Part shown: piece by piece, positions 1-64,000 of the stretch
How the letters are laid out: every line of letters starts with the position of its first letter
How positions within the stretch are numbered: the first letter of the stretch is position 1
Assembly: GCA_964458325.1 (NCBI GenBank)
Contig: CAYWIM010000006.1
Span: 9,370 to 73,369, forward strand
From: an uncultured Verrucomicrobiota bacterium
Lineage (GTDB): Bacteria; Verrucomicrobiota; Verrucomicrobiia; Limisphaerales; UBA1319
Direction of reading: 5' to 3'
DNA length: 64,000 nucleotides
Made by a program: the position numbers and the translations under genes
Notes under the pieces: generated by a model
What the model was told of the DNA's origin: nothing
Database searches by the model: none
What the model saw: the letters and a program-made list of their open reading frames with translations, nothing else

Positions 1-163
1 TCTCGGTCAGTTCGCGATACTGGTCCTGGGCCTTCTCATCGACCATGAAATTCTCGATCCGCTGGCGAAGGTTGGCATACCCGGGATGATCGAGGATGGT
101 CTGGCACAATTCCCGGGCTTTGACGATCACCGGGCTTTCTTCGTGTATCAATTGGGTTTCCAT
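1..163 (-). CDS. YlbF/YmcA-family regulator (partial, runs off window start)
   Basis: Manual translation from ATG at 163: METQLIHEESPVIVKARELCQTILDHPGYANLRQRIENFMVDEKAQDQYRELTE..., resembling the helical YlbF family; not in ORF track. Confidence 0.65.
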   Translation of the reverse strand, partial: METQLIHEESPVIVKARELCQTILDHPGYANLRQRIENFMVDEKAQDQYRELTE

Positions 164-443
164 GTTCAATTCTGGTTCTCGCAACGGCGGCCTCGCCCCC
201 CAGGGTCCAGCAACCGCTGGCCATCACTAGACCACACATTGACCCAAGTGGCAACGCCGCCGTGGAGACCGGGCCCCCGCCGCCCCCGGCGCTGTGCGCT
301 TGACATCCGGAGCGCAGCTTGGGCAGTGTGCGGATCGACAAGAGAGAGATTTGCTGTGCAACGCCTTGCGCTCGGCAGAAGCGGGCGGCCCTTCCGGGCG
401 GCAAACGAATAGAACATGAATTCCAAGGTGGAGACCCAGATCG

Positions 444-815
444 ATGGACTGGAACTTCCTGGCCCGGATCGCCCGTGACGAGGTCCGGGCGACGTTGCGA
501 TCGCTCCCGACGGCATTGCGCGACCGTGCCGAGCGGCTGCCGGTGACCCTCGAGCGCCACCCCAGCCGCGATCTTCAGAAGGATGGCATCGATGCCGATA
601 CCCTGGGCCTTTTCGTCGGCGAAGCCTTCCCCGAGGACGGCTGGGGACCTGCCCCCCTGCCTCCTCAGATCCTCCTGTTCCTCGATAATCTCTGGGACTT
701 CGCCGAGGAGGACGAGGAGATCTATCGGGAGGAAATCCGCACCACCCTGCTGCACGAGCTCGGCCATTACCTTGGCCTCGATGAGATCGACCTCGAAGAC
801 CGCGGCCTCGATTGA
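444..815 (+). CDS. Zincin-like metallopeptidase family protein
   Basis: 123 aa, HELGH(Y) HExxH motif, LGLF and IxLF segments typical of minimal zincins. Confidence 0.85.
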   Translation: MDWNFLARIARDEVRATLRSLPTALRDRAERLPVTLERHPSRDLQKDGIDADTLGLFVGEAFPEDGWGPAPLPPQILLFLDNLWDFAEEDEEIYREEIRTTLLHELGHYLGLDEIDLEDRGLD

Positions 816-962
816 CTCCAAAGGCTGGCGGGGGCGCGGCATTCATTCGGATACGGAAGGCGGTTGGCCTCCGGCACGAGATGCGAGCGGGGCGGGGGAT
901 CGATGGGAGGGTGGCCGCCGTTCCGTGATTGAATTTTTGCGGCCAAGCCTTAATCTGCCCCC

Positions 963-1853
963 ATGCGTCACGAGCCTGTCCTGCAGATCGATTTGCCCGG
1001 CCTTCGCAAACTCAAAAGCGGCAAGGTCCGCGAGATATTCGATCTGGGGGACCGTCTTCTGCTGGTGGCGACGGACCGGATCTCCGCGTTCGATTGCATC
1101 ATGCCGAACGGGATTCCGCGCAAGGGCGAGGTCCTCACTCAGATCTCTCATTTCTGGTTTGATCAGATGGAGTCGATCGTGCCCAACCACCGCCTGCAGC
1201 GCGCCACCGATCCCCTGCCGGCCGATATCGAGCCCTTCGCTGCCCAGCTCGCCGGCCGCAGCATGATCGTCCGCAAAGCCCGCCCCCTGCCCGTCGAATG
1301 TGTTGTCCGCGGCTACCTCGCCGGATCCGGCTGGAAAGAATACCGCGCCTATCAGACCGTCTGCGGCATCTCTCTGCCCGCCGGTCTCACCGAATCCGCC
1401 GAGCTTCCCGAGCCGATCTTCACTCCCTCGACCAAGGCCGAGACCGGCCATGACGAGAACATCTCCTTTGACGAGGTCGTCCAGGGAATCGGCCTCGCCC
1501 TGGCCGAGCGGATCCGCGACCTCAGCCTCCGCCTTTACCGCCAGGCCCGCGCCTATGCCCGCCAGCGCGGCATCTTGATCGCTGACACGAAATTCGAGTT
1601 CGGCGAGGCTGAAGGGCAGCTGCTCCTCATCGACGAAGTCCTCACACCGGATTCGTCGCGTTTCTGGCCTGCGGATCAATACCAGCCAGGCCGCAGCCAG
1701 CGCAGCTTCGACAAGCAATTCGTCCGGGACTACCTCGAGACGATCGACTGGAATAAAACTCCGCCCGCCCCCGCTCTCCCCGCCGACGTCGTCCAGAGAA
1801 CTCAGGCCAAATACCTCGAAGCCTTCCAGCGCCTCACCGGCCGCGAGCTCTAA
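963..1853 (+). CDS. purC: Phosphoribosylaminoimidazole-succinocarboxamide synthase
   Basis: [59 protein letters not shown] motifs. Confidence 0.97.
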
Positions 1854-1869
1854 GGATTCAGGATTCTCG

Positions 1870-2796
1870 ATGCATAACCTGGTCGAGGATTTTCTGCAGC
1901 ACATCCGCCATGAGCGCGGCCAATCCATTCAAACCCAAAAAACCTACGCGGCGATTCTCGGTCATTTCGTTGCCTGGGCCGCCGCCCAAGGAGTTGCCGA
2001 TTGGCGCCAGGTCGAGGCCGGGCATCTCCTCGCGTTCCTGAAGAGCGAGCGCGATCGGCGCCCCGCCCGATCCGATCCCGGCTCGACGCGCCGGCTCAGC
2101 CCGGAGACCGTCTACCTGGAAATCGCCGCTCTCCGGGCTTTTTACCGTTTCTGCGAAGGCGAACGCCTGCTGGCCGCCAACCCCGCCGAGCTGCTCACCC
2201 TGCCCCGCCACTGGCTGCATCTCCCCAAGTCGATCGACTATGCAGAGATGGAACGTCTGCTCGCGCCGGTCGCACCCGCCACGCCGGCCACCCTTTGCGA
2301 TCAAGCCGTGCTCGAACTCGCTTACGCCTCCGGCCTCCGCCTCAGCGAACTCTGCCGCCTCCGGCTCGAACAGCTCCATCTGGACGCCGGATTTGTCACC
2401 GTCATTGGAAAAGGCAACAAGGAGCGTGTCGTTCCCATGGGCAGGCCCGCGGTTGTGGCCATCGAGCATTATCTCCAAGTCGCTCGGCCCCAATTAGTTC
2501 GCCCCCACTCGACCGGGCAGGTCTTCCTGAACCTCCGCGGCCGCCCATTCGCACCCGTCACGCTCTGGCTCCGGATCAAGAAACGCGCCCGGCTGGCCGG
2601 CATCCAGCGCAATTTGACTCCTCATATGCTCCGTCACAGTTTTGCGACCCACCTGCTGGACCGGGGCGCCGATCTGCGCGTCATCCAGGAGCTGCTCGGC
2701 CACGCCAGCATCAGCACCACTCAAGTGTATACTCACGTCGCTCCGCAGCGCCTTCGGGATATCCATCGCCGGTTTCACCCGCGAGCCTCCCTTTAA
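1870..2796 (+). CDS. xerD: Tyrosine recombinase XerC/XerD
   Basis: YASGLRLSEL, GKGNKER, HMLRHSFATH, LLGHASISTTQVY catalytic R-K-H-R-H-Y set; housekeeping context; XerC vs XerD not resolvable. Confidence 0.88.
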   Translation: MHNLVEDFLQHIRHERGQSIQTQKTYAAILGHFVAWAAAQGVADWRQVEAGHLLAFLKSERDRRPARSDPGSTRRLSPETVYLEIAALRAFYRFCEGERLLAANPAELLTLPRHWLHLPKSIDYAEMERLLAPVAPATPATLCDQAVLELAYASGLRLSELCRLRLEQLHLDAGFVTVIGKGNKERVVPMGRPAVVAIEHYLQVARPQLVRPHSTGQVFLNLRGRPFAPVTLWLRIKKRARLAGIQRNLTPHMLRHSFATHLLDRGADLRVIQELLGHASISTTQVYTHVAPQRLRDIHRRFHPRASL

Positions 2797-2872
2797 TCGG
2801 GCAACTCTTGCGCCACGGGCCGGCTGCAATTTTCGATTCGCTCCAATCGCATGGACCGCGTATTTTAGCCGC

Positions 2873-5800
2873 ATGTCTGATCCGGGACTGGAACTGACCC
2901 ACACCGCCGATCCGCCGGCAGCGCCGCCGGGACCGGCGTGGCGGCGGTGTGTGGGGATCGATATCGGGGCCGAGACGGTCAAGGTCGTCGATCTGGCCGT
3001 TGCGGACGGCCGCATCGAGTGGCGGCGGCGCGAGATCCGCGAGCACGGCAAGGCGCCCGGCCCTGTTCTCCGGCAAATGCTGGCCGCACTCGATTGGTCG
3101 GGCGTCGCCGCCGCTGCGGCCGTCGGACGGCTCTCCGGCCAGCTGCGCCTGCCCCAGGTCCCCCCCAAGCAGGCGCAAGCGCGCGGTTTTCGCCACCTCC
3201 ACCCTGGGCGCGAAGCCACCGTGGTCGGCATCGGCAGCCACGGATTCTCCGTCCTCGAGCTCCGCGCCAATGGCGTCGAAGTGTTCCGCGAGAACAGCCG
3301 CTGCTCGCAAGGCACCGGGAATTTCCTCCGGCAGCTGGTCGAGCGTTTCTCGCTGACCATCGAGGAGGCCAGCGAGCTGTGCGGCCCGGGCGTGCAGTCC
3401 GCCCCCCTCTCCGGCCGCTGCCCGGTCATCCTGAAAACGGACATGACGCATCTGGCCAACAAGGGCGAAAACCGGGCGGCGATCCTTGCCGGGCTGTTCG
3501 ACGCGGTGTGCGAAAACGTGATGGTCCTCGTCAAGCCCGGCGTCAGCCCGCGCCAGGTGCTCCTGGTCGGCGGCGTCAGCCGGTCGCCCCGAGTCCAGCA
3601 GGTCTTCCGGGACGCGCTCGCGCGCCAGCAGATGGAGCTGCTGCCTTGGGATCCGGATTCAGCCACCTACCTCGAAGCCATGGGCTGCGCGCTCGAGTCC
3701 CTCGAGCTCGCTCAGGAGCCGCCGGCGCTCGAGGATCTCCTGGCTCACTCGAAGCCCCATCACCTCGAACGCGTCGCCAGCCTCGCCAATTCCCTCTCGC
3801 GCGTCCGGCGCATGCCGCTGCCCCCGCCCGCCGATCCCCGGGGCCAAGGCCGCGATCTCATCCTCGGATTCGACCTTGGCAGCACCGGATCCAAGGCCCT
3901 GGCGCTGGACGCCCGCACCCTCGAGCAGGTCTGGACCCATTATCGCAGAACCCTCGGCGACCCTGTCGGCGCCGCCCAGGATCTGCTCCGGCATTTCTGC
4001 CAAAGCCCCGCCGGCGCCGGCCGGGTGCTCGCCATTGGCGTGACCGGCAGCGGCCGCGAGATCGCCGGCTCGCTCATGGCTACCTGCTACGGCCGAGGCG
4101 CCGTCTTCATCCTGAACGAGATCGCTGCCCATGCCACCGGCGCCCTCCACTACGATCCCCGGGTCGATACCATCTTCGAAATCGGCGGCCAGGACGCCAA
4201 GTACATCCGCCTGGCCGAAGGCCGCGTCGTCGACTGCGCGATGAACGAGGCCTGCAGCGCCGGCACCGGCTCCTTTATCGAGGAGCAAGGGCAGAAATTC
4301 GCGGGGATCGAGCATGTGGCCCAGCTCGGCGCCGCCGCGCTCGAAGCCGACTACGGCGTGTCGCTCGGCCAGCATTGCTCCGTCTTCATGGCCGAAGTGA
4401 TCGATGAATCGGTCGCCGCGGGCGTCCCGTCCAGCGCCATCATCGCCGGCCTGTACGACTCGGTGGTCCAGAACTACCTCAACCGCGTCAAGGGCAACCG
4501 ATCGGTGGGCCATGTGATTTTCTGCCAGGGGATGCCATTCTCCGCGGATGCGCTAGCCGCCGCCGTGGCTCGACAGACCGGCGCCCAGGTGATCATCCCG
4601 CCCGATCCGGGTCTCGTCGGTGCCCTGGGCATCACCCTGCTCACCCTTCGGGAGGTCGACTGGAAAGGGCTGAATCCGCTGAATCCAGCCCTCTTCCTCG
4701 ATGCGAAAGTCGAGCAAAAGAACACGTTCATCTGCCAGTCCGCGGTCGGCTGCGGCGGGTCGGGCAACCGCTGCCGCATCGATTGCCTCCGGACCCACGT
4801 CGAAAACGAGCGGCGCACCTTCACCTGGGGCGGCGCCTGCTCCCTCTACGACAAGGGAACCCGCAAACGAAAACTCCCCGATCGCGCCCCGGATCCGTTC
4901 CGCGAACGCGAGGAGCTGGCACGCGCCCTGGCGCCCGTCCGCCGCGACTCCGGCTCGAGCCAGGGACGAATCGCCCTCTCGGACGAGTTCGTCCTCAAAC
5001 AGCTTTATCCGTTCTTCGCCGTGTTCCTCCAGGAGCTGGGCTTCGATCTGGTCCCCCTGCATGGCGCCGACCACGCCGACCTCAAGCGCGGCATTCAGAC
5101 CGCCAATATCCCCTTCTGCGCCCCGATGCAGCTGTTCCACGGCTTGGTCGAGCGGCTCGCCGAAACGGGCGCCGAGCGCCTCTTCCTCCCCATGCTGCGC
5201 CACTTGCCCCGCTCGGCCGGAGAAGGCCATGCCGTCACCTGCCCCATCGTCCAGGCCAGCCCCGACATCCTTAAGTGGGATCTCCGGAATGTCGCTCCCG
5301 AACGAATCGTCAGCCCGGTCGTGGCCATCGGACAATCCGGCCTTTCCTCTCCTGAATTCCAGGAAAGCTGCCGCCAGCTGGCCGCCCAGCTCGGGATCTC
5401 CGGCACCCGGTGGATCGAGGCTCATGCCCGGGCGCTCTCCGTCCAGCTGACTTTCGATCGGAAATGCCTCGAGATCGGCCAGCGCGCCCTCGAGTTTTGC
5501 CGTGATCGGTCGGCGGTGCCCGTTGTGGTCCTGGGGCGCGCCTACACGATCTACAACCCTGTCCTCAACTCGAACGTCCCCGCCATCCTCCGCGAGCAGG
5601 GCGCCATCGGAATCCCCGTCGACTGCTACCCGATCGATGCCGCGGCGCCCGTCTTTCCCGACATGTACTGGGGCTACGGACAGCAGATCCTGCGCGCCGC
5701 CCACCAGATCCGGCGGACCCCCGGCGTCTATAGCCTCTATTGCAGCAACTACTCGTGCGGCCCCGACAGCTTCAACCTCCATTTCTACAGCTATATCATG

Positions 5801-7240
5801 GAGGGCAAACCGTTCTCCATCATCGAGACCGACGGCCATTCCGGCGATGCCGGCACCAAGACCCGCGTCGAGGCTTTCCTCCATTGCGTTGCCGAAGACG
5901 CCCGCGCGTCCGCCGCCCCGCCTGCGCCGCGCGACTTCCACGCGCAGCAATACCAGCCCATCAATATCCGCAACATCCAGCGCGATCGTGACCGAGAGAC
6001 GATTCTGATCCCTTGGATGGGCCCCGGATCCGAAATTGCCGCCGCATGCCTCCGCGGCGCCGGCTTCTCCACCCAGTGCCTGCCGCCCCCGGACAGCGAC
6101 GCCCTGCGGCACGGACGCCGATTCACCTCGGGCAAGGAATGCCTGCCGATGTGCCTCACCCTGGGCTCGCTTCTCCAATACCTCGAGCCCCGCGGCTCCT
6201 CGAACGAGCGCTATGTCTACCTCATGCCCAGCACGTGGGGACCTTGCCGCCTCGGCGTCTACCAGTTGCTCACTCGCATCACGACCGAACGCCTCGGCTG
6301 GTCCGATCGCCTCCGCTTCTGGTCCCCCAAGGACACCGGCTATTTCGAAGGCTTCGCCCCCGGTCTCGAGATGCTCCTCTTTGTCGGCATCGAGACCATC
6401 GACATCCTCACCCAGGGACTGTTCGCCACCCGGCCCGGCTCCGCCGATCCCGAAGCAGTCCAATCCATCTACCGACGCTACTGCCAGGAACTTTATTCTC
6501 ATGTCGAAGCCCAAGCCCGCGGCGACCTCTCCCTGGCTCCGGCTCTGTGGCAGATCGCCTCCCGGCGGTTCTTCGGCCTGGCGGATCTGGTCGAGCGCGC
6601 CGCGGCCGATCTCGTGCCCCTGCAATCCGGAAAACCACGCCCCACCGTCCTCCTCGTCGGCGAAATCTACGTCCGCCTCACCCCCTTCAGCAACGATTTC
6701 GTTATCGAGAAGCTCGAAGCCCGCGGCTTGAGCGTCCGGCTGGCGCCCCTGGGCGAATGGCTCGAATACTGCGATGTCTGCAAGCGCATCGACGGCCTCA
6801 AAACCGGGCTCGGCGGCCGCATCAGCGACTGGGTCCAGGAGCGGGTCCGCCACCACACCTACCACATCATGGGCCGCGCCCTGGGATGGCCCGAGCGCCC
6901 CCGGGTGCCCGACATGATGGCCGACACCGAAGGCTACCTCCGATCCAAACTCCGCGGCGAAGCCGTGCTCACCATCGGCGGCCCCCTCCACGAATGGCGG
7001 CGGGGCGATATCGATGCCATGGTCAGCGTCGGCCCCCTCGAATGCATGCCCAACAAGATCGCCGAGGCCCAGCTATTCCACGTCTCCGAACGCGAAGGGC
7101 TCCCCAGCATCACCCTCTCCTACAACGGCGATCCGATCAGCGACGATATCCTCGATAACTTCGCTTACGAGGTCCAACGGCGCTTCCGCCAGAAACAGTC
7201 CGCCCAGCCCGCCCCGCGCCACGCCTCTGCCCCCCGGTAG
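2873..7240 (+). CDS. Fused double ASKHA activase / DUF2229 / dehydratase-like protein (PlsA/Ger-type architecture)
   Basis: Two BadF/BadG/BcrA/BcrD ATPase domains (GIDIGAETVK..RCSQGTG..GRCPV; GFDLGSTGSK..EIGGQDAK..NEACSAGTGSF), Cys linker CQSAVGCGGSGNRC, then FCAP/TCP/SCGPD and KECLP/GPCR/GEIY/ECMP motifs; start taken at ATG 2873. Confidence 0.85.
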   Translation: MSDPGLELTHTADPPAAPPGPAWRRCVGIDIGAETVKVVDLAVADGRIEWRRREIREHGKAPGPVLRQMLAALDWSGVAAAAAVGRLSGQLRLPQVPPKQAQARGFRHLHPGREATVVGIGSHGFSVLELRANGVEVFRENSRCSQGTGNFLRQLVERFSLTIEEASELCGPGVQSAPLSGRCPVILKTDMTHLANKGENRAAILAGLFDAVCENVMVLVKPGVSPRQVLLVGGVSRSPRVQQVFRDALARQQMELLPWDPDSATYLEAMGCALESLELAQEPPALEDLLAHSKPHHLERVASLANSLSRVRRMPLPPPADPRGQGRDLILGFDLGSTGSKALALDARTLEQVWTHYRRTLGDPVGAAQDLLRHFCQSPAGAGRVLAIGVTGSGREIAGSLMATCYGRGAVFILNEIAAHATGALHYDPRVDTIFEIGGQDAKYIRLAEGRVVDCAMNEACSAGTGSFIEEQGQKFAGIEHVAQLGAAALEADYGVSLGQHCSVFMAEVIDESVAAGVPSSAIIAGLYDSVVQNYLNRVKGNRSVGHVIFCQGMPFSADALAAAVARQTGAQVIIPPDPGLVGALGITLLTLREVDWKGLNPLNPALFLDAKVEQKNTFICQSAVGCGGSGNRCRIDCLRTHVENERRTFTWGGACSLYDKGTRKRKLPDRAPDPFREREELARALAPVRRDSGSSQGRIALSDEFVLKQLYPFFAVFLQELGFDLVPLHGADHADLKRGIQTANIPFCAPMQLFHGLVERLAETGAERLFLPMLRHLPRSAGEGHAVTCPIVQASPDILKWDLRNVAPERIVSPVVAIGQSGLSSPEFQESCRQLAAQLGISGTRWIEAHARALSVQLTFDRKCLEIGQRALEFCRDRSAVPVVVLGRAYTIYNPVLNSNVPAILREQGAIGIPVDCYPIDAAAPVFPDMYWGYGQQILRAAHQIRRTPGVYSLYCSNYSCGPDSFNLHFYSYIMEGKPFSIIETDGHSGDAGTKTRVEAFLHCVAEDARASAAPPAPRDFHAQQYQPINIRNIQRDRDRETILIPWMGPGSEIAAACLRGAGFSTQCLPPPDSDALRHGRRFTSGKECLPMCLTLGSLLQYLEPRGSSNERYVYLMPSTWGPCRLGVYQLLTRITTERLGWSDRLRFWSPKDTGYFEGFAPGLEMLLFVGIETIDILTQGLFATRPGSADPEAVQSIYRRYCQELYSHVEAQARGDLSLAPALWQIASRRFFGLADLVERAAADLVPLQSGKPRPTVLLVGEIYVRLTPFSNDFVIEKLEARGLSVRLAPLGEWLEYCDVCKRIDGLKTGLGGRISDWVQERVRHHTYHIMGRALGWPERPRVPDMMADTEGYLRSKLRGEAVLTIGGPLHEWRRGDIDAMVSVGPLECMPNKIAEAQLFHVSEREGLPSITLSYNGDPISDDILDNFAYEVQRRFRQKQSAQPAPRHASAPR

Positions 7241-7309
7241 GTCGAGATTGAAATCCGCGCCCCGAAACAAGGCGGTGGCGGCCCGTTGCGGCGGTGTGCA
7301 TTCATGCCG

Positions 7310-8236
7310 TCAAGTGAGCCCGGGCCATTTTTGCTTGCCGGCGGCTTCCGCGCGCGCGAATGCGGATTGGAGGGCATCCAAAGCGCGTTGGGGCAGAGGC
7401 CCTCGAGCCGCCGCCTCGAGGTTGCGCCTGGCGTTCGCCGGTTGGGTGGTGCCCACAATCGCAACGTGGACCCCGGGCTGTGAGAGTGTGAACCGAAGCG
7501 CAATCTCGGGCCAATCCCCTTCGCTGGCGAAGCCGAGATCCCCCACGCCCAGATTCATCGCCGCGAACCGCTCGCAATACGGCTTCGCGTAATCCTGGTA
7601 AATTCCCTGAAACTCCTCAGCCGGACGCCAGGCCGCGTTGGCAATCGGCCTCTTGGCGATCACCCCAAGCCCACGCTCCCGGGCAATCGGCACCACCGCG
7701 GCCAAATTTGCCTGATCGCAAATGTTGACCGATGTCTCAATCACCGAAATCTCAGGGAGACGCGCCGCGAAGGCGGCCTCCTCGTTGTCTCCCGAGTAGC
7801 CCGCGAATCGGATCTTACCCGCGTCCCGGGCCCGCATCAGCGCCCCCACCGCCTCGCCGCGCTGCAGGACCTCCATCCCGCACGAGTGCAGCAGCACCAC
7901 ATCGATCCGATCGGTCCGGAGCCTTCGCAGGGAGCGGTCGATGGTCGCCGCAATCGCCTGGGATGACCACGCCGGTCCTTCGAGATCGGCGAATTGCTGC
8001 CCGCACTTGCTCACCAGGACGCATTCTCCCCGCCGGCTGCCGAGGGCTTTCCCGACTGCCTCTTCGGAGCCCTGATAGGACGCTGCCGTGTCAATGAAGT
8101 TGATCCCGGCATCGAGCATGATCTGGACGATGATCTCGACCTGCTTCTGCTCGGTTTCCAGGAAGCCGATAGGCGCGGCTCCCCATCCCAAGGGGGAGAC
8201 CGAAAGGCCTGTGACGCCGAATGTTCTCGTTTTCAT
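7310..8236 (-). CDS. Aldo/keto reductase
   Basis: VSPLGWG, FIDTAASY, SKCG, SLRRLRTDRIDVVLLH, GKIRFAG motifs. Confidence 0.93.
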   Translation of the reverse strand: MKTRTFGVTGLSVSPLGWGAAPIGFLETEQKQVEIIVQIMLDAGINFIDTAASYQGSEEAVGKALGSRRGECVLVSKCGQQFADLEGPAWSSQAIAATIDRSLRRLRTDRIDVVLLHSCGMEVLQRGEAVGALMRARDAGKIRFAGYSGDNEEAAFAARLPEISVIETSVNICDQANLAAVVPIARERGLGVIAKRPIANAAWRPAEEFQGIYQDYAKPYCERFAAMNLGVGDLGFASEGDWPEIALRFTLSQPGVHVAIVGTTQPANARRNLEAAARGPLPQRALDALQSAFARAEAAGKQKWPGLT

Positions 8237-8260
8237 AAAGGCTTGGTTGTTGAAAATCCG

Positions 8261-10426
8261 CTACGGGCCAACCCAGATCAGCCGATAGAACATCCGCGAT
8301 TCGGTGGCGGAGATCGGATAAGGGCTGCTGGCGTCCGGAACGTCGCCATAGGTCCCGTTCACATCCAGAGCCGACTGCAGCCTGAACGCCGGATTGGACC
8401 ATTCCAGTTGGATCCCGCCGCCTGACGACGAGATGATCAGCGGGATCGGATCCGGCGTCGAGGCCAGGACCTCCACCCGGAACCGGGTGAACTCGAATGG
8501 GCTGCCCGCCGTCTCGAGGTTGCCCGCCCGGAACCCGATGCAGTCGAATCGCGGGTAGGCATAGGTGTTGTCCGTGACCGAATGCGACCAGTTGGTGCCG
8601 CCACCCGACACCGCCGTGGTCACTTGCACGGAGGTGAGCGATTTGCGGTCGATGGTGAACTCGAGGGTGTACGGCGTGTCGTTCTGAAATGCGGGTTCGC
8701 CGTTCAGGTTGGCGGGGCCGCCCCCCAGCCCCAGGTAGTTGCCCGTCGTGCCCATCAGGTCGCCCGAGCCCAGATTGTTCCGCGCATAGAGCGAAAACGG
8801 ATTGCCCGAAAACTGGAGGCCGAAGTTCAAGGCCGCCATGTAGCCCCGCACGTTCTGCCCATTGCCGGTGCTCCCCGAGCCGAATCCGTCGTTCAAGACG
8901 CGCGTCCCGCCGTCGGCATAGTCGAAGAAGCCGATGCGGACGCTGCCGCCGCTGCTGGTGATGTTGCTGGCCTTGAACTCGAGCGTGCCCTTGAGCGCAT
9001 GCCCGACGCCCAGATGCACCGGCAGATTCGCGGCCGAATCGTCCGTGAAATAGCCCAGCCATAGAACGGACGAGCCCGATGCGACGGTGCCCATCATCGA
9101 GAGGCCGCTCGAGGCATCGAGCGAGCTGGCGGTGCTGGCGAACCAGACGGAGTTGCTCACATCGTAGGGCAGGTTGTTGTAGAGGTAATCCTGGAACAGG
9201 TCGTCGACCACCAGGCCAGCGGGCGTCGCGGTTGCCGGCGTCACCGCAAGGGTGGCGGCCGACGAGGTTGCCGAAGAGCCGCCGTTGCAGCCGACGGTGA
9301 CGATGGCGCGATATTGGTTGCCGTGATCCGCCGGCGTCGTCGGGCGTGTCCAGTAGGTCGGTGTCGTCCCACCCACCCCATCGGCAACGTTTTCCCACGT
9401 CGCCCCACTGTCGGTCGAGACCTGCCATTGGTAGGCGGGAGAGGATCCGCCGGCGATGACCGAGACGATGGCGCCGATTCCTTCGTTGACCGTCTGGTCG
9501 GCGGGGTGTGTCGAGATGCTGGCCGCCACGCACAGCGCCTGCGTCGAGGTCGCTTCCGCCCAGGTCGTGGCGATCCGGAACTCGTCGAGGAACATGCTGG
9601 CCACGACCTCAGTGCCCACATGGTAGATGAGAAACGAGGAGAGCGAAGGGACGTCCGCGCCCGCCGCCAGAGTGAGCGCCGGCGCCGGCACATCGCCCTC
9701 GGCCGCATTCAGCGATCCGGGGTCCACCCACAAGGCGACTTCGTCGTCATCCACGTCCGGATTGAACTGGTAGCGCAGCACGACCAGGTGCGTGCCGGGC
9801 GCCAAGGGCGTCGTCGAGTCCGCCCCGATAGCGGCATTCGAGCTTTTGCTGATGGCCAGGGTGTTGCCGGGGGTGAGCCAGATGCCCGCCATCGAGCTGC
9901 TGCCCGGGCTGTTGTTGATCACGGGATTGCTGTAATAGTCGAGCTTGGCAAATAGCCGGCTGTCCGTGCCGGAAGGCGCCTGCTGGACGTCCATCAGGAA
10001 TGAGACGTAAGCCCGGCCGCCGCTGATGGCGGGAAACAGGATGCCTCGAGTCCGATTCGCGGTGGTGTTTGCGGTCCGAATATAGAGGCCCAGGTTCGGG
10101 TTGGGATCCTGGTAGAGGCTGGGGTAGGAAAGCGCGGCGGCGCCGCCGACCACCACCGTGCTCCCACCGCCTGCGCTGTTCCCGATGGACCAGATCGTGG
10201 CGGTGTCGCCGTTCCCGAGCCGGCGCGCCCGGTAGGCGCTGCCTCCCGCGGGCACCTCGACGGTTTCATCGGAGGAGTTGGTGTAGGAGCTGGGGAAAGG
10301 CTCGTAGATCGGCAGCGGCGTCTGAGCCTCCGCTCCCGCCCAGCCCAGGGTCGCCAGGGCCACAACGGCTGCCGCGCCGCGGATCGATCGGATGTTCAAA
10401 CACCTAACAGCATTTTGGTGGTTCAT
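8261..10426 (-). CDS. Secreted Ig-domain protein with C-terminal FYR tail
   Basis: Signal peptide ending AEA-Q, Ig I-set-like segment (HPADQTVNEG..YQWQ..YRAIV), tail LQSALDV..Y..MFYRL; RBS GAAGGA before ATG 10426. Confidence 0.75.
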   Translation of the reverse strand: MNHQNAVRCLNIRSIRGAAAVVALATLGWAGAEAQTPLPIYEPFPSSYTNSSDETVEVPAGGSAYRARRLGNGDTATIWSIGNSAGGGSTVVVGGAAALSYPSLYQDPNPNLGLYIRTANTTANRTRGILFPAISGGRAYVSFLMDVQQAPSGTDSRLFAKLDYYSNPVINNSPGSSSMAGIWLTPGNTLAISKSSNAAIGADSTTPLAPGTHLVVLRYQFNPDVDDDEVALWVDPGSLNAAEGDVPAPALTLAAGADVPSLSSFLIYHVGTEVVASMFLDEFRIATTWAEATSTQALCVAASISTHPADQTVNEGIGAIVSVIAGGSSPAYQWQVSTDSGATWENVADGVGGTTPTYWTRPTTPADHGNQYRAIVTVGCNGGSSATSSAATLAVTPATATPAGLVVDDLFQDYLYNNLPYDVSNSVWFASTASSLDASSGLSMMGTVASGSSVLWLGYFTDDSAANLPVHLGVGHALKGTLEFKASNITSSGGSVRIGFFDYADGGTRVLNDGFGSGSTGNGQNVRGYMAALNFGLQFSGNPFSLYARNNLGSGDLMGTTGNYLGLGGGPANLNGEPAFQNDTPYTLEFTIDRKSLTSVQVTTAVSGGGTNWSHSVTDNTYAYPRFDCIGFRAGNLETAGSPFEFTRFRVEVLASTPDPIPLIISSSGGGIQLEWSNPAFRLQSALDVNGTYGDVPDASSPYPISATESRMFYRLIWVGP

Positions 10427-10499
10427 ATAGCATTCCTTCATTTCAGATCGGATTCAATCGTCCCTGGCCGCGGGCGGGCCGCGCCCGCCCGGGGCGCAT

Positions 10500-11366
10500 T
10501 CACGGCGCCCACATGTTCATCGCCTTCCGATAGCTGATCCCGTTGTTCCCGATGTCCTTCCACAGGGCGGGATCGAAGGCCTGGGGGATCCGCCGCGCGC
10601 TTTGAAAGACAACGTGCCCGTCGCCGAACAGCGCGTTCAGTCCAGCAATGCTGTTGTCCCGGTGCGGCGCGGCAGCCGGGCTGTCGAGATTGTGCACCAG
10701 ATCTACCGCCATGCTCTTGGCTTGGTTGATCTGAGTGAGCTTGAACGGCGCCAGATAGCTCTTGCCCGAGGCCGACGGCGATGTGTCCGGCTTCACCTCC
10801 GGCAGGAACATGCCCGGCCCCATGTTCTGCAGGATCTTGGACTGCGGAAAATAGCTGTAGCCGCTCCGGACATTGTCGTCCGCCTGTTGCTCGGCGCCAA
10901 AGGGCCACGCGCCGTTGACGGTGTAGTAGGCATACGTCCAGCCGCCGCCATGCTTTTTACCGCTGGGACAGTAGCAGACCTGGGGGTTCGGTATATTCTT
11001 GGTCGCCCAGGCCAGCCCGAGATTATGCGGGCCTTCGGTGATCTGGCGGGCGGAGGCGTTCACTCGCATCATCTCGTAGGGATACCACGAGTTGGCGTCG
11101 CGGAACTTCACCGTTGGCAGGACATCGTTGTTGTCCTGGGCATACATCAGGAGGCCCAGGCCGACCTGCTTGAGATTGCTCGAGCAGTTGATCCGCAAGG
11201 CGCGCTCTTTGGCCTTCGAAAGCGCCGGCAACAACATCGATGCCAGAATGGCAACGATGGCGATCACCACCAGCAGCTCGATCAGCGTGAACCCCCGGCA
11301 GGCTCGCGCCGCCCTTGCCCCCGGCCCGGCCGCGTGCACGAACCGCATCGGCCGATTGCTCATCAT
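10500..11366 (-). CDS. Prepilin-type N-terminal cleavage/methylation (pseudopilin) protein with C-terminal H..DG motif
   Basis: [46 protein letters not shown]; start uncertain. Confidence 0.9.
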
Positions 11367-11442
11367 ACGATGTCCTGGAAATCGCGTGCCCCCATTTTGC
11401 CCAATCCCGCCGGCCATTGCTACCGTAAATCGAAAAAAAAGA

Positions 11443-11573
11443 CAATGGGGTCGCATCAATAGTTGACATATGACGCGTGGGAAGTGTTCGCAGAGGCATG
11501 GGTTAAAAATCCGGAGCGAAGCCGTTTTGCTACACAGCTCAGGCGCGTATTGTCAACTATTTAGACCCCATTG
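11443..11573. repeat. Long-spaced inverted repeat upstream of pseudopilin gene
   Basis: caatggggtc-gcatc-aatagttgaca (11443-11468) versus reverse complement of 11551-11573, caatggggtc-ta-aatagttgaca. Confidence 0.6.
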
Positions 11574-11603
11574 CCTTATGTCTGCGGAGTCGTCGGGAGG
11601 ATT

Positions 11604-12671
11604 TCATCTGCGGCTCCGCCACGCCATGTAATCAAGGTAGAGGCGCGTCGAGCCGGGGTGGCCGGCGAACGCGCTCGTGCCCGGGCGGTTCATCAAGCCC
11701 TGGTACTGGTAGATCAGGATGGTGTCGACGTGGGGTGAGACGGCTTCGAGCTGGGCTTGCACCCGATCCCACGGGGCCGGAATGAGGGGCGTGGTCTGCC
11801 GGTTGGGCGGGCCTTCCCAGGCGAACACCTCGACATCCGCCCACAGCGCGCGTTGCGGGACGCGGTCGTGCGCACGCCGCAGCGTCGCAAACGCCCGCTC
11901 GCTCTCGGCCGGGGTCATCCGCAGACAGCCGACCTCGTCCTGGTAGGCGATGATATCCACGTCCAGCCGTTCGAGCTGGAGGAGGAACCGGTCGTCGCAC
12001 ACGGCGCGGCTTGTCCCGTAGGGTGCCGTGAGGATCCTGGCTTTGGGAGTGAGGCGGCGGGCTTCGCGGCTGCTCGCGTTGACGTATGCAATGAAGGGGT
12101 CCGAGAAGTGCGGGGAGAGGCAGGCCTCGTTGGGCCAATACCAGCCGTGAAAGCTCGAATGATGGCTGTAGCGCCGGGCGATCTCCTCCATCATCTGAAA
12201 ACGCTTGCGAGCCCGATCTGGATTGACCAGCGCATCGGCATCCCATTCGGCGTGCCAATCGCTGCTGATGAAGAACTTGACCCGGCATCGGTCGGCGGCG
12301 GCGAGCATCGCCTCGATGGGATCCGGGCAGGCCATCTCGAGCTTGGGCAGCAGCGCCGTGTCATAGAACGCTTTGCCGCCTTTGGCGATGGCCAGCAGCA
12401 CGAGGTATTTCATCCCCATGTCCGCCATGTCCCGAATTGCGGCTTGCCATTGGCCGGCCGTGAATCGAAGGCAGGCATCGTTCCAATACACGTGCCGCCG
12501 GTCATCCCACCAGACGCTGATCCAGCTGCCGCGGATTGGCTGAACCCTTGCGTGGCGGGGATCCTGCCATGCGCAAGACGCGGCAAACGGGGCGGCAAGA
12601 GCCCCCGAGCCGAAGGCCTTCAGGAAGCGCCTGCGCGAGGCGGCATCGGTTGGCGGCAAGCAGGATTTCAC
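11604..12671 (-). CDS. DUF4434-like glycoside-hydrolase-fold protein, Tat (lipo)protein
   Basis: SRRRFLK twin-arginine, FAASC lipobox-like, GWYWPNE, DIIAYQDEVG, LWADVEVF motifs; GTG start assumed. Confidence 0.72.
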   Translation of the reverse strand: MKSCLPPTDAASRRRFLKAFGSGALAAPFAASCAWQDPRHARVQPIRGSWISVWWDDRRHVYWNDACLRFTAGQWQAAIRDMADMGMKYLVLLAIAKGGKAFYDTALLPKLEMACPDPIEAMLAAADRCRVKFFISSDWHAEWDADALVNPDRARKRFQMMEEIARRYSHHSSFHGWYWPNEACLSPHFSDPFIAYVNASSREARRLTPKARILTAPYGTSRAVCDDRFLLQLERLDVDIIAYQDEVGCLRMTPAESERAFATLRRAHDRVPQRALWADVEVFAWEGPPNRQTTPLIPAPWDRVQAQLEAVSPHVDTILIYQYQGLMNRPGTSAFAGHPGSTRLYLDYMAWRSRR

Positions 12672-12944
12672 GAGCAGTCTCTTTCTTGATGGCGCGCCGC
12701 GGCCTTGCCGCCAGCGCAACCGTGTTGGACACGGGAGCTCTTTCGGGGCATTCTGTTTCCGTTGCAGCCCGTCCCCGCGATGTTATTCTCGCTGAAAAAC
12801 CAAATGCAAATCGAATTGCAGGCGCCCCATGGGAGCGTTGCCGGTTGGGGTGGACGGCAGGAATACCGTGACGGTGTCGCGCGCGAATGCGGCCTCGGTC
12901 TTCCGGCTGGTCAACGGATGGCAGATCGGCGATCTTGACCTCAA

Positions 12945-13154
12945 ATGCCCTCGCAAAACTCGCTGGACCGGGCCATGGCCCGGGTCTGCATCCATTGTCT
13001 CGTCTGCCGGCGGGCCCGGCATCGCCAACGCGGCATGGCCTTCCGGTTGGTGCAGCGAATCGAGACCAAGCTCTGCCCGTTCTGCCTGGCCTACGAACGA
13101 GTCTACGGACGAAAGGCGCACGAGGCCCCTCCCGGCGCCGAGCCGGCTCCTTGA
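12945..13154 (+). CDS. Small Cys-rich hypothetical protein
   Basis: 69 aa, CxxCxxC...CPFC..YERVYG pattern. Confidence 0.55.
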   Translation: MPSQNSLDRAMARVCIHCLVCRRARHRQRGMAFRLVQRIETKLCPFCLAYERVYGRKAHEAPPGAEPAP

Positions 13155-13191
13155 GATCTCGGAACCAGAAGCGGCGGCTTCGCGGATCTGC

Positions 13192-15225
13192 CTACGGCAG
13201 AAGCCGGCCCCGATGGAACTCGCGCGTCAATCCGGAGGCCGCCTCCTGGATCAGGAGCAAGGTGCCGGTCCCATCGGTGAATTCGAGCTCGAGCGAGGGG
13301 AGCCAGGCCGATAGATCCGGGCTTTGTTCGAGCAGGAATTTCTGGTCCGGCTTGCCGCCGAATAGAAACACATGGTGCGCCTCGGTGCGGGCGTAGCGGA
13401 CGAACTCGATCGGGGTCAGGTCGGGCACGACCTGGGCGCGCAGGATCATCCCCTGGACTCCGACCGCGACGAGCTGGCCGCCGGCGGCCGCCGCGCCGAA
13501 CAGCGATTTGCGGGTGAGCGTGCCGGTGCTGGACCAATCGGCCAGGTTGGTGCTGGTGAGGACCGCGCCGCCGGTGCCGACCACAAACCACGTGCCCTCG
13601 ACGAACGCGGCGTCCGTGAGCCACTCGGTGGTGCCGCTGGATCGGGCAGTCCAGTTCGTGGCGTCGGGGCTGGTCCAGAGCGCGCCGTTTTCGCCGACGA
13701 CCAGCAGCACGTCATGGAGGCGGCGCACCTGCCAGAGCCAATCGGTTGTCGGCAGAGCGCGCGATGTCCAGTTGGTCCCGTCGGGGCTTGTCAGCATCGC
13801 GCCGCGATCCCCCACGGCCACCAGCCCGGCCGGGCACGTTTCCATCGACGAAAGAAAGCCGGCGGCCGGCGCGGCCTGCCCGCTCCATTGGACACCGTCG
13901 CGGCTGGTGAGAATCGTTCCGTTCGCGCCGGACGCCAGGAACAGGCCGCCGAAGGCGGTGCAGCCTTGGAGATCGTTGGGGGTGGGCCGCGGCTCGACGG
14001 CCTCCCAGGTCACGCCGTTGGTGCTCCGGATGATCGCCCCGGCATTGCCCACCGCGAAGAGAAGGTTCGTCGTGCCGCCCACCCCCAAGAACACGGTGTT
14101 GGTCACCGAATCCGGGACGATGTCCATGTCCCAATCCACCCCGTTGTCGCTGGTCATCACGGTGCCGCGATCTCCGGCGGCGATGTAGTAGTGCGGGGTG
14201 CGGCGCAAGGCCCAAAGCCATGTGCGAGGCGAATTGCTGGGAACATAGTAGACGAACGGGCTGGTCTCGTTGGTGCGATAGCCTTGGACCCAAAGCCCCG
14301 TCTCCCCGCCAAGCCACACGGAGGCGCCATCCCAGAGCGCGCTGTAATAGCTCCAGACGGGAGGCGGATAGGGCTTGGCGCTGTCCAGTTCGTCCACCCA
14401 GGCGGCGCCGTCCTTTCTGCGCACTTCGGCCTCGCCCGCCAGCCAGGTGGCATGGCTGGCGCCCGCGGCGGCGGAGAGATGATTGGTGGCGCCCGCGGCC
14501 TGCGGCGACCACGAGTTGCCGTTGGCGCTGGTCAGGACCAGGCCGCCGTCGCCGGCAGCCCAGTAGCGGTCCTCGAGCCAGGCGACGCGGTTGAGATGCC
14601 CGGTGACGCCGCTGTTGCGCTTGGTCCACGTGGCGCCGGTCGAGCTGCTCATGATGAACCCGCTCTCTCCCACCGCCACGAAGCCGGACGATCCCCAGGC
14701 AACGCTGCGAAGCCAGGCCGTGTATCCCGTGTTCTTCCGGGTCCAGGCGACGGCGTTGGTGCTGGTATAGACCGCGCCGTTGTCGCCCACGGCCACGACC
14801 AGGCTCGCGGATGCCGCCACGCTCTCGAGCCAGTCGGCCGTGCCGAGGTCGTTCAGGAAGAACTCCGACGGGTCGTCGGAAAACAGGATGGTCCCGCGCT
14901 CGCCGCAGATCACGATGCGCCCGCCCAGAAACGTCACGCCGCGCAGGGATCGGTCGGTGTGGCTGTCGCGGGGCGTCCATGAATCGAGGTCGGTGCTGGT
15001 GAAGATCTGGCCCCGCTCGCCCACCTGGACGGCCAGGCCGCCGGCCCAGGCGATGTCGACGATGTTCGCCCCGTGCGGCGCCGGGTTGGACCATCGCCAC
15101 GACAATGGGTATGCGGCGGAGGAAAGCGCCCAGGCCGCGCTGGCTGCCAGCACGAGCGCGCGGGCCGCCTGGCATTGCGCGACACGGGGGATCAAGCGTT
15201 TCATATGGTGTTTTGGGAATGGCAT
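13192..15225 (-). CDS. Secreted BNR/Asp-box beta-propeller protein with C-terminal tail
   Basis: Signal peptide, many TSxDGxxW/TSTNxxxW repeats, tail LEQSPDLSAW..EFHR; start trimmed from the 881-aa ORF to ATG 15225 (or 15204). Confidence 0.8.
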   Translation of the reverse strand: MPFPKHHMKRLIPRVAQCQAARALVLAASAAWALSSAAYPLSWRWSNPAPHGANIVDIAWAGGLAVQVGERGQIFTSTDLDSWTPRDSHTDRSLRGVTFLGGRIVICGERGTILFSDDPSEFFLNDLGTADWLESVAASASLVVAVGDNGAVYTSTNAVAWTRKNTGYTAWLRSVAWGSSGFVAVGESGFIMSSSTGATWTKRNSGVTGHLNRVAWLEDRYWAAGDGGLVLTSANGNSWSPQAAGATNHLSAAAGASHATWLAGEAEVRRKDGAAWVDELDSAKPYPPPVWSYYSALWDGASVWLGGETGLWVQGYRTNETSPFVYYVPSNSPRTWLWALRRTPHYYIAAGDRGTVMTSDNGVDWDMDIVPDSVTNTVFLGVGGTTNLLFAVGNAGAIIRSTNGVTWEAVEPRPTPNDLQGCTAFGGLFLASGANGTILTSRDGVQWSGQAAPAAGFLSSMETCPAGLVAVGDRGAMLTSPDGTNWTSRALPTTDWLWQVRRLHDVLLVVGENGALWTSPDATNWTARSSGTTEWLTDAAFVEGTWFVVGTGGAVLTSTNLADWSSTGTLTRKSLFGAAAAGGQLVAVGVQGMILRAQVVPDLTPIEFVRYARTEAHHVFLFGGKPDQKFLLEQSPDLSAWLPSLELEFTDGTGTLLLIQEAASGLTREFHRGRLLP

Positions 15226-15242
15226 CCGATGGTTTCGCCGTC

Positions 15243-16709
15243 TCACGAATGGCCTGCTGCCGCCCGCTCGACCGCTGGCGGCGAAACCGTCTCGCGGCCG
15301 TCTCCGACCAATGACTGAGGCAGGATCAGCGCGAACAAGCAGCCGCTCTCCGTGCTGCGCGTCAGCTCGAGCTCGGCGCCGAGGTGCCGCGCCAGTTGCC
15401 GGCTCAGCGCGAGGCCCAGCCCGTTGCCGCCGGGCTTGGTCGAGCGGCATGGCATGAACAAGTTGTCGCGGACCGATGCCGGCAGGCCCGGCCCTTCGTC
15501 CCCCACCTCGCACACCACGCCGCGGCCGGCCGGGCGGATGTCGAGCCGCACGGCTCGGCCGGGCGGAGTGGCCTGGATGGCGTTCCGCAACAGGTTCTCC
15601 AAAATGAGCAAGGCCAGGTTCGCGTCGCGGTTGCTCAGCGCGCCATCGGCCGACCGGCTGGATTCGAGACGGAGGCCCGCCGCCGCCGCGACGGGCTGGA
15701 TCTTGTCCCGGATGATTTGGGCCAGCTCGGCCAGCGACAGCTCGTAGGTCGTCCCCTCGCTCTGCTCCCCGAGGACGCGGACAATCTCGCCGACCATCGC
15801 CTGCATCTTCTCCGTGCCGCGCAGGGCGTCCTTCCACTCGGCATCCTCCCCGGCCCGAGTCGCGACGAAATTCTGGAGGCCGGCCAGCGGGCTGGTCAGG
15901 CCGTGGAGGATGTGGGCGGTGACGGCGCCCAGGGCGGAGGTTTTGGCGGCCAGAGCCAGCTCCTGGTTGGCCCGGCGCAGGTCCGCGGCGTGTTCCTGGA
16001 GCCGCGCATTGATGATCTGCAGCCTCCAGAACGCCCAGCTCAGCGCGAGGGCCATCATGGATCCGCTCAGGATGAATGCCAGGAGCGCCTTCTGGGCCAG
16101 GTGGCGGTTCAGGATCGCCAGCTCGTGCGCGATGCTCCGGCCGTCCTGGATGAGCTCCGCTGCCGCCAGCAGGTTGGTCTGGCCCGGCGCATGCAGCGGG
16201 ATGAGCACCGACAGCAGCGGCACGCCGGCTGCCTCCGCCTCATTCGGCTGCGGGGGCACCAGGAAATGATCGGTGAGCCGGGCCGCAGGCTCGAAGCGGC
16301 TCGAAGGCTCCAGGCGGGCCATCGCCTCCGCTTCCACCCGGGTCAAATCCTTCTCCTTGACCAGCACGGGCAGGGCAGCCACGAATCGCCCTTGGGCGTC
16401 GAACAGCCTTGTCGCCAGCACGCCCTGCCGCAGCCTCGAGAGCCGAAGGATCAGCGCCAGCTGGCCCGAGGCGTCGTCGAGCTGTTGGGCGAGCGCGCCG
16501 GCCGAATCGGCCCCGATCTGTTCGAGCGTGGCGACCTCGCCCAGCACCTCGGCATCCCAGTGGATGATCTGGTGGCCGATGGTGTCCCGCAGCTGCCGGG
16601 CCCCAAAGAAAATCATGCCGCCCAGGATGCAGAGCGCGATGGCGATCACCACCGGCGACAGCCACCGCGACCGGCTCAGTTGTCGTGCCAAAGGCAGTAT
16701 CTTGTCCAT
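15243..16709 (-). CDS. Sensor histidine kinase
   Basis: Two TM helices flanking periplasmic domain, H-box HGLTSPL, N-box NLLRNAIQA, G1 DEGPGL, G2 GNGLGL. Confidence 0.93.
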   Translation of the reverse strand: MDKILPLARQLSRSRWLSPVVIAIALCILGGMIFFGARQLRDTIGHQIIHWDAEVLGEVATLEQIGADSAGALAQQLDDASGQLALILRLSRLRQGVLATRLFDAQGRFVAALPVLVKEKDLTRVEAEAMARLEPSSRFEPAARLTDHFLVPPQPNEAEAAGVPLLSVLIPLHAPGQTNLLAAAELIQDGRSIAHELAILNRHLAQKALLAFILSGSMMALALSWAFWRLQIINARLQEHAADLRRANQELALAAKTSALGAVTAHILHGLTSPLAGLQNFVATRAGEDAEWKDALRGTEKMQAMVGEIVRVLGEQSEGTTYELSLAELAQIIRDKIQPVAAAAGLRLESSRSADGALSNRDANLALLILENLLRNAIQATPPGRAVRLDIRPAGRGVVCEVGDEGPGLPASVRDNLFMPCRSTKPGGNGLGLALSRQLARHLGAELELTRSTESGCLFALILPQSLVGDGRETVSPPAVERAAAGHS

Positions 16710-16731
16710 GCCCGCCTCCGTCGGCTTTCCA

Positions 16732-17868
16732 TCAAAACTCGAAATCGACCCCCGCGCTCGCAGTGTTGGCCCGGTACTGTTCGACCGGCTGGTTGGAGAG
16801 GGACCGCTCGTAATCGTAGGCCGCGTAGATCCGCCAATGTTTCGACAGGCTTTTCTCGCCGCGAACGGTGACGTGGATGCTGGTTCGATGCCGCAGGCGG
16901 GGATCGGCGAGGCTGATGGCCTGGTGGGGGAAATCGTAGTAGGCCAGCGCGCCCTGCACGCTGACGTCCCACCCCGCAGCCCGGTAGCGCAGTTGCTCGG
17001 CGACTCGATACTGCAGATAATCGTAATAGCCGGACCCGTTGTCCTGGTTGTGCTCGAAGCCGCATCGGGTGAGGCTGCGCCACCGGCGTTTCTCGTCCCA
17101 GTTGTGCTGCCAGGAGAGCTCGGCCAGCTGGCTCCAGTACCGCAGGCGCGTCCCGGGAACGGGAGCGCCCGTCGGATCGGTCTGCTCGCGCGAGTCGTAG
17201 GTTTGGGGAAAGGCCTGATAGCTCAAGCCGGCTTCCGATCCGTGGCCGTAGTAGCGGCCGAGCGTGATCCGCGGGCCTGCCTGCCAGTAGTCGTCCAGCG
17301 GCTGGCGAAAATAGTACAGCGAGCCCGAAAGGCTCAGCTCGGCCCACCAGGGCGCCGCATCCCGCCGCACCCCTTCCGTCAGGGTGATGCCATGCCCATG
17401 GACTTGCTGGCGAACCGCCGTGCCGTAAATGGCGGAAACGTCCATCACCTCGTTGATGAACACGTATTGCAGGGCCGAGGTGCTCTTCCATCCCTCGCCC
17501 ATGAACCATCCCAGCTGGCTCGAGACCGCGGCGTTCTGCTCCGCGTCCACGCCGATCGACTCCCGGAAGTAGCGCACGTCGCTGGCGACCGCCATCAGGC
17601 TGAAATCCCAGTTGTTCCACGGGAGGCGGAACAGCATGACGTCGGCGCTGGTCATCTCGAACGCGCTGCTTTGGGGATCGAAGTGGCTCAGCGTCACATT
17701 GTCCTTGTAGCCCGCGCCCACCCGCAGATGCGCCGACCTCTGCCACAGGGAAAACCCTTCCGGCAGCTCGAGCTTCTCGGCGGACACCCGAACGTCATCG
17801 GCGCCCAGGGCGAAGCAGAACAAGAGCGCTCCCAGCGCGCTCTTCCGTTGGCAGCCTCCGAGGTTCAT
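16732..17868 (-). CDS. Outer-membrane beta-barrel protein
   Basis: Signal peptide, alternating aromatic/amphipathic strands, C-terminal ..GVDFEF BAM-type signature; start trimmed to ATG 17868. Confidence 0.7.
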   Translation of the reverse strand: MNLGGCQRKSALGALLFCFALGADDVRVSAEKLELPEGFSLWQRSAHLRVGAGYKDNVTLSHFDPQSSAFEMTSADVMLFRLPWNNWDFSLMAVASDVRYFRESIGVDAEQNAAVSSQLGWFMGEGWKSTSALQYVFINEVMDVSAIYGTAVRQQVHGHGITLTEGVRRDAAPWWAELSLSGSLYYFRQPLDDYWQAGPRITLGRYYGHGSEAGLSYQAFPQTYDSREQTDPTGAPVPGTRLRYWSQLAELSWQHNWDEKRRWRSLTRCGFEHNQDNGSGYYDYLQYRVAEQLRYRAAGWDVSVQGALAYYDFPHQAISLADPRLRHRTSIHVTVRGEKSLSKHWRIYAAYDYERSLSNQPVEQYRANTASAGVDFEF

Positions 17869-17945
17869 GAAAAGAATGCCGCGCCGGCCTGCTTTTGCCG
17901 GCCGGCGCTCGATGGACCTGGATCGGCCCGAATTCATTCCGGTCA

Positions 17946-18572
17946 CTAGCGTCCGCGCGGTCCGCCGGTCCCCGATCCGCCCGAGCCCGTGCCTGGGTTG
18001 GAGACCCGCTCCATGAGGCGCGTGTGATCGCGCAACTGATCGCCCAACCGGGCGCACTGCTCGGCCAATTGCTCGCGCAGCCGGGCCTGCTGCTGCTTCC
18101 ACTGCTCCATCTGCTCCTTCAACTGATCGCGCAGACGCTGGCGCTCCTGCTCGCCCGCGCCGCTCATCTGCTGCTCGATCGTGCGCTGGCGAGTCGTGAA
18201 CGCCTCGCGGTCCTTCTGGAACTGCCGCACCAGCCCCTCGACATCCGCCGGGGTCAGCGGCCCGTGCGGTCGCGGCCCGGGCGGATCAACGCGCGGTCCG
18301 GACGAAGGAGCCACTACGCTGTATCGATTGGTGAACGCCTGTGGCACGGGTGAGTTGGACCATCGCGCCATGTTCGTATACCAGCCAGCGCCAGCTCCAT
18401 TGGGATCCAGATAATGGTTCTGGTAGTTGGTCGAGTAGGCATGCTGGGTGGTGTCAGTGCCATCGTTGGAGCCGCTTCCCGGGCCGGGACCTGCCGCCCT
18501 TGCCGCTGCCGCACCGGCAATGACCACGACTCCAATGGCCCCCACAAAAGCGAGACTTTTTTTCGGTTTCAT
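17946..18572 (-). CDS. Exported coiled-coil protein (Spy/ZraP-like architecture)
   Basis: Signal peptide, low-complexity linker, Q/E/R-rich helical C-terminal half; first gene after sigma54 promoter. Confidence 0.62.
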   Translation of the reverse strand: MKPKKSLAFVGAIGVVVIAGAAAARAAGPGPGSGSNDGTDTTQHAYSTNYQNHYLDPNGAGAGWYTNMARWSNSPVPQAFTNRYSVVAPSSGPRVDPPGPRPHGPLTPADVEGLVRQFQKDREAFTTRQRTIEQQMSGAGEQERQRLRDQLKEQMEQWKQQQARLREQLAEQCARLGDQLRDHTRLMERVSNPGTGSGGSGTGGPRGR

Positions 18573-18625
18573 CAGATTTTCCTTTCGTTTTGCGGGAACC
18601 ACTCCCGCGTCTTGATTTCCTAAAG

Positions 18626-18640
18626 GCAAGACGCGTGCCA
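18626..18640 (-). promoter_or_regulatory. sigma54 -24/-12 promoter
   Basis: Minus strand TGGCAC-GCGTC-TTGC, a perfect consensus 54 nt upstream of ATG 18572. Confidence 0.85.
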
Positions 18641-18727
18641 GGACCCTCGATTATTATTAACTAATTCGCTATCAATTGGATACGCATGTGCAGACGCTCG
18701 TGTCCACCCCCGATCGCCGGCTGGTTT

Positions 18728-18786
18728 CGGGTAATATTCGCCAGACACGAATGCAGGTTGAGCCCTTGGATGGGGAATAATCCCCA
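18728..18786. promoter_or_regulatory. Putative enhancer (UAS) pair
   Basis: TGGGGAATAATCCCCA (18771-18786) and degenerate copy (reverse complement TGGCGAATATTACCCG, 18728-18743), about 90-145 bp upstream of sigma54 site. Confidence 0.6.
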
Positions 18787-18921
18787 GCGTGGAGTGTCTA
18801 CGCGATGATGCAGGCCGGGTCCCTTCACCCTGGCGCTCTGGTCGCGTGACGCTTTCTATCGAGCCCAGATCGGCGGAAGCGGGAACTCCAAACTCGAGCA
18901 GCCGGCCTGGATGGGGCCCGA

Positions 18922-20325
18922 TCATTGGCGGTCGGTCTCCTTTTTATCGAGCCGGTAGCGGAGGTAATCGCGGGGGACGCCCAGGAGCCGCGCCGCCGCG
19001 GACAGGTTGCCTCCGCTCTGCCTCAGCGCGTGTCGAATGATGCGGAGCACGGCCTCTTCCACGGAAAACCCCGATGCCGGAATCACGAATTCCTCGTTGA
19101 ACCAATCGACCGATTTTGGGGGGAGCGCCGTCTGGGGGGCATTCTGCCCGCTGAGGTGCTGGAAATCGAACTCCGTCCCCGATTCGAAGACGACGGCCCG
19201 CTCGAGCTCATGGGCCAATTCGCGGACATTGCCGGGCCAGGGATAGCCCATGAGACGTTGGGCGCCTATCGGCGAGATCGATCGCTTGGGGATTCGATGC
19301 CGGCGGCAGATCTGTTCCAGAAGCTGTTCGGCCAGTCGCAGGATGTCCATGCCGCGCGCGCGCAATGGCGGCAGGCGGACCCGGAACAGATCCAAGCGGT
19401 GGTAGAGATCCTCGCGGAACTGCCGGGCAGCGACCAGCTCGGTCAGGCTCTGGCTGGTGGCGGCGATGAGGCGCACGTCGACCTGGATGGCTGCGTTGCC
19501 GCCGACGCGCCGTATTTTGCAATCTTCGAGCGCAGTCAGCACCTTGGCCTGAAGGGCCAGAGAGAGGCTTGGGAGCTCGTCCAGGAAGAGCGTCCCGCCG
19601 GCGGCCGCCTCGAACAGTCCCATCCGGGCCGTCTTGGCGTCGGTGAACGCGCCGCGCTCGTGGCCGAACAGCTCGGACTCGGCCAGCGTTTCGGGCAGGG
19701 CGGAGCAATTGACCTCGACCAGCGGCTGCGCGGAACGCGGTCCCTGCTGGTGGATCCAGCGCGCGATGGTCGTTTTCCCTGCCCCGGTCTCGCCATGGAT
19801 CAGCACCGGGGGCGGCGTGCCTTCGACCCGCTGGTCGGCCTCGAGGATTTTCTCGAGTTGGCCTTTAACCTCCGCCAAGGCCTCGCCGAAGAAGAATCCC
19901 GCCAGGCCGGTTTCCTCGCGGCGGTGCTCCTCGCGCCGGGCCGACTGCCGCGCGCGCCGCGCCCGCTCGAGCACCAGCGGCAGCTCCATCGGATTGAACG
20001 GCTTGACCAGGTAATCGAGCGCGCCCAGCTTCATCGCCTCCACGACGCTGGGCACGTTGCTGTTGGCGGTCATGATGACGACGCCGACCGCTTTCGAGAA
20101 GACCTTCTCCCGGAGCAGGTCCATTCCCATGCCATCGGGCAGGTTCAGATCCAGGAAGGCGAAATCGAAGTCGAGGTCCCTGGCGAACCGCCGGGCCGCT
20201 CCCAGATCGCCTGCGCTGGTGACGTCCGCGCCAAGTTTCTCGAGCGTCGCCGCAATCTGCCGGCTCAGCAGCGGATCGTCCTCGAGAACCAACACGCTCA
20301 ATCCCGTCAGACTCGATGGCTGCAT
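18922..20325 (-). CDS. NtrC-family sigma54-dependent response regulator
   Basis: REC (LEDD, D in FLDLNLPD, K in YLVKPF), AAA+ GETGAGKT, ESELFGHERGAFTDA, WPGNVREL, Fis-type HTH. Confidence 0.95.
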   Translation of the reverse strand: MQPSSLTGLSVLVLEDDPLLSRQIAATLEKLGADVTSAGDLGAARRFARDLDFDFAFLDLNLPDGMGMDLLREKVFSKAVGVVIMTANSNVPSVVEAMKLGALDYLVKPFNPMELPLVLERARRARQSARREEHRREETGLAGFFFGEALAEVKGQLEKILEADQRVEGTPPPVLIHGETGAGKTTIARWIHQQGPRSAQPLVEVNCSALPETLAESELFGHERGAFTDAKTARMGLFEAAAGGTLFLDELPSLSLALQAKVLTALEDCKIRRVGGNAAIQVDVRLIAATSQSLTELVAARQFREDLYHRLDLFRVRLPPLRARGMDILRLAEQLLEQICRRHRIPKRSISPIGAQRLMGYPWPGNVRELAHELERAVVFESGTEFDFQHLSGQNAPQTALPPKSVDWFNEEFVIPASGFSVEEAVLRIIRHALRQSGGNLSAAARLLGVPRDYLRYRLDKKETDRQ

Positions 20326-20446
20326 CGATTGGATGTTCGTCGAAAAACCGATCCCGTGAAAGCCAAAAGGACAGCACGGCTCCCGCCGGCTGTCCTTGCA
20401 CGATCGAGGTGTTGCTTGCGTTCAACCTGCCCGCGCAATCGCCTGC

Positions 20447-20869
20447 CTATTTCCCGGCGCGCACCACAACGGTGTCCGATCCGGCGAACATTTCACCGTC
20501 TTTGGTCGATCCCGTCAGGGTCAGAATGGCCGAAGGCGGCGCCACCAAGCCCTTGAGCTCGGTGAGGCTGAACTTGGCGACGAGGTTGCCGCAGTCGTCG
20601 GCCTTGGTCGCGCGTGCGGAGAGGATTGCCTGTCCGTTGTTGACATCGAGTTCGACTGAGGCCGTGTCAACCGAGCTGTAAGCCAGGTCGGTATGGACGG
20701 TCATCCAATCGCCGTTGGCGGCCGATTTCATGACCACAGCCGAAGGCGAGCACATGATCTCGACCGATATGTCAGCCTGCGCCTTGAATGGTGCCAGCGC
20801 CAGCAGGAGGGCCGCACACAGTACACCCGCCCAGCGAAGGGGGTGGAGGAAAGTTGAATAGTTATTCAT
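20447..20869 (-). CDS. Small secreted beta-rich hypothetical protein
   Basis: 140 aa, signal peptide ending AQA-D, two Cys in the mature part. Confidence 0.75.
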   Translation of the reverse strand: MNNYSTFLHPLRWAGVLCAALLLALAPFKAQADISVEIMCSPSAVVMKSAANGDWMTVHTDLAYSSVDTASVELDVNNGQAILSARATKADDCGNLVAKFSLTELKGLVAPPSAILTLTGSTKDGEMFAGSDTVVVRAGK

Positions 20870-20923
20870 AGGAGAGAGTTGGTTTTATTGTTCGAGGCCA
20901 TTCGTTGGCCGAGATATCCAGGA

Positions 20924-20938
20924 GCAAGTCGCATGCCC
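20924..20938 (-). promoter_or_regulatory. sigma54 -24/-12 promoter
   Basis: Minus strand GGGCAT-GCGAC-TTGC, 55 nt upstream of ATG 20869. Confidence 0.6.
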
Positions 20939-21106
20939 GGCTCCCAAGCGATGCCGTAAACCGGCAGCTCCCGCAGCATGCGTCCCTTGCAGAAGTCCAG
21001 CGATTCCCTTGATATTTGGGGGCGAATCGCGTGTTCGAGGTCCGAAATGGAACAAGTTCAGGCCGCTTGCGTATCGAGAGGCCACTGGGCCGAAGGAGAG
21101 CCGCGC

Positions 21107-21154
21107 TGGGGATTATTTCCCACCCTTCCCAAGCGTGCTGGGGAAAATTTCCCA
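21107..21154. promoter_or_regulatory. Putative enhancer (UAS) pair between divergent sigma54 promoters
   Basis: TGGGGATTATTTCCCA (21107-21122) and TGGGGAAAATTTCCCA (21139-21154), 32 bp apart; first copy matches the 18771 site at 15/16 as reverse complement. Confidence 0.65.
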
Positions 21155-21373
21155 AAGGAACTTTCTTCGGGCCGCCCAGGGGCCGACAATGGGGTTCACC
21201 ACGAAGGGTTCGAGGAACACGAAGAGATGCGGGGCGGAATGCGGTAGGGAGGCTGGTCCTCGATCCCAGCAGCCTCCGTTGAGCCGGAGGCGTTCCTTGC
21301 GGGGGTAGGTGATCACGGCGGGCGGAAGTGCACACGAAGGAGCGCCGACGTCCTAGGCGGCTTGGCAGCCCTC

Positions 21374-21388
21374 TGGCGCGCAATTTGC
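21374..21388 (+). promoter_or_regulatory. sigma54 -24/-12 promoter
   Basis: TGGCGC-GCAAT-TTGC, 15 nt before cytochrome ATG (very short leader). Confidence 0.62.
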
Positions 21389-21403
21389 TTTAGTCTGTCC
21401 TGA

Positions 21404-23272
21404 ATGAACAATCATCCACCGCTGAGGCGATGGCCCGTCTTGATCTTGCTCGTGGCGTCGGCCCTGCTCGTCAGCGCCGACGGTTTGCCTCTGCCCTCCT
21501 ATCAGTGGCCGGATTTCGTCGGTTCGGCCAACTGTGCCGCCTGTCACACGGGCCTGCAGGACGCGGCGCGGAACGACGTGTCGATCGACACGCACTGGCG
21601 GTCGACGATGATGGCCAACAGCGCCCGGGATCCATTCTGGCAAGCCAAGGTTGCCTCCGAAGTGTCGCGCAACCCGCACCTGCAAAGCGTTATCGAGGCC
21701 AAGTGCGCCACCTGCCACATGCCTTCGGCGAGGACTCAAGCCTTGGGGTTGAGCCTGCCTGTGGCCATCTCCGGCAGCGGCTTCCTCGATCCGGCCAACG
21801 CGCTGCATTCCGTTGCGATGGACGGCGTTTCGTGCGCCATGTGCCATCAGATCGCCGACCAGGCCCTGGGCCAATCCGAATCCTTCAGCGGCGGGTACGC
21901 CGTGGACACCACGACCGCATCGCCTGACCGGCTGATCTACGGCCCGTTCCCTTCGCCATTCACGGCGCAGATGCGCAATAACATCGGGTTCACACCCGTC
22001 CAGGGAATGCATGCCACCAACTCCGCCCTGTGTGGGGTCTGCCATAACTTGTGGACGCCTTACGTGGATGCCGAGGGGATTGTGCGGGGCGAGTTCCCGG
22101 AACAGATGATCTACAGCGAGTGGGAACAGAGCCAATACCGGCGGGCGCCCAATGCACGCCAATGCCAGGATTGCCACATGCCGCCGGCCGTCGGGGGCGT
22201 GAAGCTCTCGAATCGGGGCGGCCCCGGGCTGAACATGCCCGCCCGCAGCCCCTTCGGCCAGCACTTCTTCGTGGGGGCCAACACGCTGTTGCTCGACCTG
22301 TTCACCAACCAGATCGCACCGCTGGCCCTCACTGCTTCCACAGCCCACTTCAGCGCCACCCGGCAGCGCGCCATTGCCCAGCTCGAACAGCAGACGGCCC
22401 GGCTCATGGTGGCCGAGATCGGTGTCGGTTCGAATGAGCTGGCCGTCGCTCTGGTCGTGTCGAACCTCGCCGGGCACAAGCTCCCGAGCGGCTTTCCATC
22501 CCGTCGAGCCTGGCTTCACGTCTGGATTTCGGACGGGCAGGGGGCCGTGTTTTTCGAATCCGGCCGGCCTGCCCCGGACGGATCGATCGCCGGCAACGAT
22601 GCCGACGCCCACCCCGCGCGATGCGAACCGCATCGGCAAGTCATCGATCAGCCCGGCCAGGTGCAGATCTATGAAGCGATTATGCAGGACACCGGCGCCG
22701 CCATCACCCATACCTTGCTGCGCGCGGCCAGCTACCGAAAAGACAACCGGCTGCTGCCCGCTGGATTCGACAAAACGACCGCCGGCCCCGAGATCGTCCC
22801 CACCGCGGATCCCGCCGCGGACGCCGACTTTCAAGGCGGTTCGGACCGGCTGACATACCGCGTGAAGACGGCAGGTCATCCTGGCCCGTTTGTCGTGCGC
22901 GCCGAATTGCTCTACCAAACCCTCGCCCGCGGTTTCGCCGACGATTTGTTCGGCGACACCGGCAGCGCCGCCACCTCGTTTCAGGCCATGTTCGACGCCG
23001 CAGATCGCACGCCAGTCGCCATTGCCCAGGCCGTAGCGAATGTGGATCCTGCCGCCGCCGCCCGGATCGGGTCTCCCGAGCCATTGGCGGATGGCTCGGT
23101 CCGGCTGCCCGTGTTCGCGCCGCTCTCGAGCACGAACCGTGTCGAGACGGCTGCCGACTTCACCGGCTGGGCCACGCTGGCCACGCTGGTCCAAACGAGC
23201 AATCCAAGCTTCCTCCTCGATCCCTCGAGCCGCAATGCCGCTGCCAGGTTCTATCGCCTGCGCGCCCCGTAG
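21404..23272 (+). CDS. Pentaheme cytochrome c with C-terminal FYR tail
   Basis: Signal peptide; five CxxCH motifs (CAACH, CATCH, CAMCH, CGVCH, CQDCH); tail VETAADFTGW..RFYRLRAP. Confidence 0.9.
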   Translation: MNNHPPLRRWPVLILLVASALLVSADGLPLPSYQWPDFVGSANCAACHTGLQDAARNDVSIDTHWRSTMMANSARDPFWQAKVASEVSRNPHLQSVIEAKCATCHMPSARTQALGLSLPVAISGSGFLDPANALHSVAMDGVSCAMCHQIADQALGQSESFSGGYAVDTTTASPDRLIYGPFPSPFTAQMRNNIGFTPVQGMHATNSALCGVCHNLWTPYVDAEGIVRGEFPEQMIYSEWEQSQYRRAPNARQCQDCHMPPAVGGVKLSNRGGPGLNMPARSPFGQHFFVGANTLLLDLFTNQIAPLALTASTAHFSATRQRAIAQLEQQTARLMVAEIGVGSNELAVALVVSNLAGHKLPSGFPSRRAWLHVWISDGQGAVFFESGRPAPDGSIAGNDADAHPARCEPHRQVIDQPGQVQIYEAIMQDTGAAITHTLLRAASYRKDNRLLPAGFDKTTAGPEIVPTADPAADADFQGGSDRLTYRVKTAGHPGPFVVRAELLYQTLARGFADDLFGDTGSAATSFQAMFDAADRTPVAIAQAVANVDPAAAARIGSPEPLADGSVRLPVFAPLSSTNRVETAADFTGWATLATLVQTSNPSFLLDPSSRNAAARFYRLRAP

Positions 23273-23369
23273 CCCTCCTCGGCTGCGGGCTCGCGCGCTG
23301 TCCCGGCGCGCGTCGCAGGAGCATCCGGCGGGGTGGCGCCCGCACCCGCAGGCGAGACGCCTGCGCCAC
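23269..23369. repeat. REPIN-like palindromic element
   Basis: Starts GTAG (overlaps stop codon), nested inverted arms CTGCGGG...CCCGCAG, ends GCAGGCGAGACGCCTGCGCCAC. Confidence 0.5.
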
Positions 23370-23462
23370 AAACGCCGGCAGCCGGCACTCGGCCTCCCGC
23401 CGCTCGGCAGCGGCGGCTATTGCATATCTCCATATTCTCCAACATCCTCATGGCTGGCGGAC

Positions 23463-24806
23463 ATGAGCAGCGATTTACTCGATTTCATACCCGATGGGGT
23501 GTTCACCGTGGATGCCGACTGGCACATCACGCGGTTCAACCGCGCCGCGGAGCAGATCACGGGCATTCGCCAGGAGGAAGCGATCGGGCGGCGCTGCTGC
23601 GACGTGTTCCATGCGAGCATCTGCGAGAGCGCCTGCACGTTGAGGCGGACCCTGGCGACCGGCAGGCCGGTCGTGAACCAGGTGGTGTATATCGTCGATG
23701 CCCACGGGCGGCGGATCCCCATCAGCATCTCGACCGCGGTCCTCCGCGACGCCGGGGGCAAGGTGGCGGGCGGGATTGAATGTTTCCGGGATTTGCGGAT
23801 CGTCGAGGAGCTCCACCGCCAGGCCGAGGCGCAGGATCAGTTCGCCGACATCATCGGCCGCAGCGCGGCGATGCAGCGCCTTTTCGAGCTCCTCCCGGCG
23901 ATCGCCCAGAGCGACAGCACGGTCCTGATCGAAGGGGCCAGCGGCACGGGCAAAGAGCTCTTTGCACGCGCCATCCACAACCTGTCCCGGCGCCGGGAAA
24001 AGAGGTTCGTGGCGGTCAACTGCGGCGCGCTGCCGGACACGCTGCTCGAGTCCGAGCTCTTTGGATACAAGGCCGGCGCGTTTACCGACGCCCGGCGCGA
24101 CAAGCCCGGCCGGTTCGCCCTGGCCGAAGGAGGCACTCTGTTCCTGGACGAGATCGGAGACGTCTCGCCCGCCATGCAGGTGCGCCTGCTCCGGGTCTTG
24201 CAGGAGCGATCCTACGAGCCGCTCGGGTCCGTCGAGCCGGTCCGGGCGGATGTGCGGTTCGTCGCCGCCACCCACCGATCGCTGAGCCAATGGGTGCGCG
24301 AAGGCAAGTTCCGCGAGGATCTGTTCTATCGGATCCACGTCATCCGACTGGAGCTGCCCTCCCTTCGGGATCGCCGCGAGGACATCCCCTTGCTGATCGA
24401 TCGGTTCATCGCGCTCTTCAATCGCCGCCAGGGCAAGGACATCCACGGCGTCTCCGACGATGTCTTGGCCCGGCTCATGGAACACGATTTCCCGGGCAAC
24501 GTGCGCGAACTCGAGAACATCATCGAACACGCCTTCGTGCTCTGCAAGGGCGGCTTGATCAAAATGGCTCACCTGCCCGTCCAATTACGGCCGGCAAGCG
24601 CCGCCCAGCGGGCCGATAAATCCCATCGGATGACGCTCCGCGCGATGGAGGAGATGATGATCCGAGATGCCCTCCGCCGGAGCGATGGCAGTCGTGCCAA
24701 GACAGCTCGCGAGCTGGGCATCGATCCCAGCACTCTGTTCCGAAAGATCCGGTCGATCCGATCGTCCGCGCATCCCCCCGATGCGCCCGAGTCTCCCGCC
24801 GGATAG
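23463..24806 (+). CDS. PAS-domain sigma54 activator (OrpR-like)
   Basis: PAS with RRCCDVFHASICESAC Cys cluster, GASGTGKE, ESELFGYKAGAFTDA, FPGNVREL, HTH; start trimmed to ATG 23463. Confidence 0.92.
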   Translation: MSSDLLDFIPDGVFTVDADWHITRFNRAAEQITGIRQEEAIGRRCCDVFHASICESACTLRRTLATGRPVVNQVVYIVDAHGRRIPISISTAVLRDAGGKVAGGIECFRDLRIVEELHRQAEAQDQFADIIGRSAAMQRLFELLPAIAQSDSTVLIEGASGTGKELFARAIHNLSRRREKRFVAVNCGALPDTLLESELFGYKAGAFTDARRDKPGRFALAEGGTLFLDEIGDVSPAMQVRLLRVLQERSYEPLGSVEPVRADVRFVAATHRSLSQWVREGKFREDLFYRIHVIRLELPSLRDRREDIPLLIDRFIALFNRRQGKDIHGVSDDVLARLMEHDFPGNVRELENIIEHAFVLCKGGLIKMAHLPVQLRPASAAQRADKSHRMTLRAMEEMMIRDALRRSDGSRAKTARELGIDPSTLFRKIRSIRSSAHPPDAPESPAG

Positions 24807-24863
24807 AGCTGTTGCCAGTCCAGATGGCCATGGCCAGCCCGGGAGAATCGGCCCCTTCCGGCC

Positions 24864-24989
24864 TCAGAAGAACTCCAGCGAGATCCGATGCATGATGGCG
24901 CCCGCTTGGCGATAACGATCGAAGAGGGCATTCAGCCGATCGCACAAGCCGCTTTCATCCAGTTCAGGTATGGGGTGCGTCAGCTTCAT
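24864..24989 (-). CDS. Possible 41-aa small ORF
   Basis: MKLTHPIPELDESGLCDRLNALFDRYRQAGAIMHRISLEFF with AG-rich RBS directly after the activator stop; manual translation. Confidence 0.3.
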   Translation of the reverse strand: MKLTHPIPELDESGLCDRLNALFDRYRQAGAIMHRISLEFF

Positions 24990-25004
24990 AACACTCTCTT
25001 TCCC

Positions 25005-26423
25005 TCAACCTATAGCACAGGATCCCGGGATCGCGCCGGAGGCAGGATCCGCTTGGGGGGGGCGTTTCATCCATCGCCAGATCGTGGTGCGGTCTACCCC
25101 CAGCCGCCGGGCGGCCTCGGCGCGGTTCTGGCGGCACTCCGTGAGCAGCCGTTCCAGTTCTTCGCGGGTGGGTGGCTCGACCGAGGATTTCCGTGAAATA
25201 GGCTCGAGCAGCGCGCTCTCCTTCGGATCGGACTTGCGGCACAGCTGTTCCCGGAGATGCGTCAAGCGGATCTCCACCGGGAGGTCGAACAAGCCGATCT
25301 CTGTGCCCGTGCAGGTGACAAAGGCGTGTTCGATGGCGTTTTCCAACTCCCGCACGTTGCCCGGCCAGCAGAAGTCCATCAGAATGCGGCGGACATCCGC
25401 GGACAGCGCCTGGATTGTCTTGCCGGTCTGGCGGTTGAAAATCTCCATGAAATGCTGGGCCAGCAAGAGAATATCGGTGCCGCGCTCGCGCAAGGGAGGC
25501 AGGTGGATCGGAAAGACGTTCAGGCGGTAGAACAAGTCGGCCCGAAACCGCCCCGCCTCGACCAACCCGTGCAGATCCCGGTGCGTGGCGGTGATGATCC
25601 GGACATCCGCGCGGCGGGTTTGGTTCTCTCCGAGCCGCTCGAATTCGCGGTGCTGGACGACTCGCAGCAGCTTGACTTGCATGAGCGGGCTCAAGTCGCC
25701 GATCTCGTCGAGCATCAAGGTGCCGCGATGCGCCATTTCGAATCGCCCCGGCTTGTCTTTGGCAGCGCCCGTGAATGCGCCTTTGGCGTGCCCGAACAGC
25801 TCGCTCTCGAGCAGAGTCTCCGGCAAGGCGGCGCAATTGAGTTTGACCATGGGGCCGCGGGAGCGGCGGCTCCTTTCGTGGATCTCTTCCGCCACCAGCT
25901 CCTTGCCCGTGCCGGTCTCCCCAACAATCAAAATGGTCGAGTCGGACTCGGCGGCCAGCCGGATGCGATCACGCACCTCCTCCATCGCCGCGCTCTTGCC
26001 CACCAGCTTGCCGGCCGCTGCTTTTTCCGCGGAATGCGCTTGCAGCCGCGCCAGCCGGCTCTCGAGCGCTTTCAAGGGGCGCAAGTCGCTGAAAGTCAGA
26101 ACGCTGCCCATGAGGCATCCGTCATCGCCGACGAGAGGAGAGGTTGCTTTCAAGACCGGCACGCGGCCGCCATCGCACCGTTCGATGCGGCACTCCTCCA
26201 AACGCGGGATCGTCAATGCCAGGCCGATGGGCGCCTTCGAAGAACCGTAGACGCGATGGCAGTCAGCATGGAGCAAACCAATGTCATGACCCGTGACCTC
26301 GATGGCCCGATAACCCGTGAGGATTTCCATGGCCTGATTCCATGCTTGAATGACCGAATGGCGGTCGACGACCACCAGGCCGTGCGGCAGGCTTTCGATG
26401 ATGGTCTGCCAATTCAAGTTCAT
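25005..26423 (-). CDS. PAS-domain sigma54 activator
   Basis: PAS N-terminus, GETGTGKE, ESELFGHAKGAFTGA, WPGNVREL, HTH. Confidence 0.93.
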   Translation of the reverse strand: MNLNWQTIIESLPHGLVVVDRHSVIQAWNQAMEILTGYRAIEVTGHDIGLLHADCHRVYGSSKAPIGLALTIPRLEECRIERCDGGRVPVLKATSPLVGDDGCLMGSVLTFSDLRPLKALESRLARLQAHSAEKAAAGKLVGKSAAMEEVRDRIRLAAESDSTILIVGETGTGKELVAEEIHERSRRSRGPMVKLNCAALPETLLESELFGHAKGAFTGAAKDKPGRFEMAHRGTLMLDEIGDLSPLMQVKLLRVVQHREFERLGENQTRRADVRIITATHRDLHGLVEAGRFRADLFYRLNVFPIHLPPLRERGTDILLLAQHFMEIFNRQTGKTIQALSADVRRILMDFCWPGNVRELENAIEHAFVTCTGTEIGLFDLPVEIRLTHLREQLCRKSDPKESALLEPISRKSSVEPPTREELERLLTECRQNRAEAARRLGVDRTTIWRWMKRPPQADPASGAIPGSCAIG

Positions 26424-26511
26424 CGATCGCCATCAAGCCTACACGGAGATCCGGCGTTCGTCGAGTGGGCCGGGCTTGCTGTTTCCAGCCTGCGCGAAGG
26501 CAGATAACCGC

Positions 26512-26546
26512 GCGTTGCAGGCAACGCTGCATGCAACGGTGCAACC
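26512..26546. promoter_or_regulatory. TGCA/GCAAC-rich putative enhancer
   Basis: GCGTTGC-AG-GCAACGC inverted repeat followed by TGCATGCAAC and TGCAACC, about 140-170 bp upstream of sigma54 site. Confidence 0.4.
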
Positions 26547-26682
26547 GGGCAGAGCGCCGTGAACCCTCGAGCGCACAACCGGGCAGACAGGTTGCGCGCT
26601 CCTGTTTTCGGCAGGCATTTTCCACGATAATCGACGTATTTCACTCTCTCCGCCAACCGCGCCCCCGATGTGATCCCAAGGT

Positions 26683-26697
26683 TGGCATGGCACTTGC
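26683..26697 (+). promoter_or_regulatory. sigma54 -24/-12 promoter of trx-hdr operon
   Basis: TGGCAT-GGCAC-TTGC, 14 nt before ATG 26712. Confidence 0.78.
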
Positions 26698-26711
26698 CTA
26701 TCGAGATTGCG

Positions 26712-27092
26712 ATGAACCGAAGCAGTGAGTCAGAAACCCTTCACGTGGTTGAACTCGGCCCCGCGGAGTTGGATGCCTTCATCCGGGTTGGTGTTGTGCT
26801 GGTCGATTTCTGGGCGCCGTGGTGCGGCCCATGTCGCATGCAGGCGCCGGTGCTCGAGCAGGCAGCGATCGCCCTGGCGCAACGGGCCCGGGTGGGCAAG
26901 GTCAATGTGGACGAGCATCCCCAGATCGCCCAGCGGTATCGGATCGCCGGGATTCCTACCTTGCTGCTTTTCAAGGAGGGCCGCCTGGTTCGCCAGCTTG
27001 TCGGGGTCCAATCTGCCTCCGTTCTGATCTCCGCTCTCGAATCCCTGGTCGAGTCAACGCCGAATGAGTCAGTCAACCCATCCCAACCATGA
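26712..27092 (+). CDS. trxA: Thioredoxin
   Basis: [20 protein letters not shown] motifs. Confidence 0.93.
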
Positions 27093-27340
27093 CACAGAAC
27101 CTGAACGAACTCGTGGCCGCCAAGATCGCCGATGCGCGCGGCAGCGCCTGCCCGGGGCCGCTCCTGGAAGCCAAGAAAGCCATCGGCGGCGTGCCGGTGG
27201 GGCAAATCGTGGAAGTGCAATCCAACGATCCCGGCTCGCGCAACGATCTTCCGGCCTGGGCCCAGCGGGTTGGCCACGAATATCTCGGCTGCCTGGAGGC
27301 GGACGGATACGACCGCCATTTTGTGCGCCGCAAGAAGTGA
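27089..27340 (+). CDS. tusA: TusA/SirA-family sulfurtransferase
   Basis: 83 aa, [10 protein letters not shown] motif, NDPGS. Confidence 0.92.
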
Positions 27341-27352
27341 TCGAGTGATGGG

Positions 27353-27832
27353 ATGAGTTCCGGCTATCAGCCCAAGATCGTGGTCCTGGCCACGGTGGCA
27401 TGCGCTTATCCCGGCGCAGACGCCGTGGGCAAAGCCCACCTCGAATACCCGGCCAACATCAGCATCCTCCGCGTACCTTCGCCCGTGCTCTTCCCTGAGG
27501 ATTTCTATCTGCGGGCGTTTGCCAAGGGCGTCGACGGCATCCTGGTGGCGTCCTGCGGCACGGATTGTCCTTACGAAGGCGTTTACCAGAAGCTATCGCG
27601 CCGGATCGACCGGCTCATCCGGCGCATGAAGGCGGGCGGCCTGGAGATCGAGCGGCTGCGCCTGACGGCCATCTGCACGGTTTGCATCAAGGCATTTCTT
27701 AAGGAGGTCAACCAGATGAACGATAAGCTGGGCGCCTTGGGCCCGGTCAATGCCCAGACAGCCGCTGCGTTGTGGAGGCAATCGGTGGAGGATCTGCGCG
27801 CCACCGGCGGATTGCCCGCGCCAATGGCATAG
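27353..27832 (+). CDS. mvhD: MvhD-like hydrogenase iron-sulfur subunit (variant Cys pattern)
   Basis: CAYPGAD, YPANISILRV, DGILVASC..DCPY, ERLRL. Confidence 0.87.
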   Translation: MSSGYQPKIVVLATVACAYPGADAVGKAHLEYPANISILRVPSPVLFPEDFYLRAFAKGVDGILVASCGTDCPYEGVYQKLSRRIDRLIRRMKAGGLEIERLRLTAICTVCIKAFLKEVNQMNDKLGALGPVNAQTAAALWRQSVEDLRATGGLPAPMA

Positions 27833-27836
27833 CCGT

Positions 27837-29177
27837 ATGGACGATCCGCGCCCAGCTCTTATGCCGGTGGACGTTGTGGTGGTCGGCGGCGGCATCGCGG
27901 GTCTCCAGGCCGCGCTGGACCTGGCCGATCAGGATTATCGGGTGCTGGTGGTCGAGCGGCAGCCCAGCATCGGGGGCAAGATGATTGCCCTGAGCAAGAC
28001 ATTCCCGACGCTCGATTGCTCGAGCTGCATCGCCACGCCGAAGATGTCCGCCGCGTTTCATCACCCTCGCATCGAGATTCGAACCTCGACCGAGGTGGAG
28101 CGGATCGAATCGCGCGACGGTTCGCGCCGGGTGCACCTCTGCAAGAAGCCGACCTGCGTGGTGGACTCGCTATGCATCGGCTGCCGGCTGTGCGAGTACG
28201 CCTGCCCGGTCGAGTATCCGGATCCGTTCGAGGAAGGTCTGGGCGCCCAGCGGGCCATCGCCGTCCCGTTCACCAACGCGCTGCCCCAAAAGGCGGTGCT
28301 GGATCCCGCTCATTGCATCGCCTGCGGCGCCTGCATCAAGGCATGCCCGACCGATGCCATTCGGTTCGATCAGCAGGAGGAGCGCGTCGTGATCGAGGCT
28401 GGGGCCGTGGTGCTGGCCACGGGCTTCGAACTGAATCCCCTCGAGCTCAAGCCCGAGTACGGCGCTGCCAAATCCCGGAACATCCTCTCGCCCATGCAGC
28501 TCGAACGCTTGCTCGCGCCGCACGGACCCTACGGGAGAGTGTTGCGGCCTTCGGATGGCAAGGTGCCCGGCAACGTGGCCTTTGTCCTCTGTGCCGGCTC
28601 GCGCGACGAAAGCATCGGGGTGCCCTACTGCTCGCGCATTTGCTGCATGTATTCCATCAAGGAGGCCATGCTGCTCTCCGGCGCCCTGCCCATCGCCGAC
28701 ATCACGATCTATTACATGGACATCCGGGCGTTTGGCAAAGGGCACGAGCAATTCTATCAGAACGCCCAAGCGATGGGCATCGGCTTCATCAAAGGCAAAG
28801 TGGCCCGGATCGACCTGGCGGACCAGGATGACCTTTCCCTGCGCGTCGAGATGGAGGAGGAGGGCGGCCGGGTCGAAGAGCGCCGGCACGACTTGGTCAT
28901 TCTGGCCCAAGGCGCCATCCCCATCCTCAACCCCGCCCCCGGATTAGGGGTGCCTACCGCCCCCGACGGGTTCCTCCACCAACCCGACGTGGCGCGCGTC
29001 ACGCGCACCGCCCTCGAGGGCGTGTTCGCCGCCGGAGCGGCCCTCGGTCCCAAGGATATCGTGGACAGCATCGTCGAGGCCGGCGCCGCAGCCATGGAGG
29101 CCGCACGGTTCCTCGCGGCGCGTCCCCCAGCGGGCTCGAGCAAACCGGGCCCCGAATCTCGGCTTGTCCCAGCATGA
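27837..29177 (+). CDS. hdrA: HdrA-like flavoprotein 1 (FAD domain plus inserted 2x[4Fe-4S] ferredoxin)
   Basis: VVVGGGIAG, KTFPTLDCSSC, CIGCRLCEYACP, CIACGACIKACP, CAGSR..CSRICCMYSIK, MDIRAFGK. Confidence 0.92.
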   Translation: MDDPRPALMPVDVVVVGGGIAGLQAALDLADQDYRVLVVERQPSIGGKMIALSKTFPTLDCSSCIATPKMSAAFHHPRIEIRTSTEVERIESRDGSRRVHLCKKPTCVVDSLCIGCRLCEYACPVEYPDPFEEGLGAQRAIAVPFTNALPQKAVLDPAHCIACGACIKACPTDAIRFDQQEERVVIEAGAVVLATGFELNPLELKPEYGAAKSRNILSPMQLERLLAPHGPYGRVLRPSDGKVPGNVAFVLCAGSRDESIGVPYCSRICCMYSIKEAMLLSGALPIADITIYYMDIRAFGKGHEQFYQNAQAMGIGFIKGKVARIDLADQDDLSLRVEMEEEGGRVEERRHDLVILAQGAIPILNPAPGLGVPTAPDGFLHQPDVARVTRTALEGVFAAGAALGPKDIVDSIVEAGAAAMEAARFLAARPPAGSSKPGPESRLVPA

Positions 29178-31060
29178 TCCGATCCGATCCAGCCTCTCCA
29201 TCCGACAGCGCCGCGCCGCGCGTGGGCGTCTATGTCTGCCAATGCGGAGGCAACATCAGCGACGTGGTGGACACGCGGGTTGCGGCCGAGACGGCAAAGC
29301 TTATTCCAGGGGTGGCGGTGTCGCGGGTGCATTCGTTCATGTGCTCCGAGCCGGGGCAGGCCATGATCGCGGAGGAAATCCGGCGCGAGGGGCTCAATCG
29401 TGTGGTGGTCGCCTCCTGCTCTCCCTTTCTGCACGAGCTGACCTTCCGCACCGCCGTGCAGCGTGGCGGGCTGAACCCTTATTTCTACGAGCCCGTCAAC
29501 ATCCGCGAGCAGGTCAGCTGGGCGCATCATGGCGATCCGGCGGGCGCCACCGCCAAGGCCATCCGGCTCATCGCTGCGGCCGTCGAGCGGCTCCGGCACG
29601 CCGAACCCCTCGAGCAGATTCGCCTGCCCAATCATCGCCGGGCGCTCGTCATCGGAGGCGGCATTGCGGGCTTGAAGGCCGCCGATGATCTGGCTGGCAA
29701 GGGGCTTCCAGTCGTGCTGGTCGAGCATGGCGCCGAATTAGGCGGGCGGGTGGCCGAGCTCTCTGCGCTCTTCCCCACGGGGGAGGACGCCGCAACCCTC
29801 GCACGTCGATTGGCCCAAGACGTTCGGGATAACCCCAACGTCGAAGTCTTTACCGGCGCCGTCGTGAAGGCAGTGTCGGGATTCCTGGGCAACTATGACG
29901 TCACCGTGGGCCCCGCCGCGGTCCCGCCGGAGGATGCCTCTCTGCCTGGCAAGGGCCAGGACTGCAATCTGACAGTCGGCGCGATCATTGTGGCGACCGG
30001 TTTCGATCCCTACCGCCCCGCGGACGGGGAATATGGTTTTGGGCGGCATCCCCAGGTCATCCTGATGCCCGAGTTCATTGCCCTGCTCGCCCGCAGCGGC
30101 GGCGTCGAGCTCCAGTGGCAGGGCCGGCCTGTCCGGCGGCTCGGTTTCCTGCACTGTGTCGGGAGCCGCCAGATCGAGGGCCTTCACCCGCCCCAGGCCG
30201 ATGGCAAGGTCAACGACTACTGCTCGCGCGTCTGCTGCACCACGGCGCTCCATCAGGCCCTCGCGGCCAAGCGCCGCTTCCCTCGCCTCGACGTGTTTGA
30301 TTTCCACCAGGATATTCGCAGCTACGGCCGCGGGCACGAGGAGATCTATCGCCAGGCATCTCAGGCGGGGATTGTGTTCTTTCGTTTTCACGGAGACGCA
30401 TTGCCGGCCGTCGAGCCCGGCGCCCACGGCGCCCCGATCGAGGTTCGGCTCAAGGACTGGCTGACCTGGGGCGAGGAGATCGTGGCGCCGCTCGATCTGC
30501 TGGTGCTGGCCGTGGGCATGATGCCGCGCAGCAACCAGGAGCTGATCCGATTGCTCAAGCTCCCCACCGGCGCCGATCGGTTCCTGCAGGAAGTCCATCC
30601 CAAGCTGCGTCCGGTCGAGACCGCGGTCAACGGCATCCTCCTGGCCGGCGCCGCCCAGGCCCCCATGACGGTCGACGAGGCGCTCGCATCCGCCTCGGCC
30701 GCCGCCGCGAAGGCTGCCGTGCTGCTCGCGCACGACGAGGTCGAACTCGAACCTTTCAAGGCTCGCGTCGATCCGGCCAAGTGCATCGGGTGCGCGCTCT
30801 GCTTTCCCGAATGCGTTTACGAAGGCGCCCTGGTGCGGGAGGATGGCGAGCGCGAGCGCAAGCCGATCACCCGGGCGAAGGTTAACCCGGGCGCGTGTGT
30901 CGGCTGTGGCGCCTGTGTCCCGGTCTGCCCCACCCGGGCCATCGATCTTCAGGGATGGACGTTGGACCAGTTCGAGGCGATGGTCGACGGCCTGCTTTCC
31001 CCGCCGGCGGCCGCCACCGCTTCGCCATCCGAGGCTCTTTCCCATGGCCAACATCACTGA
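29174..31060 (+). CDS. hdrA: HdrA-like flavoprotein 2 (N-terminal Fe-S domain, FAD domain, C-terminal ferredoxin)
   Basis: VYVCQCGGNI..FMCS..ASCSP..NIREQ, GGGIAG, CVGSR..CSRVCC, EVHPKLRPVET, CIGCALC and CVGCGACVPVCP. Confidence 0.92.
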   Translation: MIRSDPASPSDSAAPRVGVYVCQCGGNISDVVDTRVAAETAKLIPGVAVSRVHSFMCSEPGQAMIAEEIRREGLNRVVVASCSPFLHELTFRTAVQRGGLNPYFYEPVNIREQVSWAHHGDPAGATAKAIRLIAAAVERLRHAEPLEQIRLPNHRRALVIGGGIAGLKAADDLAGKGLPVVLVEHGAELGGRVAELSALFPTGEDAATLARRLAQDVRDNPNVEVFTGAVVKAVSGFLGNYDVTVGPAAVPPEDASLPGKGQDCNLTVGAIIVATGFDPYRPADGEYGFGRHPQVILMPEFIALLARSGGVELQWQGRPVRRLGFLHCVGSRQIEGLHPPQADGKVNDYCSRVCCTTALHQALAAKRRFPRLDVFDFHQDIRSYGRGHEEIYRQASQAGIVFFRFHGDALPAVEPGAHGAPIEVRLKDWLTWGEEIVAPLDLLVLAVGMMPRSNQELIRLLKLPTGADRFLQEVHPKLRPVETAVNGILLAGAAQAPMTVDEALASASAAAAKAAVLLAHDEVELEPFKARVDPAKCIGCALCFPECVYEGALVREDGERERKPITRAKVNPGACVGCGACVPVCPTRAIDLQGWTLDQFEAMVDGLLSPPAAATASPSEALSHGQHH

Positions 31061-31355
31061 TGCCCACAAGGCCGCGCTCCGGCAGTTCCGCGAGCGCCAC
31101 AAGCAGGCCGGCCTCGAGCCCGGCAAGGCCGTGGCGCGCTTTCGCCACGAGCGCAAGGCGGTGGAATCCGCTCTGAAACAAGGCCCCGCCACGGTCCCCC
31201 AGATCGCGCAGGCCGCGGGGCTTCCCGCCCATGTGGTGCTGTGGCACCTGGCCGGCATGCGCAAATATGGCGCCGCGCGCGAGGTCGATATGGAGGGCGA
31301 CTATCCCCGCTACGAGTGGGTCGCCGCTTCCGCCAAAACCGCTGCCCCATCCTAA
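31044..31355 (+). CDS. Winged helix-turn-helix protein
   Basis: 103 aa, PATVPQIAQAAGL..VVLWHLAGMRKYG wHTH pattern; overlaps hdrA2 stop. Confidence 0.68.
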   Translation: MANITDAHKAALRQFRERHKQAGLEPGKAVARFRHERKAVESALKQGPATVPQIAQAAGLPAHVVLWHLAGMRKYGAAREVDMEGDYPRYEWVAASAKTAAPS

Positions 31356-31366
31356 TCCATCCTGCC

Positions 31367-32539
31367 ATGGCTCATGTCGTCCAGTCCGATTTGATCCGAG
31401 ACCTCAAAGCGTTCGGTGCGCGCGATATCGACTCCTGTTTCAACTGCGGCAATTGCACCGCTGTCTGTCCCTTGTCGAAGGGTGAGGTGGCGTTCCCTCG
31501 CCGGATCATCCGCTATGCGCAAACGGGGATGGAGGAGCGCTTGCGGGGCTCGATCGAGCCGTGGCTCTGCTACTACTGCGGCGAATGCTCCGAGACCTGT
31601 CCGCGCAACGCCCAGCCCGGCGAGCTGATGATGGCCGCGCGGCGTTACCTGACGGCGGCGTATGACTGGACGGGCCTGGGGCGCCGGCTCTACCTCGATG
31701 CGCGGATCGAGCTGGGCGCCATCCTGGGTCTGGCCGCGCTGGTTATTTTCTTGTTCATGTTGCTGGGCGGCCCGTTGACGACCGAGCTGACGCCGGAGGG
31801 GGGCGTGCGGCTGAACACGTTTGCCCCGGCGCACGTTATCGAACGGCTGGATTGGGGCATGGGCGGCCTGCTGGCACTCCTCCTGCTCTCGAATGTCTGG
31901 AGGATGCATCGCTGGGTCATGAGCCGGGAGGCGGGTTTGAAAGCCCCCATGGGCGCCTACGTGCAAGGATTATCCACGCTGGCAGCGCACTTCTTCACGC
32001 AGAAACAATGGCTGTCGTGCCAATCGGCCGCCGCGCCCGTCGCCAGCAGCCGGTGGTTCAAACACTTCAGCATCTTTGCCGGCTACGTCACCATGTTCGT
32101 CCTGATCGTGGTGTTTCTGCGCTGGTTCCAGACGGACGCCGTGCATCCGGTGTGGCATCCCCAGCGCTGGCTGGGCTACTTGGCGACCGGGGCCTTGCTC
32201 TACGGGGTCAGCAATGCGCTGCTCGGACGCTGGCGCCGGCGCGAGGAGATCCACAAGCACTCGCACCCGAGCGATTGGATCTTCCTGGTGCTGCTGCTGC
32301 TGACCACGGTGACGGGCATCCTGGTTCACATCTTCCGCATCCACGGCCTGCCTTATCCCACGTATGTCACCTACGCGATCCACATGGCCGTGCTCGTGCC
32401 CATGCTGGTGATCGAGGTGCCTTTCGGCAAATGGGCGCATCTGGCGTATCGCCCGGTCGCCCTCTATTTGCAGGAGGTGCTGCGCCATGCGCGCGCCATC
32501 CAGGCTGCGAAAGCCAAACCGGAACCTCAACCCGCATGA
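31367..32539 (+). CDS. QmoC/HdrC-HdrE-like membrane Fe-S cytochrome b subunit
   Basis: CFNCGNCTAVCP and CYYCGECSETCP, then multiple TM helices with His residues and PFGKWAH motif. Confidence 0.85.
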   Translation: MAHVVQSDLIRDLKAFGARDIDSCFNCGNCTAVCPLSKGEVAFPRRIIRYAQTGMEERLRGSIEPWLCYYCGECSETCPRNAQPGELMMAARRYLTAAYDWTGLGRRLYLDARIELGAILGLAALVIFLFMLLGGPLTTELTPEGGVRLNTFAPAHVIERLDWGMGGLLALLLLSNVWRMHRWVMSREAGLKAPMGAYVQGLSTLAAHFFTQKQWLSCQSAAAPVASSRWFKHFSIFAGYVTMFVLIVVFLRWFQTDAVHPVWHPQRWLGYLATGALLYGVSNALLGRWRRREEIHKHSHPSDWIFLVLLLLTTVTGILVHIFRIHGLPYPTYVTYAIHMAVLVPMLVIEVPFGKWAHLAYRPVALYLQEVLRHARAIQAAKAKPEPQPA

Positions 32540-32582
32540 GTCACCAGATCCCAAAGCACTCTGTTTATCTAACCAACCTCTT

Positions 32583-32957
32583 ATGAGCAACGAACCAAGC
32601 ACCAGGAAAATGGCGATCGTCTGCAACCACGCGGACGCCACCGGCGTCATGCCCACACTCATCATGGCCTCCTCGGCCCTGAGCCTGGACTATGAAGTCC
32701 TCGTCTTCTTCAGCCCGACCGGCGCGCCCGCCCTCGTCCAAGGCGAGCTCGAGAAGCTCCGGGGCATGAAGGGGCTGCCCGATCCCGTCAAACTCTACAA
32801 CGATATCGTCCAGCTGGGCGGGCGGATCATCTTTTGCGAGCTGGCCCTGGAAGCAAAGGATATCCGGCGCGAAGATCTCCGGGAAGGCGTCGAGATCATG
32901 AAAGCGCCGCCGTTTCTCATGGCCGCCGAGGGCGCGACCATGACGTTCGCCTTTTAG
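32583..32957 (+). CDS. DsrE/DsrF-like sulfur carrier
   Basis: PTLIMASSALS..EVLVFF, IFCELAL conserved Cys. Confidence 0.83.
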   Translation: MSNEPSTRKMAIVCNHADATGVMPTLIMASSALSLDYEVLVFFSPTGAPALVQGELEKLRGMKGLPDPVKLYNDIVQLGGRIIFCELALEAKDIRREDLREGVEIMKAPPFLMAAEGATMTFAF

Positions 32958-33013
32958 ACGTGCGCCGCAGAATGGCGGCCAGCGCAAGGACCTGAACAAC
33001 TAACCAACACACC

Positions 33014-33370
33014 ATGAAAATACTGATCCTATTCAACCGTCCCCCCTACGACGGGACGGATGTGACTTGGAACGGGCTTCGCTTGGCAGGGAAACTCTTG
33101 GAGGGAGGGCAAACGGTAAGGCTTTTCCTGATGAATGACGCCGTGGATATGGCGCGGGACGCATGCAAGCCGCCAGATGGCTACGACCAGGATCTCTCCC
33201 AGATGCTCCGACAACTTATCGCGCAAGGTGTCCCCGTCAAGGTCTGTGGAACCTGCATGACCCGCTGTGGAATTCACAAGAACGCTCCATACTTCGAGGG
33301 CGCCGAAAGCGCCACGATGACCGCTCTCGCCGAGTGGGTTGTCGACAGCGAGAAGACGATCGCGTTTTAG
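33014..33370 (+). CDS. DsrE/YchN-family protein
   Basis: NRPPYDG..NGLRLA, FLMNDAV, VCGTC..CG. Confidence 0.88.
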   Translation: MKILILFNRPPYDGTDVTWNGLRLAGKLLEGGQTVRLFLMNDAVDMARDACKPPDGYDQDLSQMLRQLIAQGVPVKVCGTCMTRCGIHKNAPYFEGAESATMTALAEWVVDSEKTIAF

Positions 33371-33439
33371 CCTATCCAACCATCTTCCCGGAACGAACCG
33401 CTGTCCAGAATGGATTGCGGCTCGTATGAAAAGGAGCGC

Positions 33440-34084
33440 ATGAGCAAAATCAACCATCTATCCGTCCTCGCCATCGCACACCGGGCCTGGTGGCTTTGGT
33501 CGGCGGGCGCCGCTTTGGGTGCCGTTCTGGCGGGCGGCCTCGCCCAGGCCCAAGATGTGGCCAAGACCAACACAGCCGCAGCCATGAGTGCAAGCGTCCA
33601 TCCCATCGGCCATGTGCGCAGGCAGGCCAGCCGAGCGTGGATCGTCCTGGAACCGCGGTATCAGCCCGGCCTGCGGGGCCTGGAGGGATTCTCCCACATC
33701 CATGTGCTGTGGTGGTTTCATCACAACGACACCCCCGAAAAGCGTGCCACGCTCCAGGTTCATCCGCGCGGAAATCCTCGCAACCCATTGACGGGCGTCT
33801 TTGCCACCCGCTCGCCTGCGCGGCCCAATCTGATCGGTTTGACGCTCTGCCGGATCGTCTCGATCGAGCAGCACGAGGTGGAGATCGAGGAGATCGACGC
33901 CCTGGACGGGACGCCCGTCCTGGACATCAAGCCGTTCATTCCCGCGTTCGACACGGCGAGCGGGGTTCGAGGGCCCGACTGGATCAAGAACGGATTTGGA
34001 CCTCTGCCCGAAAGCCCGAAGGCGGGTCGAAAGCTCTCCGCACCCGGACCGTCGAGCCCAGCCCATCCACCGCCCCGCCAATGA
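33440..34084 (+). CDS. trmO: TrmO/TsaA-family SAM-binding protein with N-terminal signal-peptide-like extension
   Basis: GLEGFSHIHVLWW, GVFATRSPARPNLIGLT, DALDGTPVLDIKP; RBS AAGGAG; hydrophobic N-terminus ending AQA-Q. Confidence 0.87.
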   Translation: MSKINHLSVLAIAHRAWWLWSAGAALGAVLAGGLAQAQDVAKTNTAAAMSASVHPIGHVRRQASRAWIVLEPRYQPGLRGLEGFSHIHVLWWFHHNDTPEKRATLQVHPRGNPRNPLTGVFATRSPARPNLIGLTLCRIVSIEQHEVEIEEIDALDGTPVLDIKPFIPAFDTASGVRGPDWIKNGFGPLPESPKAGRKLSAPGPSSPAHPPPRQ

Positions 34085-34148
34085 ACGCCTGCGAAATGCC
34101 GCTGCAGAACGCCAGCCGCCGCTGGGGGGATCTCGGACGACATCAGTG

Positions 34149-34471
34149 ATGCAAAGCTCATTGGATTGCATTCCCTGTTTCGTGTCGCAGGCCCTGAGCG
34201 TGGCGCGGTTGGGGAGCGCCGACGAACCGGTGCGCGAACGGATTCTGCGCGAGGCGCTCCGGGCCGCCAGCGAGGCCGACCTCAGCCTGCCCCCGGTCCG
34301 GTTTGGCCATTGGATCCATCGGCGCGTCCGTGAACTGACCGGACAGGCCGATCCTTACCTGCCCATCAAACCACCTTCCTGTTCAAAGTGAAGTGTCCCG
34401 TCGTGGCCCGGCATATCGGCGATCCGGTCGGGAATCTGGTCCTGCACCGCAATATCCCCCACCTCGATTAA
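34149..34471 (+). pseudogene. ARMT1-like/DUF89 phosphatase, internally deleted and frameshifted
   Basis: Frame 1 MQSSLDCIPCFVSQAL...ADPYLPIK, then another frame TFLFKVKCPVVARHIGDPVGNLVL (DUF89 C-terminus); the central part is missing. Confidence 0.78.
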
Positions 34472-34518
34472 TTGCATTATGCAATGTAAATGGCAGCTGT
34501 AATCATGCATAATGCAAT
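34471..34518. promoter_or_regulatory. Enhancer palindrome pair TGCAT-W-ATGCA
   Basis: ATTGCAT-T-ATGCAAT (34471-34485) and TGCAT-A-ATGCAAT (34506-34518), centres 33 bp apart, followed by an AT-rich spacer. Confidence 0.65.
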
Positions 34519-34605
34519 TCCTAAAAATGAGTGATTCACCGATTGTAGATCTATATATCATTAGTAAACAGCATATTATATAATTTATTCGTGATGACAT
34601 AAAAT

Positions 34606-34620
34606 GGGCACGCCGTATGC
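34606..34620 (+). promoter_or_regulatory. sigma54 -24/-12 promoter of ORP-like operon
   Basis: GGGCAC-GCCGT-ATGC, 13 nt before ATG 34634. Confidence 0.65.
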
Positions 34621-34633
34621 TTTATATCGAGCG

Positions 34634-35068
34634 ATGACGATTGCCTTGCCAATCTGCGAAGGCCGGATCTCGCCGGTCCTGGATGTGGCATGCCGGTTCA
34701 TGGTCGTCGAGATCGCCAACGGGCGGGAGATCAGCCGGCGGGAAGTGTTGATGGGCGAGACGCAGCCGGCGCTGCTGGTCAAGGGCATCAAGGAAACGGG
34801 CGCCCAGGCATTGCTCTGTGGCGCGATGTCTCAACCGATTGCCCATTGGCTGGAAAGCGCCGGAGTCCGCGTCTGGCCGCATATCTGCGGCGACGCCGAA
34901 GCGGTGCTGCAGGCCTTTTTGTCGGATACGCTGGGGCGATCGGAATTCCGCATGCCCGGATGTTGCGCGGGGCACTGCGGATGGCATCGCAACCGCTTTC
35001 GTCGTCGCGGCCGTCTCCGGCGCAACCCCAATCCAACACCCAATCCAACACCCAAATCATCCCAATGA
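34634..35068 (+). CDS. NifB/NifX-family (FeMo-co binding domain) protein
   Basis: IALPICEGRISPVLDVA, LLCGAMS, Cys/Arg-rich tail. Confidence 0.8.
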   Translation: MTIALPICEGRISPVLDVACRFMVVEIANGREISRREVLMGETQPALLVKGIKETGAQALLCGAMSQPIAHWLESAGVRVWPHICGDAEAVLQAFLSDTLGRSEFRMPGCCAGHCGWHRNRFRRRGRLRRNPNPTPNPTPKSSQ

Positions 35069-35424
35069 AATTTGCCGTGACATCGCAGGGGCCCGACCGG
35101 GAATCGCTCGTCGATCCGCGGTTCGGCCGGGCGCGTTATTTTCGGGTCACTGACACTGAAACCGGCCAGCAGACGGTCGTGGACAACGCATCGCGGGTGG
35201 ATGCGGTCCAGGGGGCAGGGATTCAGGCGGCCCAGGCATTGGCGAGCCTGGGCGTTCAGGCGCTGGTGACGGGCCATGTCGGTCCCAAGGCCTGGGCGAC
35301 TCTTCAGGCGGCGCGCATCGAGGTGTATGGAGTCGATGGCGGCACCGTTGCGCAGGCCATGGAGGCGTTTATGGCGCGAAAGCTTGCCCCGCTGTCGGGC
35401 GCGAATGTGGAAGGGCACTGGTGA
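35065..35424 (+). CDS. NifB/NifX-family protein (Orange-protein/MTH1175-like)
   Basis: MKFAVTS..VDPRFGRARYF, GAGIQAAQ, LVTGHVGPKA. Confidence 0.9.
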   Translation: MKFAVTSQGPDRESLVDPRFGRARYFRVTDTETGQQTVVDNASRVDAVQGAGIQAAQALASLGVQALVTGHVGPKAWATLQAARIEVYGVDGGTVAQAMEAFMARKLAPLSGANVEGHW

Positions 35425-35462
35425 TCCAAACCAGCGTTGAAAATGAGCGAAAGGAGTTCATT

Positions 35463-35867
35463 ATGCCAGGTGGAGATCGAACAGGCCCGATGGGCCAGGG
35501 ACCGATGACCGGCTGGGGGGCCGGGTATTGCGGGGGTTCGGGCCAGCCGGGCTGGCTCAGCCAGAGGCAGGGCCGATGGGCGGGCCGAGGCCAAGGCGCA
35601 GGACGCGGCGGGGGTGGCGGCTGGCGAGGCGGGGGTGGGGGATGGGGCTTTCGCCACTGGTTTCACGCGACCGGATTGACCGGTTGGCAGCGAGCCGCGG
35701 CGAATAGGCCGGCATGGGGCGGGGTAGGGGCTGCGCCTGCCGGAACAGCCGATCTTCCGGGCGCGTCTCCGGATCAGGAACTGGCGTGGCTCAAGCAGCA
35801 GGCCAGCCAGTTGGAAACGGGGCTCGAACAAATCCGCAAACGGATTGCCGAACTCGATCCAGGATGA
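35463..35867 (+). CDS. DUF5320-like Gly-rich protein
   Basis: MPGGDRTGPMGQGPMTGWGAGYC, Gly/Arg/Trp-rich middle, C-terminal coiled coil (ELAWLKQQASQLE). Confidence 0.8.
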   Translation: MPGGDRTGPMGQGPMTGWGAGYCGGSGQPGWLSQRQGRWAGRGQGAGRGGGGGWRGGGGGWGFRHWFHATGLTGWQRAAANRPAWGGVGAAPAGTADLPGASPDQELAWLKQQASQLETGLEQIRKRIAELDPG

Positions 35868-36880
35868 GGATCGCGATTGCGAGCGGCAAGGGGGGGACCG
35901 GCAAAACGACCGTGGCCACCAACCTGGCATGGCTGGCCTCGCAGAACGGCCTGGCGGCCGCGTATCTGGATTGCGACACGGAGGAGCCCAACGGCCATCT
36001 GTTCCTCCGGCCCGCCATCGACCAGCGGCGGGAGATCGTGCGGATGATCCCGCAAGTCGATCCGGCCCGGTGCACCCTCTGCGGCCAATGCGGCGAGATC
36101 TGCCAGTACAGCGCCATCGTTTGTCTGGAACAGAAGGTTCTGGTGTTTCCCGAGCTGTGCCATAGCTGCGGCGGATGCGCGTTGGTTTGCCCGACGGGGG
36201 CGATCACCGAAACGCCCCGCGCATTGGGGGTTGTCGAGACGGGACGCTGCGGCGGGCTCGGGTTTGTCCAGGGCCGTCTGAATATCGGGGAAGTCTCGAG
36301 CCCGCCCTTGATCCGGGCCGTCCGGCAGGCAGCGCCGCCGGCCGATCTGCTGTTGTATGACGCCCCGCCGGGCACGGCATGTCCGATGATCGAAACGGTG
36401 CGGGGCGCCGACTATGTGGTGCTGGTCACCGAGCCCACTCCATTTGGGCTGCACGATCTGCGGCTGGCGTGGCAGGTGATCAAGTCGCTCCAGATGCAGT
36501 GCGGCGTGGTGGTGAATCGCGCCCTGGTGGGCGAGACGGAAGCGCGACAGTTCTGTGAGCAGGCTCGGATTCCCATCCTGGCGGAGATACCGGACATCCT
36601 GGCCATAGCCGAGGCCTACTCGGAGGGGAAGCTGGCGATCGAAGCCGTGCCAGGATTGCAGCGCATCTTCGCCCGTCTGCTGTTGGATGTGACGTCCGCC
36701 GCGGGAGCCAACGCCCTTCCCGAGGCTGTGCAGCGGAGCCTGCGCTCGATCGCCGATCTTCAGGCGGATCCCCCCGGGTGCGGCCGCCCGGCGCCCGGCG
36801 CTCCCTCGTGCATTTTGGCATTGCGAGGGAATCCGCGAGCGCCCAACCGCGCTCGCGCCATCTCCTCTCCGGATCCTTGA
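35864..36880 (+). CDS. MinD-type P-loop ATPase with inserted 2x[4Fe-4S] ferredoxin
   Basis: ASGKGGTGKTT, DCDTEEPNGHLF, CTLCGQCGEIC, CHSCGGCALVCP, DAPPGTACP, VTEPTPFGLHDL. Confidence 0.9.
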   Translation: MRIAIASGKGGTGKTTVATNLAWLASQNGLAAAYLDCDTEEPNGHLFLRPAIDQRREIVRMIPQVDPARCTLCGQCGEICQYSAIVCLEQKVLVFPELCHSCGGCALVCPTGAITETPRALGVVETGRCGGLGFVQGRLNIGEVSSPPLIRAVRQAAPPADLLLYDAPPGTACPMIETVRGADYVVLVTEPTPFGLHDLRLAWQVIKSLQMQCGVVVNRALVGETEARQFCEQARIPILAEIPDILAIAEAYSEGKLAIEAVPGLQRIFARLLLDVTSAAGANALPEAVQRSLRSIADLQADPPGCGRPAPGAPSCILALRGNPRAPNRARAISSPDP

Positions 36881-36882
36881 CC

Positions 36883-38166
36883 ATGCCCGAGCTCGTCGTC
36901 ATCAGCGGCAAAGGCGGAACGGGGAAGACCTCGATGGTGGCATCGCTGGCCGTGCTGGCGCGCCAGGCGGTGCTGGCCGACTGCGATGTGGATGCGGCGG
37001 ATTTGCACCTGGTGCTCGAGCCGCAGATCCGGCGCCGGCAGACCTTTACTGGCGGGAACAAGGCGCGGATCAAACCGGGCCACTGCACGGCCTGCGGCAA
37101 GTGCGAGGAGCTCTGCCGCTTCGATGCCGTCTATTTTGACGGTCCCGGCAACGGGCAGGCCCCGCGGACGTTCCGGATCGATCCGGCCGCCTGCGATGGA
37201 TGCGGCGTGTGCGTCCGCTTTTGCGCCGACAATGCCATCGAGTTCGGCCCCGCGGTCGATGGCGAGTGGTTTGTGTCCGACACCCGCTGCGGTCCGATGG
37301 TCCACGCGCAGCTGCGGCCCGGGGCCGGCAACTCCGGCAAACTGGTCTCGATCGTTCGAAGCCAGGCCCAGCAGATCGCCCGGGAGCGCGGAGGCGGTTT
37401 GATACTGATCGACGGATCGCCGGGAATCGGCTGCCCGGTCATCGCCTCGATCACGGGCGCCTCGCGAGTTCTGGCGGTCACCGAGCCGACGCTTTCCGGC
37501 GAGCACGATCTCGATCGGGTGTTTCTCCTGGTGCGGCACTTCGGCATTCCGGTGACGGTCTGCGTGAACAAGTGCAATCTGAATGCCGAAATTGCCCAGC
37601 GCATCGAGCGAAAGGCGCAAGCCGCCGGAGCGGCGATTCTGCCGCCCATCCCGTACGATTCCGCCGTCACCGATGCGCAGCGGAAAGGCATGGCGGTCGT
37701 CGAATTGGGCGACAGCCCCGCGGCTCGGGCCATCCGGCAAGGATGGTCCGCCTTATGTCAGCAAATCTCAATCAAATCTATGGAAGAATCCAAAACCAAT
37801 CCCACCATGAAAATCGCCATTCCCCTCGCGGGCGGATGCCTGGCCGATCACTTTGGACACTGCGAGCAATTCGCGCTGGTCGATGCCGATCCTGACACGA
37901 AAGCCATTCTTCAAATCACCCGGGTCACGCCGCCGCCGCACGAGCCGGGATTGTTGCCCCGCTGGCTCCATGAGCAAGGCGTCCAGGTCATCATCGCCGG
38001 GGGGATGGGCCAGCGGGCATTGAGCCTGTTTGCCGAGAACGGCATCACAGTCCGAAGCGGGCTGCCCGGCAGGACCGCGGAAGAATCGGCCAAGGCTTTC
38101 CTGGAGGGGGGCCTGAGCTCCGGACCCGCTGCCTGCGAACGCCACGAACGCGGATGCCACGGATGA
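36883..38166 (+). CDS. Second ferredoxin-MinD ATPase, in frame with C-terminal NifX domain
   Basis: SGKGGTGKTS, DCDVDAADLHL, two ferredoxin motifs, DGSPGIGCP; from ATG 37807 MKIAIP..HFGHCEQF..GGMGQRA. Confidence 0.87.
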   Translation: MPELVVISGKGGTGKTSMVASLAVLARQAVLADCDVDAADLHLVLEPQIRRRQTFTGGNKARIKPGHCTACGKCEELCRFDAVYFDGPGNGQAPRTFRIDPAACDGCGVCVRFCADNAIEFGPAVDGEWFVSDTRCGPMVHAQLRPGAGNSGKLVSIVRSQAQQIARERGGGLILIDGSPGIGCPVIASITGASRVLAVTEPTLSGEHDLDRVFLLVRHFGIPVTVCVNKCNLNAEIAQRIERKAQAAGAAILPPIPYDSAVTDAQRKGMAVVELGDSPAARAIRQGWSALCQQISIKSMEESKTNPTMKIAIPLAGGCLADHFGHCEQFALVDADPDTKAILQITRVTPPPHEPGLLPRWLHEQGVQVIIAGGMGQRALSLFAENGITVRSGLPGRTAEESAKAFLEGGLSSGPAACERHERGCHG

Positions 38167-38283
38167 ATCCTGGCGCTGGGCTGTGAATGTTGCATCCGAA
38201 ACCCGGCATCCTGAAGCGCCTTCCGACGACAGCGCTCGCGCGGGCGCCGAATATCGTTCGCGCGTTCGGATTCAGTTTAGGCA

Positions 38284-39222
38284 ATGAACACCTTGATTCT
38301 GTCACCGTCCGCATTGCTGGCGGTCTATTGCGGCCTGGTATTCCTGGCCGCGCTGGCGGGGGGCTGGCTCATCCTGGCGCTCCGGCTCAACCACACCCGG
38401 CTCCAGATTGCCGTCAGCGCCGTGGCGGGTTTAATGCTGGGCATCGCGCTGCTCCATTTCATTCCTCACGCGGTTCACCAGAATCAATCGGTGGATCAGA
38501 CCATGAAATGGGCTCTGGGGGGATTTCTCGCCATGTTCTTTCTGCAGCGGCTGTTTCGCTATCACCACCACCACACTGCCGAAAGCCCGGCCCGCCCGGG
38601 CGGTGATCGACCCGCAGAACAGGCGCCGGCCAACCCAGACGTCGCGCCGATGATCCCGGGGGCGGATCCCGGAGAGGTTGCGCATGCGCTTTCGTGGGCG
38701 GGGACAACCATTGGCTTGTCGCTGCACTCGTTAGTGGATGGGGTGGCATTGGCCACCGCTGCGCTCGTGGGGGTCCACCACGCAAATCCAGGGGCCGGTC
38801 TCGGAGTGGCGCTGGCGGTGATTCTGCATAAGCCATTTGGGGCCATGGCCATCTCGACATTGATGACCGCGGAAGGCTGCTCCCGTTTCCTGCGTCAACT
38901 CGTGAACCTGCTTTTCGCCCTGGTGACGCCTCTGTCCGCGCTGCTGTTCTATTTCGGCGTCGATTACCTTGCCGGAACCAACCAGGCCTTTCAGGGGAAC
39001 GCCCTGGCATTCTGTGCCGGCACATTTCTGTGCATCGCCTGCGCCGATCTTCTGCCCGAGCTGCAATTTCACGCTCATGATCGCCTGGGGCTTTCGCTGG
39101 CCCTATTGGCGGGCTTGGCGCTGGCTCTGCTGCTGAGACAATTCGGACATGCCCATTCGGATCTGCATCCTCATGAGGCCGTGCCGGAGCCGCGGGCTGC
39201 CATCCACGCCCCGTCTCGGTAA
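38284..39222 (+). CDS. ZIP-family metal transporter
   Basis: Multiple TM helices, HHHH loop, LHSLVDG, ILHKP motifs. Confidence 0.88.
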   Translation: MNTLILSPSALLAVYCGLVFLAALAGGWLILALRLNHTRLQIAVSAVAGLMLGIALLHFIPHAVHQNQSVDQTMKWALGGFLAMFFLQRLFRYHHHHTAESPARPGGDRPAEQAPANPDVAPMIPGADPGEVAHALSWAGTTIGLSLHSLVDGVALATAALVGVHHANPGAGLGVALAVILHKPFGAMAISTLMTAEGCSRFLRQLVNLLFALVTPLSALLFYFGVDYLAGTNQAFQGNALAFCAGTFLCIACADLLPELQFHAHDRLGLSLALLAGLALALLLRQFGHAHSDLHPHEAVPEPRAAIHAPSR

Positions 39223-39229
39223 ATCCACC

Positions 39230-39997
39230 ATGCGTCCGACACCGATCCAATCGAAAACCCGGCGCGCAGCCCTCACCGGCAATGCACCAAAGCGCCAAGC
39301 CGACGACCTGCGGGAGAAGATCGAAGCCAACCACGCCCGATTGCGCCAGCGCGCCGCTTTGCATGCGCGGTTCGGTTTCGATTCGGATGCCAGCGTGCGG
39401 TTCGTGGTGGATCGAGCCTTGCCATTGTCCGGGCAGGTATTGGATGTCGGCACGGGCAAAGGCCGGTTCGCGGTCGCGCTGGCGCGGCATGCCGCCCACG
39501 TCACGACGGTCGATGTGAGCGCCGAGGAGCAAACCGCCGCCCGATTGGAGGCCCTGTTTCTGGATGTTGCCGGCCGCATCGATTTCGTTTTGGCCGATGC
39601 ACGGGCGTTGCCTTGGCGTGCGGCATCGTTCGACGCGGTGGTTTCGTGGAATGTCATCCACCATCTCGAGGACCCGGAGGGCGTGTTCGGCGAGATGCTT
39701 CGCGTGTTGAAGCCCGGAGGCAAGCTGGTGCTGGCCGATTTCTCGCCCAGCGGGTTCGAGTTGATGGACAGGATCCATGCCGCCGAGGGCCGGCGCCACC
39801 CCCATCCGCCCAGCCCATTTCCTGGCTGGCGCGCTCGCCTCAAGGCTCGGGGATTTCAGGTGCGGCGCTTTGTGGGGTGCCATGAAGAAGTGTTGGTCGC
39901 CATTCCGATCCGACCGAGGGCAGACGCCAGCCCGCCGGCCGGAGGGCGATCCTCTGCAACGCAGGTTTACAGGCGCGACCGCTTTACAGACCCATGA
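39230..39997 (+). CDS. Class I SAM-dependent methyltransferase
   Basis: VLDVGTGKG, VDVS, DARALP, FDAVV, RVLKPGG. Confidence 0.88.
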   Translation: MRPTPIQSKTRRAALTGNAPKRQADDLREKIEANHARLRQRAALHARFGFDSDASVRFVVDRALPLSGQVLDVGTGKGRFAVALARHAAHVTTVDVSAEEQTAARLEALFLDVAGRIDFVLADARALPWRAASFDAVVSWNVIHHLEDPEGVFGEMLRVLKPGGKLVLADFSPSGFELMDRIHAAEGRRHPHPPSPFPGWRARLKARGFQVRRFVGCHEEVLVAIPIRPRADASPPAGGRSSATQVYRRDRFTDP

Positions 39998-40047
39998 CCC
40001 CCCCATCCGCCAAAGCTGGATCCAATCCGATATCGCACGGCGAGTCG

Positions 40048-40584
40048 ATGGCCCGCCCGACCCTAAAGCTGATGCTGTATCCAGACCAGGTCCTGCGGAC
40101 CCCTTGCCGGCCTGTGGAGACTTTCGACAGCGCTCTGCGCGATTTCGCCGAAGAAATGTTGATGCTGATGCGCCGCCATGCAGGCATTGGATTGGCTGCG
40201 CCGCAGATTGGCCTTCCTGAGCGTCTGTTCGTTTCTTGCATCGAAGATCGTCCGTTCATGCTAACCAACCTAGAAATCCAGGATTGCTGCGAGCCGCGTG
40301 ATTTCGTCGAGGGTTGCCTGAGCCTGCCCGATGTCCAAGTCAATCTGCGCCGGCCCGAGCGCATCCGGATCACGGGTTACGACCTGCATGGCCGGCGGCG
40401 CAGCTATGGCGCGACCGGGTTGTGGGCGCGCGTGATTCAACACGAGCTGGATCATCTGAACGGCGTGTTGATCTGCGATCGCGGACAAGTGCCAGACCGG
40501 CCGTGCGCTGTCTGTCCCCTGGCACTGCCCGCTGTGCTGGCCGAGGAACGCATGTCCAAGTCGCGTCCGCGCCGTTCATGTTAA
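40048..40584 (+). CDS. def: Peptide deformylase
   Basis: GIGLAAPQIG, EGCLS, QHELDH motifs; extra C-terminal CAVC. Confidence 0.92.
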   Translation: MARPTLKLMLYPDQVLRTPCRPVETFDSALRDFAEEMLMLMRRHAGIGLAAPQIGLPERLFVSCIEDRPFMLTNLEIQDCCEPRDFVEGCLSLPDVQVNLRRPERIRITGYDLHGRRRSYGATGLWARVIQHELDHLNGVLICDRGQVPDRPCAVCPLALPAVLAEERMSKSRPRRSC

Positions 40585-40667
40585 CAAGAAAGAGGCTCGA
40601 TCCATGTCGATGAAAATCATCGGTCTCGTTGGCAAACAGTAACCTCGCGAATCACAACCTTTCCCTC

Positions 40668-41585
40668 ATGAACGCATCCGAGTTGCCCCGTGAATCGAAA
40701 CAGGGTCAAAACCCAACTGCGGACGCACGATCCTCTTTCCAGTGGCGGGCGCTGACGTCCGTGATCGTGACGTTGTCATTTCTGACGCTGGCGGTGAGCG
40801 GGGCCGTGCTCTGGGCCTCCCCGCCCGGGCGCATCGCCAATTGGACCGATTGGGCCATGCTCGGCCTCCGCAAGAGCCAGTGGATCGATCTCCATATCTG
40901 GTTCAGCATGCTGTTCCTCGCCGCCTCGGTTTTCCACATCGTCCTCAACTGGCGGCCCTTGATGAATTACTTCAAGAACCGATGGACCCGCCAGTTCGGC
41001 TTGCGCAGGGAATGGATCGCTGCGGTCGTTGTTTGCGGCGGCCTCTTTGCCGCGGTCCGCATGGAGCTTCCGCCCTTCTCATCGTTCTTGGCCTTCACTG
41101 ATGACTTTCGAGAGAGCTGGGGAACACAAGCGCAGCGGCCCCCCATTCCCCATGCCGAGCTGCTGACCGTGTCCGAGTTAGCGGAAAAGGCGGGCGTGGC
41201 GATCACCAATGCCCTGGCGCGCCTGCAAGCGCATGGCATTCAGGGTGCCGATCCCGATGTTCGCATGGCCGAGCTGGTCAGGCAGAACCGCATGCCTGCC
41301 CAGCGGATCTACGATCTCATGCTCTCCCCTGCGGCCGGCGGAGGCCAGCAGCCCGGCCAGCGAATGGGCGGGCAGGGGAGGCTAGGCGGCCAGGGCGCAG
41401 GCGGCGCAGGATGGAAATCGCTGAGCGCGTTCTGTGCGGAAGAAGGCATTGACCTGGCCGCGGCAATGGCTCGCATCGAGGCCAAAGGCCTCAAAGCATC
41501 GGCGGGCCAGACCTTGCGCGAAATCGCCCTCAACAACGGGTATCAACGACCGGCCGAACTGATGCAAATCATTCGCGGCCGATAG
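40668..41585 (+). CDS. DUF4405-type membrane protein with periplasmic helical repeats
   Basis: SGAVLW..PPGR, DLHIW, FHIVLNW His-bearing TM helices, PIPHAELLT. Confidence 0.72.
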   Translation: MNASELPRESKQGQNPTADARSSFQWRALTSVIVTLSFLTLAVSGAVLWASPPGRIANWTDWAMLGLRKSQWIDLHIWFSMLFLAASVFHIVLNWRPLMNYFKNRWTRQFGLRREWIAAVVVCGGLFAAVRMELPPFSSFLAFTDDFRESWGTQAQRPPIPHAELLTVSELAEKAGVAITNALARLQAHGIQGADPDVRMAELVRQNRMPAQRIYDLMLSPAAGGGQQPGQRMGGQGRLGGQGAGGAGWKSLSAFCAEEGIDLAAAMARIEAKGLKASAGQTLREIALNNGYQRPAELMQIIRGR

Positions 41586-41659
41586 CCCAACAGGATGAGA
41601 ACCCCGACTTCATTCGCGCGCTCACCCGCCGCCAGCGCGGCCCCGAGACCCTCCTCCCG

Positions 41660-42658
41660 ATGAATACCAAGGCCCAAAATCCAAAACACGTTTTCGGGCC
41701 CGTGCCTTCCCGCCGCTTGGGCCGCTCTCTAGGCGTGGATCTCGTTCCGTTCAAAACCTGCACCTACGATTGCATCTATTGCCAATTGGGCCGCACGACC
41801 TGCAAAACGGTCGAGCGGAAGGAATGGGTCCCGCTGAGAAGCGTGCTTCGCGAAATCCAGCAACGGCTCGAGAGCCGGCCGGATTACATCACGTTAAGCG
41901 GTTCGGGCGAGCCCACCCTCTACTCGCGTCTCGACAAGCTGATCGATGCCATCCATCGGATGACGGACATCCCCGTGGCCGTGTTGACCAACGGATCTCT
42001 CCTCTGGCAGCCCGAAGTCCGCGCTCAGTTGCGCAACGCCGATCTCGTCCTGCCCTCTCTCGATGCGCCCGATCCGGAACGGTTCGAGTTTATCAACCGG
42101 CCGCATCCGGCGATCAGTTACGAGCGGATGTTGGCTGGGCTGGAGGCGCTCCGGCGTGACTTTGCGGGAAAATACTGGCTGGAGGTGATGCTGCTCGGCG
42201 GGTACACCGCGTTGAACGTCCCGGTGCGGCAGATCGCCGAAAAGGTCCGCCGCATCCGCCCGGACAAGGTCCAGGTCAATACCGCCGTGCGTCCGCCGGC
42301 CGAAGAGTACGCGATGGCAGTGCCTCCCGATCGCTTGAGACGCCTCGCCCGGATGTTTCGGCCTCCGGCCGATGTCATTGCCGACTTCCAAGGGCGTCGA
42401 GCGCCCGCGGGGCTTCCGGCCTCCGCCCGCGAGATCCTTCAGCTCCTGCGCCGGCGCCCCTGCACAGTCGAGGACGTCGCTCGAGGATTGACCATGAAAC
42501 CGGCGGAGGCCGTCAAGCTCCTGGCGGAGTTGGAGGATCGAGGGCGTGTGCGAAGCAGCCGCCATGGCGCCCTCCGTTTTTATCAGCCGGCGGGGCCGGG
42601 CAAACCCCGGGCATCGACTGGCCCGGCCGCTCCATCCCATGAATCAACACGGGCTTGA
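41660..42658 (+). CDS. Radical SAM protein (COG0731-like Fe-S oxidoreductase)
   Basis: FGPVPSRRLGRSLG, CTYDCIYC, ITLSGSGEPTL, VLTNGSLL. Confidence 0.9.
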   Translation: MNTKAQNPKHVFGPVPSRRLGRSLGVDLVPFKTCTYDCIYCQLGRTTCKTVERKEWVPLRSVLREIQQRLESRPDYITLSGSGEPTLYSRLDKLIDAIHRMTDIPVAVLTNGSLLWQPEVRAQLRNADLVLPSLDAPDPERFEFINRPHPAISYERMLAGLEALRRDFAGKYWLEVMLLGGYTALNVPVRQIAEKVRRIRPDKVQVNTAVRPPAEEYAMAVPPDRLRRLARMFRPPADVIADFQGRRAPAGLPASAREILQLLRRRPCTVEDVARGLTMKPAEAVKLLAELEDRGRVRSSRHGALRFYQPAGPGKPRASTGPAAPSHESTRA

Positions 42659-42752
42659 ACAGCGGTTGCGATGCGTACTGAGTGGAGCAAGATTTTGGAC
42701 GAAAGCTTAACTCGAACACAACAAACACGGAAGATCAAACCACAACAACAGT

Positions 42753-43487
42753 ATGACAAACGAACCCAACGCCTGCTGCGCGGCACCCTCGGTGAGCGTG
42801 CCCTTGATCGGCGACGATGCGCCCGCATTCGAGGCCCTCACCACCCAGGGCAACATCAAATTCCCGGACAATTACCGGGGCAAATGGGTGATCCTGTTCA
42901 GCCATCCGGCTGATTTCACTCCCGTCTGCACCACGGAGTTCATGACCTTCGCTGCGATGCAGTCGGAGTTCAAGGCATTGAACTGCGAGCTGATCGGGCT
43001 CTCGATCGACAGCCATTTTGCTCACATCGCCTGGCTCCGCACGATCAAGGAGAAGATCAAGTTCCAGAACATGGCCAACGTCGAGGTGACGTTCCCCGTC
43101 ATCGCCGACATCAAGATGGATGTCGCCCGGCTCTATGGCATGGTCCAGCCCAACAGCAGCGACTCGCAGGCCGTGCGGGCCGTCTTCTTCATCGATCCCA
43201 AGGCCAAGATCCGATCGGTGCTCTTCTACCCCTCGAGCACGGGCCGCAATTTCCATGAGCTCAAACGCCTGCTGATCGCCATGCAGACCAGCGACGCCCA
43301 CGGGTGCGCCACTCCCGCCGACTGGCAGCCGGGCCAGGATGTGATCGTGCCGCCGCCCGGCTCGTGCGGCGTCGCCAAGGAACGCGTCGAGAAACCCACC
43401 GCCGACTGTTACGCGCTGGACTGGTTCATGACGTTCAAAAAGCTGCCCAAAGAAAAACTGAACCTGCCGGCTGCGGCCAAAGGGTAA
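42753..43487 (+). CDS. Peroxiredoxin (Prx6/archaeal-type)
   Basis: FSHPADFTPVCTTE, RAVFFIDP, YP..GRNF.E, TPADW. Confidence 0.95.
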   Translation: MTNEPNACCAAPSVSVPLIGDDAPAFEALTTQGNIKFPDNYRGKWVILFSHPADFTPVCTTEFMTFAAMQSEFKALNCELIGLSIDSHFAHIAWLRTIKEKIKFQNMANVEVTFPVIADIKMDVARLYGMVQPNSSDSQAVRAVFFIDPKAKIRSVLFYPSSTGRNFHELKRLLIAMQTSDAHGCATPADWQPGQDVIVPPPGSCGVAKERVEKPTADCYALDWFMTFKKLPKEKLNLPAAAKG

Positions 43488-43529
43488 GTTCCGCGGTCTG
43501 CAGAAAGCCCATAACCAAGTCTTCCAGCT

Positions 43530-43598
43530 GTAGCCGCCGAGGTGAGGAGGCGAAGATCGATGGCTGCCAGCCATCCGCCTCGCAACCTCGGCGGCTGC
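43530..43598. repeat. GTAG-type REP hairpin
   Basis: GTAGCCGCCGAGGT.GAGGCG ... CGCCTC.ACCTCGGCGGCTGC inverted repeat downstream of prx. Confidence 0.6.
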
Positions 43599-43743
43599 CC
43601 CGGGGCCGCTCCTGGGGCGCCGCGATGCCCGCTTTTGGTGCGGATGGGTATCATGAACCATCCCTTCAAGTCCGGTGTCCCGGTTCCAGCTGGCCCCTTC
43701 AGCCTGCGGCTTGCGGCTCCAGACCGCGCTGGCCGCACAGCAT

Positions 43744-43983
43744 ATGAATCCGATTCGGCCGATCTGTTCGAGCAACCTCCGGAGCGCCCGGATCCGGGCT
43801 CATCCCTGGTGCTGGCTCTGCAACCCCGCCAACCCCGCGGGCCTTCGGGCTCAGTTCAACATCCAAGCGGACAACAGTGTGGCGGCCGAGTTCGCGGGAG
43901 GCGCGGCTTTCGAAGGCTATCCGGGTCTGCTGCATGGCGGGGTGACCGCAGCCTTGTTGGACGGCGCCATGACCAACAAAAAT
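43744..43983 (+). pseudogene. PaaI-family thioesterase, N-terminal half only
   Basis: HPWCWLCNPANPAGL, EGYPGLLHGG, LLDGAMT, then abrupt in-frame switch to the MBL gene. Confidence 0.68.
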
Positions 43984-44826
43984 ATGAGGGACCCTGTTGT
44001 TGTGACGGTTCTGGTCGAGAACACGGCTTACAGTGTCAAGCTGATGGGCGAGCACGGCCTCGCTTTCCATGTTCAAATCGGGGAGAAGAGCCTGTTGTTC
44101 GACACGGGCCAAAGCCGGCTGCTGACGCGCAACGCCAAGCGGTTGGGGGTGGACCTGTCGCGGATTGATGCCGTGGCGCTCAGCCACGGCCATTATGACC
44201 ACACGGGCGGATTGCGCGCCGTGTGGGCCCTGGCGCCCTTGGCGCCGCTCCATGCGCACCCGGGCGTGCGCATCGAGCATTGGGCCCGCAATCCGGACGG
44301 CACAGCCCGCGCTATCGGCATCAGCAGCTCCCAACGGTCCGCGATCCTGGCCCATGACTCCCAGGTCCATTTCAACACCTCGTCCGCCGAACCGCTCCCG
44401 GGGATCCATCTCACCGGCGAGATCCCGCGTTCGACCGATTTCGAGGATGTCGGCGGCCCGTTTTTTCTCGACAAGGCCGTGACAAAACCGGATCCGATCG
44501 CGGATGATCAGGCCCTGTTCTTCGACACCCGCGAGGGATTGGTCGTGCTCTTGGGCTGCGCGCATGCAGGCGTCGTGAACACGGTGCGCCAGATCCGCCG
44601 TCTCACCCATGACCGCCCCATTCACGCGCTCCTGGGCGGGATGCACCTGGCGGCGGCTGGCCCCAGGCGGATGAACTCCACGGTGGAAGCGCTGCGGGAG
44701 CTCAACATCCAGCGGTTGGGCCCAGCCCACTGCACCGGCCCGGCAGCCGCTGCGCGCCTATGGCACGAGTTCCCAAAAGCATGCGTTCCCTGCGTCACGG
44801 GGAGCCAGTTCACGTTCCCCCGCTGA
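43984..44826 (+). CDS. MBL-fold metallo-hydrolase (COG1237-like)
   Basis: TVLVEN, GEHGL, LFDTG, LSHGHYDHTGG, GCAHAG, GGMHL, HCTG. Confidence 0.88.
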   Translation: MRDPVVVTVLVENTAYSVKLMGEHGLAFHVQIGEKSLLFDTGQSRLLTRNAKRLGVDLSRIDAVALSHGHYDHTGGLRAVWALAPLAPLHAHPGVRIEHWARNPDGTARAIGISSSQRSAILAHDSQVHFNTSSAEPLPGIHLTGEIPRSTDFEDVGGPFFLDKAVTKPDPIADDQALFFDTREGLVVLLGCAHAGVVNTVRQIRRLTHDRPIHALLGGMHLAAAGPRRMNSTVEALRELNIQRLGPAHCTGPAAAARLWHEFPKACVPCVTGSQFTFPR

Positions 44827-44920
44827 CGCGCGTCGACAAGAGATGGCGATCTCGACCGCGACCTCTTTCCGCGGAACACGAAGAGATCCATGGCGGAACG
44901 CGGAAGGCAGTCGAGGCTGT

Positions 44921-44956
44921 TTGCAAGCCGCAAGCCGAAAAGGTAGGGCGGCCACT
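44921..44956 (+). repeat. GTAG-type REP copy
   Basis: TTGCAAGCCG..GCCGAAAAGGTAGGGCGGCCACT shared with copies at about 50279 and 60602. Confidence 0.6.
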
Positions 44957-45028
44957 GCGAACCGCACATGCAAAAGCGGCCGGGAATCGCTTCCCGGCCG
45001 CTCGGAACCGCTCGAATATCGCTGCCTG

Positions 45029-48000
45029 TTACTCGGCCATCACGGCGCGGAAGAACTGCGTGTTGCCGGATGGGATATAGAGATAGGGGCTGGCTCCCAG
45101 CGGAGCATAACCCGTGTTCACCTGGGTCGAGGCCTCGATAATGCACGGGCTGAGCGAGGTGGACAACCGATAACCCGATACCGGCGCGGCGTCGAAGTCC
45201 AGTCGGAGCGCCAGCGCGGCGGCATCCACCACGGCGCCCGAGGCCATCACCTGGCCGATCTCCGTCGCATTCAGGATCCGGCTGTAGAACCGGACGTCGT
45301 CCAGAGAGCCATTGAGCCTCTTCCAATAGCCATCGCGCGATTTGCCAAGGAGGACCGACATGTTGGCCGGCCACCACCATTCCTTGGCATTATAGGAAGT
45401 GTTGTCGAGCACGCCATCGATGTAGATGGACACCGCTCCCGAGATCGCCTGATCATACACGACCGCGACATGATGCCACTGGTCGTTGGTGACCGTTCCG
45501 AACGACGAGAACGGATTGGTGTCGGTCGGATTGGCCTGGAAGAACACGGTTCCATCGTCCTTGATGCTGATGATGGTGCCGCTGCCGCTGCCGCCGGTGT
45601 CCCGGCGGTCCATGATGATCGACGCTTCGCTGCCGCCGCCTGTGTTCGGACCAGACCGGACCCAGAAGCAGATGGTGCCGGTCGTCGAGTTGAGCGCCGG
45701 ATAGCCGCTGACGGCGATCTGATCTTCCTCGGAGGCGGCGAACTGCATGACGCCCGTGCGGGTGCGCGCGCCGTCGCTGTTGGACTCGGCCCAGGTGGCC
45801 CCGTTGTTAAGCCCGTGGACCGGAGCGGCGTCAGGCTTGGCATTGACCACGATGCCGGAGGCGGGCGCCATGGTGACACGCAAGGGCGAGCCGAGCATGG
45901 CATGCTCGAACACCTGCGCGTCGCTCAACGCGTAGTCGTAGACCGCCACATCGTCGATCACGCCGTTGTAGCCCCAAGCGTCGCCGGCATTCCGGGCGCC
46001 GATTTGGAACGGCGAATCGGGGTTGGGTTCGAACCCGCCGGCGCCAAAAGCCAGCGCCGTCGATCCATCCAGTTTGCCGTTGAGATAGATCTTGCCGGTC
46101 GAGCCGTCGTATGTCAGCACGACGTGATACTTCATCCCCGGTTGAATCGCAGTGCCGCCGTGAACATAGGCGGTGCCTCCCGCGCTGTTGCCCATGAGCG
46201 CGTTGAATCCCGACTGGCCGTTGTTGTGGAAGATGGTCAAGCCGGCGCGGCCGGAATCGCGTTTCTGCGTGCTGATGGCACACTCGATTTCCGTGTTGTT
46301 CGGGACGGTCCAGAACTCGATCGAGAACGGCCCCGCCGGGTTGTTCAGGCTCGGGTTAAACGGCGCCATGGCCTTGCTGGTTGCAGCGAATTGGACTGCC
46401 GGATTGGGATCGTCGACAATCAAGCCAGGGGCCCCCAGCGTGTAGGTTCCGCTGTAGACGGCGTGGTTCTGGCCCCAGCTGTCGATGGCGTTGGTCCCGG
46501 AGGCCTCGCCCAGCCGCCAGAAGGCCACCGGGTTGTCACCCAAAACTGTTCCCAGATAACCCTCGGTGGGCACCGGCATCACGGTCAGGTGGGCCGGATC
46601 GCTTGTGATCGTCCCGGCCGGATTGATGACGGTGACGGTGTAGTCCGCCTCGTCCTCGGCGGTCAGGCCAGTCAGCGTGAGGGTCGTATTGGTCTGGCCG
46701 GCGATGGGCGCGTCGTTCTTGTTCCATTGGTAGCTGAGCTGGCCGCCGTAGCCGAGGGCGGCGAACGCAACGGCCCGGCCGAGATACGCGCTTCGGGAGA
46801 CCGGTTGCTGAATGACGGTCGGCTGGATGAACGCCACCACCAATACGTCCGCCGGCGTCGTCGTCACGGTGCCGAACTCGTTCGTGATCACTAGCGTGTA
46901 GACGCCGCTGTCGTCCACAACCGCGCTGGGCCGCGAGAAGGTGGGCGTGGTGGCGCCGGAGATCGCCTGCCCATCCTTGTACCACTGGAGAGCCAGGGGC
47001 GGCACGCCAAAGACCTCGGCGGTCAGCGTGAGAGCCTCGCCATTGAAAAGGTTCCCTTCCGGCGCCTCAGGCTGAGTCGCGATCGCCGGCTTGTCGGTGA
47101 TCACAAACCCGGCCAGACAGCCGCGGGTCAGCGTGGTGCCTTCGCGGATCGAGGCCAGGGTGATCGAGTCGGCGCTCAAGACCGGGCTCACAGTGCTGAA
47201 CGCGGCCACGCCGCCGCTCGGATTGGCCGGCCCCACCGCCGAATAGGTCAGAGTGTAGTTGGTGAAGTTGACGTTGTCGCTCAGGGTGACCGGCGCGAAA
47301 TTCGTCGCGTTGTCCGAGGCGGCGATGGTGCGCACCACGTACCGGCTGTAGCCCAGGCCGTTGACCAATCCGTAAACCAGAACGCTGTACCCGCTGCCTC
47401 CATCGTCCAGATATCCGTAATTGACCTGCGCCTCGCCCGTTGGCAGCGTGTCCGGATCTCCCGGCACGCTGTAGGTGTTGTTGGCGGTCCACATCAGGTC
47501 AACCTGGCCCGCACCCAACAAGAAGGTCTGCATTCCATTGATCGGCCCGGTCTCGTCTCCAGGGACTGTCTCCTGCCACCGGCTGGGATGCACGCCGTAG
47601 GCCGGCATGGTCACCGCGGGATTCCATGGCTCCTCGTCTCCGAAATTGACGCCGAACGACATGCTGGCGCCGCCGCCGACCTTCGGAACCACCGCCAGAA
47701 GGGCCGCCTCGCTGACATTCGTGCCGTAAGTGTTCCAGACCACGCAGCGGTATTCGCCCGACTGCCCCGCAGTCACCGCCGTATAATCGAGCGTAGCCAA
47801 GTTGGCGCCCGGCAGGGCCTGCCCGTCCTTCTGCCATTGATAATGCAGGCCGCAACCCAGCAGCTCGACCAAGAAGCTTGCCGCCTCGCCCTCGTTGCGC
47901 TCGAGGCTCTTGGGCTGCAGCGTGATTTGCGGCACCGTCACCGGCGTGATGCTGAAGGTGACGTCGGCGGTTTCACCCCAGCCCGCGCTGTGCCCATACT

Positions 48001-48532
48001 TGAAGATCACGTGCTTGCCGGCGTCAGCCTCCGTCGCGTGATAGGTCAGCGCGGCAATGGGATTCTTGGCTGGCGGCGTCCACCAAGTCGCGTAATTCCC
48101 GAGCGCATGGCCAACGCCATTGAACTCGGCCACTACTGCCCGGGTTGCGTCATTTTGGCCGTCCCAGAGGATGATTTGCTGGATGTAGGAATACCCCTCG
48201 AAACGCATGCAGTTGGCATCAATCGAAATAATGTCTCCGCATTGGACCGCCGCCTGCATGTAATTGTACTCGAGAGCCGCCTCGGTTTCACCCCCCGCGG
48301 TCGGGTTCCCCCAAAATACGCTTTCAGAGGCGCCCTCATTTCCCGATGCCCCTGTGCCCATGCGATCCGACGACACGGTGCCATACACCTTGGTCCAACC
48401 CGCCGCCAGGAAATCGGCGACCGAGCTTCCTGGATGATCGAATGTATCGGTGAAAACGACGGCCCCCTGGACCCCGGCGCATGCGGCCAGTCCGGCAAGC
48501 AATCCCAACCAACGTGTGCATTTTGTGTTCAT
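45029..48532 (-). CDS. Large secreted Ig + LamG domain protein
   Basis: Signal peptide, several Ig I-set repeats (QP..YQW.K.G..Y), two LamG-like domains (WHHVAVVYD..IYIDG; IDDVAVY), C-terminal QFFR tail. Confidence 0.85.
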   Translation of the reverse strand: MNTKCTRWLGLLAGLAACAGVQGAVVFTDTFDHPGSSVADFLAAGWTKVYGTVSSDRMGTGASGNEGASESVFWGNPTAGGETEAALEYNYMQAAVQCGDIISIDANCMRFEGYSYIQQIILWDGQNDATRAVVAEFNGVGHALGNYATWWTPPAKNPIAALTYHATEADAGKHVIFKYGHSAGWGETADVTFSITPVTVPQITLQPKSLERNEGEAASFLVELLGCGLHYQWQKDGQALPGANLATLDYTAVTAGQSGEYRCVVWNTYGTNVSEAALLAVVPKVGGGASMSFGVNFGDEEPWNPAVTMPAYGVHPSRWQETVPGDETGPINGMQTFLLGAGQVDLMWTANNTYSVPGDPDTLPTGEAQVNYGYLDDGGSGYSVLVYGLVNGLGYSRYVVRTIAASDNATNFAPVTLSDNVNFTNYTLTYSAVGPANPSGGVAAFSTVSPVLSADSITLASIREGTTLTRGCLAGFVITDKPAIATQPEAPEGNLFNGEALTLTAEVFGVPPLALQWYKDGQAISGATTPTFSRPSAVVDDSGVYTLVITNEFGTVTTTPADVLVVAFIQPTVIQQPVSRSAYLGRAVAFAALGYGGQLSYQWNKNDAPIAGQTNTTLTLTGLTAEDEADYTVTVINPAGTITSDPAHLTVMPVPTEGYLGTVLGDNPVAFWRLGEASGTNAIDSWGQNHAVYSGTYTLGAPGLIVDDPNPAVQFAATSKAMAPFNPSLNNPAGPFSIEFWTVPNNTEIECAISTQKRDSGRAGLTIFHNNGQSGFNALMGNSAGGTAYVHGGTAIQPGMKYHVVLTYDGSTGKIYLNGKLDGSTALAFGAGGFEPNPDSPFQIGARNAGDAWGYNGVIDDVAVYDYALSDAQVFEHAMLGSPLRVTMAPASGIVVNAKPDAAPVHGLNNGATWAESNSDGARTRTGVMQFAASEEDQIAVSGYPALNSTTGTICFWVRSGPNTGGGSEASIIMDRRDTGGSGSGTIISIKDDGTVFFQANPTDTNPFSSFGTVTNDQWHHVAVVYDQAISGAVSIYIDGVLDNTSYNAKEWWWPANMSVLLGKSRDGYWKRLNGSLDDVRFYSRILNATEIGQVMASGAVVDAAALALRLDFDAAPVSGYRLSTSLSPCIIEASTQVNTGYAPLGASPYLYIPSGNTQFFRAVMAE

Positions 48533-48695
48533 AGGAAAATCCGCAGCATATCTGTTTCCAGATAGTCTGCCTCAATCCCTGCGCAGGTCAAACAGGAAGA
48601 ACATGTAATAATTTAGAACATGTCGATCTGGGGCGGCTTGCCTCTGCGGACTCTGTATAGAAAAAGGCGCGCTCGATCCAGCATCGAGCGCCGGA

Positions 48696-49451
48696 TCAAT
48701 GGGGCTTCCGATCCGCCTGGAGCCTCGGCCGGGGCCGGCGCCGGAGCCCGTTTTGCCACAGCAGCCGCCAAGTCATACCGATCGCTTCCCATACGATCGC
48801 TCGCGACATTTTCGAGGCGCCCTGAAACCGGTCCGTAAACACGATGGGCACCTCGACCACCCGGAGCCCCTGCCGCCAAACCCGATGCGTGATCTCGATC
48901 TGGAAGCTGTAGCCGTTGGATTGGACCGCATCCAGATCGATGGCATCGAGAGCGCGCCGCCGGAAGCATTTGTAACCGCCCGTCGGATCGGTAAACGGCA
49001 TGCCGGTGATCCATTGCACGTAATGAGCCGCAGTCAGGCTGAGCATCAGCCGCCGGAGCGGCCAGTTGATGACGCGAATCCCATCCCGGTACCGCGTCCC
49101 CAGCGCCAGATCCGCCTCTCGCGCCGCTTCGAGGAATGCGGGAATATCGGCGGGATTGTGGGAGAAATCGCCGTCCATCTCGAAGACGAATTCGTAGGAG
49201 CGATCGAGCGCCCATCGGAACCCGGCGCAGTAAGCCCTTCCGAGCCCGTTCTTATCCGGCCGATGCAGGACGTGCATGCCCGGTCTTTGGGCAGCCAGCT
49301 CGTCCGCCAGCCGGCCCGTGCCGTCGGGAGAGTTGTCATCGACGATCAGCAGATCCACCCGCACTGGCAGGTTCATCACCCGGTCGGCCAGGACCGGCAG
49401 GTTCTCCCGCTCGTTGTAGGTGGGTATGACCACCAGGGCTTCCGGATTCAC
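48696..49451 (-). CDS. Polyprenol monophosphomannose synthase (GT2)
   Basis: VIPTYNERENL, VDDNSPDGT, MDGDFSHNP, DPTGGYK, YSFQIE. Confidence 0.92.
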   Translation of the reverse strand: MNPEALVVIPTYNERENLPVLADRVMNLPVRVDLLIVDDNSPDGTGRLADELAAQRPGMHVLHRPDKNGLGRAYCAGFRWALDRSYEFVFEMDGDFSHNPADIPAFLEAAREADLALGTRYRDGIRVINWPLRRLMLSLTAAHYVQWITGMPFTDPTGGYKCFRRRALDAIDLDAVQSNGYSFQIEITHRVWRQGLRVVEVPIVFTDRFQGASKMSRAIVWEAIGMTWRLLWQNGLRRRPRPRLQADRKPH

Positions 49452-49508
49452 GTGTCCAGCATGTCAATAATCCCCCTCCGGCGTCGAGTTTTTTGCGGCG
49501 CCCCCAAT

Positions 49509-49543
49509 CCTTCCGGACCGCGGACGTCCCCGTCCGCAGCAGC
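49509..49543 (+). repeat. Dispersed palindromic repeat, family 2
   Basis: CCTTCCGGACCGCGGACGTCCCCGTCCGCAGCAGC matches reverse complement of 60785-60819 at 33/35. Confidence 0.62.
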
Positions 49544-50218
49544 CTACAGCAGAGGTTCGAGGGGGCACCCGGCGCAACGCGGGGCGCGCGGCCGGCAGTA
49601 ATCCTTTCCGACCCGGACCAGCTGGGCATGGTAATCGCGCCAGTAATCGAGCAGGATCGCCCCGGGCCGATCCCTCAGCGCGGTGGCGCACAGCGCCTGC
49701 ACATCGTCATAAGCCGCCTCCGCCGGCGCCCACCCGTGACGGGCGAAGATGCGCCGCGTATATGCGTCGACGACGAAGCTGAGATGCTCGCCCGCGTAGA
49801 GCAGAATGCTGTCCGCTGTCTCGGGGCCGATCCCCGGCACTTCGAGCAAGCGCTGGCGGACGTCGAGCGTTTGTCCCTCGAGCCATCGATCGACACGGCC
49901 GCCGTGCTTCTCGACCAGCACGCCCAGAAAAGCCCGCAGGCGCCGCGCCTTCACCCGGTAGTAGCCGGTCGGGCGCACATGCTCGGCCAGCTGATCCTCG
50001 GCCAGCGCATGCATGCGGACTGGATCGAGCACGCCGGCCGCCTTCAAACGCGCGATCGCGCGCTCGACGTTGCGCCAGCTGGTGTTCTGCGTCAGGATCG
50101 CCCCCACGCACACCTCGAACGGCGTATCGCCGGGCCACCAGTTCTGATGCCCATGCCGCCGGCGCATCAGGCGATAAGCCTTGCGCAAGGCCAGCGTCGT
50201 GGATCGGTTCTTCGTCAT
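49544..50218 (-). CDS. Endonuclease III-like HhH-GPD protein
   Basis: GAILTQNTSW, PTGYYRVK, GIGPETADSILLY, VVDAY, C-terminal CRP..CxxCP. Confidence 0.88.
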   Translation of the reverse strand: MTKNRSTTLALRKAYRLMRRRHGHQNWWPGDTPFEVCVGAILTQNTSWRNVERAIARLKAAGVLDPVRMHALAEDQLAEHVRPTGYYRVKARRLRAFLGVLVEKHGGRVDRWLEGQTLDVRQRLLEVPGIGPETADSILLYAGEHLSFVVDAYTRRIFARHGWAPAEAAYDDVQALCATALRDRPGAILLDYWRDYHAQLVRVGKDYCRPRAPRCAGCPLEPLL

Positions 50219-50272
50219 TCGCTTCGACCAATGTTACCACCTGCATGCCCCCCTGGAAGCCTGCTTTGCTCG

Positions 50273-50395
50273 CTACCTTGCAAGCCGATAGCCGAAAGGT
50301 AGGGCGGCCACTCCGTGGACGCCGCATTGACGGCTGCAAGCTCACCGCTCGGCGCGCAGCGGAGTGCGCGCCCTACCTTGCAAGCCGAAAGGTAG
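50273..50395. repeat. Composite GTAG REP doublet (REPIN-like)
   Basis: GGTAGGGCGGCCACTCCG ... CGGAGTGCGCGCCCTACC inverted pair flanked by CTACCTTG..AAGGTAG hairpins. Confidence 0.7.
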
Positions 50396-50401
50396 CAGAC
50401 T

Positions 50402-50713
50402 ATGAACCTGTCACTTTATACCACCAGCCATCCCCCGGCGCCCGGTTGTGCCCGCTTCTTTGGCGATCTGGCCCGCGGCCACTGGGGCGGCAGCGAAAGC
50501 CGCAACCACTGGGTCCGCGATGCCTGCATGCGCGAAGACCGAACGCGCTCCAAGAACTACAACCTCAACTGCAACCTATCGGCCCTGCGCGTCTGCCTGG
50601 TAGCCCTCAAGGCCGACCTTCACCCCGACCCTTCCTGGCCCAAACTACAAGAACAATGCCAGCACGATCCCCGCATCCCTTTCCGAGCACTCCTCAAGCA
50701 CCGCTCCAAATAA
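50402..50713 (+). mobile_element. ISAs1-family transposase C-terminal remnant
   Basis: LYTTS..RGHWGGSESRNHWVRDACMREDRTR..NLSALR matches the ISAs1 HW-x-E-N-x-H-W-x-D-x-ED signature; the N-terminal part is absent. Confidence 0.7.
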
Positions 50714-50751
50714 AAAGACCGTGCGCCGCTTCCGCCCGCGACAGACGGAGT

Positions 50752-50779
50752 TTGACCCCGGGCTGCGAAGGCATACACT
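50752..50779 (+). promoter_or_regulatory. Possible sigma70 promoter
   Basis: TTGACC-N16-TACACT upstream of ATG 50818. Confidence 0.35.
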
Positions 50780-50817
50780 CGCGGGCAGTGAATCCAATCT
50801 CGATCCAGGCATCGACT

Positions 50818-52152
50818 ATGAACACAATTGTCTCCTCTCGCCGCGCTTTTCTGAAAACCGCCACAGCCGCCGCCGCTGTCGCCACCGTGATCCCGCGCCA
50901 TGCGATCGGGCTGGGTCAAACCCCGCCCTCGCAGAGGCTCAACATCGCCGGGATCGGCATTGGCGGGATGGGGGCTGGCGACGTGGCCTCGTGCGCCCAG
51001 GCAGGCGAGAATATTGTCGCCCTCTGCGATCCGGACCGCAACCACCTCGCCGCCGGCGCCCGGAAATACCCGGCGGCCAAGCTCTACACCGATTTCCGGA
51101 AAATGCTCGAGACGCAGAAGGACATCGACGCGGTGCTCATCGCGACGCCCGACCATGCGCATGCCGTCGCCACCGCCATGGCCATGAAACTCGGCAAGCA
51201 TGTCCATTGCCAGAAGCCACTGACCCACAGCGTCTACGAGGCCCGCATGATCGGCCAGATCGCCCGGGAGACGAAAGTCGCCACGCAGATGGGCAACTTC
51301 GGCCAGGCCGGCGAGGAAGCCCGCCGGGTTGCCGAGATGATCTGGGCCGGCGCCATCGGCACGCTCAAGGAGGTGCATGCGTGGTCAAACCGGAAGCCCG
51401 ACATCTCCCCCCGGGGCGTGGCGCGGCCCCACGAGACTCCACCCTGCCCGGGGCACATCGACTGGGACCTCTGGATCGGTCCGGCCCCCATGCGGCCTTA
51501 CCATCCCTGTTATCATCCGTTCGCCTGGAGGGGCTGGTGGGATTTTGGCACCGGCGTGCTCGGAGATATCGGATGCCACGAGCTCTCCGCTGTTTTCAAG
51601 GCCATGAAGATCGGGGATCCGGTTAGCGTCGAGGCCTGCTCGACCAACTGGCAGCGGCCCAAGGAGATCAGCGACGAGACCGCACCGCTGGCCTCGATCA
51701 CGCATTACAGGTTCGCGGCCAGCGACACGCACGGGCCGCTGAGCATCTTCTGGTACGACGGAGGCATGCGCCCGCCCCGGCCCGACGGGCTCGATCCGGA
51801 GGCCGAGTTCGCCGTCAACGACGGCACCATGTATGTCGGCGACAAGGGCATCATGTTGCGCGACCGCCTCGTCCCCGAAAGCCGGAGGAAGGAGTTCGGT
51901 CGGGCGCCGCAGAAATTGCCGCGCTCCCCCGGCCACTGGAAGGAGTTCCTCGATGCCTGCCGCGGCGGCAAACCCGCCGGATCCAATTTCGCCGATCACG
52001 CCGCCCATCTCGCCGAGGTCGTCCTGCTCGGGAACATCGCCATCCGCATGAACCGGAAGCTCGAGTGGGACCCGGTCCAGATGAAGTTTCCGCATTGCCC
52101 CGAGGCCGACCTGTTCGTCAATCCTCCCTACCGGCCCGGGTTCGCTCTGTAG
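50818..52152 (+). CDS. Tat-exported Gfo/Idh/MocA oxidoreductase
   Basis: SRRAFLK, IAGIGIGGMG, ATPDHAH, CQKPLTHS, DWDLWIGPAP. Confidence 0.92.
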   Translation: MNTIVSSRRAFLKTATAAAAVATVIPRHAIGLGQTPPSQRLNIAGIGIGGMGAGDVASCAQAGENIVALCDPDRNHLAAGARKYPAAKLYTDFRKMLETQKDIDAVLIATPDHAHAVATAMAMKLGKHVHCQKPLTHSVYEARMIGQIARETKVATQMGNFGQAGEEARRVAEMIWAGAIGTLKEVHAWSNRKPDISPRGVARPHETPPCPGHIDWDLWIGPAPMRPYHPCYHPFAWRGWWDFGTGVLGDIGCHELSAVFKAMKIGDPVSVEACSTNWQRPKEISDETAPLASITHYRFAASDTHGPLSIFWYDGGMRPPRPDGLDPEAEFAVNDGTMYVGDKGIMLRDRLVPESRRKEFGRAPQKLPRSPGHWKEFLDACRGGKPAGSNFADHAAHLAEVVLLGNIAIRMNRKLEWDPVQMKFPHCPEADLFVNPPYRPGFAL

Positions 52153-52232
52153 CAGCAGAGCAGGCCAGCGTGCCCGCGGATGCCCCGGCCGGCTGCCAAT
52201 CGGGTCTATTTGCCCCCCCCAATGGTTGTCCG

Positions 52233-52268
52233 TTGACTTTGGGAGTTGTGTCTGACATATTGACGGAC
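52233..52268 (+). promoter_or_regulatory. sigma70-like promoter/operator of TA operon (leaderless)
   Basis: TTGACT-N17-CATATT ending 7 nt before ATG 52269; overlapping TGTCTGACA palindrome and TGACGGACA near-copy. Confidence 0.5.
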
Positions 52269-52478
52269 ATGAAAGTAACGTCACGCGACTTCCAGCGCAA
52301 ATTCGCTTGCATGAAGGCAAAAGCTGCCGCCGGCGAACTGGTCTATGTCGTCTCCGCCGGCGAGACGTTCCTTTTTCAGACGGTCAAGCCGAGCCATTGG
52401 CAGGGGGCGCTCAAAGGCAAAGCGCGGATCGCGGGAGACCTTTTCAACACCGGGCTGGATTGGGAGGCGTCGCGGTGA
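52269..52478 (+). CDS. Phd/YefM-family antitoxin
   Basis: 69 aa, MKVTSRDFQRKF..AAAGELVYV; GTGA overlap with PIN toxin. Confidence 0.78.
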   Translation: MKVTSRDFQRKFACMKAKAAAGELVYVVSAGETFLFQTVKPSHWQGALKGKARIAGDLFNTGLDWEASR

Positions 52479-52888
52479 CCCATCTGCTCGATACCCACGC
52501 ATGGATTCAACGCGCCGTGGGCATTCCCATGCCGCCCCTCGTGGATCAAACGCTGGTCCGATGCGCGCAGACGCTTGCGATTGCGGACATTTCCTTGTGG
52601 GAGGCCGCCAAACTGGTCGAGCTCGGCCGGCTGCAATTGTCGATCCCGCTCGCCGAGTTCTTCCGTCGGGGGGTTGGATCGGAGCTGACCGTGCTGCCGG
52701 TGACGGCGGTCATTGCAGAACGTGTTACAACCTTGGAGGCCGAGGGCTTTCACAGGGACCCAGCGGATCAACTGATCGTCGCTACCGCGCTCGTGCACGG
52801 TCTGCGGCTGATCACCAACGACGCACGAATCCGCCGGTGGGGCGGCGTTCCGGTCCTGTGGACATCGATCCAGGATCCCCGGCGTTAA
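52475..52888 (+). CDS. vapC: VapC-family PIN-domain toxin
   Basis: LLDTHAW, ISLWE, HRDPADQLIVATA, LITND. Confidence 0.9.
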   Translation: MTHLLDTHAWIQRAVGIPMPPLVDQTLVRCAQTLAIADISLWEAAKLVELGRLQLSIPLAEFFRRGVGSELTVLPVTAVIAERVTTLEAEGFHRDPADQLIVATALVHGLRLITNDARIRRWGGVPVLWTSIQDPRR

Positions 52889-52988
52889 TTGTTCAAACCA
52901 GATCCCTGCGCCGCCAAGGCCGGCTGCCGGATGGCTTCGCGTCGCGCCCGGCATTGACAAACCGGCGCGAGCCATTCAAGAGTGTTTT

Positions 52989-54431
52989 ATGATATCGAGT
53001 CCCAAACAACCTGACTCCGCGTCCCGGATGGGCGGGCCTGCCATCGCCGCGCCTCTGGATCCGGGATTTCAACCGGCCATCCTGGCCGCGCGCGAATATG
53101 CGCGGCTGGTCAGCCAGGCGCCTCGCTCGGACCGGATCGACATCGCCCTGGAACGGGAGCGCGGGCTGGTGGCGCGGCATACCATTCCGATACTGCCTCC
53201 CGGCCGGGCCGAGACCGACGACCTCACCTTTCAGCATGTCGAGCGGACGATCAAGTTCATGCTCTGGGCGTGGGGCGGCTGGCGTCTGTTCCTGGCGGGG
53301 CCGGCGTGGCTCTGCGACCGGATCGCCCGCTGCTACCGGCCCGATGGGGCCCGCGCGTTCGATGCCGACCTGATGACCCGCGTCTACGAGAAACCGCTCA
53401 CGGTCCAGCAGGTCGAGCGGGCCGAGCTGCCGCCTGCCCGCGAATCCACGCTCGCCATTGGCGGGCATCTCGATGGCTTTCGCATCGGGTTCGACCTGGG
53501 CGCCAGCGATTACAAGCTCGCCGCCGTCGCGAATGGCGAGGCGGTCTTCAGCGCCGAGATCCCATGGAATCCCAAGGATCAATCCGATCCGCAATACCAC
53601 TACCAGCGGATCCAGGAGGGGCTCAAGCAGGCCGCGGCGCACCTGCCCCGCGTGGACGCAATCGGGGGCAGCTCGGCGGGCGTGTTCGTCGATAACCAGG
53701 TCATGGTTGCCTCGCTGTTCCGGTCGGTGCCGAAGGCCGAGTTCGACCGATCGGTTAAGCCCATGTTCCGCCGGCTCGGCCTCGAATGGAACGTGCCGCT
53801 GGTGGTCATCAACGACGGCGACGTTACCGCCCTGGCGGGGGCCATGTCGCTGCAGAAGACGGCCATGCTCGGCGTGGCCATGGGCTCGAGCCAGGCCGCC
53901 GGATACCTCGATCGCCAGGGACGCATCACCGGGTGGCTCAACGAGCTCGCGTTCGCGCCGGTCGATTTCAATCCCAATGCCCCGCCGGACGAGTGGTCGG
54001 GCGACGGCGGGGTGGGCGCGCTCTATTTCTCGCAGCAAGCGGTCAACAAGCTCCTGCCGGCCGCGCGGATCGATGCGCCAGCCGAGGCGGCGCTGCCCGA
54101 GCGCCTCAAGATGGTCCAGGATCTCCTGTCGAAAAACGATCCGCGCGCCCGCGCCATCTTCGAGACGATCGGCGTGTACCTCGGCTACGCCATCCCGTAT
54201 TACCGCGAGTTTTACGACTACGACAACCTGCTGATCCTGGGCCGGGTCACCTCCGGCCCCGGCGGCGACATCATCCTCGAGAGGGCGCGCGCCGTCCTGA
54301 ACGGCTCGTTTGCGGAGCTGGCGTCCCGCATCCAGCTTCATGTGCCAGACGAGAAGAGCCGGCGGGTCGGCCAAGCCGTGGCCGCCGCCAGCTTGCCTGA
54401 AATCCGAACCGCCTCGCACCAATCCCCTTAA
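52989..54431 (+). CDS. ROK-family sugar kinase with N-terminal extension
   Basis: IGFDLGASD, IGGSSAG, NDGDVTALAG, MGSSQAAG, NELAF; start may be the ATG of MGGPAI. Confidence 0.8.
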   Translation: MISSPKQPDSASRMGGPAIAAPLDPGFQPAILAAREYARLVSQAPRSDRIDIALERERGLVARHTIPILPPGRAETDDLTFQHVERTIKFMLWAWGGWRLFLAGPAWLCDRIARCYRPDGARAFDADLMTRVYEKPLTVQQVERAELPPARESTLAIGGHLDGFRIGFDLGASDYKLAAVANGEAVFSAEIPWNPKDQSDPQYHYQRIQEGLKQAAAHLPRVDAIGGSSAGVFVDNQVMVASLFRSVPKAEFDRSVKPMFRRLGLEWNVPLVVINDGDVTALAGAMSLQKTAMLGVAMGSSQAAGYLDRQGRITGWLNELAFAPVDFNPNAPPDEWSGDGGVGALYFSQQAVNKLLPAARIDAPAEAALPERLKMVQDLLSKNDPRARAIFETIGVYLGYAIPYYREFYDYDNLLILGRVTSGPGGDIILERARAVLNGSFAELASRIQLHVPDEKSRRVGQAVAAASLPEIRTASHQSP

Positions 54432-54451
54432 CCCATCCACCTCGCTTGATT

Positions 54452-55312
54452 ATGCAATTCCAAAACTCGACTGCGGATCTGTTCGTCCCGGACGACACGG
54501 CGCTGCCCCAGGCGCTCGAGCGCACGACTCACCTGGGGGTGGGCGCCCACCAGGATGACCTCGAATTCATGGCCTTTCACGGCATCGAGACCTGCTTCCA
54601 GCTCCCCGATCTCTGGTTCACGGGCGTCACTTGCACCAACGGCGCCGGCAGTTCGCGCGCCGGCATTTACTCCGATTACAGCGACGAACAGATGCGCGCG
54701 GTGCGCCGGATCGAGCAGCGCAAGGCCGCCACCATCGGCCAATATGCGGCCATGGCCCAGCTCGATTATTCGAGCTCCGCGGTGAAGGATCCGGCCAATC
54801 CCGACCTCAAGAACGACCTCCTGAAAATCCTTCACGCGGCCAAGCCCAAGGTGGTGTACACCCATAACCTGGCCGACAAGCACGATACCCACGTGGCGGT
54901 CGCCAGCGCCACGATCCGCGCGCTGCGCGAGCTGCCCGCCGCGATCCGCCCCCGCCAGGTGGTCGGCTGCGAGATCTGGCGCGACCTCGATTGGATGCCG
55001 GACGAGCGCAAGGTCGTGCTCGATGTCAGCCGCCGCGAAAACCTCGCCGCCGCGTTGTCGGGTGTCTACGATTCCCAGATCACCGGCGGCAAGCGCTACG
55101 ACCTGGCCGTCATGGGCCGGCGGCGCGGGCATGCCACGTTCTTCGAATCGCATGCCGTCGACCAGGCCCAATCCCTCACCTTCGCCATGGATCTCACCCC
55201 CCTGGTCCAGGATCCGTCCCGGGACGTCGTCGAGTACGTGCGCGAATTGATCCAGGCATTCCAGCAGGACGTCGTCAAAAAGCTCGAGGCCCGCATCGGC
55301 GCCCGGACCTGA
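54452..55312 (+). CDS. PIG-L/LmbE-family deacetylase
   Basis: GAHQDDLE, TNGAGS, R..EQ..AA, THN..DKHDTH. Confidence 0.88.
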   Translation: MQFQNSTADLFVPDDTALPQALERTTHLGVGAHQDDLEFMAFHGIETCFQLPDLWFTGVTCTNGAGSSRAGIYSDYSDEQMRAVRRIEQRKAATIGQYAAMAQLDYSSSAVKDPANPDLKNDLLKILHAAKPKVVYTHNLADKHDTHVAVASATIRALRELPAAIRPRQVVGCEIWRDLDWMPDERKVVLDVSRRENLAAALSGVYDSQITGGKRYDLAVMGRRRGHATFFESHAVDQAQSLTFAMDLTPLVQDPSRDVVEYVRELIQAFQQDVVKKLEARIGART

Positions 55313-55321
55313 TCCCTCGGT

Positions 55322-56725
55322 TCAGGCCGATCCCGGCGCCTGCGGCTCGAGCCGGTCGAACTCCCACACCAGGCATCGCGTGGTCCGCGCCGTGATCCGC
55401 GCATCCTCGGCGATGCGCTGGTTCTCGATCCAGACAATGCGGCCGGCGGCGTTGAGCGCGACCACCCGAAGCCGCCGCTCCCGCGGGGGGACCTTCTGGC
55501 TCGAGAACCAGTCCTTGAGCTTGACGGTTTGCTTCCAGTGGATGGGCTGGAATCGGTCGCCGGGCTGCCAGTGGCGCAGGGTCAGACGGGGGCCGATCTC
55601 CGCCGCGTCGAACCGCTCGACCCCGGCCGTTCCCCGGCAGATCGCGCGCCCGCCTCGCCGCCACGATTCGAGCCGCCAGCGGATCCTCAACCCGCTATAA
55701 ACCAGCCCTCCGGTCCGCCCCTCGAGCCGCACGATGCAGCCCCGGTCCCGCGGCGCCGCCGGCCTGGGCGGGACCGGCGCCTTCTCGATCCTGTCCTGCT
55801 CGTTCCGGCGGACGGTGAATCCGGGCCGGATGGTGACCGGCCGGTTCTTCTCGAGCCGCAGCGATTCGATCCATTGAAAATCGGGCTCGATCCCGAGGCC
55901 CGCCAACTGGCGGCGGATCGCCTGGCGCTGGATGGCCGGATGCAATCGATCGAATCGAGTCCGTCGCCGGCCCGCCAGCCAGCGCTCGGCCAAGTGCTCG
56001 ACCAGATCGCTCTCCGATCCGATGATCTCGGCGGCGCGCCATAGCACGCGCGCCGCAGCCGGCTGGTATTCCCGCTCGAGCAGCGGCAGCAGCTTGTGCC
56101 GGATCCGGTTCCGCAACAGGTCCGTGTCCCGGTTGGTCGCGTCCTGGCGAAAGGCAAGCCCTTGAGCGCGGGCGTACCGGACCAGATCGCTGCGGGCTTG
56201 GTCCAGCAGCGGCCGCACCAGGATGGCCCGCGGATCGGCGGGCGAAGGGCCCTTCCATCTCATCGATCCGAGGCCTTGCCCGCCGCTGCCGCGGAGCAAT
56301 CGAAGCACGAACAGCTCGGCCTGGTCGCCAGCGTGATGCGCCAGCGCCACCACCCGCGCCCCGCGCTCGATGGCCGCCCGCGCCAGAAACGCGTGCCGCA
56401 ACGTCCGCGCCCCCATCTCGATCGACACCTTGCGCGCCTGCGCATGGGCCCGCACGTCCTGCGCGTCCGTGACAAACTCGAGCCCGAGACGCCGCGCGGC
56501 GCCTTCGACGAACCGCTGGTCGGCGTCGCTGGCCCTGCCGCGGAGCCGGTGGTTGAAGTGGGCCACGATCAGCCGCCCGCCGTCCCGCTTCCGAAGCCGG
56601 AACAGCACATCGAGCATGACCATCGAGTCGATCCCGCCCGACACCGCCGCAACCACTGCCTCGCCCGGGCCGATCAGACCGTGCCTCTCAATCTGGCGCG
56701 CGACCTGTTCGACGAACACCCTCAT
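55322..56725 (-). CDS. tilS: tRNA(Ile)-lysidine synthase
   Basis: AVSGGIDS, AHFNHRLRG, AHHAGDQAE, VRPLL, DATN, RNRIR; start trimmed to ATG 56725. Confidence 0.95.
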   Translation of the reverse strand: MRVFVEQVARQIERHGLIGPGEAVVAAVSGGIDSMVMLDVLFRLRKRDGGRLIVAHFNHRLRGRASDADQRFVEGAARRLGLEFVTDAQDVRAHAQARKVSIEMGARTLRHAFLARAAIERGARVVALAHHAGDQAELFVLRLLRGSGGQGLGSMRWKGPSPADPRAILVRPLLDQARSDLVRYARAQGLAFRQDATNRDTDLLRNRIRHKLLPLLEREYQPAAARVLWRAAEIIGSESDLVEHLAERWLAGRRRTRFDRLHPAIQRQAIRRQLAGLGIEPDFQWIESLRLEKNRPVTIRPGFTVRRNEQDRIEKAPVPPRPAAPRDRGCIVRLEGRTGGLVYSGLRIRWRLESWRRGGRAICRGTAGVERFDAAEIGPRLTLRHWQPGDRFQPIHWKQTVKLKDWFSSQKVPPRERRLRVVALNAAGRIVWIENQRIAEDARITARTTRCLVWEFDRLEPQAPGSA

Positions 56726-56766
56726 CGCCAGCCTTGGATCATGCCCCTCCTTCGGCCTCCTCGAAA

Positions 56767-58050
56767 TCAGATCAGGATTTGCTTCTTCTCGAAATCGAAC
56801 CGCGCGACCTTCTCCTCGAGAAAGCTGAGCATCGCCATGTTCAGCGCGGTCTGGACGTGCAGGCCGAACTCGACATCGCTCACGGGCCGCTGGCGCGACC
56901 GGACGCACTGGATGAAATTGCGCCAGTGCGCAGGCGTCGCATCCATCTTTTGCGAAGGGATCACCCGGCGCTCGCCCTTGAACGGAACGATGGTGAGGCT
57001 GTCGAACCCGACGTTCCATTCCCCCGGGTTTTGGAACGTGAGGGTGCCCTCGTCCCCGTGGATCGCGGGCTCAGTCACGTAGTTGTTGGCCAGGGTGCAG
57101 ACGATCACGATCGACAGTTTCTCCGGGTAATCCAGGCACATGTTGAACGTGTCGGGCACCTCGCGGTCGTAGGTGGTGTATTTGAAAATGCCGCCCGAAG
57201 CCGCGGCGCGCGCCGGGAACTTCACCCCGAGCGAGCTGACAAACGGCGTGAAGGTGTGGGGGAACAGATCCGTGCAGGGGCCGCCTGCGTAATCGAGATA
57301 CTTGCGCCAGCTGAAGAAGCGGTCCACCGTGAACGGCACCTTCGGCGCGTCACCCAGAAACGCTTCCCAGTCGAGGTCGGGACCCGGCTTGGCCTCCGGA
57401 TCGATGATCGGCATCCGCTCGCCCCAGTCGCCGTTTCGGAAAAAGCCGACGTTGACCAGTTGCACGCGTCCGATGACGCCCTGGCCGATCAGCTCCTTGA
57501 CCTGCTGCCAGGCGGGGCTCGAGTTGCCCTGGTTCCCGATCTGCACCACCCGTTTGCGCTCGATCGTCTCGGCGCAAAACTGCTTCGCGAGATCGAACTG
57601 CGACCAGTGGCCCATCGGTTTCTCGCAATAAATGTCCTTGCCGGCGCGCAGCGCGTCGATGGCCTGGCTCAGGTGCAGCCGGTCCGGTGTCGCGATGCAG
57701 ACCACGTCCACGTCCGGGTCCGCCAGGAGCTCATGGTGTTTGCGGTATGGCTTGACCCCGGCCGGTTTTGCGGCCTCATCGAGCCGGTGCCGGAACGCGT
57801 CGTTGACTGCCGCGATGCGCAGGTTCTCGCCGGCCTGGATCAGCCGCTGGACCGTCGCCACGTGGCTCCTGCCCCGGCCGCCCACGCCGATGAATCCCAC
57901 CCCGATCCGGTCGTTGGCGCCAATGACCCGGGCGCGGGACACAAAAGGAAATGCAGACGCTGCTGCGGCTAGCGCGGCCGTCCGCGTCGTGCTCTGGATG
58001 AATCGGCGCCGGGTGATCGGTTCCTGCGGGCTCTTCGTGTTCATAGGCAT
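56767..58050 (-). CDS. Tat-exported Gfo/Idh/MocA oxidoreductase
   Basis: TRRRFIQ, GFIGVGGRG, IATPDRLH, CEKP, DWEAFLG. Confidence 0.92.
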   Translation of the reverse strand: MPMNTKSPQEPITRRRFIQSTTRTAALAAAASAFPFVSRARVIGANDRIGVGFIGVGGRGRSHVATVQRLIQAGENLRIAAVNDAFRHRLDEAAKPAGVKPYRKHHELLADPDVDVVCIATPDRLHLSQAIDALRAGKDIYCEKPMGHWSQFDLAKQFCAETIERKRVVQIGNQGNSSPAWQQVKELIGQGVIGRVQLVNVGFFRNGDWGERMPIIDPEAKPGPDLDWEAFLGDAPKVPFTVDRFFSWRKYLDYAGGPCTDLFPHTFTPFVSSLGVKFPARAAASGGIFKYTTYDREVPDTFNMCLDYPEKLSIVIVCTLANNYVTEPAIHGDEGTLTFQNPGEWNVGFDSLTIVPFKGERRVIPSQKMDATPAHWRNFIQCVRSRQRPVSDVEFGLHVQTALNMAMLSFLEEKVARFDFEKKQILI

Positions 58051-58158
58051 TGGGATCACCTTCGAACTGGACGCCAAAAGGTGCAAGCCCAAAGCGCCTT
58101 TCCGCTTTTCTTCCCCGCCCGTCCTGCTACGCTGCCCGAAAACAAAACAAGATCCATT

Positions 58159-59199
58159 ATGGCAACGAAACCTGATTATCGATTCTCGTTCGGTCCTTGG
58201 AACATCAGCGAGGGCGCCGATCCTTACGGGCCTCCCACACGGCCGCCCCAGGCGTTCGACTGGAAGCTCGGCAAGCTCAAGGAGCTGGGATTCGACGCCA
58301 TGATGTTTCACGACGACGATGCCGTGCCCGATATCGACGCCAAGTCCCCCGAGCAGGTCCGCAAGGAGGCCAAGGAGCTCAGGAAAAAGCTCGATGACGC
58401 CGGCCTCTTCGCCGAGATCGTCGCGCCCCGCCTCTGGTTCAGCCCCATGACCATCGACGGCGCCTACACCAGCAACGATCCCAAAGCCCGCCGCTACGCC
58501 ATCGACCGCTCCCTGCAGTGCGTCGATATCGCCCGGATCCTCAAGTGCGATCTGATCGTCCTCTGGCTGGCGCGCGAGGGGACCTACCTGCGCGAGTCCA
58601 AAAACTGCCGCCGCAGCCTCGAATACATGGTCAAAGCCATCGACCAGATGCTCGATCACGATCCCAAGATCCGGATCGCAGTCGAGCCCAAGCCGAACGA
58701 GCCGATGGATCACGCCTACCTGCCCACGATCGGCCACGCCCTTGCCGTCGCCCCGCTCACTCGAGATCCCAAACGCGTCGGGTGCCTCGTCGAAACCGCC
58801 CACGCCATCCTCGCCGGGCTCGATCCGGCCGACGAGATGGAGTTTGCAATGGCGATGGGCAAGCTCTGGTCGGTCCACCTCAACGACCAGAACGGCCTCA
58901 AGTTCGATCAGGACAAGCCGTTCGGCAGCAACAATCTCCGCCAGGCGTTCAACCAGGTGCGCGTTCTCGAACGCAATCGCTACGGCAGCCGGGGCGAGTG
59001 CGTCGCCTTCGACGTCCACTCCTTCCGCTCGACCAAGATCGAGCATGCCGTCGATCACCTGGCCAACAGCCGATCGACCTTCCTGCGCCTGGTCGATAAG
59101 GTCCGGTCATTCGACGATGCCGCGGCGCAAAAGCTCATCGCGGATCGGAATTACCAGGCGCTCGATCAAATGGTCATCGAGCATCTGCTTGGAAAGTGA
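58159..59199 (+). CDS. xylA: Xylose isomerase-family TIM-barrel protein
   Basis: FSFGPW, FHDDD, WLAREG, EPKPNEP, ETAH, HLNDQ, DQD metal-ligand motifs. Confidence 0.83.
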   Translation: MATKPDYRFSFGPWNISEGADPYGPPTRPPQAFDWKLGKLKELGFDAMMFHDDDAVPDIDAKSPEQVRKEAKELRKKLDDAGLFAEIVAPRLWFSPMTIDGAYTSNDPKARRYAIDRSLQCVDIARILKCDLIVLWLAREGTYLRESKNCRRSLEYMVKAIDQMLDHDPKIRIAVEPKPNEPMDHAYLPTIGHALAVAPLTRDPKRVGCLVETAHAILAGLDPADEMEFAMAMGKLWSVHLNDQNGLKFDQDKPFGSNNLRQAFNQVRVLERNRYGSRGECVAFDVHSFRSTKIEHAVDHLANSRSTFLRLVDKVRSFDDAAAQKLIADRNYQALDQMVIEHLLGK

Positions 59200-59206
59200 T
59201 CTGGGC

Positions 59207-60589
59207 ATGAATCCGATCGATCGCCGCCAGTTCCTCCACGCGGCATCTCTGGCTGCCGGCGGACTTGTCACGGCCGCTTCTCGATGGCCGATCCTGGCCC
59301 AGTCCGCCGGCGACCGCCCCCCCCGATCCCCCGAAACGGCCGTTTTGAACCCTCGAGGCCGGGTGCCCGTCAGCCTCATCATCGACGATTCCACCTGCCT
59401 GGTGAACATGGCCCACTTCGCCATACCCCAGTTCGCCGAGGTGTTCCCTGACCGCTACCGGCAGGACTGGCGCCGCATGCCCCGCGAGATCCCCGACGCC
59501 TTCGTCCGCCGCTTCGGCGAGTGGAGCCGGACCCAGGGCGTGAAGGGGAAATACAGCATGGTTCCGTATCCATCGTGCGTGGGATGGCTGGACCGGGACC
59601 TGCCGGGCTGGTCGCGGCGCGAGCTGATCCAGAGCCTCGAGCTGGTCCGCACGCTCCTCTCCTCGCATTGGGATTTCCACCCCGAGATGGTCAGCCATAC
59701 CTGGGTCATCAACACCCGCACCGGCCGGCCTCACGAGGAGCGCACGGATCGGTTCATGGAAAACTGGCGGTGGACGGACGGCAAAAGCGCGGATGAGCTG
59801 GCCGATTACCTGGCCTATGCGCTCCGCATCCTCGAACGGGCGGGCATCCCTTGCGAGGGCATCACCACCCCCGGCGGGTTCGGCAACCGCGTGCTGCCCG
59901 AGCTGGCCCAGGCCACGCTCGAATCCTGCCGCGCCGTGTTCCGGGCCGAAATCCCCCATTACTTCCGCCACGTCTTCACCGATAACCAGAGCGTGGCGCC
60001 CCGTGTCGAATACGCATCCAGCCTCGACAGCAGCGACCCGCGCTGCGTCGTCTCGATCATCGGTTGCACCGGCGATTGGTTCGGTGGCTGGGACGGGCTC
60101 GAGATCGGCTCCGCCGACCAGTTCCTGAGCTCCGACGCCCAGCGCGGCCGCATGGCCGATGTCATCCGCCGGGGCGAGCCCGCCATCATGGTGTGCCACT
60201 GGCCCGGCCTTTACTGCCATGGGGCCGAGACCGGGTTCCACATCCTCCAGGAAGTCGTCCGGCGAATCGAGCCGCTTTCCAGCGGCGTCCTCTGGATGAA
60301 GCTCAGCGAGATCGCACGCTACTGGGCCGCCCGCGAGCTCACTCGGATCCAATGGCAAGGCCGCCAGCTCCAGCTCCGCGCGCCATTCGCCTGTCCCGGC
60401 TTCACGGTTCGCGTGAATGCCGCCTCGAAAGCCCCTCCCGCGATCCAGGCCGGCGGTGCACCCTCGCCCATGCGTCACGTCCAACGACTCAGCGACCTCG
60501 CGCCAGGGACTTGGCTCGCCGAAGGAGACGCCACAGTCCTTTGTTTCGACCTGCCCAAAGGGCCCTCCGCCGTCGTTTTCCCGGCCTGA
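59207..60589 (+). CDS. Tat-exported hypothetical protein (deacetylase/NodB-like fold suspected)
   Basis: DRRQFL, IIDDS, HPEMVSH, CHW motifs; start trimmed to ATG 59207. Confidence 0.68.
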   Translation: MNPIDRRQFLHAASLAAGGLVTAASRWPILAQSAGDRPPRSPETAVLNPRGRVPVSLIIDDSTCLVNMAHFAIPQFAEVFPDRYRQDWRRMPREIPDAFVRRFGEWSRTQGVKGKYSMVPYPSCVGWLDRDLPGWSRRELIQSLELVRTLLSSHWDFHPEMVSHTWVINTRTGRPHEERTDRFMENWRWTDGKSADELADYLAYALRILERAGIPCEGITTPGGFGNRVLPELAQATLESCRAVFRAEIPHYFRHVFTDNQSVAPRVEYASSLDSSDPRCVVSIIGCTGDWFGGWDGLEIGSADQFLSSDAQRGRMADVIRRGEPAIMVCHWPGLYCHGAETGFHILQEVVRRIEPLSSGVLWMKLSEIARYWAARELTRIQWQGRQLQLRAPFACPGFTVRVNAASKAPPAIQAGGAPSPMRHVQRLSDLAPGTWLAEGDATVLCFDLPKGPSAVVFPA

Positions 60590-60601
60590 TTCGTCCCCCT
60601 C

Positions 60602-60651
60602 GAAAAGGTAGGGCGGCCACTCCGTGGACGCCGCCTTGATGGCTGCAAGCT
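60602..60651 (+). repeat. GTAG-type REP copy
   Basis: About 50 bp nearly identical to 50293-50342 (GGTAGGGCGGCCACTCCGTGGACGCCGC..GGCTGCAAGCT). Confidence 0.7.
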
Positions 60652-60784
60652 GACAAGCCGGCACTGACGCGTCCGCTTGTCAGCCGACATTTGCACCCCT
60701 TTGATGGCGTAGCCGCAGCTTTCGAGCTCCGATTGTATCTCACCACGAAGCGCTCGAAGGGCGCGAAGAGGAATCCAGTTGCAC

Positions 60785-60819
60785 GCTGCTGCGGACGAGG
60801 ACGTCCGCGGTCCGTAAGG
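60785..60819 (-). repeat. Dispersed palindromic repeat, family 2
   Basis: Reverse complement matches 49509-49543 at 33/35. Confidence 0.62.
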
Positions 60820-60951
60820 GTTCGGAGCGCGAGCCTCCTGGCCCGCAGCGCTGTCAGCTGACGGGCTTCAAGCTCCCGGCTCGGCCCGCCGCACAGCGCG
60901 CGCATGGCATATATCAAATATTTAGACGATTCCTTTGCGTTAAATTGCGTT

Positions 60952-62124
60952 CTACAGGAACACGATGCAGACGGGCGATCCCACTTCGAGCGTTTGCCCG
61001 GTGGGCGTCAGCCGGCCGGTCGCCAGATCGACGCGGAACACGGTCACATTGTGAGTCTGCTGGTTCGCCGCCAGCAGGAACCGGCCCGCGGGATCGAGAT
61101 TGAAGCTCCGCGGAGTTTTCCCCTGGGTCGGCTGATGTTCGAGATAGGTCAGCCGGCCGGTCTTGCTGTCGATCGCATACGCCACAATGCTGTCGTGGCC
61201 GCGGTTGGATCCGTAGAGAAACCGCCCGGACGGATGCACGAAAATCTCCGCTGTCGAGTTCTCGCCCGAGAAATCCGGCGGCAGCGTGGTGATCGACTGG
61301 ATCTCGATCATCCGCCCGGCGCGCGCCTGATGCCGAAAGGCGGTCACCGTCGAATCCAGCTCGTTGATGACATACGCGAATCGGCCGTCGGGACGGAACG
61401 CCATGTGCCGGGGGCCGGCGCCGAGCTTGACCGCCGCCGCCGGCGGATCATGGGGGCGCAGCGCTCCGCGCTCGAGGTCCAGATCGTATGCGAGCACCTT
61501 GTCCAGCCCCAGGTCGGGGACCCACGCTCGCCGGCCCGTGGCATCGAGGTAGACGCCATGGGCGTGCGGCCCCGTCTGCCGCCGCGGATCGACGCTCGAT
61601 CCTTCATGCTGGACGAAGGCGGTGGCTTTGCCCAGGCGGCCGTCCGTTCCCACAGGCAGCATTGCGGTGCTGCCGCCGCTGTAATTGGCCACCAGCACCC
61701 AGCGGCCGGTCGGATCCACGACCAGGTGGCACGGCCCGGCGCCCCCCGACGATTCCTGGTTCAGCAGGATCAACCCGCCCGTGCCGCGGTCGATCTCGAA
61801 CGCGCTCACGCCGCCCTCGCCCCGTTTGCCCGCCGCGCCACCCATCTCGGTCACCGCATAGAGAAAACGCCCGTTCGGGTGCACCGCCAGGAAGCTCGGA
61901 TTCACCGCCGCCGCCGCCAATTCCGGCGCCGTCAGTTTGCCTGAATCGGATTGCATCCGCGAGACATAGATGCCCTGGCTTTGCCGGCCGGTGTAGGTGC
62001 CAAAATAAACCAGGGATTCCTCAGGCGCTCCGGGTCCGGTCCGCGCTTCGGCGCCATCAGAAGCGGCCCACCCGCCCGCGCTCAGGCACAGCGGAATCAT
62101 CGTGATCCAGGAAAAGGTTTTCAT
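60952..62124 (-). CDS. pgl: 6-phosphogluconolactonase-family (lactonase beta-propeller) protein
   Basis: VYFGTYT, NPSFLA, GPCHL, VANYSGG, PHAH, GAGPRH, YGSNRGHDSI, TPRSF, ANQ. Confidence 0.9.
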   Translation of the reverse strand: MKTFSWITMIPLCLSAGGWAASDGAEARTGPGAPEESLVYFGTYTGRQSQGIYVSRMQSDSGKLTAPELAAAAVNPSFLAVHPNGRFLYAVTEMGGAAGKRGEGGVSAFEIDRGTGGLILLNQESSGGAGPCHLVVDPTGRWVLVANYSGGSTAMLPVGTDGRLGKATAFVQHEGSSVDPRRQTGPHAHGVYLDATGRRAWVPDLGLDKVLAYDLDLERGALRPHDPPAAAVKLGAGPRHMAFRPDGRFAYVINELDSTVTAFRHQARAGRMIEIQSITTLPPDFSGENSTAEIFVHPSGRFLYGSNRGHDSIVAYAIDSKTGRLTYLEHQPTQGKTPRSFNLDPAGRFLLAANQQTHNVTVFRVDLATGRLTPTGQTLEVGSPVCIVFL

Positions 62125-62206
62125 GGCCCTATCCAAGCCTCAAGCCTCGCCTTGCGCAAGCCGCCAGTTGGGGTGCGCCGTGGTGGATCCCGCCGTGCCG
62201 TTTGGC

Positions 62207-62235
62207 TTGGCAAACACGATTCGCTGGGCCACAAT
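62207..62235 (+). promoter_or_regulatory. Possible sigma70 promoter (leaderless transcript)
   Basis: TTGGCA-N17-CACAAT ending 7 nt before ATG 62243. Confidence 0.4.
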
Positions 62236-62242
62236 GATAGAT

Positions 62243-62497
62243 ATGAAAAGCACGGCGCCCTCGAGGGCGAATACAGTCGGGGCGTCGCGGGAAGCCGGCC
62301 CAGTTTCGCAGGAGTGGCTGGAGGAATTCGAAGCGGCCGCTCGCCGTCCTCTGGCCACGCGGTTCCGTTATGCATTCATCCGCACCTATAAGCCGGTCCT
62401 GGACGACGCACCATACCGGGCCTTTGACACCATCACGGATTACCGGCGCTGGTGTGAAGAACACCTGCCCGAGTGGCTGGGCTATGGCCGCATTTGA
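62243..62497 (+). CDS. Small hypothetical protein (candidate antitoxin)
   Basis: 84 aa, EWLEEFEAAARRPL..YKPVLDDAPYRAF..YRRWCEEHLP.WLGY; overlaps next gene by 14 nt. Confidence 0.62.
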   Translation: MKSTAPSRANTVGASREAGPVSQEWLEEFEAAARRPLATRFRYAFIRTYKPVLDDAPYRAFDTITDYRRWCEEHLPEWLGYGRI

Positions 62498-62960
62498 GTA
62501 CCGTCAAGCCCAGGAAATCCGAGATGTCTTCGCCCGGATGGGTGTCCGTTATCTCTTCATCGGCAAGTCCGGCGCGATTCTTCTCGGTTTTCCGGACACG
62601 ACTCAGGATGCCGACCTGTTCGTCGAGAAATCACCCTCCAATTGCCGGGCATTGACGAAGGCGGTGGTCGAGTTGGGATTCGGCCTGACACCTTCACAGG
62701 CCGCTGAGATCGAACGAGGCAAGGACTTCGTCCAACTCAAGAATGGCCCCTTCGACTTGGATTTGGTCTTTGCTCCGGACGGCATCGAGCGGTTTGCAGA
62801 TGCCTGGGAGCGACGGGTGGAAGTCGAGGGATTTCCTGTCTGTCACATCGATGACATCATCGCCAGCAAGGCCGCAACCAACCGTGTCAAAGATCGGGAA
62901 TCCTTGCCCCGCCTTTGCTCTTTCCGCGAGTATTGGATCCAGAGGCAAGGCAAGCCGTAA
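62484..62960 (+). CDS. Pol-beta-superfamily nucleotidyltransferase (DUF6036/AbiEii-like)
   Basis: IGKSGAILLG..TTQDADL, DLDL, IIASKAATNRVKD. Confidence 0.78.
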   Translation: MAAFEYRQAQEIRDVFARMGVRYLFIGKSGAILLGFPDTTQDADLFVEKSPSNCRALTKAVVELGFGLTPSQAAEIERGKDFVQLKNGPFDLDLVFAPDGIERFADAWERRVEVEGFPVCHIDDIIASKAATNRVKDRESLPRLCSFREYWIQRQGKP

Positions 62961-62974
62961 TGCAATCCGCTCTT

Positions 62975-64000
62975 TTACCGTGAGCTCGCCGGCAGATAGC
63001 GCTCGGCGATCTCGAGAGCGATCTGCGTCGCCAATCCCTGTCCATCGAGATTGCAGAGAACGATCACCCAGAGCCGGTCATCGGGAAACCACTGCAGGCT
63101 GGCGGAGAAACCGGAGGTGGACCCGCTGTGCCCGATGTTCCGGCGGCCGCCGTGGGGATCCACGCCCCAGCCCAGCCCGTAGAGCTTCTGGCCGCCATCG
63201 TTGAGCCGGGTGGGCGCCCACATCTCGGTCCGGCTCGATTCGGACAGGACGCTTCCCGTTTCGAGGGCGATCGCCCAGCGCGCCAGATCGAGCACGGTCG
63301 ACGCGACCGCCCCGGCCGAGAAGATCTCGGTCAGATCGGAATCGCGGTTGATCCAGCGGTCGTCCTTGCGCTCGTAGCCGTCGGCCCGCCGCGGGATGAG
63401 GGCGCGCAGGTCGCGGCTGCGAGTGTCGGCCATGCCATGGGGGCCGCAGATCCGCGATTCGAAGGACTGCCAGTAGGGCGCGCCGCCGGCCTCCTCGATG
63501 ATGTAGCCCAGCAGGTTGTAGCCGCTGTTGCAGTATGCAAAGCGGTCTCCGGGCCGGGCTTCGAGCGGATACGCAGCCAGCGTCCGCACAAAATCCTCCC
63601 GGGTCAGGCCTCGAGTGACCTCGAATCCGGGCAGCCCCGTGTAGTTCCGGAGCCCGGACGTGTGGGTGAGGAGATGGCGGACGGTGATGCCTTCCCAGAT
63701 CGGAGGCGCGTTGGTGAAAAAGCGTGTCACGGGATCGTCCAGCCGGATCCGGCCTTCCTCGGCCAGCATCATGACCAGGGCGGCGGTGAACTGCTTGGTG
63801 ACCGATCCGATTTCGAACACGGTCCGCTCGGTGGCGGGGACCCGCCATTCGAGGTTGGCCCAGCCGTAGCCGCGGGCCTTGGCGATCTGACCGTTGCGCA
63901 CCACGGCCAGGGACAACCCCGGGATATGCTTTTGCTCGAGCTGGGCCTGGACCAGCCGGTCGACCCGATCGGCCTGCGTGGCGGCCAACGCCGCCCATCC
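62975..64000 (-). CDS. Serine hydrolase, beta-lactamase class C family (partial at window end)
   Basis: GSVTK (SxxK), LLTHTSG, YCN (YxN), HSG motif; reading frame stays open to position 64000. Confidence 0.9.
   Translation of the reverse strand, partial: GWAALAATQADRVDRLVQAQLEQKHIPGLSLAVVRNGQIAKARGYGWANLEWRVPATERTVFEIGSVTKQFTAALVMMLAEEGRIRLDDPVTRFFTNAPPIWEGITVRHLLTHTSGLRNYTGLPGFEVTRGLTREDFVRTLAAYPLEARPGDRFAYCNSGYNLLGYIIEEAGGAPYWQSFESRICGPHGMADTRSRDLRALIPRRADGYERKDDRWINRDSDLTEIFSAGAVASTVLDLARWAIALETGSVLSESSRTEMWAPTRLNDGGQKLYGLGWGVDPHGGRRNIGHSGSTSGFSASLQWFPDDRLWVIVLCNLDGQGLATQIALEIAERYLPASSR

Follow-up and report, generated by a model that had tools for sequence, protein, structure and literature searches.

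The gene at positions 2873-7240 (+ strand) of the window, the 64,000-nucleotide stretch of DNA analyzed here, encodes a 1,455-aa fused protein of the PlsA/PlsR-Ger family, arranged as activase-activase-Cys linker-reductase module 1-reductase module 2. Family membership is well supported by sequence comparison, through colinearity with Listeria PlsA, a PlsR-like match, and 13 conserved cysteines. The gene product is probably a self-contained, oxygen-sensitive, ATP-driven Fe-S reductase of this family that forms ether lipids.

Domain architecture of the fused protein

The ORF opens with an ATG at 2873, and its stop codon ends at 7240, giving a length of 4,368 bp; the start is conserved, with a 94%-identical homolog (locus L001) aligning over residues 1-1455. 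The initial annotation had listed two activase domains, a Cys linker, DUF2229, and a dehydratase-like C terminus, and every one of these elements was found in this single ORF, the E-values behind the assignments being far beyond chance. Full-length homologs occur at 80 genome loci, and ~1,400-aa proteins, in 591 clusters at E ≤ 1e-30, run colinear with the C-terminal 815 aa. Thirteen cysteines are invariant in 46 diverse family members, including those of Listeria, Collinsella, and Haliovirga, and all 13 are kept in the 1,455-aa protein.

The BcrAD_BadFG domain (PF01869) was found twice by Pfam. ASKHA/BcrAD_BadFG activase domain 1 (2951-3694, + strand; residues ~27-274) contains the first copy, coinciding with a TIGR02261 stretch at residues 27-274 and with profile matches to MbdP and DCCP-R. 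Activase domain 2 (3857-4654, + strand; residues ~329-594) holds the best PF01869 stretch (residues 331-589, E 9.6e-36) together with TIGR00241 (residues 329-590, 165 bits versus a cut-off of 125) and PDB matches to 4eht and 1hux. Compared with the PDB, the family profile matches the HadI, HgdC, and MbdQ/P activators at E 1e-42 to 1e-62. Each domain contributes two cluster cysteines (C144/C183 in domain 1 and C461/C502 in domain 2), all invariant across the family. The phosphate-1 motif of domain 2 is the canonical D-L-G-S-T-G-S-K, whereas that of domain 1 reads D-I-G-A-E-T instead of the canonical D-x-G-S-T, a GAET form typical of the window protein's clade.

The Cys-rich linker (4727-4846, + strand; residues 619-658) carries C621, C627, C634, and C656. 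Three of these (C621, C634, and C656) are invariant family-wide, and C627 is conserved within the clade. The segment is rich in β hairpins, with its β strands modeled at low pLDDT, and probably serves as a Cys4 site for a metal or an Fe-S cluster.

Reductase/dehydratase-like module 1 (4964-5902, + strand; residues ~698-1010) comprises DUF2229 (PF09989, residues 700-917, E 8.8e-36, 124 bits versus a cut-off of 29.4), followed by a sub-threshold HGD-D (PF06050) tail of ~50 residues at ~955-1003 (E 0.012). Its Cys triad, C749, C790, and C962 (CGP motif), belongs to the family-invariant set. Module 2 (5996-7192, + strand; residues ~1042-1440), the PlsR equivalent, bears a second triad, C1090, C1125, and C1391. 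Pfam leaves the last 445 aa unmatched even at E ≤ 10, and the C-terminal half has no sequence-level match in the PDB with the family profile. Alignment by hhalign relates residues 1040-1455 to the DUF2229 half (probability 98.3%, E 2.5e-14), pairing the three cysteines of one half with those of the other; by sequence, one reductase module is a duplicate of the other within the chain, Cys triads included. For residues 1030-1455, an AlphaFold2 model (pLDDT 93.9) yields Foldseek probability 1.0 only to HadBC, DCCP, BzdNO, and MbdON, and a model of residues 600-1455 matches DCCP, BzdNO, and HadBC; in these models, both modules adopt the HAD/BCR/DCCP fold.

Relationship to PlsA, PlsR, and Ger

The proposed PlsA-type domain order is borne out by colinearity with both the fused and the split layouts. 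Listeria monocytogenes, for which plasmalogen synthesis is reported, encodes a single-gene PlsA-type protein (WP_014600632.1) that aligns end to end by BLASTP over residues 28-1397 (24% identity, E 6e-85) and is the sole homolog found in the 2.9-Mb Listeria record. The Fusobacterium animalis locus (L085) is split into 975-aa and 404-aa genes, mirroring the plsA-plsR layout: the 975-aa activase-DUF2229 gene is the counterpart of residues 27-1008, and residues 1044-1396 align by BLASTP with the 404-aa PlsR-like ORF, labeled "2-hydroxyacyl-CoA dehydratase" (E 1e-14). With this locus standing in for Clostridium perfringens PlsA + PlsR (CPE1194/CPE1195), the system split there is fused here, at ~21-22% identity.

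Single-gene PlsA proteins (E. faecalis EF1327, L. cremoris, B. longum, and the Listeria ortholog) share with the window protein one ~1,400-1,640-aa chain, two BcrAD_BadFG domains, a Cys linker, DUF2229, a second HAD-like module, and the 13 invariant cysteines. Verified single-gene plsA genes span 4,248-4,920 bp (PMC12838417), a range similar to the length of the window gene. In contrast, the window protein is 21-24% identical to Listeria-type PlsA and lies in a separate clade. Listeria-type proteins have GST rather than GAET in ASKHA-1, and their four linker cysteines are spaced differently. The TetR regulator upstream of the Collinsella gene, reported also for E. faecalis, is absent upstream of the window gene.

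In a neighbor-joining tree covering family members from Listeria, Collinsella, Fusobacterium, and Haliovirga, the window protein's clade stands apart from the one that holds these four, with bootstrap support of 100 for both. The clade comprises Verrucomicrobiota, Acidobacteriota (Acidobacteriaceae, Geothrix, and Holophagae-related genomes), Myxococcota, and deltaproteobacterial MAGs, at 52-62% identity to the window protein. We know of no experimentally tested member.

By published description, Ger (T. maritima Tmari_0479; D. alkenivorans SHJ90043) likewise presents two PF01869 domains followed by PF09989, with activity expected only under anoxia. It differs in extra small PF09989/PF06050 pieces (BBDHDDH, BBDHDHDH), which were not detected in the window protein, the one sub-threshold HGD-D aside. 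Published screens against T. maritima Ger accepted either E ≤ 1e-50 at ≥30% coverage or E ≤ 1e-30 at >30% identity. Among Ger-like homologs expressed in E. coli, two of four, those of Ca. Kuenenia and T. geofontis, gave no ethers (supplement to bioRxiv 10.1101/2022.04.21.487849), and homolog presence in cultures is not always matched by ether lipids (PMC13159169).

The source was named a verrucomicrobium from the letters alone, and a syntenic Verrucomicrobia MAG, 92% identical at the nucleotide level, bears this out. It occurs in wastewater, bioreactor, and sludge metagenomes and in digester material. In metatranscriptomes from anaerobic digesters, contigs of a ~93%-identical relative span portions of the gene and cover neighboring genes too; these contigs may contain DNA. 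Verrucomicrobiota are abundant in soil, freshwater, and wastewater.

The gene is flanked by purC and xerC/D upstream and by a convergent aldo-keto reductase downstream, with no lipid genes beside it in the window, where anaerobe-type Fe-S redox genes are present. Across the 80 loci, no conserved operon partners were found, fitting the expectation for a one-gene pathway. A few relatives have lipid-related neighbors, namely an MFS-acyltransferase-AMP-ligase fusion and B12-radical SAM genes.

Proposed reaction and competing readings

We infer the cofactors, lipid substrate, and ether product from this architecture as follows. The two fused ASKHA domains would form an intramolecular pseudo-dimer bridged by one [4Fe-4S] cluster on C144, C183, C461, and C502. 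ATP hydrolysis would lower the cluster potential, driving low-potential electrons, possibly via the Cys4 linker, into the two HAD/BCR-like modules, each offering a triad of cysteines (C749/C790/C962 and C1090/C1125/C1391) as a putative cluster site. At these sites, reduction and dehydration of a membrane glycerophospholipid at its sn-1 acyl ester carbonyl would yield a 1-O-alk-1'-enyl (vinyl) ether, which Ger-type enzymes would reduce further to a saturated 1-O-alkyl ether. The initial annotation had gone on to conclude that the organism can make such lipids; its family and domain order hold, whereas ether-lipid synthesis by the source organism is downgraded to plausible on sequence grounds, at 21-22% identity to Listeria-type PlsA and in a separate clade. 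Also counting against this reading are the noncanonical GAET motif and the lack of lipid genes next to the gene; the habitat, the window's Fe-S redox genes, and the digester metatranscriptome contigs count in its favor.

As to the product, we lean slightly toward an alkyl rather than a vinyl ether because of the company kept by the clade. One tentative possibility is a Ger-type glycerol ester reductase specifically, making saturated alkyl ethers that may feed membrane-spanning (brGDGT-like) ether lipids in some lineages. The two-activase + DUF2229 architecture is that described for Ger homologs (PMC13159169; sponge preprint), and the clade-mates include Acidobacteriota, Myxococcota, and deltaproteobacterial MAGs; for Edaphobacter aggregans and Holophaga foetida, which belong to the Acidobacteriaceae and Holophagae-related groups, Ger homologs and alkyl ethers are reported (PMC13159169). 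A B12-radical SAM gene also adjoins the homolog at three loci (L008, L019, and L021). Against this assignment, the small extra D/H sub-domains of Ger, a protein known here by published description, were not detected, and no Mss/Tes-like or B12-radical SAM gene lies near the gene in the window. According to the literature, moreover, PlsA and Ger, with their vinyl- and alkyl-ether products, are not assignable from sequence (PMC13274423, PMC11868695).

Rather doubtful is a plasmalogen synthase specifically, equivalent to fused PlsA, with the reaction ending at the 1-alk-1'-enyl ether. Domain order, length, and cysteines match verified single-gene PlsA, and a plasmalogen may itself be an intermediate of the proposed Ger route (PMC8788747); however, the protein is phylogenetically remote from the Listeria-type clade and has no upstream TetR regulator, and alkyl ethers, not plasmalogens, are reported from the phyla of its clade relatives. 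Two activase domains correlate with alkyl-ether producers (PMC13274423), though verified fused PlsA proteins carry two as well.

We consider it unlikely that the same architecture and ATP-driven Fe-S chemistry serve a non-glycerolipid substrate (another ester, a thioester, or a hydroxyacyl compound) as a paralogous function in the DUF2229 superfamily. Such a role would accord with the distance from Listeria-type PlsA, the window's gene context, the C-terminal stretch that Pfam leaves unmatched, and fold relatives whose substrates are CoA thioesters or small molecules, and several PlsA-like paralogs of unclear role exist in some Bacillota (PMC13274423). The retention of the 13 cysteines and of end-to-end colinearity with PlsA-type proteins argues against it, as do the lipid-related neighbors of some relatives and a window gene with no CoA-transferase or fermentation genes nearby. 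To our knowledge, no protein with two activase domains and DUF2229 has a demonstrated non-lipid role.

HadBC + HadI, HgdAB + HgdC, BzdNOPQ, MbdONPQ, and DCCP/DCCP-R share activase domains homologous by sequence and the logic of ATP-driven low-potential electron transfer, and HadBC, BzdNO, MbdON, and DCCP share the fold of both C-terminal modules (Foldseek probability 1.0, TM ~0.45-0.54). Unlike the window protein, in which everything is fused and DUF2229 and the Cys4 linker are added, these systems are assembled from separate subunits, and they act on small molecules or CoA thioesters. A 2-hydroxyacyl-CoA dehydratase system (HgdABC/HadIBC) is argued against by the single fused chain, the sub-threshold HGD-D, the C-terminal half unmatched by sequence in the PDB, and neighbors other than CoA-transferase and fermentation genes, and a class I benzoyl-CoA reductase (BcrABCD/BzdNOPQ), built from four separate subunits, by NCBIfam scores below the equivalog cut-offs (TIGR02261, 83 bits versus 313; TIGR02259, 76 versus 578; TIGR03192, 46 versus 380).

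Implications for ether lipids in Verrucomicrobiota

The advance is incremental, since the family and its occurrence in Verrucomicrobia are already published; Ger homologs in the Verrucomicrobia/PVC group were listed in 2022 (supplement to bioRxiv 10.1101/2022.04.21.487849). We found no literature report of ether lipids in cultured Verrucomicrobiota. Relatives are annotated merely as "CoA activase" or "acyl-CoA dehydratase activase-related protein," as anticipated, and the present assignment corrects the misleading "CoA activase" label. Geothrix and Opitutaceae strains are cultured members of the clade and possible test organisms.

If active, the enzyme would give Verrucomicrobiota an oxygen-independent path to ether-linked membrane lipids, bearing on which organisms make non-isoprenoid alkyl glycerol ethers and brGDGT-type biomarkers where oxygen is scarce, and on the spread of "lipid divide" breaches. 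A bolder reading, which we hold to be quite improbable, is that the clade, with its GAET ASKHA-1 and its own linker Cys spacing, constitutes a distinct uncharacterized subfamily, which could be the enzyme with which bacteria of soil, peat, and wastewater form ether bonds at low oxygen. Were this true, Verrucomicrobiota would be an unrecognized source of bacterial alkyl or branched ether lipids, among them precursors of palaeoclimate biomarkers of the brGDGT type.

Gene architecture and internal duplication

The gene occupies window positions 2873-7240 on the forward strand as one open reading frame of 1455 codons with an ATG start, and its GC3 of 0.83 is normal for real genes of the window. 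Upstream lie purC (963-1853, +) and a xerC/xerD-type recombinase gene (1870-2796, +), the latter 77 bp before the frame, and downstream lies a convergent aldo-keto reductase gene (7310-8236, -). Scans for promoters and terminators were uninformative.

The protein carries two BcrAD_BadFG matches in Pfam, and its score against the NCBIfam acyl-CoA dehydratase activase model TIGR00241 exceeds the cut-off. DUF2229 (module 1) spans residues 700-917 (Pfam, E 8.8e-36), whereas Pfam detects nothing in the last 445 residues, even with the threshold relaxed to E<=10. Profile-profile comparison nonetheless aligned residues 1040-1455 with the DUF2229 half (hhalign probability 98.3%, E 2.5e-14), which, at the level of profiles, shows this C-terminal, PlsR-equivalent module 2 to be a diverged duplicate of that half. 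Three cysteine pairs match across the modules: C749/C1090, C790/C1125, and C962/C1391.

Sequence-profile searches of the PDB matched the N-terminal half only, to HadI, HgdC, DCCP-R, and MbdQ/MbdP, all of them activators. Because they returned no match for the C-terminal half, fold comparison was used there. AlphaFold2 models of residues 600-1455 (pLDDT 84.9) and 1030-1455 (pLDDT 93.9), searched against the PDB with Foldseek, reached probability 1.0 only with (R)-2-hydroxyisocaproyl-CoA dehydratase, the double-cubane cluster protein, BzdNO, and MbdON, with subsequent hits dropping to <=0.5. Pfam and NCBIfam matches, cysteine alignment, hhalign, and Foldseek together confirm the fused architecture described in the initial annotation, in every element claimed: two activases, a Cys linker, DUF2229, and a dehydratase-like C-terminus.

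Across 46 diverse aligned family members, including Listeria, Collinsella, and Haliovirga, 13 cysteines are invariant: each activase domain has two (C144/C183 and C461/C502), the linker has three (C621, C634, and C656), and each reductase module has three. Every clade also has a fourth linker cysteine, but its spacing varies: it is C627 in the window clade and lies near position 630 in the others. By analogy with the HAD/BCR family, we infer that this pattern fits one [4Fe-4S] cluster that would bridge the two fused activase domains, a putative Cys4 site in the linker, and a candidate three-Cys cluster site in each HAD-like module. In the first activase domain, ASKHA-1, the phosphate-1 motif (window 2951-2986, residues 27-38) reads D-I-G-A-E-T throughout the window clade; the canonical D-x-G-S-T/S is found in the second ASKHA domain and in most other sampled family members. 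It is possible that one of the protein's two ATP sites is degenerate.

Placement within the PlsA/PlsR-Ger family

Homologs from chromosomal records mislabelled within a plasmid collection served as comparison anchors, standing in for characterised PlsA, PlsR, and Ger proteins. Listeria monocytogenes WP_014600632.1 (1475 aa), the only homolog from that species, aligns to window residues 28-1397 with 24% identity (E 6e-85). Immediately upstream of the Collinsella homolog (1593 aa) is a TetR-like gene, an arrangement also reported for E. faecalis EF1326-EF1327. In F. animalis the protein is split between a 975-aa activase-DUF2229 gene and, after it, a 404-aa '2-hydroxyacyl-CoA dehydratase' gene; this is the plsA-plsR layout, and window residues 1044-1396 align to the second gene (E 1e-14). 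The window gene measures 4368 bp, against 4248-4920 bp for verified single-gene plsA (PMC12838417). Taken by themselves, the C-terminal 815 residues align colinearly with ~1400-aa proteins from 591 clusters formed at 50% identity (E<=1e-30); a short DUF2229 query returned fragments only. The Listeria, Fusobacterium, size, and cluster matches therefore make membership of the PlsA/PlsR-Ger family, as initially proposed, well supported at the sequence level. On the family membership tests we rejected the reading as a genuine 2-hydroxyacyl-CoA dehydratase or a genuine benzoyl-CoA reductase, with NCBIfam benzoyl-CoA reductase equivalogs scoring far below their cut-offs.

The closest relatives are full-length proteins of 52-62% identity, from Verrucomicrobiota (many MAGs of Opitutaceae, Pedosphaera/Limisphaerales, and Akkermansiaceae), Acidobacteriota (Terracidiphilus, Granulicella, Geothrix isolates, and Thermoanaerobaculia), Myxococcota (Anaeromyxobacter and Kofleriaceae), and deltaproteobacterial MAGs. 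A protein search seeded with the Geothrix campi homolog and aimed at a Holophaga foetida protein brought up names from Geothrix, Anaeromyxobacter, and MAGs only. Five third-party-assembled MAGs labelled Bifidobacteriaceae/Bifidobacterium (loci L016, L026, L039, L041, and L069) hold homologs 57-60% identical to the window protein, far closer to it than the Actinomycetota (Collinsella) anchor is; judged by these homologs, the taxonomic labels of the bins look doubtful.

In a neighbor-joining tree, the window-protein group forms a clade with 100/100 bootstrap support, and Listeria, Collinsella, Fusobacterium, and Haliovirga form another, also at 100/100. The tips of loci L001 and L014 in the first tree were artefacts, antisense ORFs having been picked, and both were left out of the bootstrap set. 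Among the family members sampled, the Listeria-type clade is the most remote from the window protein, at 21-22% identity versus 28-35% for other representatives. Because of this separation and low identity, the window protein is not, as judged from a tree anchored on Listeria, Collinsella, Fusobacterium, and Haliovirga, an ortholog of the Listeria-type plasmalogen synthases.

Genomic context and habitat

When the neighbourhoods of 80 homolog loci were clustered, no operon proved to be conserved, which is what a one-gene pathway would predict; the neighbour that recurs most often is a divergent LysR regulator, at about 9 of the 80. In three verrucomicrobial loci, a gene encoding a B12-binding radical SAM protein with DUF4070 directly adjoins the PlsA/Ger-like gene on the same strand (L008:6032-7747; L019:13228-14790; L021:5990-7867 and 12615-13757). 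About 4 kb downstream in four loci lies an LplT-Aas-like fusion of MFS, PlsC-type acyltransferase, and AMP-binding domains (L008:16172-18400; L010:16088-19531; L019:16749-20357; L027:14367-15692). These neighbours hint at a lipid-remodelling context; the window holds homologs of neither.

An anaerobe-type redox island spans window 25005-44826. It comprises a sigma-54 activator with a PAS domain (25005-26423, -), two FAD/NAD-plus-ferredoxin-domain oxidoreductases that we read as HdrA-like (27750-29177 and 29174-31060), a 4Fe-4S dicluster protein (31241-32539), a DsrE-like protein (32487-32957), a Nitro_FeMo-Co-domain protein (34690-35424) and another fused to CbiA/MinD and Fer4 (36778-38166), a DUF4405 gene (40629-41585), a radical SAM protein (41660-42658), and a 1-Cys peroxiredoxin (42753-43487). 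Because the window holds this cluster of Fe-S/flavin redox genes, its gene content is consistent with a low-oxygen lifestyle of the source.

Metagenomes from wastewater, bioreactors, sludge, and anaerobic digesters contain DNA of the PlsA/Ger-like gene; a search for contigs encoding the protein gave no match. Several stretches of the gene (window 2889-7138), and also neighbouring genes, are covered by metatranscriptome contigs of about 92-93% identity from two anaerobic-digester runs (X25 and X26). A close relative is present in these digesters and may be transcribing the gene, but as evidence of transcription the coverage is weak: it comes from contigs, it extends to the neighbouring genes, and DNA carry-over is possible.

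Over window 1-11406, synteny with locus L001 of the MAG Verrucomicrobia bacterium RA.bin147, at ~92% nucleotide identity, identifies the source as a verrucomicrobium. Near position 11406, where this synteny ends, an N_methyl + DUF1559 gene (10500-11459, -) also fits the PVC group. Its 5' end (11201-11600), the conserved prepilin-type N-terminus of the multi-copy DUF1559 family, showed a contig depth of 146x versus about 9x around it in DNA run X1, with many loose ends at 11256-11295. Four large ORFs at 16273-24584 (558, 543, 672, and 369 aa) lack Pfam matches, and their GC3 is 0.65-0.69 versus about 0.8 in neighbours; they may be lineage-specific or acquired, or reflect a wrong frame chosen by a naive caller. 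The product of 45029-48532 (-), 1167 aa long, combines Laminin_G_3 (concanavalin-like) with Ig-like domains and is, from these domains, probably a surface or secreted protein.

Predicted product and significance

Ger homologs in the PVC group are listed in the main Ger paper (PMC13159169) and in the supplement of the 2022 preprint, which names Verrucomicrobia explicitly (bioRxiv 10.1101/2022.04.21.487849). Our literature search turned up no account of an enzyme tested from this phylum, nor of ether lipids made there by PlsA or Ger. What this analysis adds is a distinct clade that spans several phyla, the divergence of the ASKHA-1 motif, and an internal duplication whose Cys triads align.

By published accounts, PlsA and Ger are not distinguishable by primary sequence (PMC13274423; PMC11868695). 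Edaphobacter aggregans (Acidobacteriaceae) and Holophaga foetida are both reported to have Ger homologs and alkyl ethers (PMC13159169; supplement to bioRxiv 10.1101/2022.04.21.487849), and because these two are relatives of organisms in the window clade, we lean slightly toward an alkyl-ether over a vinyl product. Homologs from Ca. Kuenenia and T. geofontis made no ethers in E. coli (supplement to bioRxiv 10.1101/2022.04.21.487849), and ether lipids in culture do not always coincide with homolog presence (PMC13159169), both of which lower confidence in the function. The predicted capacity of the organism to make ether lipids, vinyl or alkyl, is plausible, and we consider it somewhat more probable than its absence.

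Follow-up and report, generated by a model that had tools for sequence, protein, structure and literature searches.

The 64 kb stretch of DNA analyzed here (referred to as the window) carries a cluster of envelope protein genes together with genes for an NtrC-type regulator and a histidine kinase. It raises the question of whether palindromes in the intergenic regions of this cluster are enhancers (upstream activating sequences, UAS) for sigma-54 promoters, and which genes they would serve. We consider it likely that the locus is a two-component module that depends on sigma-54 and activates its own genes, and whose cassette is conserved in Verrucomicrobiota in the order [small secreted protein]-regulator-helical periplasmic protein-16-strand outer-membrane (OM) barrel-histidine kinase-double beta-propeller. 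The transcription start sites and operon structure given below are predictions from sequence, and the same holds for the signal and the physiological role.

The initial annotation described four copies of the palindrome TGGGGA-W4-TYCCCA. A pattern search of the 64 kb window located TGGGGAWWWWTYCCCA exactly at 18771-18786, 21107-21122, and 21139-21154. When one mismatch was allowed, six matches were found with both strands counted, compared with 0.07 expected and with none in 100 shuffled sequences. The fourth copy, CGGGTAATATTCGCCA at 18728-18743, has three mismatches to the pattern and would not stand alone. A scoring matrix built from the orthologous loci only, with the window excluded, placed these same four sites at the top of the 64 kb: the three exact copies scored 23.3, 22.0, and 21.6, and the 18728 site was the fourth-best distinct match at 15.6, followed by an intragenic match at 12.0. 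The weak site also occupies a position that is conserved in other genomes. Of the four copies, three are strong and one is weak. The spacings of 43 bp (18728 to 18771) and 32 bp (21107 to 21139) within the two pairs are correct as first described, and the 15/16 identity of the 18771 and 21107 copies is true once the former (TGGGGAATAATCCCCA) is taken as its reverse complement.

In agreement with the initial annotation, three -24/-12 elements are associated with these pairs. Each is correctly oriented and faces a gene start 15-55 nt downstream. The putative promoter of the coil-barrel-kinase-propeller operon (P_coil; TGGCACGCGTCTTGCC, 18625..18640, minus strand) has its ATG 54 nt past the -12 C, and that of the small-protein gene and probably also the regulator (P_small; GGGCATGCGACTTGCT, 20923..20938, minus strand) has its ATG 55 nt past the -12 C. 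The candidate promoter of the cytochrome gene (P_cyt; TGGCGCGCAATTTGCT, 21374..21389, plus strand) has a predicted start at ~21400. With up to two mismatches allowed, the -24/-12 pattern occurs in the window no more often than expected by chance (27 matches vs 27.3). At one mismatch or fewer, the extended consensus TGGCACGNNNNTTGCW matched only P_coil and P_cyt, with 0.69 matches expected in the 128 kb of searched strand. The distances from the palindrome centers to the -24 GG are 97 and 140 bp for P_coil, 178 and 210 bp for P_small, and 229 and 261 bp for P_cyt, within the range of roughly 90-270 bp given earlier. Approximately 6 nt past the predicted start of the coil operon, a stem-loop (GCGGGAGTGGTTCCCGC, 18592..18608, minus strand) begins in the 5'-UTR, and nearly the same sequence is found in L001, L003 (GCGGGAGATGTTCCCGC), L164 (GCGGGAGCGAATCCCGC), and L167; each folds with -10 to -12 kcal/mol and is individually not significant.

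Conservation in orthologous loci had been proposed as a check on the motif. Approximately 10 orthologous Verrucomicrobiota lineages, across which the flanking DNA around the sites is unalignable, conserve the palindromes in sequence and in their paired arrangement, together with the spacing and the distance from the -24 element. The intergenic region between the regulator and coil genes holds a site pair and a -24/-12 element in L001, L002, L003, L082, L083, L164, L165, L167, and L169, and a single detectable site in L006 and L166. In 9 of the 10 loci with a detectable pair on the coil side, the spacing is 41-45 bp and the distance to the -24 element is 93-97 bp, and an equivalent of P_coil is present at the corresponding position in each of the 11 other loci that were compared. 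The geometry at P_small is as constant (spacing of 31-33 bp and 176-180 bp to the -24 element in seven of seven loci), and the promoter itself recurs as TGGCAT-N5-TTGC[GA] or a close variant in L002, L005, L082, L164, and L167. Matrix scores reach 20-25 in loci with orthologs of the regulator, and no site of 20 or more was found in ~2 Mb of loci that surround genes for other enhancer-binding proteins or for homologs of the cytochrome (maximum 19.5). This comparison of sequences supports the view that the palindromes behave as enhancer sites for sigma-54 promoters.

The proposed binder is the NtrC-family response regulator encoded at 18922..20325 (minus strand). Pfam searches identified REC, Sigma54_activat AAA+, and HTH_8 domains, the last containing ..LLGVPRDYLRYRL.., and the AAA+ domain carries a GAFTDA loop. 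These domains confirm that a regulator of this type lies inside the cluster, although it reaches no named equivalog in NCBIfam. Its orthologs share 64-91% identity, below which the values drop to 40% or less, and among enhancer-binding proteins the motif co-occurs only with these orthologs. In L004, the regulator is 65% identical, yet neither the cassette nor the motif is nearby. The loci with the half-site variant TGGGAAC.. (L165 and L169) have PRDF[IV]RYRLG in the recognition helix instead of PRDYLRYRL; this covariation argues weakly for binding by the regulator and could reflect one evolutionary event.

A reading of the palindromes as something other than protein-binding DNA, either RNA hairpins that act as terminators or processing sites or members of a dispersed repeat, is very improbable. 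The 18771 copy lies 136 nt past the regulator stop codon and could fold into a 6-bp hairpin (-10.3 kcal/mol), but the stability of this hairpin does not exceed that of shuffled sequence (z = -0.64), no U-tract follows it, and the 21107/21139 pair is situated between divergent genes. The sequence itself is conserved across lineages (TGGG..CCCA) without covarying, and weak copies such as TGGCGAATATTACCCG are unable to pair. The distance to the -24 element is constant, and there was no Rfam match. High-scoring copies, in the window and the ~2 Mb of other loci, are restricted to the two kinds of position described above. Somewhat less remote, but still unlikely, is the case in which the palindromes are real enhancers but their binder is a PAS-domain enhancer-binding protein, of which two are encoded at ~23463-24806 and ~25005-26423. 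Three enhancer-binding proteins are encoded within 8 kb, and the gene of one PAS protein directly follows that of the cytochrome in the same orientation, a natural position for a regulator of the latter. However, these two proteins have an ortholog only in L001; none was found in the flanks of L002, L003, L006, L082, L083, and L164-L169, and in loci without PAS orthologs the motif and its geometry persist beside the response-regulator orthologs. In addition, the PAS proteins and the response regulator have different HTH helices, and the 25005-26423 gene faces another sigma-54 promoter (26683-26698) with a different upstream repeat, GCAAC/GTTGC. We infer that the palindromes are bound by the response regulator.

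The extent of the circuit is a separate matter. The initial annotation included a cytochrome among the targets and suggested an extracellular-redox response. The gene at 21404..23272 (plus strand) does encode an exported pentaheme c-type cytochrome, with five CXXCH motifs and a C-terminal domain ending in ..RFYRLRAP, and it is a lineage-specific neighbor of the cassette. Homologs of the protein number more than 7,500 and come from different phyla, and it adjoins the cassette only in the window lineage and in the 91%-identical relative L001; the homologs elsewhere, including P0002 and P0006, are in unrelated contexts without the motif. P_cyt is likewise confined to the window and L001, with no independent conservation, and its predicted leader is ~4 nt long without a ribosome-binding site. 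The paired sites are further from P_cyt than from the conserved promoters, and another inverted repeat, GCCTCCG-N6-CGGAGGC (21272-21291), lies ~95 bp upstream of its -24 element. There is thus a substantial chance, if somewhat short of an even one, that the circuit consists of the two conserved promoters only, with the cytochrome -24/-12 element being non-functional or served by another activator and the cytochrome being a neighbor rather than a target. Against this, TGGCGCGCAATTTGCT is one of the two near-perfect matches to the extended consensus, is located in the intergenic region that holds a site pair, and points at the gene. Divergent promoters are commonly served by shared enhancer sites, and the divergent cytochrome gene with its third -24/-12 element may share the P_small site pair in this lineage. 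The membership of the cytochrome in the regulon is not conserved, and the redox reading has no comparative support because the linkage is lineage-limited and the leader is ~4 nt.

The sensor histidine kinase (15243..16709, minus strand) was confirmed by its HATPase_c domain (Pfam, 1.3e-16). Hydropathy indicates transmembrane segments at residues 17-35 and 209-227 that enclose a periplasmic loop of ~170 aa. Its best NCBIfam models are AtoS, PrsK, and ZraS, all with scores far below the cut-off. The last gene of the putative operon (13192..15225, minus strand) encodes an exported protein that AF2 models as a double seven-bladed beta-propeller (mean pLDDT 93.2, pTM 0.87) with a C-terminal beta-sandwich (approximately residues 605-677) ending in ..REFHRGRLLP. 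Foldseek gave its best E-values, after the repetitive propeller 2ymu, for the sensor domains of BT4663 and BT4673 (6e-16 to 1e-13, TM ~0.34); generic WD40 double propellers had higher TM values of 0.5-0.6. The propeller is conserved in every cassette locus, and in five homolog clusters (P0241, P0242, P0244, P0322, and P0335), one of which was seen on 14 contigs, kinase and propeller form a single polypeptide. All five have a hydrophobic linker between the two parts that is preceded by basic residues, and in three the linker is short and signal-peptide-like. Because it is fused to the kinase in these relatives, the propeller is probably a co-sensor that acts with the kinase outside the cytoplasm, and not a surface-protein output. 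The earlier identification of a tailed beta-propeller among the targets holds for the fold, and probably does not hold for its role as a surface output.

The identities of the remaining products were also as first described. The first gene of the coil operon (17946..18572, minus strand) encodes, by translation and ortholog alignment, an exported helical (coiled-coil) protein whose N-terminal part is rich in Gly and Pro and whose C-terminal part is helical and conserved (..QFQxDRxAF..EQxRQxLRxQL..). Its similarity to ZraP, CpxP, and Spy is not significant, and PDB and Pfam searches gave only coiled-coil noise. The next gene (16732..17868, minus strand) encodes a 16-strand OM beta-barrel (AF2 pLDDT 91.4), for whose family there is no Pfam model; Foldseek gave generic matches only (BcsC, porins, and PgaA, TM 0.4-0.5). 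This family appears restricted to Verrucomicrobiota, as all source-named members among its 170 homologs bear that label. Upstream of the regulator gene, 20447..20869 (minus strand) encodes a 140-aa secreted, beta-rich protein without a family or PDB match. A gene is present in this position in L001, L002, L005, L081, L082, L164, and L167, and in the first five of these its product is similar in sequence. A weak terminator-like hairpin (20388-20372) follows the small gene, which makes it uncertain that the regulator is transcribed together with it.

The initial annotation compared the locus with ZraSR/ZraP and PrsK/PrsR; the likeness is one of logic only, as the regulator and kinase score far below the NCBIfam cut-offs and the coiled-coil protein has no significant ZraP match. 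Among the closest known systems is NtrB/NtrC at the enteric glnAp2 promoter, where the regulator has REC, AAA+, and Fis-type HTH domains, the regulator genes are self-activated, and paired 16-17 bp palindromes approximately 3 helical turns apart lie more than 100 bp upstream of the -24/-12 element. By analogy, the cassette would share the regulator domain type, paired palindromes, upstream placement, and self-activation. However, the regulator scores 306 bits against the 559-bit NtrC cut-off, the half-sites are TGGGG/CCCCA instead of TGCAC/GTGCA, NtrB is cytoplasmic whereas the kinase here is a membrane-bound sensor that has a periplasmic domain, and the targets are envelope proteins instead of nitrogen assimilation genes. 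In the ZraPSR envelope stress system of E. coli and Salmonella, too, a two-component pair acts through sigma-54 to induce its own kinase and regulator along with a helical accessory protein of the periplasm, and the enhancer sites adjoin the regulator gene. Here, the scores are 276 vs 760 bits (ZraR) and 65 vs 479 bits (ZraS), the helical protein matches neither ZraP, CpxP, and Spy nor Metal_resist/LTXXQ significantly, and the cassette additionally has the OM barrel and double propeller. PrsK/PrsR, the pair associated with XrtA and PEP-CTERM proteins, similarly combines an NtrC-type pair with secreted proteins bearing a common C-terminal tail, but the scores are 284 vs 503 bits (PrsR) and 70 vs 300 bits (PrsK). 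The tails in the window (..RFYRLRAP and ..REFHRGRLLP) are the ends of ~75-aa beta-sandwiches; PEP-CTERM identity was rejected for them, as they have no PEP motif or transmembrane helix, and no exosortase was seen in the window. The Bacteroides hybrid two-component sensors (BT4663 and BT4673; PDB 4a2l, 4a2m, and 3va6) resemble the propeller in having two seven-bladed propellers and a small beta-sandwich coupled to a kinase, a coupling made here by the operon and, in five relatives, by fusion. The window propeller has no Reg_prop or Y_Y_Y match in Pfam, and it is separate, or fused C-terminally after an extra hydrophobic segment, whereas the Bacteroides propellers lie between the two membrane helices of the kinase. 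Their output is a fused AraC domain, in contrast to the separate sigma-54 activator proposed here.

In the proposed circuit, the kinase, probably together with the exported double propeller, would sense an envelope or extracytoplasmic cue and phosphorylate the NtrC-type regulator. Regulator dimers would then bind the 16-18 bp palindrome (consensus TTGGGGAATATTCCCCAA) at paired sites on one face of the helix, approximately 3 or 4 turns apart. The bound regulator would oligomerize, loop to the sigma-54 holoenzyme at the -24/-12 promoter, and open it using ATP. P_coil, with sites at approximately -121 and -164, would express the helical protein, barrel, kinase, and propeller; P_small, with sites at approximately -202 and -234, would express the small protein and, probably by read-through, the regulator. 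The regulator gene is thus probably itself in the circuit as positive autoregulation, a feature absent from the initial annotation. The circuit would be of an ordinary kind, with wiring conserved in approximately 10 related lineages.

The palindrome TGGGGA-W4-TYCCCA, a putative enhancer site with the consensus TTGGGGAATATTCCCCAA, was found by a pattern search of the window in the exact form TGGGGAWWWWTYCCCA at 18771, 21107, and 21139. When up to one mismatch was allowed and both strands were counted, six matches were obtained against 0.07 expected (0 of 100 shuffles), and a further copy at 18728 carries three mismatches. A position weight matrix was constructed solely from the sites of the loci L002, L003, L005, L006, L082, and L083, which carry orthologs of the response regulator encoded at 18922–20325; the window and its near-identical relatives were excluded. 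Over the 64 kb window, the copies at 21139, 18771, 21107, and 18728 scored 23.3, 22.0, 21.6, and 15.6, respectively. A shifted register overlapping 21139 scored 16.1, and the next independent match, located within a gene, scored 12.0. The palindromes of the regulator-ortholog loci scored 20–25, while no site reaching 20 was present in approximately 2 Mb of loci surrounding cytochrome homologs or enhancer-binding proteins outside the ortholog set. This ranking and comparison indicate that 18728 is a genuine fourth copy despite its weakness and that the motif is specific to orthologs of the regulator.

Three -24/-12 elements in the window have the GG and GC exactly 10 bp apart in a gene-facing TGGCAC-N5-TTGCW, and all point to a start codon 15–55 nt away. 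Predicted sigma-54 promoters are located upstream of the genes for a helical protein (18625–18640, minus strand) and a small secreted protein (20923–20938, minus strand), and a candidate promoter is located upstream of a cytochrome gene (21374–21389, plus strand). For the first two, transcription is predicted to begin near 18614 and 20912, respectively. Loose matches to the sigma-54 consensus were not enriched in the window (27 versus 27.3 expected), and therefore only strict matches and their position are informative. Within one mismatch, TGGCACGNNNNTTGCW occurs in the whole window only at the elements of the helical-protein and cytochrome genes (0.69 expected). Two of the three elements are conserved at orthologous loci. 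No rpoN gene was identified within the window. Both the palindromes and the -24/-12 elements were thus confirmed at the places where the initial annotation had put them. A stem-loop (GCGGGA-N5-TCCCGC, 18592–18608) is located a few nucleotides into the predicted transcript of the helical-protein operon. It recurs nearly letter for letter in L001, L003, L164, and L167 despite the diverged surrounding leader, and other lineages have a different hairpin in the same leader position. This element could be an mRNA stabilizer or an additional protein-binding site.

With the regulator as the query, genome and metagenome collections yielded orthologs with 64–91% identity at L001–L006 and L081–L083, L001 being the 91%-identical relative; the following matches had at most 40% identity. 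Two further queries, the outer-membrane protein and the propeller protein, added L164–L169. All named loci of regulator orthologs are labelled Verrucomicrobia. The order of regulator, helical protein, outer-membrane barrel, histidine kinase, and propeller is kept wherever the locus is long enough to show it, and this cassette order survives barrel identities down to 37%. The exception is L004, where an unrelated response regulator comes after the regulator and no palindrome motif was found.

The intergenic DNA cannot be aligned among the more distant loci, yet the arrangement is the same in each. Specifically, two palindromes lie between the regulator stop codon and the next gene, with a -24/-12 element downstream of them. 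Only one copy is recognizable in L006 and L166, and it occupies the position expected for the distal copy (130 and 141 bp). Where the small-protein gene precedes the regulator (L001, L002, L005, L081, L082, L164, and L167), it is itself preceded by another palindrome pair and another -24/-12 element. At the promoter of the helical-protein operon, the spacing within the pair is 41–45 bp and the distance from the proximal centre to the -24 GG is 93–97 bp in nine of ten loci (84 bp in L164). The corresponding values at the small-protein promoter are 31–33 bp and 176–180 bp in all seven loci. Distances that are fixed amid diverged sequence argue strongly for a function of the palindromes. The spacings correspond to about three and four helical turns, which would place the two dimers on the same face of the helix, as expected from NtrC at glnAp2 for the cooperative assembly of an NtrC-type activator. 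Motif conservation at orthologous loci had been named beforehand as a check on the proposal; the palindromes and their geometry are both kept, and this conservation supports well their predicted role as enhancers of a local sigma-54 circuit. In L167, an insertion of about 350 bp (~2690–3040) with terminal inverted repeats of about 35 bp (CCCCTAGTGTGGTGTCCCTCAAATGGGTGGACATTCG and its reverse complement) lies between the regulator stop codon and the palindrome pair, leaving the palindromes and the promoter distance unaffected; it looks like a miniature transposable element. In L003, arrays of an 8-nt repeat (GTTGAAGC) flank the regulator stop codon on both sides.

The regulator (20325–18922, minus strand) has the NtrC-family architecture of a receiver, an AAA+ sigma-54 interaction domain, and a C-terminal Fis-type helix-turn-helix (Pfam Response_reg, 2.4e-20; Sigma54_activat, 1.3e-59; HTH_8, 8.4e-9), and its GAFTGA-type loop reads GAFTDA. 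The obvious rival for binding the palindromes is one of two PAS-domain enhancer-binding proteins, both omitted from the initial annotation, which are encoded just past the cytochrome gene (about 23463–24806, plus strand) and at 25005–26423 (minus strand). However, an ortholog of the PAS proteins was found only in L001, whereas the response regulator is the sole enhancer-binding protein that co-occurs with the motif. Moreover, one of the PAS proteins faces its own sigma-54 promoter (26683–26698), and the repeat upstream of that promoter differs from the palindrome. The recognition helix of the response regulator (..LLGVPRDYLRYRL..) is near-invariant among the regulators of loci with TGGGGA-type sites, while in L165 and L169 it reads PRDF[IV]RYRLG and the sites are TGGGAAC.. 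variants. Helix and site may therefore co-vary, though possibly through one single event. We infer that the regulator encoded at 18922–20325 binds the palindromes.

Readings of the palindromes at the RNA level or as repeated DNA were also considered and rejected. Against hairpins, terminators, or other structured RNA, no U-tract comes after the hairpin and its stability does not exceed that of shuffled sequences; in addition, the sequence is conserved instead of covarying, and the weak copies are incapable of pairing. Against a dispersed repeat, scattered copies are absent from the window and the approximately 2 Mb of compared loci, and the distances to the -24 element are fixed.

A separate sigma-54 unit spans 25005–32539. 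Its promoter (TGGCATGGCACTTGCC, 26683–26698) precedes a thioredoxin-like gene (WCGPC motif) by about 15 nt, and MvhD/FlpD-like, HdrA-like, and Fe–S genes come next. The PAS enhancer-binding protein at 25005–26423 is encoded divergently from this unit. GCAAC/GTTGC-type repeats (26505–26600) and a duplicated CAACCGGGCAGA lie upstream of this promoter. Elsewhere, a 1532-aa protein (2642–7240, plus strand) contains BadF/BcrA-type ATPase domains and DUF2229 (CoA-enzyme activase). This protein and the Hdr-like cluster suggest an anaerobic organism.

Among NCBIfam equivalogs, the regulator matched AtoC (320 bits versus a cut-off of 714), NtrC (306 versus 559), PrsR (284 versus 503), and ZraR (276 versus 760) best, all far under the cut-offs, and it also stayed below those of GlrR and NtrX. 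The histidine kinase (16709–15243, minus strand), which has two membrane helices around a periplasmic loop of about 170 aa, matched AtoS, PrsK, and ZraS best, all far under their cut-offs. Regulator and kinase constitute a distinct orthologous group.

The outer-membrane protein (17868–16732, minus strand) is an outer-membrane beta-barrel with 16 strands in the AF2 model (pLDDT 91), and its sequence terminates in an aromatic residue (..VDFEF). Foldseek returned only generic neighbours of 16–18 strands, including porins and BcsC. The family comprises about 170 proteins, is labelled Verrucomicrobiota wherever named, and has no Pfam model. The helical protein (18572–17946, minus strand) is exported and helical in its C-terminal half. 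Neither a six-ortholog profile against the PDB nor each member against Pfam gave a significant relative; only coiled-coil matches (SHERP, stathmin, apolipoprotein, and OmpH) with E values of 0.05 or more were obtained. Its orthologs share a stretch resembling LTXXQ ([AT]TxEQRExLR). Kinship with ZraP, CpxP, and Spy (the LTXXQ and Metal_resist families) was rejected because the PDB and Pfam matches were coiled-coil noise, and the resemblance is retained as an analogy. The L003 ortholog (6895–7476) contains 16.6% methionine and 19% glutamine, with MGGTNTMGG.. repeats and MQQMMQKMQ.., and in L167 the cassette has a NosL gene nearby. A copper or metal link was nevertheless discarded, since the other ten orthologs contain 1–4% methionine and the richness is no family feature. 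The small secreted protein (140 aa; 20869–20447, minus strand) has no family or PDB match. One ortholog, the called ORF start of which is doubtful, gave an LptE match just under the threshold (22 versus 23 bits), which we distrust. Genes for MacB-type ABC transporters (ABC_tran, FtsX/MacB_PCD, and a periplasmic adaptor) are present in L002 (8181–8921), L161 (3539–8004), and L167 (9708–13503). An unannotated protein of about 330–345 aa and, in L167, NosL recur with them beside the cassette or a cytochrome homolog, which hints at a loose functional neighbourhood.

The last gene of the cassette encodes an exported repeat protein of 677 aa (15225–13192, minus strand), modelled by AF2 as two seven-bladed propellers and a C-terminal beta-sandwich (pLDDT 93). 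After one repetitive propeller, its top Foldseek matches by E-value were the periplasmic sensor domains of BT4663 and BT4673, at a TM score of only 0.34; generic WD40 double propellers superpose better. In the window, 17 nt separate the kinase and propeller genes. In five separate clusters of propeller homologs (P0241, P0242, P0244, P0322, and P0335), kinase and propeller form one protein of 1130–1178 aa. The linker between the two parts is hydrophobic and has basic residues ahead of it. Fused loci are represented by L167–L169, and one fused gene was found on 14 contigs from different assemblies, inside the same cassette. The topology of the fusions, in which an extracytoplasmic domain forms the C-terminus behind a cytoplasmic kinase domain, is unusual. 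The fusions argue that the propeller acts on the membrane's outer side together with the kinase, as a co-sensor instead of a surface-protein output. The earlier description of the propeller as a target would change accordingly. With the propeller as a co-sensor, the circuit would largely be its own target, its other targets being the barrel, the helical protein, and the small protein.

The cytochrome gene (21404–23272, plus strand) is divergent from the cassette. The product is a multiheme c-type cytochrome with a signal peptide and five CXXCH motifs (residues 44, 101, 144, 210, and 254); its match to the MtrC/MtrF domain was below the cut-off (26.5 versus 30 bits). The family is very large (>7,500 matches, ~50% identity across several phyla), with members in Verrucomicrobiota, Anaerolineae, Desulfobacterales, Nitrospirota, and Acidobacteriota, and is apparently uncharacterized. 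The heme-free C-terminal half of about 300 aa is likewise conserved. The cytochrome is adjacent to the cassette only in the window and L001; its place upstream of the site pair is taken by an ABC-transporter gene in L002, L005, and L082. Since the homologs P0002 and P0006 are found in unrelated contexts that lack the motif, conserved membership of the regulon was rejected for the cytochrome. The gene has an excellent -24/-12 element, but the predicted start near 21400 is only about 4 nt before the ATG, which is taken as correct because the signal peptides of the homologs agree. On these grounds, the chances that the cytochrome belongs to the regulon are roughly even. The functional gloss of the initial annotation, an envelope or extracellular-redox response, was supported only partly, the redox reading being without comparative support. 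An inverted repeat, GCCTCCG-N6-CGGAGGC (21272–21291), precedes the cytochrome -24 element by about 95 bp, measured from its centre. At the helical-protein promoter, the proximal regulator site lies at the same distance but differs in sequence; the repeat could be a chance occurrence (7-bp arms in GC-rich DNA, the window being ~65% G+C) or the site of another activator.

Four large secreted proteins in the window have similar C-terminal motifs: ..MFYRLIWVGP (8261–10441, minus strand), ..REFHRGRLLP (the propeller, 13192–15225, minus strand), ..RFYRLRAP (the cytochrome, 21404–23272, plus strand), and ..QFFRAVMAE (45029–48532, minus strand). The propeller tail is the last strand of the beta-sandwich of about 75 aa in the AF2 model. 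A ..RFYRL..P domain is carried by the cytochrome homologs of Verrucomicrobiota and Pontiellaceae and is absent from the members in other phyla. The pairwise match between the propeller and cytochrome tails was insignificant (E = 3.3), with only ..[FY][YFH]R.. in common. The tails may represent a lineage-specific sorting or anchoring domain. Read directly, they have neither a PEP motif nor a hydrophobic helix, and PrsK and PrsR matches were below the cut-off; the cassette thus differs from PEP-CTERM/exosortase systems in having no such component.

The regulatory logic is conventional and follows NtrBC and ZraPSR in combining a two-component system with an enhancer-binding protein and autoregulation. 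Like NtrBC at glnAp2, the cassette has an enhancer-binding regulator and sigma-54 promoters for its own components. Like ZraPSR, it is predicted to be self-activating via sigma-54 and includes an accessory periplasmic protein, but it has no ZraP-like component, and its regulator is outside the NtrC, AtoC, ZraR, and PrsR equivalog groups. In the hybrid two-component kinases of Bacteroides, Reg_prop repeats and Y_Y_Y share one polypeptide with receiver and AraC domains, whereas the propeller of the cassette gave no Reg_prop or Y_Y_Y match in Pfam; the fold class is similar, though at a TM score of 0.34, while domain order and output differ. A literature search returned nothing on this cassette, and the operator sequence is apparently undescribed.

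In a tentative reading, which we consider somewhat unlikely, the cassette would be a trans-envelope sensory device that has so far gone undescribed and is widespread in Verrucomicrobiota. In such a device, the 16-strand channel, the periplasmic helical protein, and the double-propeller receptor, the last either free or fused to the kinase C-terminus via an extra membrane segment, would jointly feed the membrane kinase. The kinase would signal to the sigma-54 activator, and the whole device would thereby be amplified. If this is true, the cassette would be a functional analogue of the glycan-sensing hybrid two-component systems of Bacteroides built from separate parts, and most of the genes hitherto called targets would instead be parts of the sensor. 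To our knowledge, few experiments have addressed transcriptional regulation in Verrucomicrobiota. The locus offers a testable regulator–operator pair, with an operator of 16–18 bp, two promoters of fixed geometry, and about ten natural variants, which would be useful for annotating sigma-54 regulons in Verrucomicrobiota and as a genetic part. The kinase–propeller fusions hint at a type of sensor by which extracellular cues could be perceived in these polysaccharide-degrading bacteria.

Follow-up and report, generated by a model that had tools for sequence, protein, structure and literature searches.

An operon in an uncultured Verrucomicrobiota bacterium encodes two HdrA flavoproteins and a QmoC-like membrane subunit alongside the sulfur carriers TusA and DsrE, and its core recurs in other phyla. 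A search gave at least 596 species hits; among the best 80 genome loci, we found TusA, an MvhD-like subunit, HdrA1, HdrA2, a winged-helix protein (wHTH) and QmoC together with a DsrE-family gene in 59. We infer that the products form a menaquinone-linked, possibly electron-bifurcating complex that trades electrons with protein-bound sulfane sulfur or thiols; with the direction and the reaction both deduced, we regard this reading as about evenly poised between right and wrong.

Operon layout and cofactor domains

The window, by which we mean the whole 64-kb stretch of DNA analysed, carries on its plus strand, in this order, genes for thioredoxin (Trx), TusA, the MvhD-like subunit, HdrA1, HdrA2, wHTH, the QmoC-like subunit and two DsrE-family proteins, as identified from open reading frames (ORFs) and a domain scan (Table 1). 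Because the distances between them are only -17 to +56 nt, the genes look co-transcribed, which bears out the tightly coupled operon described in an earlier note; the ORFs and domains are where it had placed them. The next gene, for a TrmO_N-domain protein, lies inside the range given by that note yet is missing from its title. This gene may be co-transcribed with the operon, and TrmO-like genes also occur near the module in two other loci (L038 and L074). Among the scanned ORFs of the window there is no match to CCG (HdrB), NIR_SIR (DsrAB) or GCV_H (LbpA), no [NiFe]-hydrogenase large subunit and no AprA-type flavoprotein. Within that scope, the claimed absence of HdrB, Apr, Dsr, lipoate-binding protein and hydrogenase holds.

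Table 1 Operon genes and regulatory features in the window
Feature	Position	Strand	Evidence
Sigma-54 enhancer-binding protein	23463-24806	+	Pfam Sigma54_activat E = 8.9e-69; PAS_4, AAA+, HTH_8
Divergent sigma-54 enhancer-binding protein (PAS, AAA+, HTH_8)	25005-26423	-	Pfam Sigma54_activat E = 7.9e-71
Repeated TGCAAC/GTTGCA half-sites, putative activator-binding	26510-26550		Direct sequence reading, 5' of promoter
Sigma-54 -24/-12 element TGGCAT-N5-TTGC	26683-26697	+	1 mismatch
Trx	26712-27092	+	WCGPC motif; NCBIfam thioredoxin TIGR01068 106.7 bits (cut-off 96.8)
TusA-family sulfur carrier	27089-27340	+	Active-site Cys21 in CPGP; Pfam TusA E = 3.6e-18
MvhD/FlpD-like subunit	27353-27832	+	Pfam FlpD E = 7.4e-23
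HdrA1 (QmoA-like), 446 aa	27837-29177	+	449 bits to NCBIfam HdrA2 (model positions 141-561)
HdrA2 (QmoB-like), 628 aa	29174-31060	+	Solved methanogen HdrA chains matched at E about 1e-117 to 1e-120
Winged-helix protein, 103 aa, no Cys	31044-31355	+	17-nt overlap with HdrA2 end
QmoC-like membrane subunit	31367-32539	+	NCBIfam qmoC 202.5 bits (under cut-off 300); HdrC matches in PDB
DsrE2-like (DrsE_2) sulfur-transfer protein	32583-32957	+	Pfam PF13686 E = 3.5e-9; conserved Cys85
DsrE/TusD-family protein	33014-33370	+	Motif VCGTCxxxC; Pfam DsrE E = 1.9e-18
TrmO_N-domain protein, N-terminus signal-peptide-like	33410-34084	+	Pfam TrmO_N E = 1.9e-34

HdrA1 contains a thioredoxin-reductase-like domain for FAD binding, a 2x[4Fe-4S] ferredoxin domain as an insertion, a CxGxRD...CSxxCC cluster motif and a DCSSC motif; at eleven loci it carries a GltD-like NAD(P)-binding insertion. 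HdrA2 has a four-cysteine domain at its N-terminus and a 2x[4Fe-4S] ferredoxin domain at its C-terminus, along with an FAD domain and a CSxxCC cluster, but neither the inserted ferredoxin domain nor a fused MvhD domain. It matches the solved HdrA chain 5odc_A (E = 3.1e-117) in two blocks, leaving out chain residues about 235-311. Between them, the two flavoproteins would hold the domains of one methanogen HdrA. The QmoC-like protein, with eight cysteines for two [4Fe-4S] clusters and at least four hydrophobic segments, fuses an HdrC-like 2x[4Fe-4S] domain to a membrane domain that has four conserved histidines (H233, H321, H339 and H358) and is probably a di-haem b quinone-interacting module.

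Sulfur-carrier and hydrogenase-linked loci

The survey across phyla that the earlier note had proposed showed the module in Chloroflexota, Planctomycetota, Verrucomicrobiota, Bacteroidales, Acidobacteriota, Archaeoglobales and others, in all well over a dozen phyla with mostly anaerobic hosts; most carriers are metagenome-assembled genomes (MAGs) of Anaerolineales, Bacteroidales, Planctomycetota and Verrucomicrobiota. TusA, encoded directly 5' of the MvhD-like gene, is present in 48 of the 59 sulfur-carrier loci and a DsrE-family gene in about 48, many of the 59 ending at contig edges. The TusA Cys21 is kept in all 46 orthologues and Cys85 of the DsrE2-like protein in all 33, while the CxxC-type motif of the second DsrE is common to the c9 group of DsrE neighbours. 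Trx gave a match in only two loci (L001 and L078), within the operon only in L001, and is thus not a general partner. TusA and DsrE therefore stand as the partners that the note had named, and Trx does not; like the second DsrE and sigma-54 control, Trx is confined to particular lineages. Recurrent neighbours also point to sulfur: they include a YeeE/YedE (Sulf_transp) transporter, rhodaneses, an additional TusA, ArsR regulators and an SQR-like flavoprotein. The closest solved relatives of these regulators include BigR, SqrR, YgaV and HlyU, and such regulators flank 21 loci.

A further 16 loci share the HdrA1/HdrA2/QmoC core with a [NiFe] hydrogenase, whose MvhAG genes are present in 11. These loci, from Bacteroidales, Methanoperedens and Elusimicrobia, have the gene order HdrA1, QmoC, HdrA2, MvhD, and their MvhD keeps the canonical cysteines. 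TusA, DsrE and wHTH occur in none of the 16, and MvhAG in none of the 59. An MvhAGD-HdrA-HdrA-QmoC cluster has been noted in Ca. Methanoglobus nevadensis and hypatiae, where bifurcation from H2 to menaquinone and ferredoxin was proposed for the hydrogenase-linked complex (bioRxiv 10.1101/2022.12.01.518715, 10.1101/2023.09.08.556235).

The sharpest difference between the two types is the cysteine change in the MvhD-like subunit. A CxxC (C108-x2-C111 in the window) is found in 46/46 sulfur-carrier loci vs 0/14 hydrogenase loci. Aligned to solved MvhD, the window protein keeps C17, C68 and C72 and has lost two canonical cysteines. All five of its cysteines are retained in 120 close homologues; Chloroflexota versions have the CxxC alone, sometimes with one further cysteine. 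Its AlphaFold2 (AF2) model (pLDDT 84.6) retains the MvhD fold (TM 0.81 to 5odc_D) and places C108 right after strand beta-4 and C111 right before the helix starting at residue 112, at the same sheet edge as C17, C68 and C72. The name MvhD given to this subunit is thus apt for the FlpD/MvhD fold but not in the canonical sense, as MvhD cysteines are lost and an invariant CxxC is gained. With five conserved cysteines, the MvhD-like protein of the window's subfamily could instead bind a re-wired Fe-S cluster rather than present a redox-active dithiol.

The winged-helix protein also separates the types (56/59 vs 0/16 loci) and is a conserved component specific to the sulfur-carrier type. Its AF2 model (pLDDT 82.5) matches only generic MarR/ArsR-type winged-helix proteins in the PDB, and its family comprises 355 representative clusters in 1.84 billion proteins. 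As a counterpoint, it could be a plain transcription factor.

Across HdrA1, HdrA2 and QmoC, a comparison of conserved cysteines in both types found none that is both type-specific and consistently conserved; a partial exception is an HdrA2 insertion column with Cys in 64% of the T-type sequences, missing from the window protein. The cofactor motifs of these subunits are identical in the two types and the QmoC sequences interleave in a tree. Since the subunits are such close relatives, the core does not form a lineage of its own and differs only in its equipment. The same observations would fit a hydrogen:menaquinone/ferredoxin bifurcating complex whose hydrogenase is encoded elsewhere, with TusA and DsrE unrelated or serving cofactor maturation. 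Against this stand the lack of MvhAG in every sulfur-carrier locus, the loss of canonical cluster cysteines from the MvhD-like subunit, most extreme in Chloroflexota, and the linkage to TusA, DsrE and wHTH kept across phyla. Moreover, a single MAG holds both types (L006 and L013), which argues that they have distinct functions. We consider the hydrogenase explanation very unlikely.

Relation to known complexes

The module resembles QmoABC of sulfate reducers and green sulfur bacteria in its pair of HdrA-related FAD/Fe-S subunits and in its QmoC, where an HdrC-like di-cluster domain is joined to a haem-b membrane domain resembling HdrE. QmoABC has been proposed to connect to the menaquinone pool and to work by confurcation (PMC3333476). 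An ordinary QmoABC acting in sulfate reduction or sulfite oxidation, with its APS reductase (aprAB) encoded at another site in the genome, would account for the shared domain fusion and for NCBIfam qmoC being the best match of the membrane subunit, but that match falls well below the equivalog cut-off. Whereas QmoABC partners with AprAB and QmoB has a fused MvhD domain, the module is accompanied by TusA, DsrE and an extra winged-helix subunit, its MvhD-like protein is separate with altered cysteines and a new CxxC, and its HdrA2 is much closer to methanogen HdrA. Apr is absent among the recurrent neighbours of the 59 loci, the only families annotated, so that rare Apr or Dsr genes may escape. 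The predominance of the four host groups named above also speaks against QmoABC, as do 'type II' Qmo proteins already mentioned, with function unknown there, in organisms that have neither Dsr nor Apr (Neukirchen et al. 2023, PMC10504309). We judge this explanation highly improbable. Neither a description nor a test of the module was found in the searchable literature; the term undescribed applies within that literature only, where type II Qmo proteins already have a mention.

A TusA/DsrE relay beside an Hdr-like complex is also the hallmark of sHdr systems (PMC11094781). As in sHdr-LbpA, whose relay also includes rhodanese, the module would handle cytoplasmic sulfane sulfur, and its YeeE and rhodanese neighbours resemble sulfur-oxidiser loci. 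An sHdr variant would oxidize sulfane sulfur delivered by TusA/DsrE to sulfite, with electrons passing to the quinone pool. Yet sHdr has no membrane subunit and needs HdrB1/B2 (CCG), HdrC1/C2 and a lipoate-binding protein, which were not found among the scanned ORFs of the window; CCG proteins occur in just 3 of the 59 loci. No subunit of the module can attach oxygen to sulfur, and the hosts are largely of anaerobic heterotroph lineages. Such a variant is, in our estimate, quite improbable.

HdrABC-MvhAGD of methanogens (5ODC, 8RVU) shares with the module the HdrA domain set (N-terminal cluster, FAD, inserted and C-terminal ferredoxin) and the MvhD fold. Unlike it, the module splits the HdrA domains over two polypeptides, has no HdrB, fuses its HdrC-like domain to a membrane cytochrome and replaces MvhD cluster cysteines. 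The earlier note's distinct Qmo-like complex is thus upheld insofar as the module is not canonical QmoABC, sHdr or Hdr-Mvh, but the interleaved QmoC tree ties it to the hydrogenase-linked type. DsrMK(JOP)/DsrC and HdrDE offer a functional analogy, as they link the quinone pool to an S-S substrate in the cytoplasm, carried in the Dsr case by a small protein. There, catalysis is by CCG-domain subunits (DsrK, HdrD) without an HdrA flavoprotein, and the carrier is DsrC, not TusA/DsrE.

Control and proposed mechanism

Two PAS-type sigma-54 activators adjoin the operon. The first has a Cys-rich stretch in its PAS domain (CCDVFHASICESAC), and its homologues adjoin the module in four loci (L004, L044, L079 and L081). 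The second, divergent one is the probable switch of the operon; L001 has its orthologue in the same divergent position (731 bits), with TGCAAC/GTTGCA repeats of a similar kind 5' of the promoter. The sigma-54 element by itself does not exceed chance expectation (6 matches vs 5.3 expected across the window). It is credible because of its position, 14 nt 5' of the Trx ATG and next to the activator genes. Elements lie at the equivalent position between activator gene and operon in L001 (TGGCAC-N5-TTGCA at 5206), L078 (4064) and L079 (1883). The claim of a sigma-54-driven operon is thus plausible for this lineage, though not from the motif alone. PAS-type activators would turn the operon on in the window organism, while BigR/SqrR-group ArsR or LysR regulators may act in other lineages.

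In other bacteria, BigR/SqrR-group regulators govern operons for sulfide and persulfide stress. Their relatives beside the module, the invariant CxxC, Trx as the first operon gene in the window and a 1-Cys peroxiredoxin downstream of the operon (42753-43487) would suit thiol/disulfide homeostasis or sulfane-sulfur detoxification, in which a quinone- or ferredoxin-linked protein-disulfide reductase uses the CxxC to reduce disulfides of Trx, TusA or DsrE and neither conserves energy nor bifurcates electrons. But Trx is missing from nearly all other loci, and a split HdrA with all HdrA clusters plus a membrane quinone module would be costly for a housekeeping reductase. We regard this explanation as possible but unlikely.

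From the observed gene content, cofactor motifs, module conservation and cysteine switch, we propose a model for the menaquinone-linked complex. The two HdrA flavoproteins would dock onto QmoC in one membrane-bound complex on the HdrA/Qmo plan, and QmoC would exchange electrons with the menaquinone pool. In the sister complex, the MvhAG hydrogenase would feed in via [2Fe-2S] MvhD; in the sulfur-carrier type, the hydrogenase would be replaced by the CxxC MvhD-fold subunit, the winged-helix subunit, TusA and DsrE-family proteins. DsrE and TusA may carry persulfide derived from S0, polysulfide, thiosulfate or sulfide oxidation. The CxxC subunit would form the redox contact with protein-bound sulfane sulfur or thiols, where persulfide sulfur could be reduced to H2S or formed in reverse. 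Two counterpoints apply: an S-S-cleaving catalytic site such as the HdrB CCG clusters is absent from all subunits, and TusA and DsrE can act in sulfur transfer for biosynthesis. Because menaquinol alone is thermodynamically unable to reduce persulfide, the scheme rests on a putative second donor or on the oxidative direction. The HdrA flavin would couple the mid-potential sulfur couple both to menaquinone at high potential and to a low-potential carrier, which may be ferredoxin in the window subtype, through the inserted ferredoxin domain of HdrA1, and NAD(P)H in a second subtype, through the inserted GltD-like module.

Gene content and promoter of the operon

The earlier note had described a nine-gene operon running from thioredoxin (Trx) to a second DsrE protein, and all of its ORFs and domains could be located at 26712-33370 (table), with spacing between genes from a 17-nt overlap to a 56-nt gap. 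Its claim that HdrB, Apr, Dsr, LbpA and [NiFe] hydrogenase are missing from the window was also confirmed for the ORFs scanned. Window ORFs covering most of the 64 kb were scanned against Pfam as concatenated proteins, and no CCG (HdrB; PF02754), NIR_SIR, GCV_H, [NiFe]-hydrogenase or AprA-type domain was found in them.

Features of the operon and of the rest of the window
Feature	Position	Strand	Remark
BcrAD/BadFG-type ATPase domains + DUF2229, 1532 aa	2642-7240		
Third sigma-54 system	15243-20325		upstream
Sensor histidine kinase	15243-16709		third sigma-54 system
Small Gly/Gln-rich secreted-looking protein	17946-18629		longest ORF call, TTG start
TGGCAC-N5-TTGC, perfect	18626-18640	-	third sigma-54 system
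Response-regulator-type sigma-54 activator	18922-20325		third sigma-54 system
Secreted haem protein, 622 aa	21404-23272		five CxxCH motifs
Sigma-54 activator, PAS/AAA+/HTH_8	23463-24806	+	adjoins operon
Sigma-54 activator, PAS/AAA+/HTH_8	25005-26423	-	adjoins operon
TGGCAT-N5-TTGC, putative -24/-12 element	26683-26697		14 nt 5' of Trx ATG
Thioredoxin	26712-27092	+	WCGPC
TusA	27089-27340	+	CPGP
MvhD/FlpD-fold protein	27353-27832	+	
HdrA1	27837-29177	+	446 aa
HdrA2	29174-31060	+	628 aa
Winged-helix protein	31044-31355	+	103 aa, without cysteine
QmoC-like membrane protein	31367-32539	+	
DsrE_2-type protein	32583-32957	+	
DsrE protein	33014-33370	+	
TrmO_N-domain gene	33410-34084		signal-peptide-like N-terminus; inside range named by earlier note
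Downstream block	33410-44826		
ORF fragment	34148-34600		starts MQSSLDCIPCF; range given together with the AT-rich stretch that follows

We predict the operon to be sigma-54-dependent, since both a -24/-12 element and an enhancer-binding protein are present. The bare TGGCAT-N5-TTGC pattern occurs at chance level in the window (6 matches, 5.3 expected). The element is nevertheless credible because activators adjoin it and because equivalent elements sit between activator and operon in three related loci: L001, the closest Verrucomicrobia relative, where the element is perfect (TGGCAC-N5-TTGCA), L078 and L079. Repeats of TGCAAC/GTTGCA, seen further upstream in the window as well as in L001, are putative activator sites. 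The PAS domain of the plus-strand activator carries a cysteine-rich stretch, RRCCDVFHASICESACTL, which could be a redox- or metal-sensing site. Scans for terminators and sigma-70 promoters across the operon gave nothing above shuffled background, and neither the Rfam nor the tRNA scan of the window revealed an RNA gene.

In the third sigma-54 system, the perfect element shares 4 nt with the start of the longest call for the Gly/Gln-rich protein, so the true start is probably a downstream Met (MKPKK). The haem protein, whose gene lies just upstream of the two PAS-type activators, has weak MtrC/MtrF-like and cytochrome c7 matches. The 1532-aa protein looks like a CoA-enzyme activase and may be the electron-activating ATPase of a radical enzyme. 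PVC-typical N_methyl/DUF1559 proteins are also encoded in the window.

The block downstream of the operon encodes the TrmO_N protein, two NifX-like (Nitro_FeMo-Co) proteins, a DUF5320 protein, two MinD/CbiA P-loop ATPases with inserted 4Fe-4S ferredoxin domains (the second with a C-terminal NifX-like domain), a ZIP transporter, a methyltransferase, a DUF4405 membrane protein, a radical-SAM protein with a winged helix, a 1-Cys peroxiredoxin and a metallo-beta-lactamase-fold protein. Close to the module in unrelated phyla (loci L019, L024, L035, L047, L063, L074, L079, L038), the MinD-Fer4, NifX-like, radical-SAM, DUF134, DUF89 and TrmO families turn up repeatedly, and a functional link, perhaps in cofactor maturation, is possible. 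The ORF fragment within the block resembles a DUF89/ARMT1-like N-terminus and stops after ~80 codons; a full-length DUF89/ARMT1-like protein is encoded downstream of the operon in L001. The fragment is followed by a ~200-bp AT-rich stretch with palindromes such as TTGCATTATGCAA; this stretch may be the scar of a recombination event or may regulate the NifX-like genes downstream.

Two locus types around a QmoC-like core

To place the operon among its relatives, we scanned one genome per species and recovered at least 596 relatives of the QmoC-like protein. In the best 80 of these loci, ORFs were called by a simple procedure of our own and matched to the window proteins; neighbours were annotated for recurrent families. 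The gene order TusA, MvhD-like, HdrA1, HdrA2, winged helix, QmoC, here called T-type, was found in 59 of these 80 loci. TusA is present in 48 and the winged-helix gene in 56 of the 59, many of which end at contig ends, and ~48 have a DsrE-family gene on the upstream or downstream side. Among the T-type carriers, as titled in their records, are Anaerolineales and other Chloroflexota, Planctomycetota (with Thermoguttaceae among them), Verrucomicrobiota, Phycisphaerae, Bacteroidales, Acidobacteriota, Gemmatimonadales, Actinomycetota, Krumholzibacteriota, deltaproteobacterial MAGs and one Archaeoglobales MAG. The best match of the window is a Verrucomicrobia MAG, at 81% identity. Two features of the window operon are not general among T-type loci: the second DsrE, and thioredoxin, which was matched only in L001 (within the operon, as in the window) and L078 (at a distance).

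T-type regulators vary by lineage, with sigma-54 activators in 13 loci, two-cysteine ArsR-type regulators directly upstream of TusA in 21 and divergent LysR regulators in 14. The closest solved relatives of the ArsR-type proteins include NolR, HlyU, YgaV, BigR and SqrR, a group that includes known persulfide sensors. Genes that recur beside the module encode a YeeE/YedE sulfur transporter together with a further TusA and DsrE (6 loci), rhodaneses (4) and, directly after QmoC, an SQR-like flavoprotein (2). In the Anaerolineales loci L032, L034, L057 and L063 (~10100-12400), QmoC is followed by DsrE, TusA, YeeE/YedE and DsrE, an arrangement that resembles the 'YTD' cluster, which has been discussed as a marker of sulfur disproportionation.

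A sister arrangement, M-type, accounts for 16 of the best 80 of the at least 596 loci and has the order HdrA1, QmoC, HdrA2, MvhD. Its hosts are mostly Bacteroidales, with Methanoperedens and Elusimicrobia. It had been noted before in Ca. Methanoglobus, with the proposal that electrons from H2 are bifurcated to menaquinone and ferredoxin (bioRxiv 10.1101/2022.12.01.518715, 10.1101/2023.09.08.556235). One alternative is that the window complex also depends on a hydrogenase and that the sulfur genes are unrelated to it. However, whereas in 11 of the 16 M-type loci genes for both [NiFe] hydrogenase subunits, small and large, and for a maturation protease follow, adjacent hydrogenase subunits are found in none of the 59 T-type loci and not among the window ORFs scanned; conversely, TusA, DsrE and the winged-helix gene occur in 0/16 M-type loci. 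We therefore regard this alternative as very unlikely.

In a quick neighbour-joining tree of QmoC, built without support values, the two types interleave by host lineage, and one Bacteroidales MAG (CAYXUU01) encodes both (L006 and L013). Therefore, the core appears to be shared and the input module exchanged. Locus L080 carries two hydrogenase-type cores back to back.

Subunit anatomy and the cysteine switch

HdrA2 matches the methanogen HdrA chains of 5ODC and 8RVU with E values of ~1e-117 to 1e-120, skipping their inserted ferredoxin domain, and is by sequence a close relative of methanogen HdrA. HdrA1 has the inserted ferredoxin domain and lacks the N-terminal and C-terminal domains; the pair therefore rebuilds the domain set of one HdrA. 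The FAD (GxGxxG) motif and the flanking cluster motif CxGxR(D/Q)...CSxxCC of HdrA enzymes are kept in both proteins. The QmoC-like protein has eight cysteines for two [4Fe-4S] clusters, at least four hydrophobic segments and four histidines conserved at ≥94% (H233, H321, H339, H358), a pattern that fits a di-haem b quinone module.

Two HdrA-like flavoproteins together with an HdrC/HdrE fusion subunit are also features of QmoABC, and a canonical Qmo serving a distant AprAB was accordingly considered. The QmoC-like protein matches the NCBIfam qmoC equivalog (NF038018) over its full length, but its score of 202.5 bits lies below the cut-off of 300. Moreover, QmoB has a C-terminal MvhD-like domain, whereas HdrA2 terminates after its C-terminal ferredoxin domain and the MvhD-like protein is encoded by a separate upstream gene. 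No Apr family was found among the scanned ORFs of the 64-kb window or among the recurrent neighbours of the 59 T-type loci, and we hold a canonical Qmo to be highly improbable. Neukirchen et al. (PMC10504309) mention 'type II' Qmo proteins in organisms without Dsr or Apr.

The MvhD-fold subunit differs most clearly between the two locus types. M-type MvhD keeps the cysteine set of the solved MvhD (CCNWC, VMC, GGCH, GDCHY). In T-type proteins these cysteines are lost in part or wholly, and an invariant CxxC is found instead (46/46 T-type versus 0/14 M-type). In the window protein the motif reads C108-T-V-C111; this protein retains three canonical cysteines, while two others are replaced by S43 and T14, and C17, C68, C72, C108 and C111 are kept in 120 close homologues. 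Chloroflexota T-type proteins have the CxxC alone, sometimes with one more cysteine, which is too few for a conventional four-cysteine cluster. In the AF2 model (pLDDT 84.6) the MvhD fold is retained (TM 0.81 to 5odc_D); C108 is predicted right after strand beta-4 and C111 immediately before the helix that begins at residue 112, at the strand-end edge where the other cysteines also lie. The place of hydrogenase electron entry in M-type complexes would thus be occupied in T-type complexes by a thiol-bearing site, encoded beside thiol-based sulfur carriers.

The active-site cysteines of the TusA and DsrE proteins are likewise invariant. No consistently conserved T-type-specific cysteine that could serve as a catalytic site was found in HdrA1, HdrA2 or QmoC; the sole partial case is an insertion column of HdrA2 that holds cysteine in 64% of T-type loci and that the window protein lacks.

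The winged-helix protein belongs to a small family, with 355 representative clusters in a set of 1.84 billion proteins. It matches HTH_20 weakly and otherwise falls in no Pfam family, and a sequence search against the PDB gave no match. Its AF2 model (pLDDT 82.5) shows a generic MarR/ArsR-like winged helix extended N-terminally by two helices, and a fold search returned generic winged-helix regulators and no DsrC-like fold. A role as DsrC analogue was rejected because the protein has no cysteines.

A proposed model for coupling to protein-bound sulfur

The sulfur relay by TusA and DsrE is shared with the sHdr-LbpA pathway, which makes an sHdr-like sulfur oxidation system another candidate. The sHdr system, however, includes a CCG-type HdrB and LbpA (GCV_H fold), neither of which was found among the window ORFs scanned, and HdrD-like CCG proteins occur in only 3 of the 59 T-type loci; such a system is therefore a poor candidate, which we hold to be quite improbable. 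From Hdr-Mvh and M-type complexes, with their adjacent hydrogenase subunits and canonical-cysteine MvhD, the operon differs in lacking both. Overall, the system resembles a hybrid that joins a membrane core of the Qmo/M-type to sulfur delivery by TusA and DsrE as in sHdr.

We then propose a model in which all functional statements rest on sequence, synteny and structural models. A membrane complex of HdrA1, HdrA2 and QmoC would couple menaquinone, a low-potential carrier and protein-bound sulfane sulfur or thiol, a general statement to which we give about even chances. QmoC would exchange electrons with menaquinone and HdrA with the low-potential carrier, while the third partner, protein-bound sulfane sulfur or thiol, would be brought by DsrE and TusA to the CxxC subunit. 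With an HdrA cluster beside the CxxC, a disulfide or persulfide might be reduced in one-electron steps, analogous to the Fe-S-dependent disulfide reduction of ferredoxin:thioredoxin reductase and HdrB.

The low-potential partner may differ between subtypes. In 11 T-type loci (L048:4316-7027, L005, L009, L044, L047, L055, L060, L064, L067, L070 and L081), HdrA1 is ~900 aa long and contains a GltD/NfnB-like NAD(P)-binding module (NF009410, 509.8 bits) in an HdrL-like architecture, which suggests NAD(P)H as redox partner. The window subtype, without this insert, more likely uses ferredoxin via the inserted ferredoxin domain of HdrA1.

By textbook values, sulfane sulfur/H2S has a potential of ~-270 mV, menaquinone ~-75 mV and ferredoxin ~-450 mV or below. 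The sulfur couple lies roughly midway, and therefore either bifurcation (sulfide oxidation) or confurcation (sulfur reduction) is possible. Reduction or detoxification is slightly favoured by the anaerobic, heterotrophic hosts and by the YeeE import genes; the SQR-like neighbours would fit both directions. It is tempting to speculate, though we consider it doubtful, that these loci encode a new class of flavin-based bifurcating enzyme, with a persulfide/thiol couple as mid-potential substrate, delivered via TusA/DsrE and the CxxC of a repurposed MvhD fold and reversibly linked to menaquinone and ferredoxin or NAD(P)H. Such an enzyme would provide Anaerolineae, Bacteroidales, Planctomycetota, Verrucomicrobiota and others with a so far unrecognised cytoplasmic route that conserves energy from sulfur reduction or sulfide oxidation. 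A non-bifurcating reductase for thiol or sulfane-sulfur homeostasis would depart from our general model mainly in energetics; we rate it as unlikely.

In the freely accessible literature searched, we found no description of the TusA/DsrE/winged-helix-linked type or of the CxxC switch. The loss of cysteines and gain of CxxC in the MvhD fold provide a concrete, mutable site for testing. HdrA/Qmo-type complexes are central to anaerobic energy conservation, and most versions outside methanogens lack known partners. The module spreads over hundreds of species in more than a dozen phyla, and many carriers are abundant heterotrophs of sediments, the subsurface and digesters that are not counted as sulfur-cycling. 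A connection through it between the quinone pool and carrier-bound sulfane sulfur would, if it exists, represent a widespread, overlooked step of the sulfur cycle and a new substrate class for HdrA-based bifurcation.
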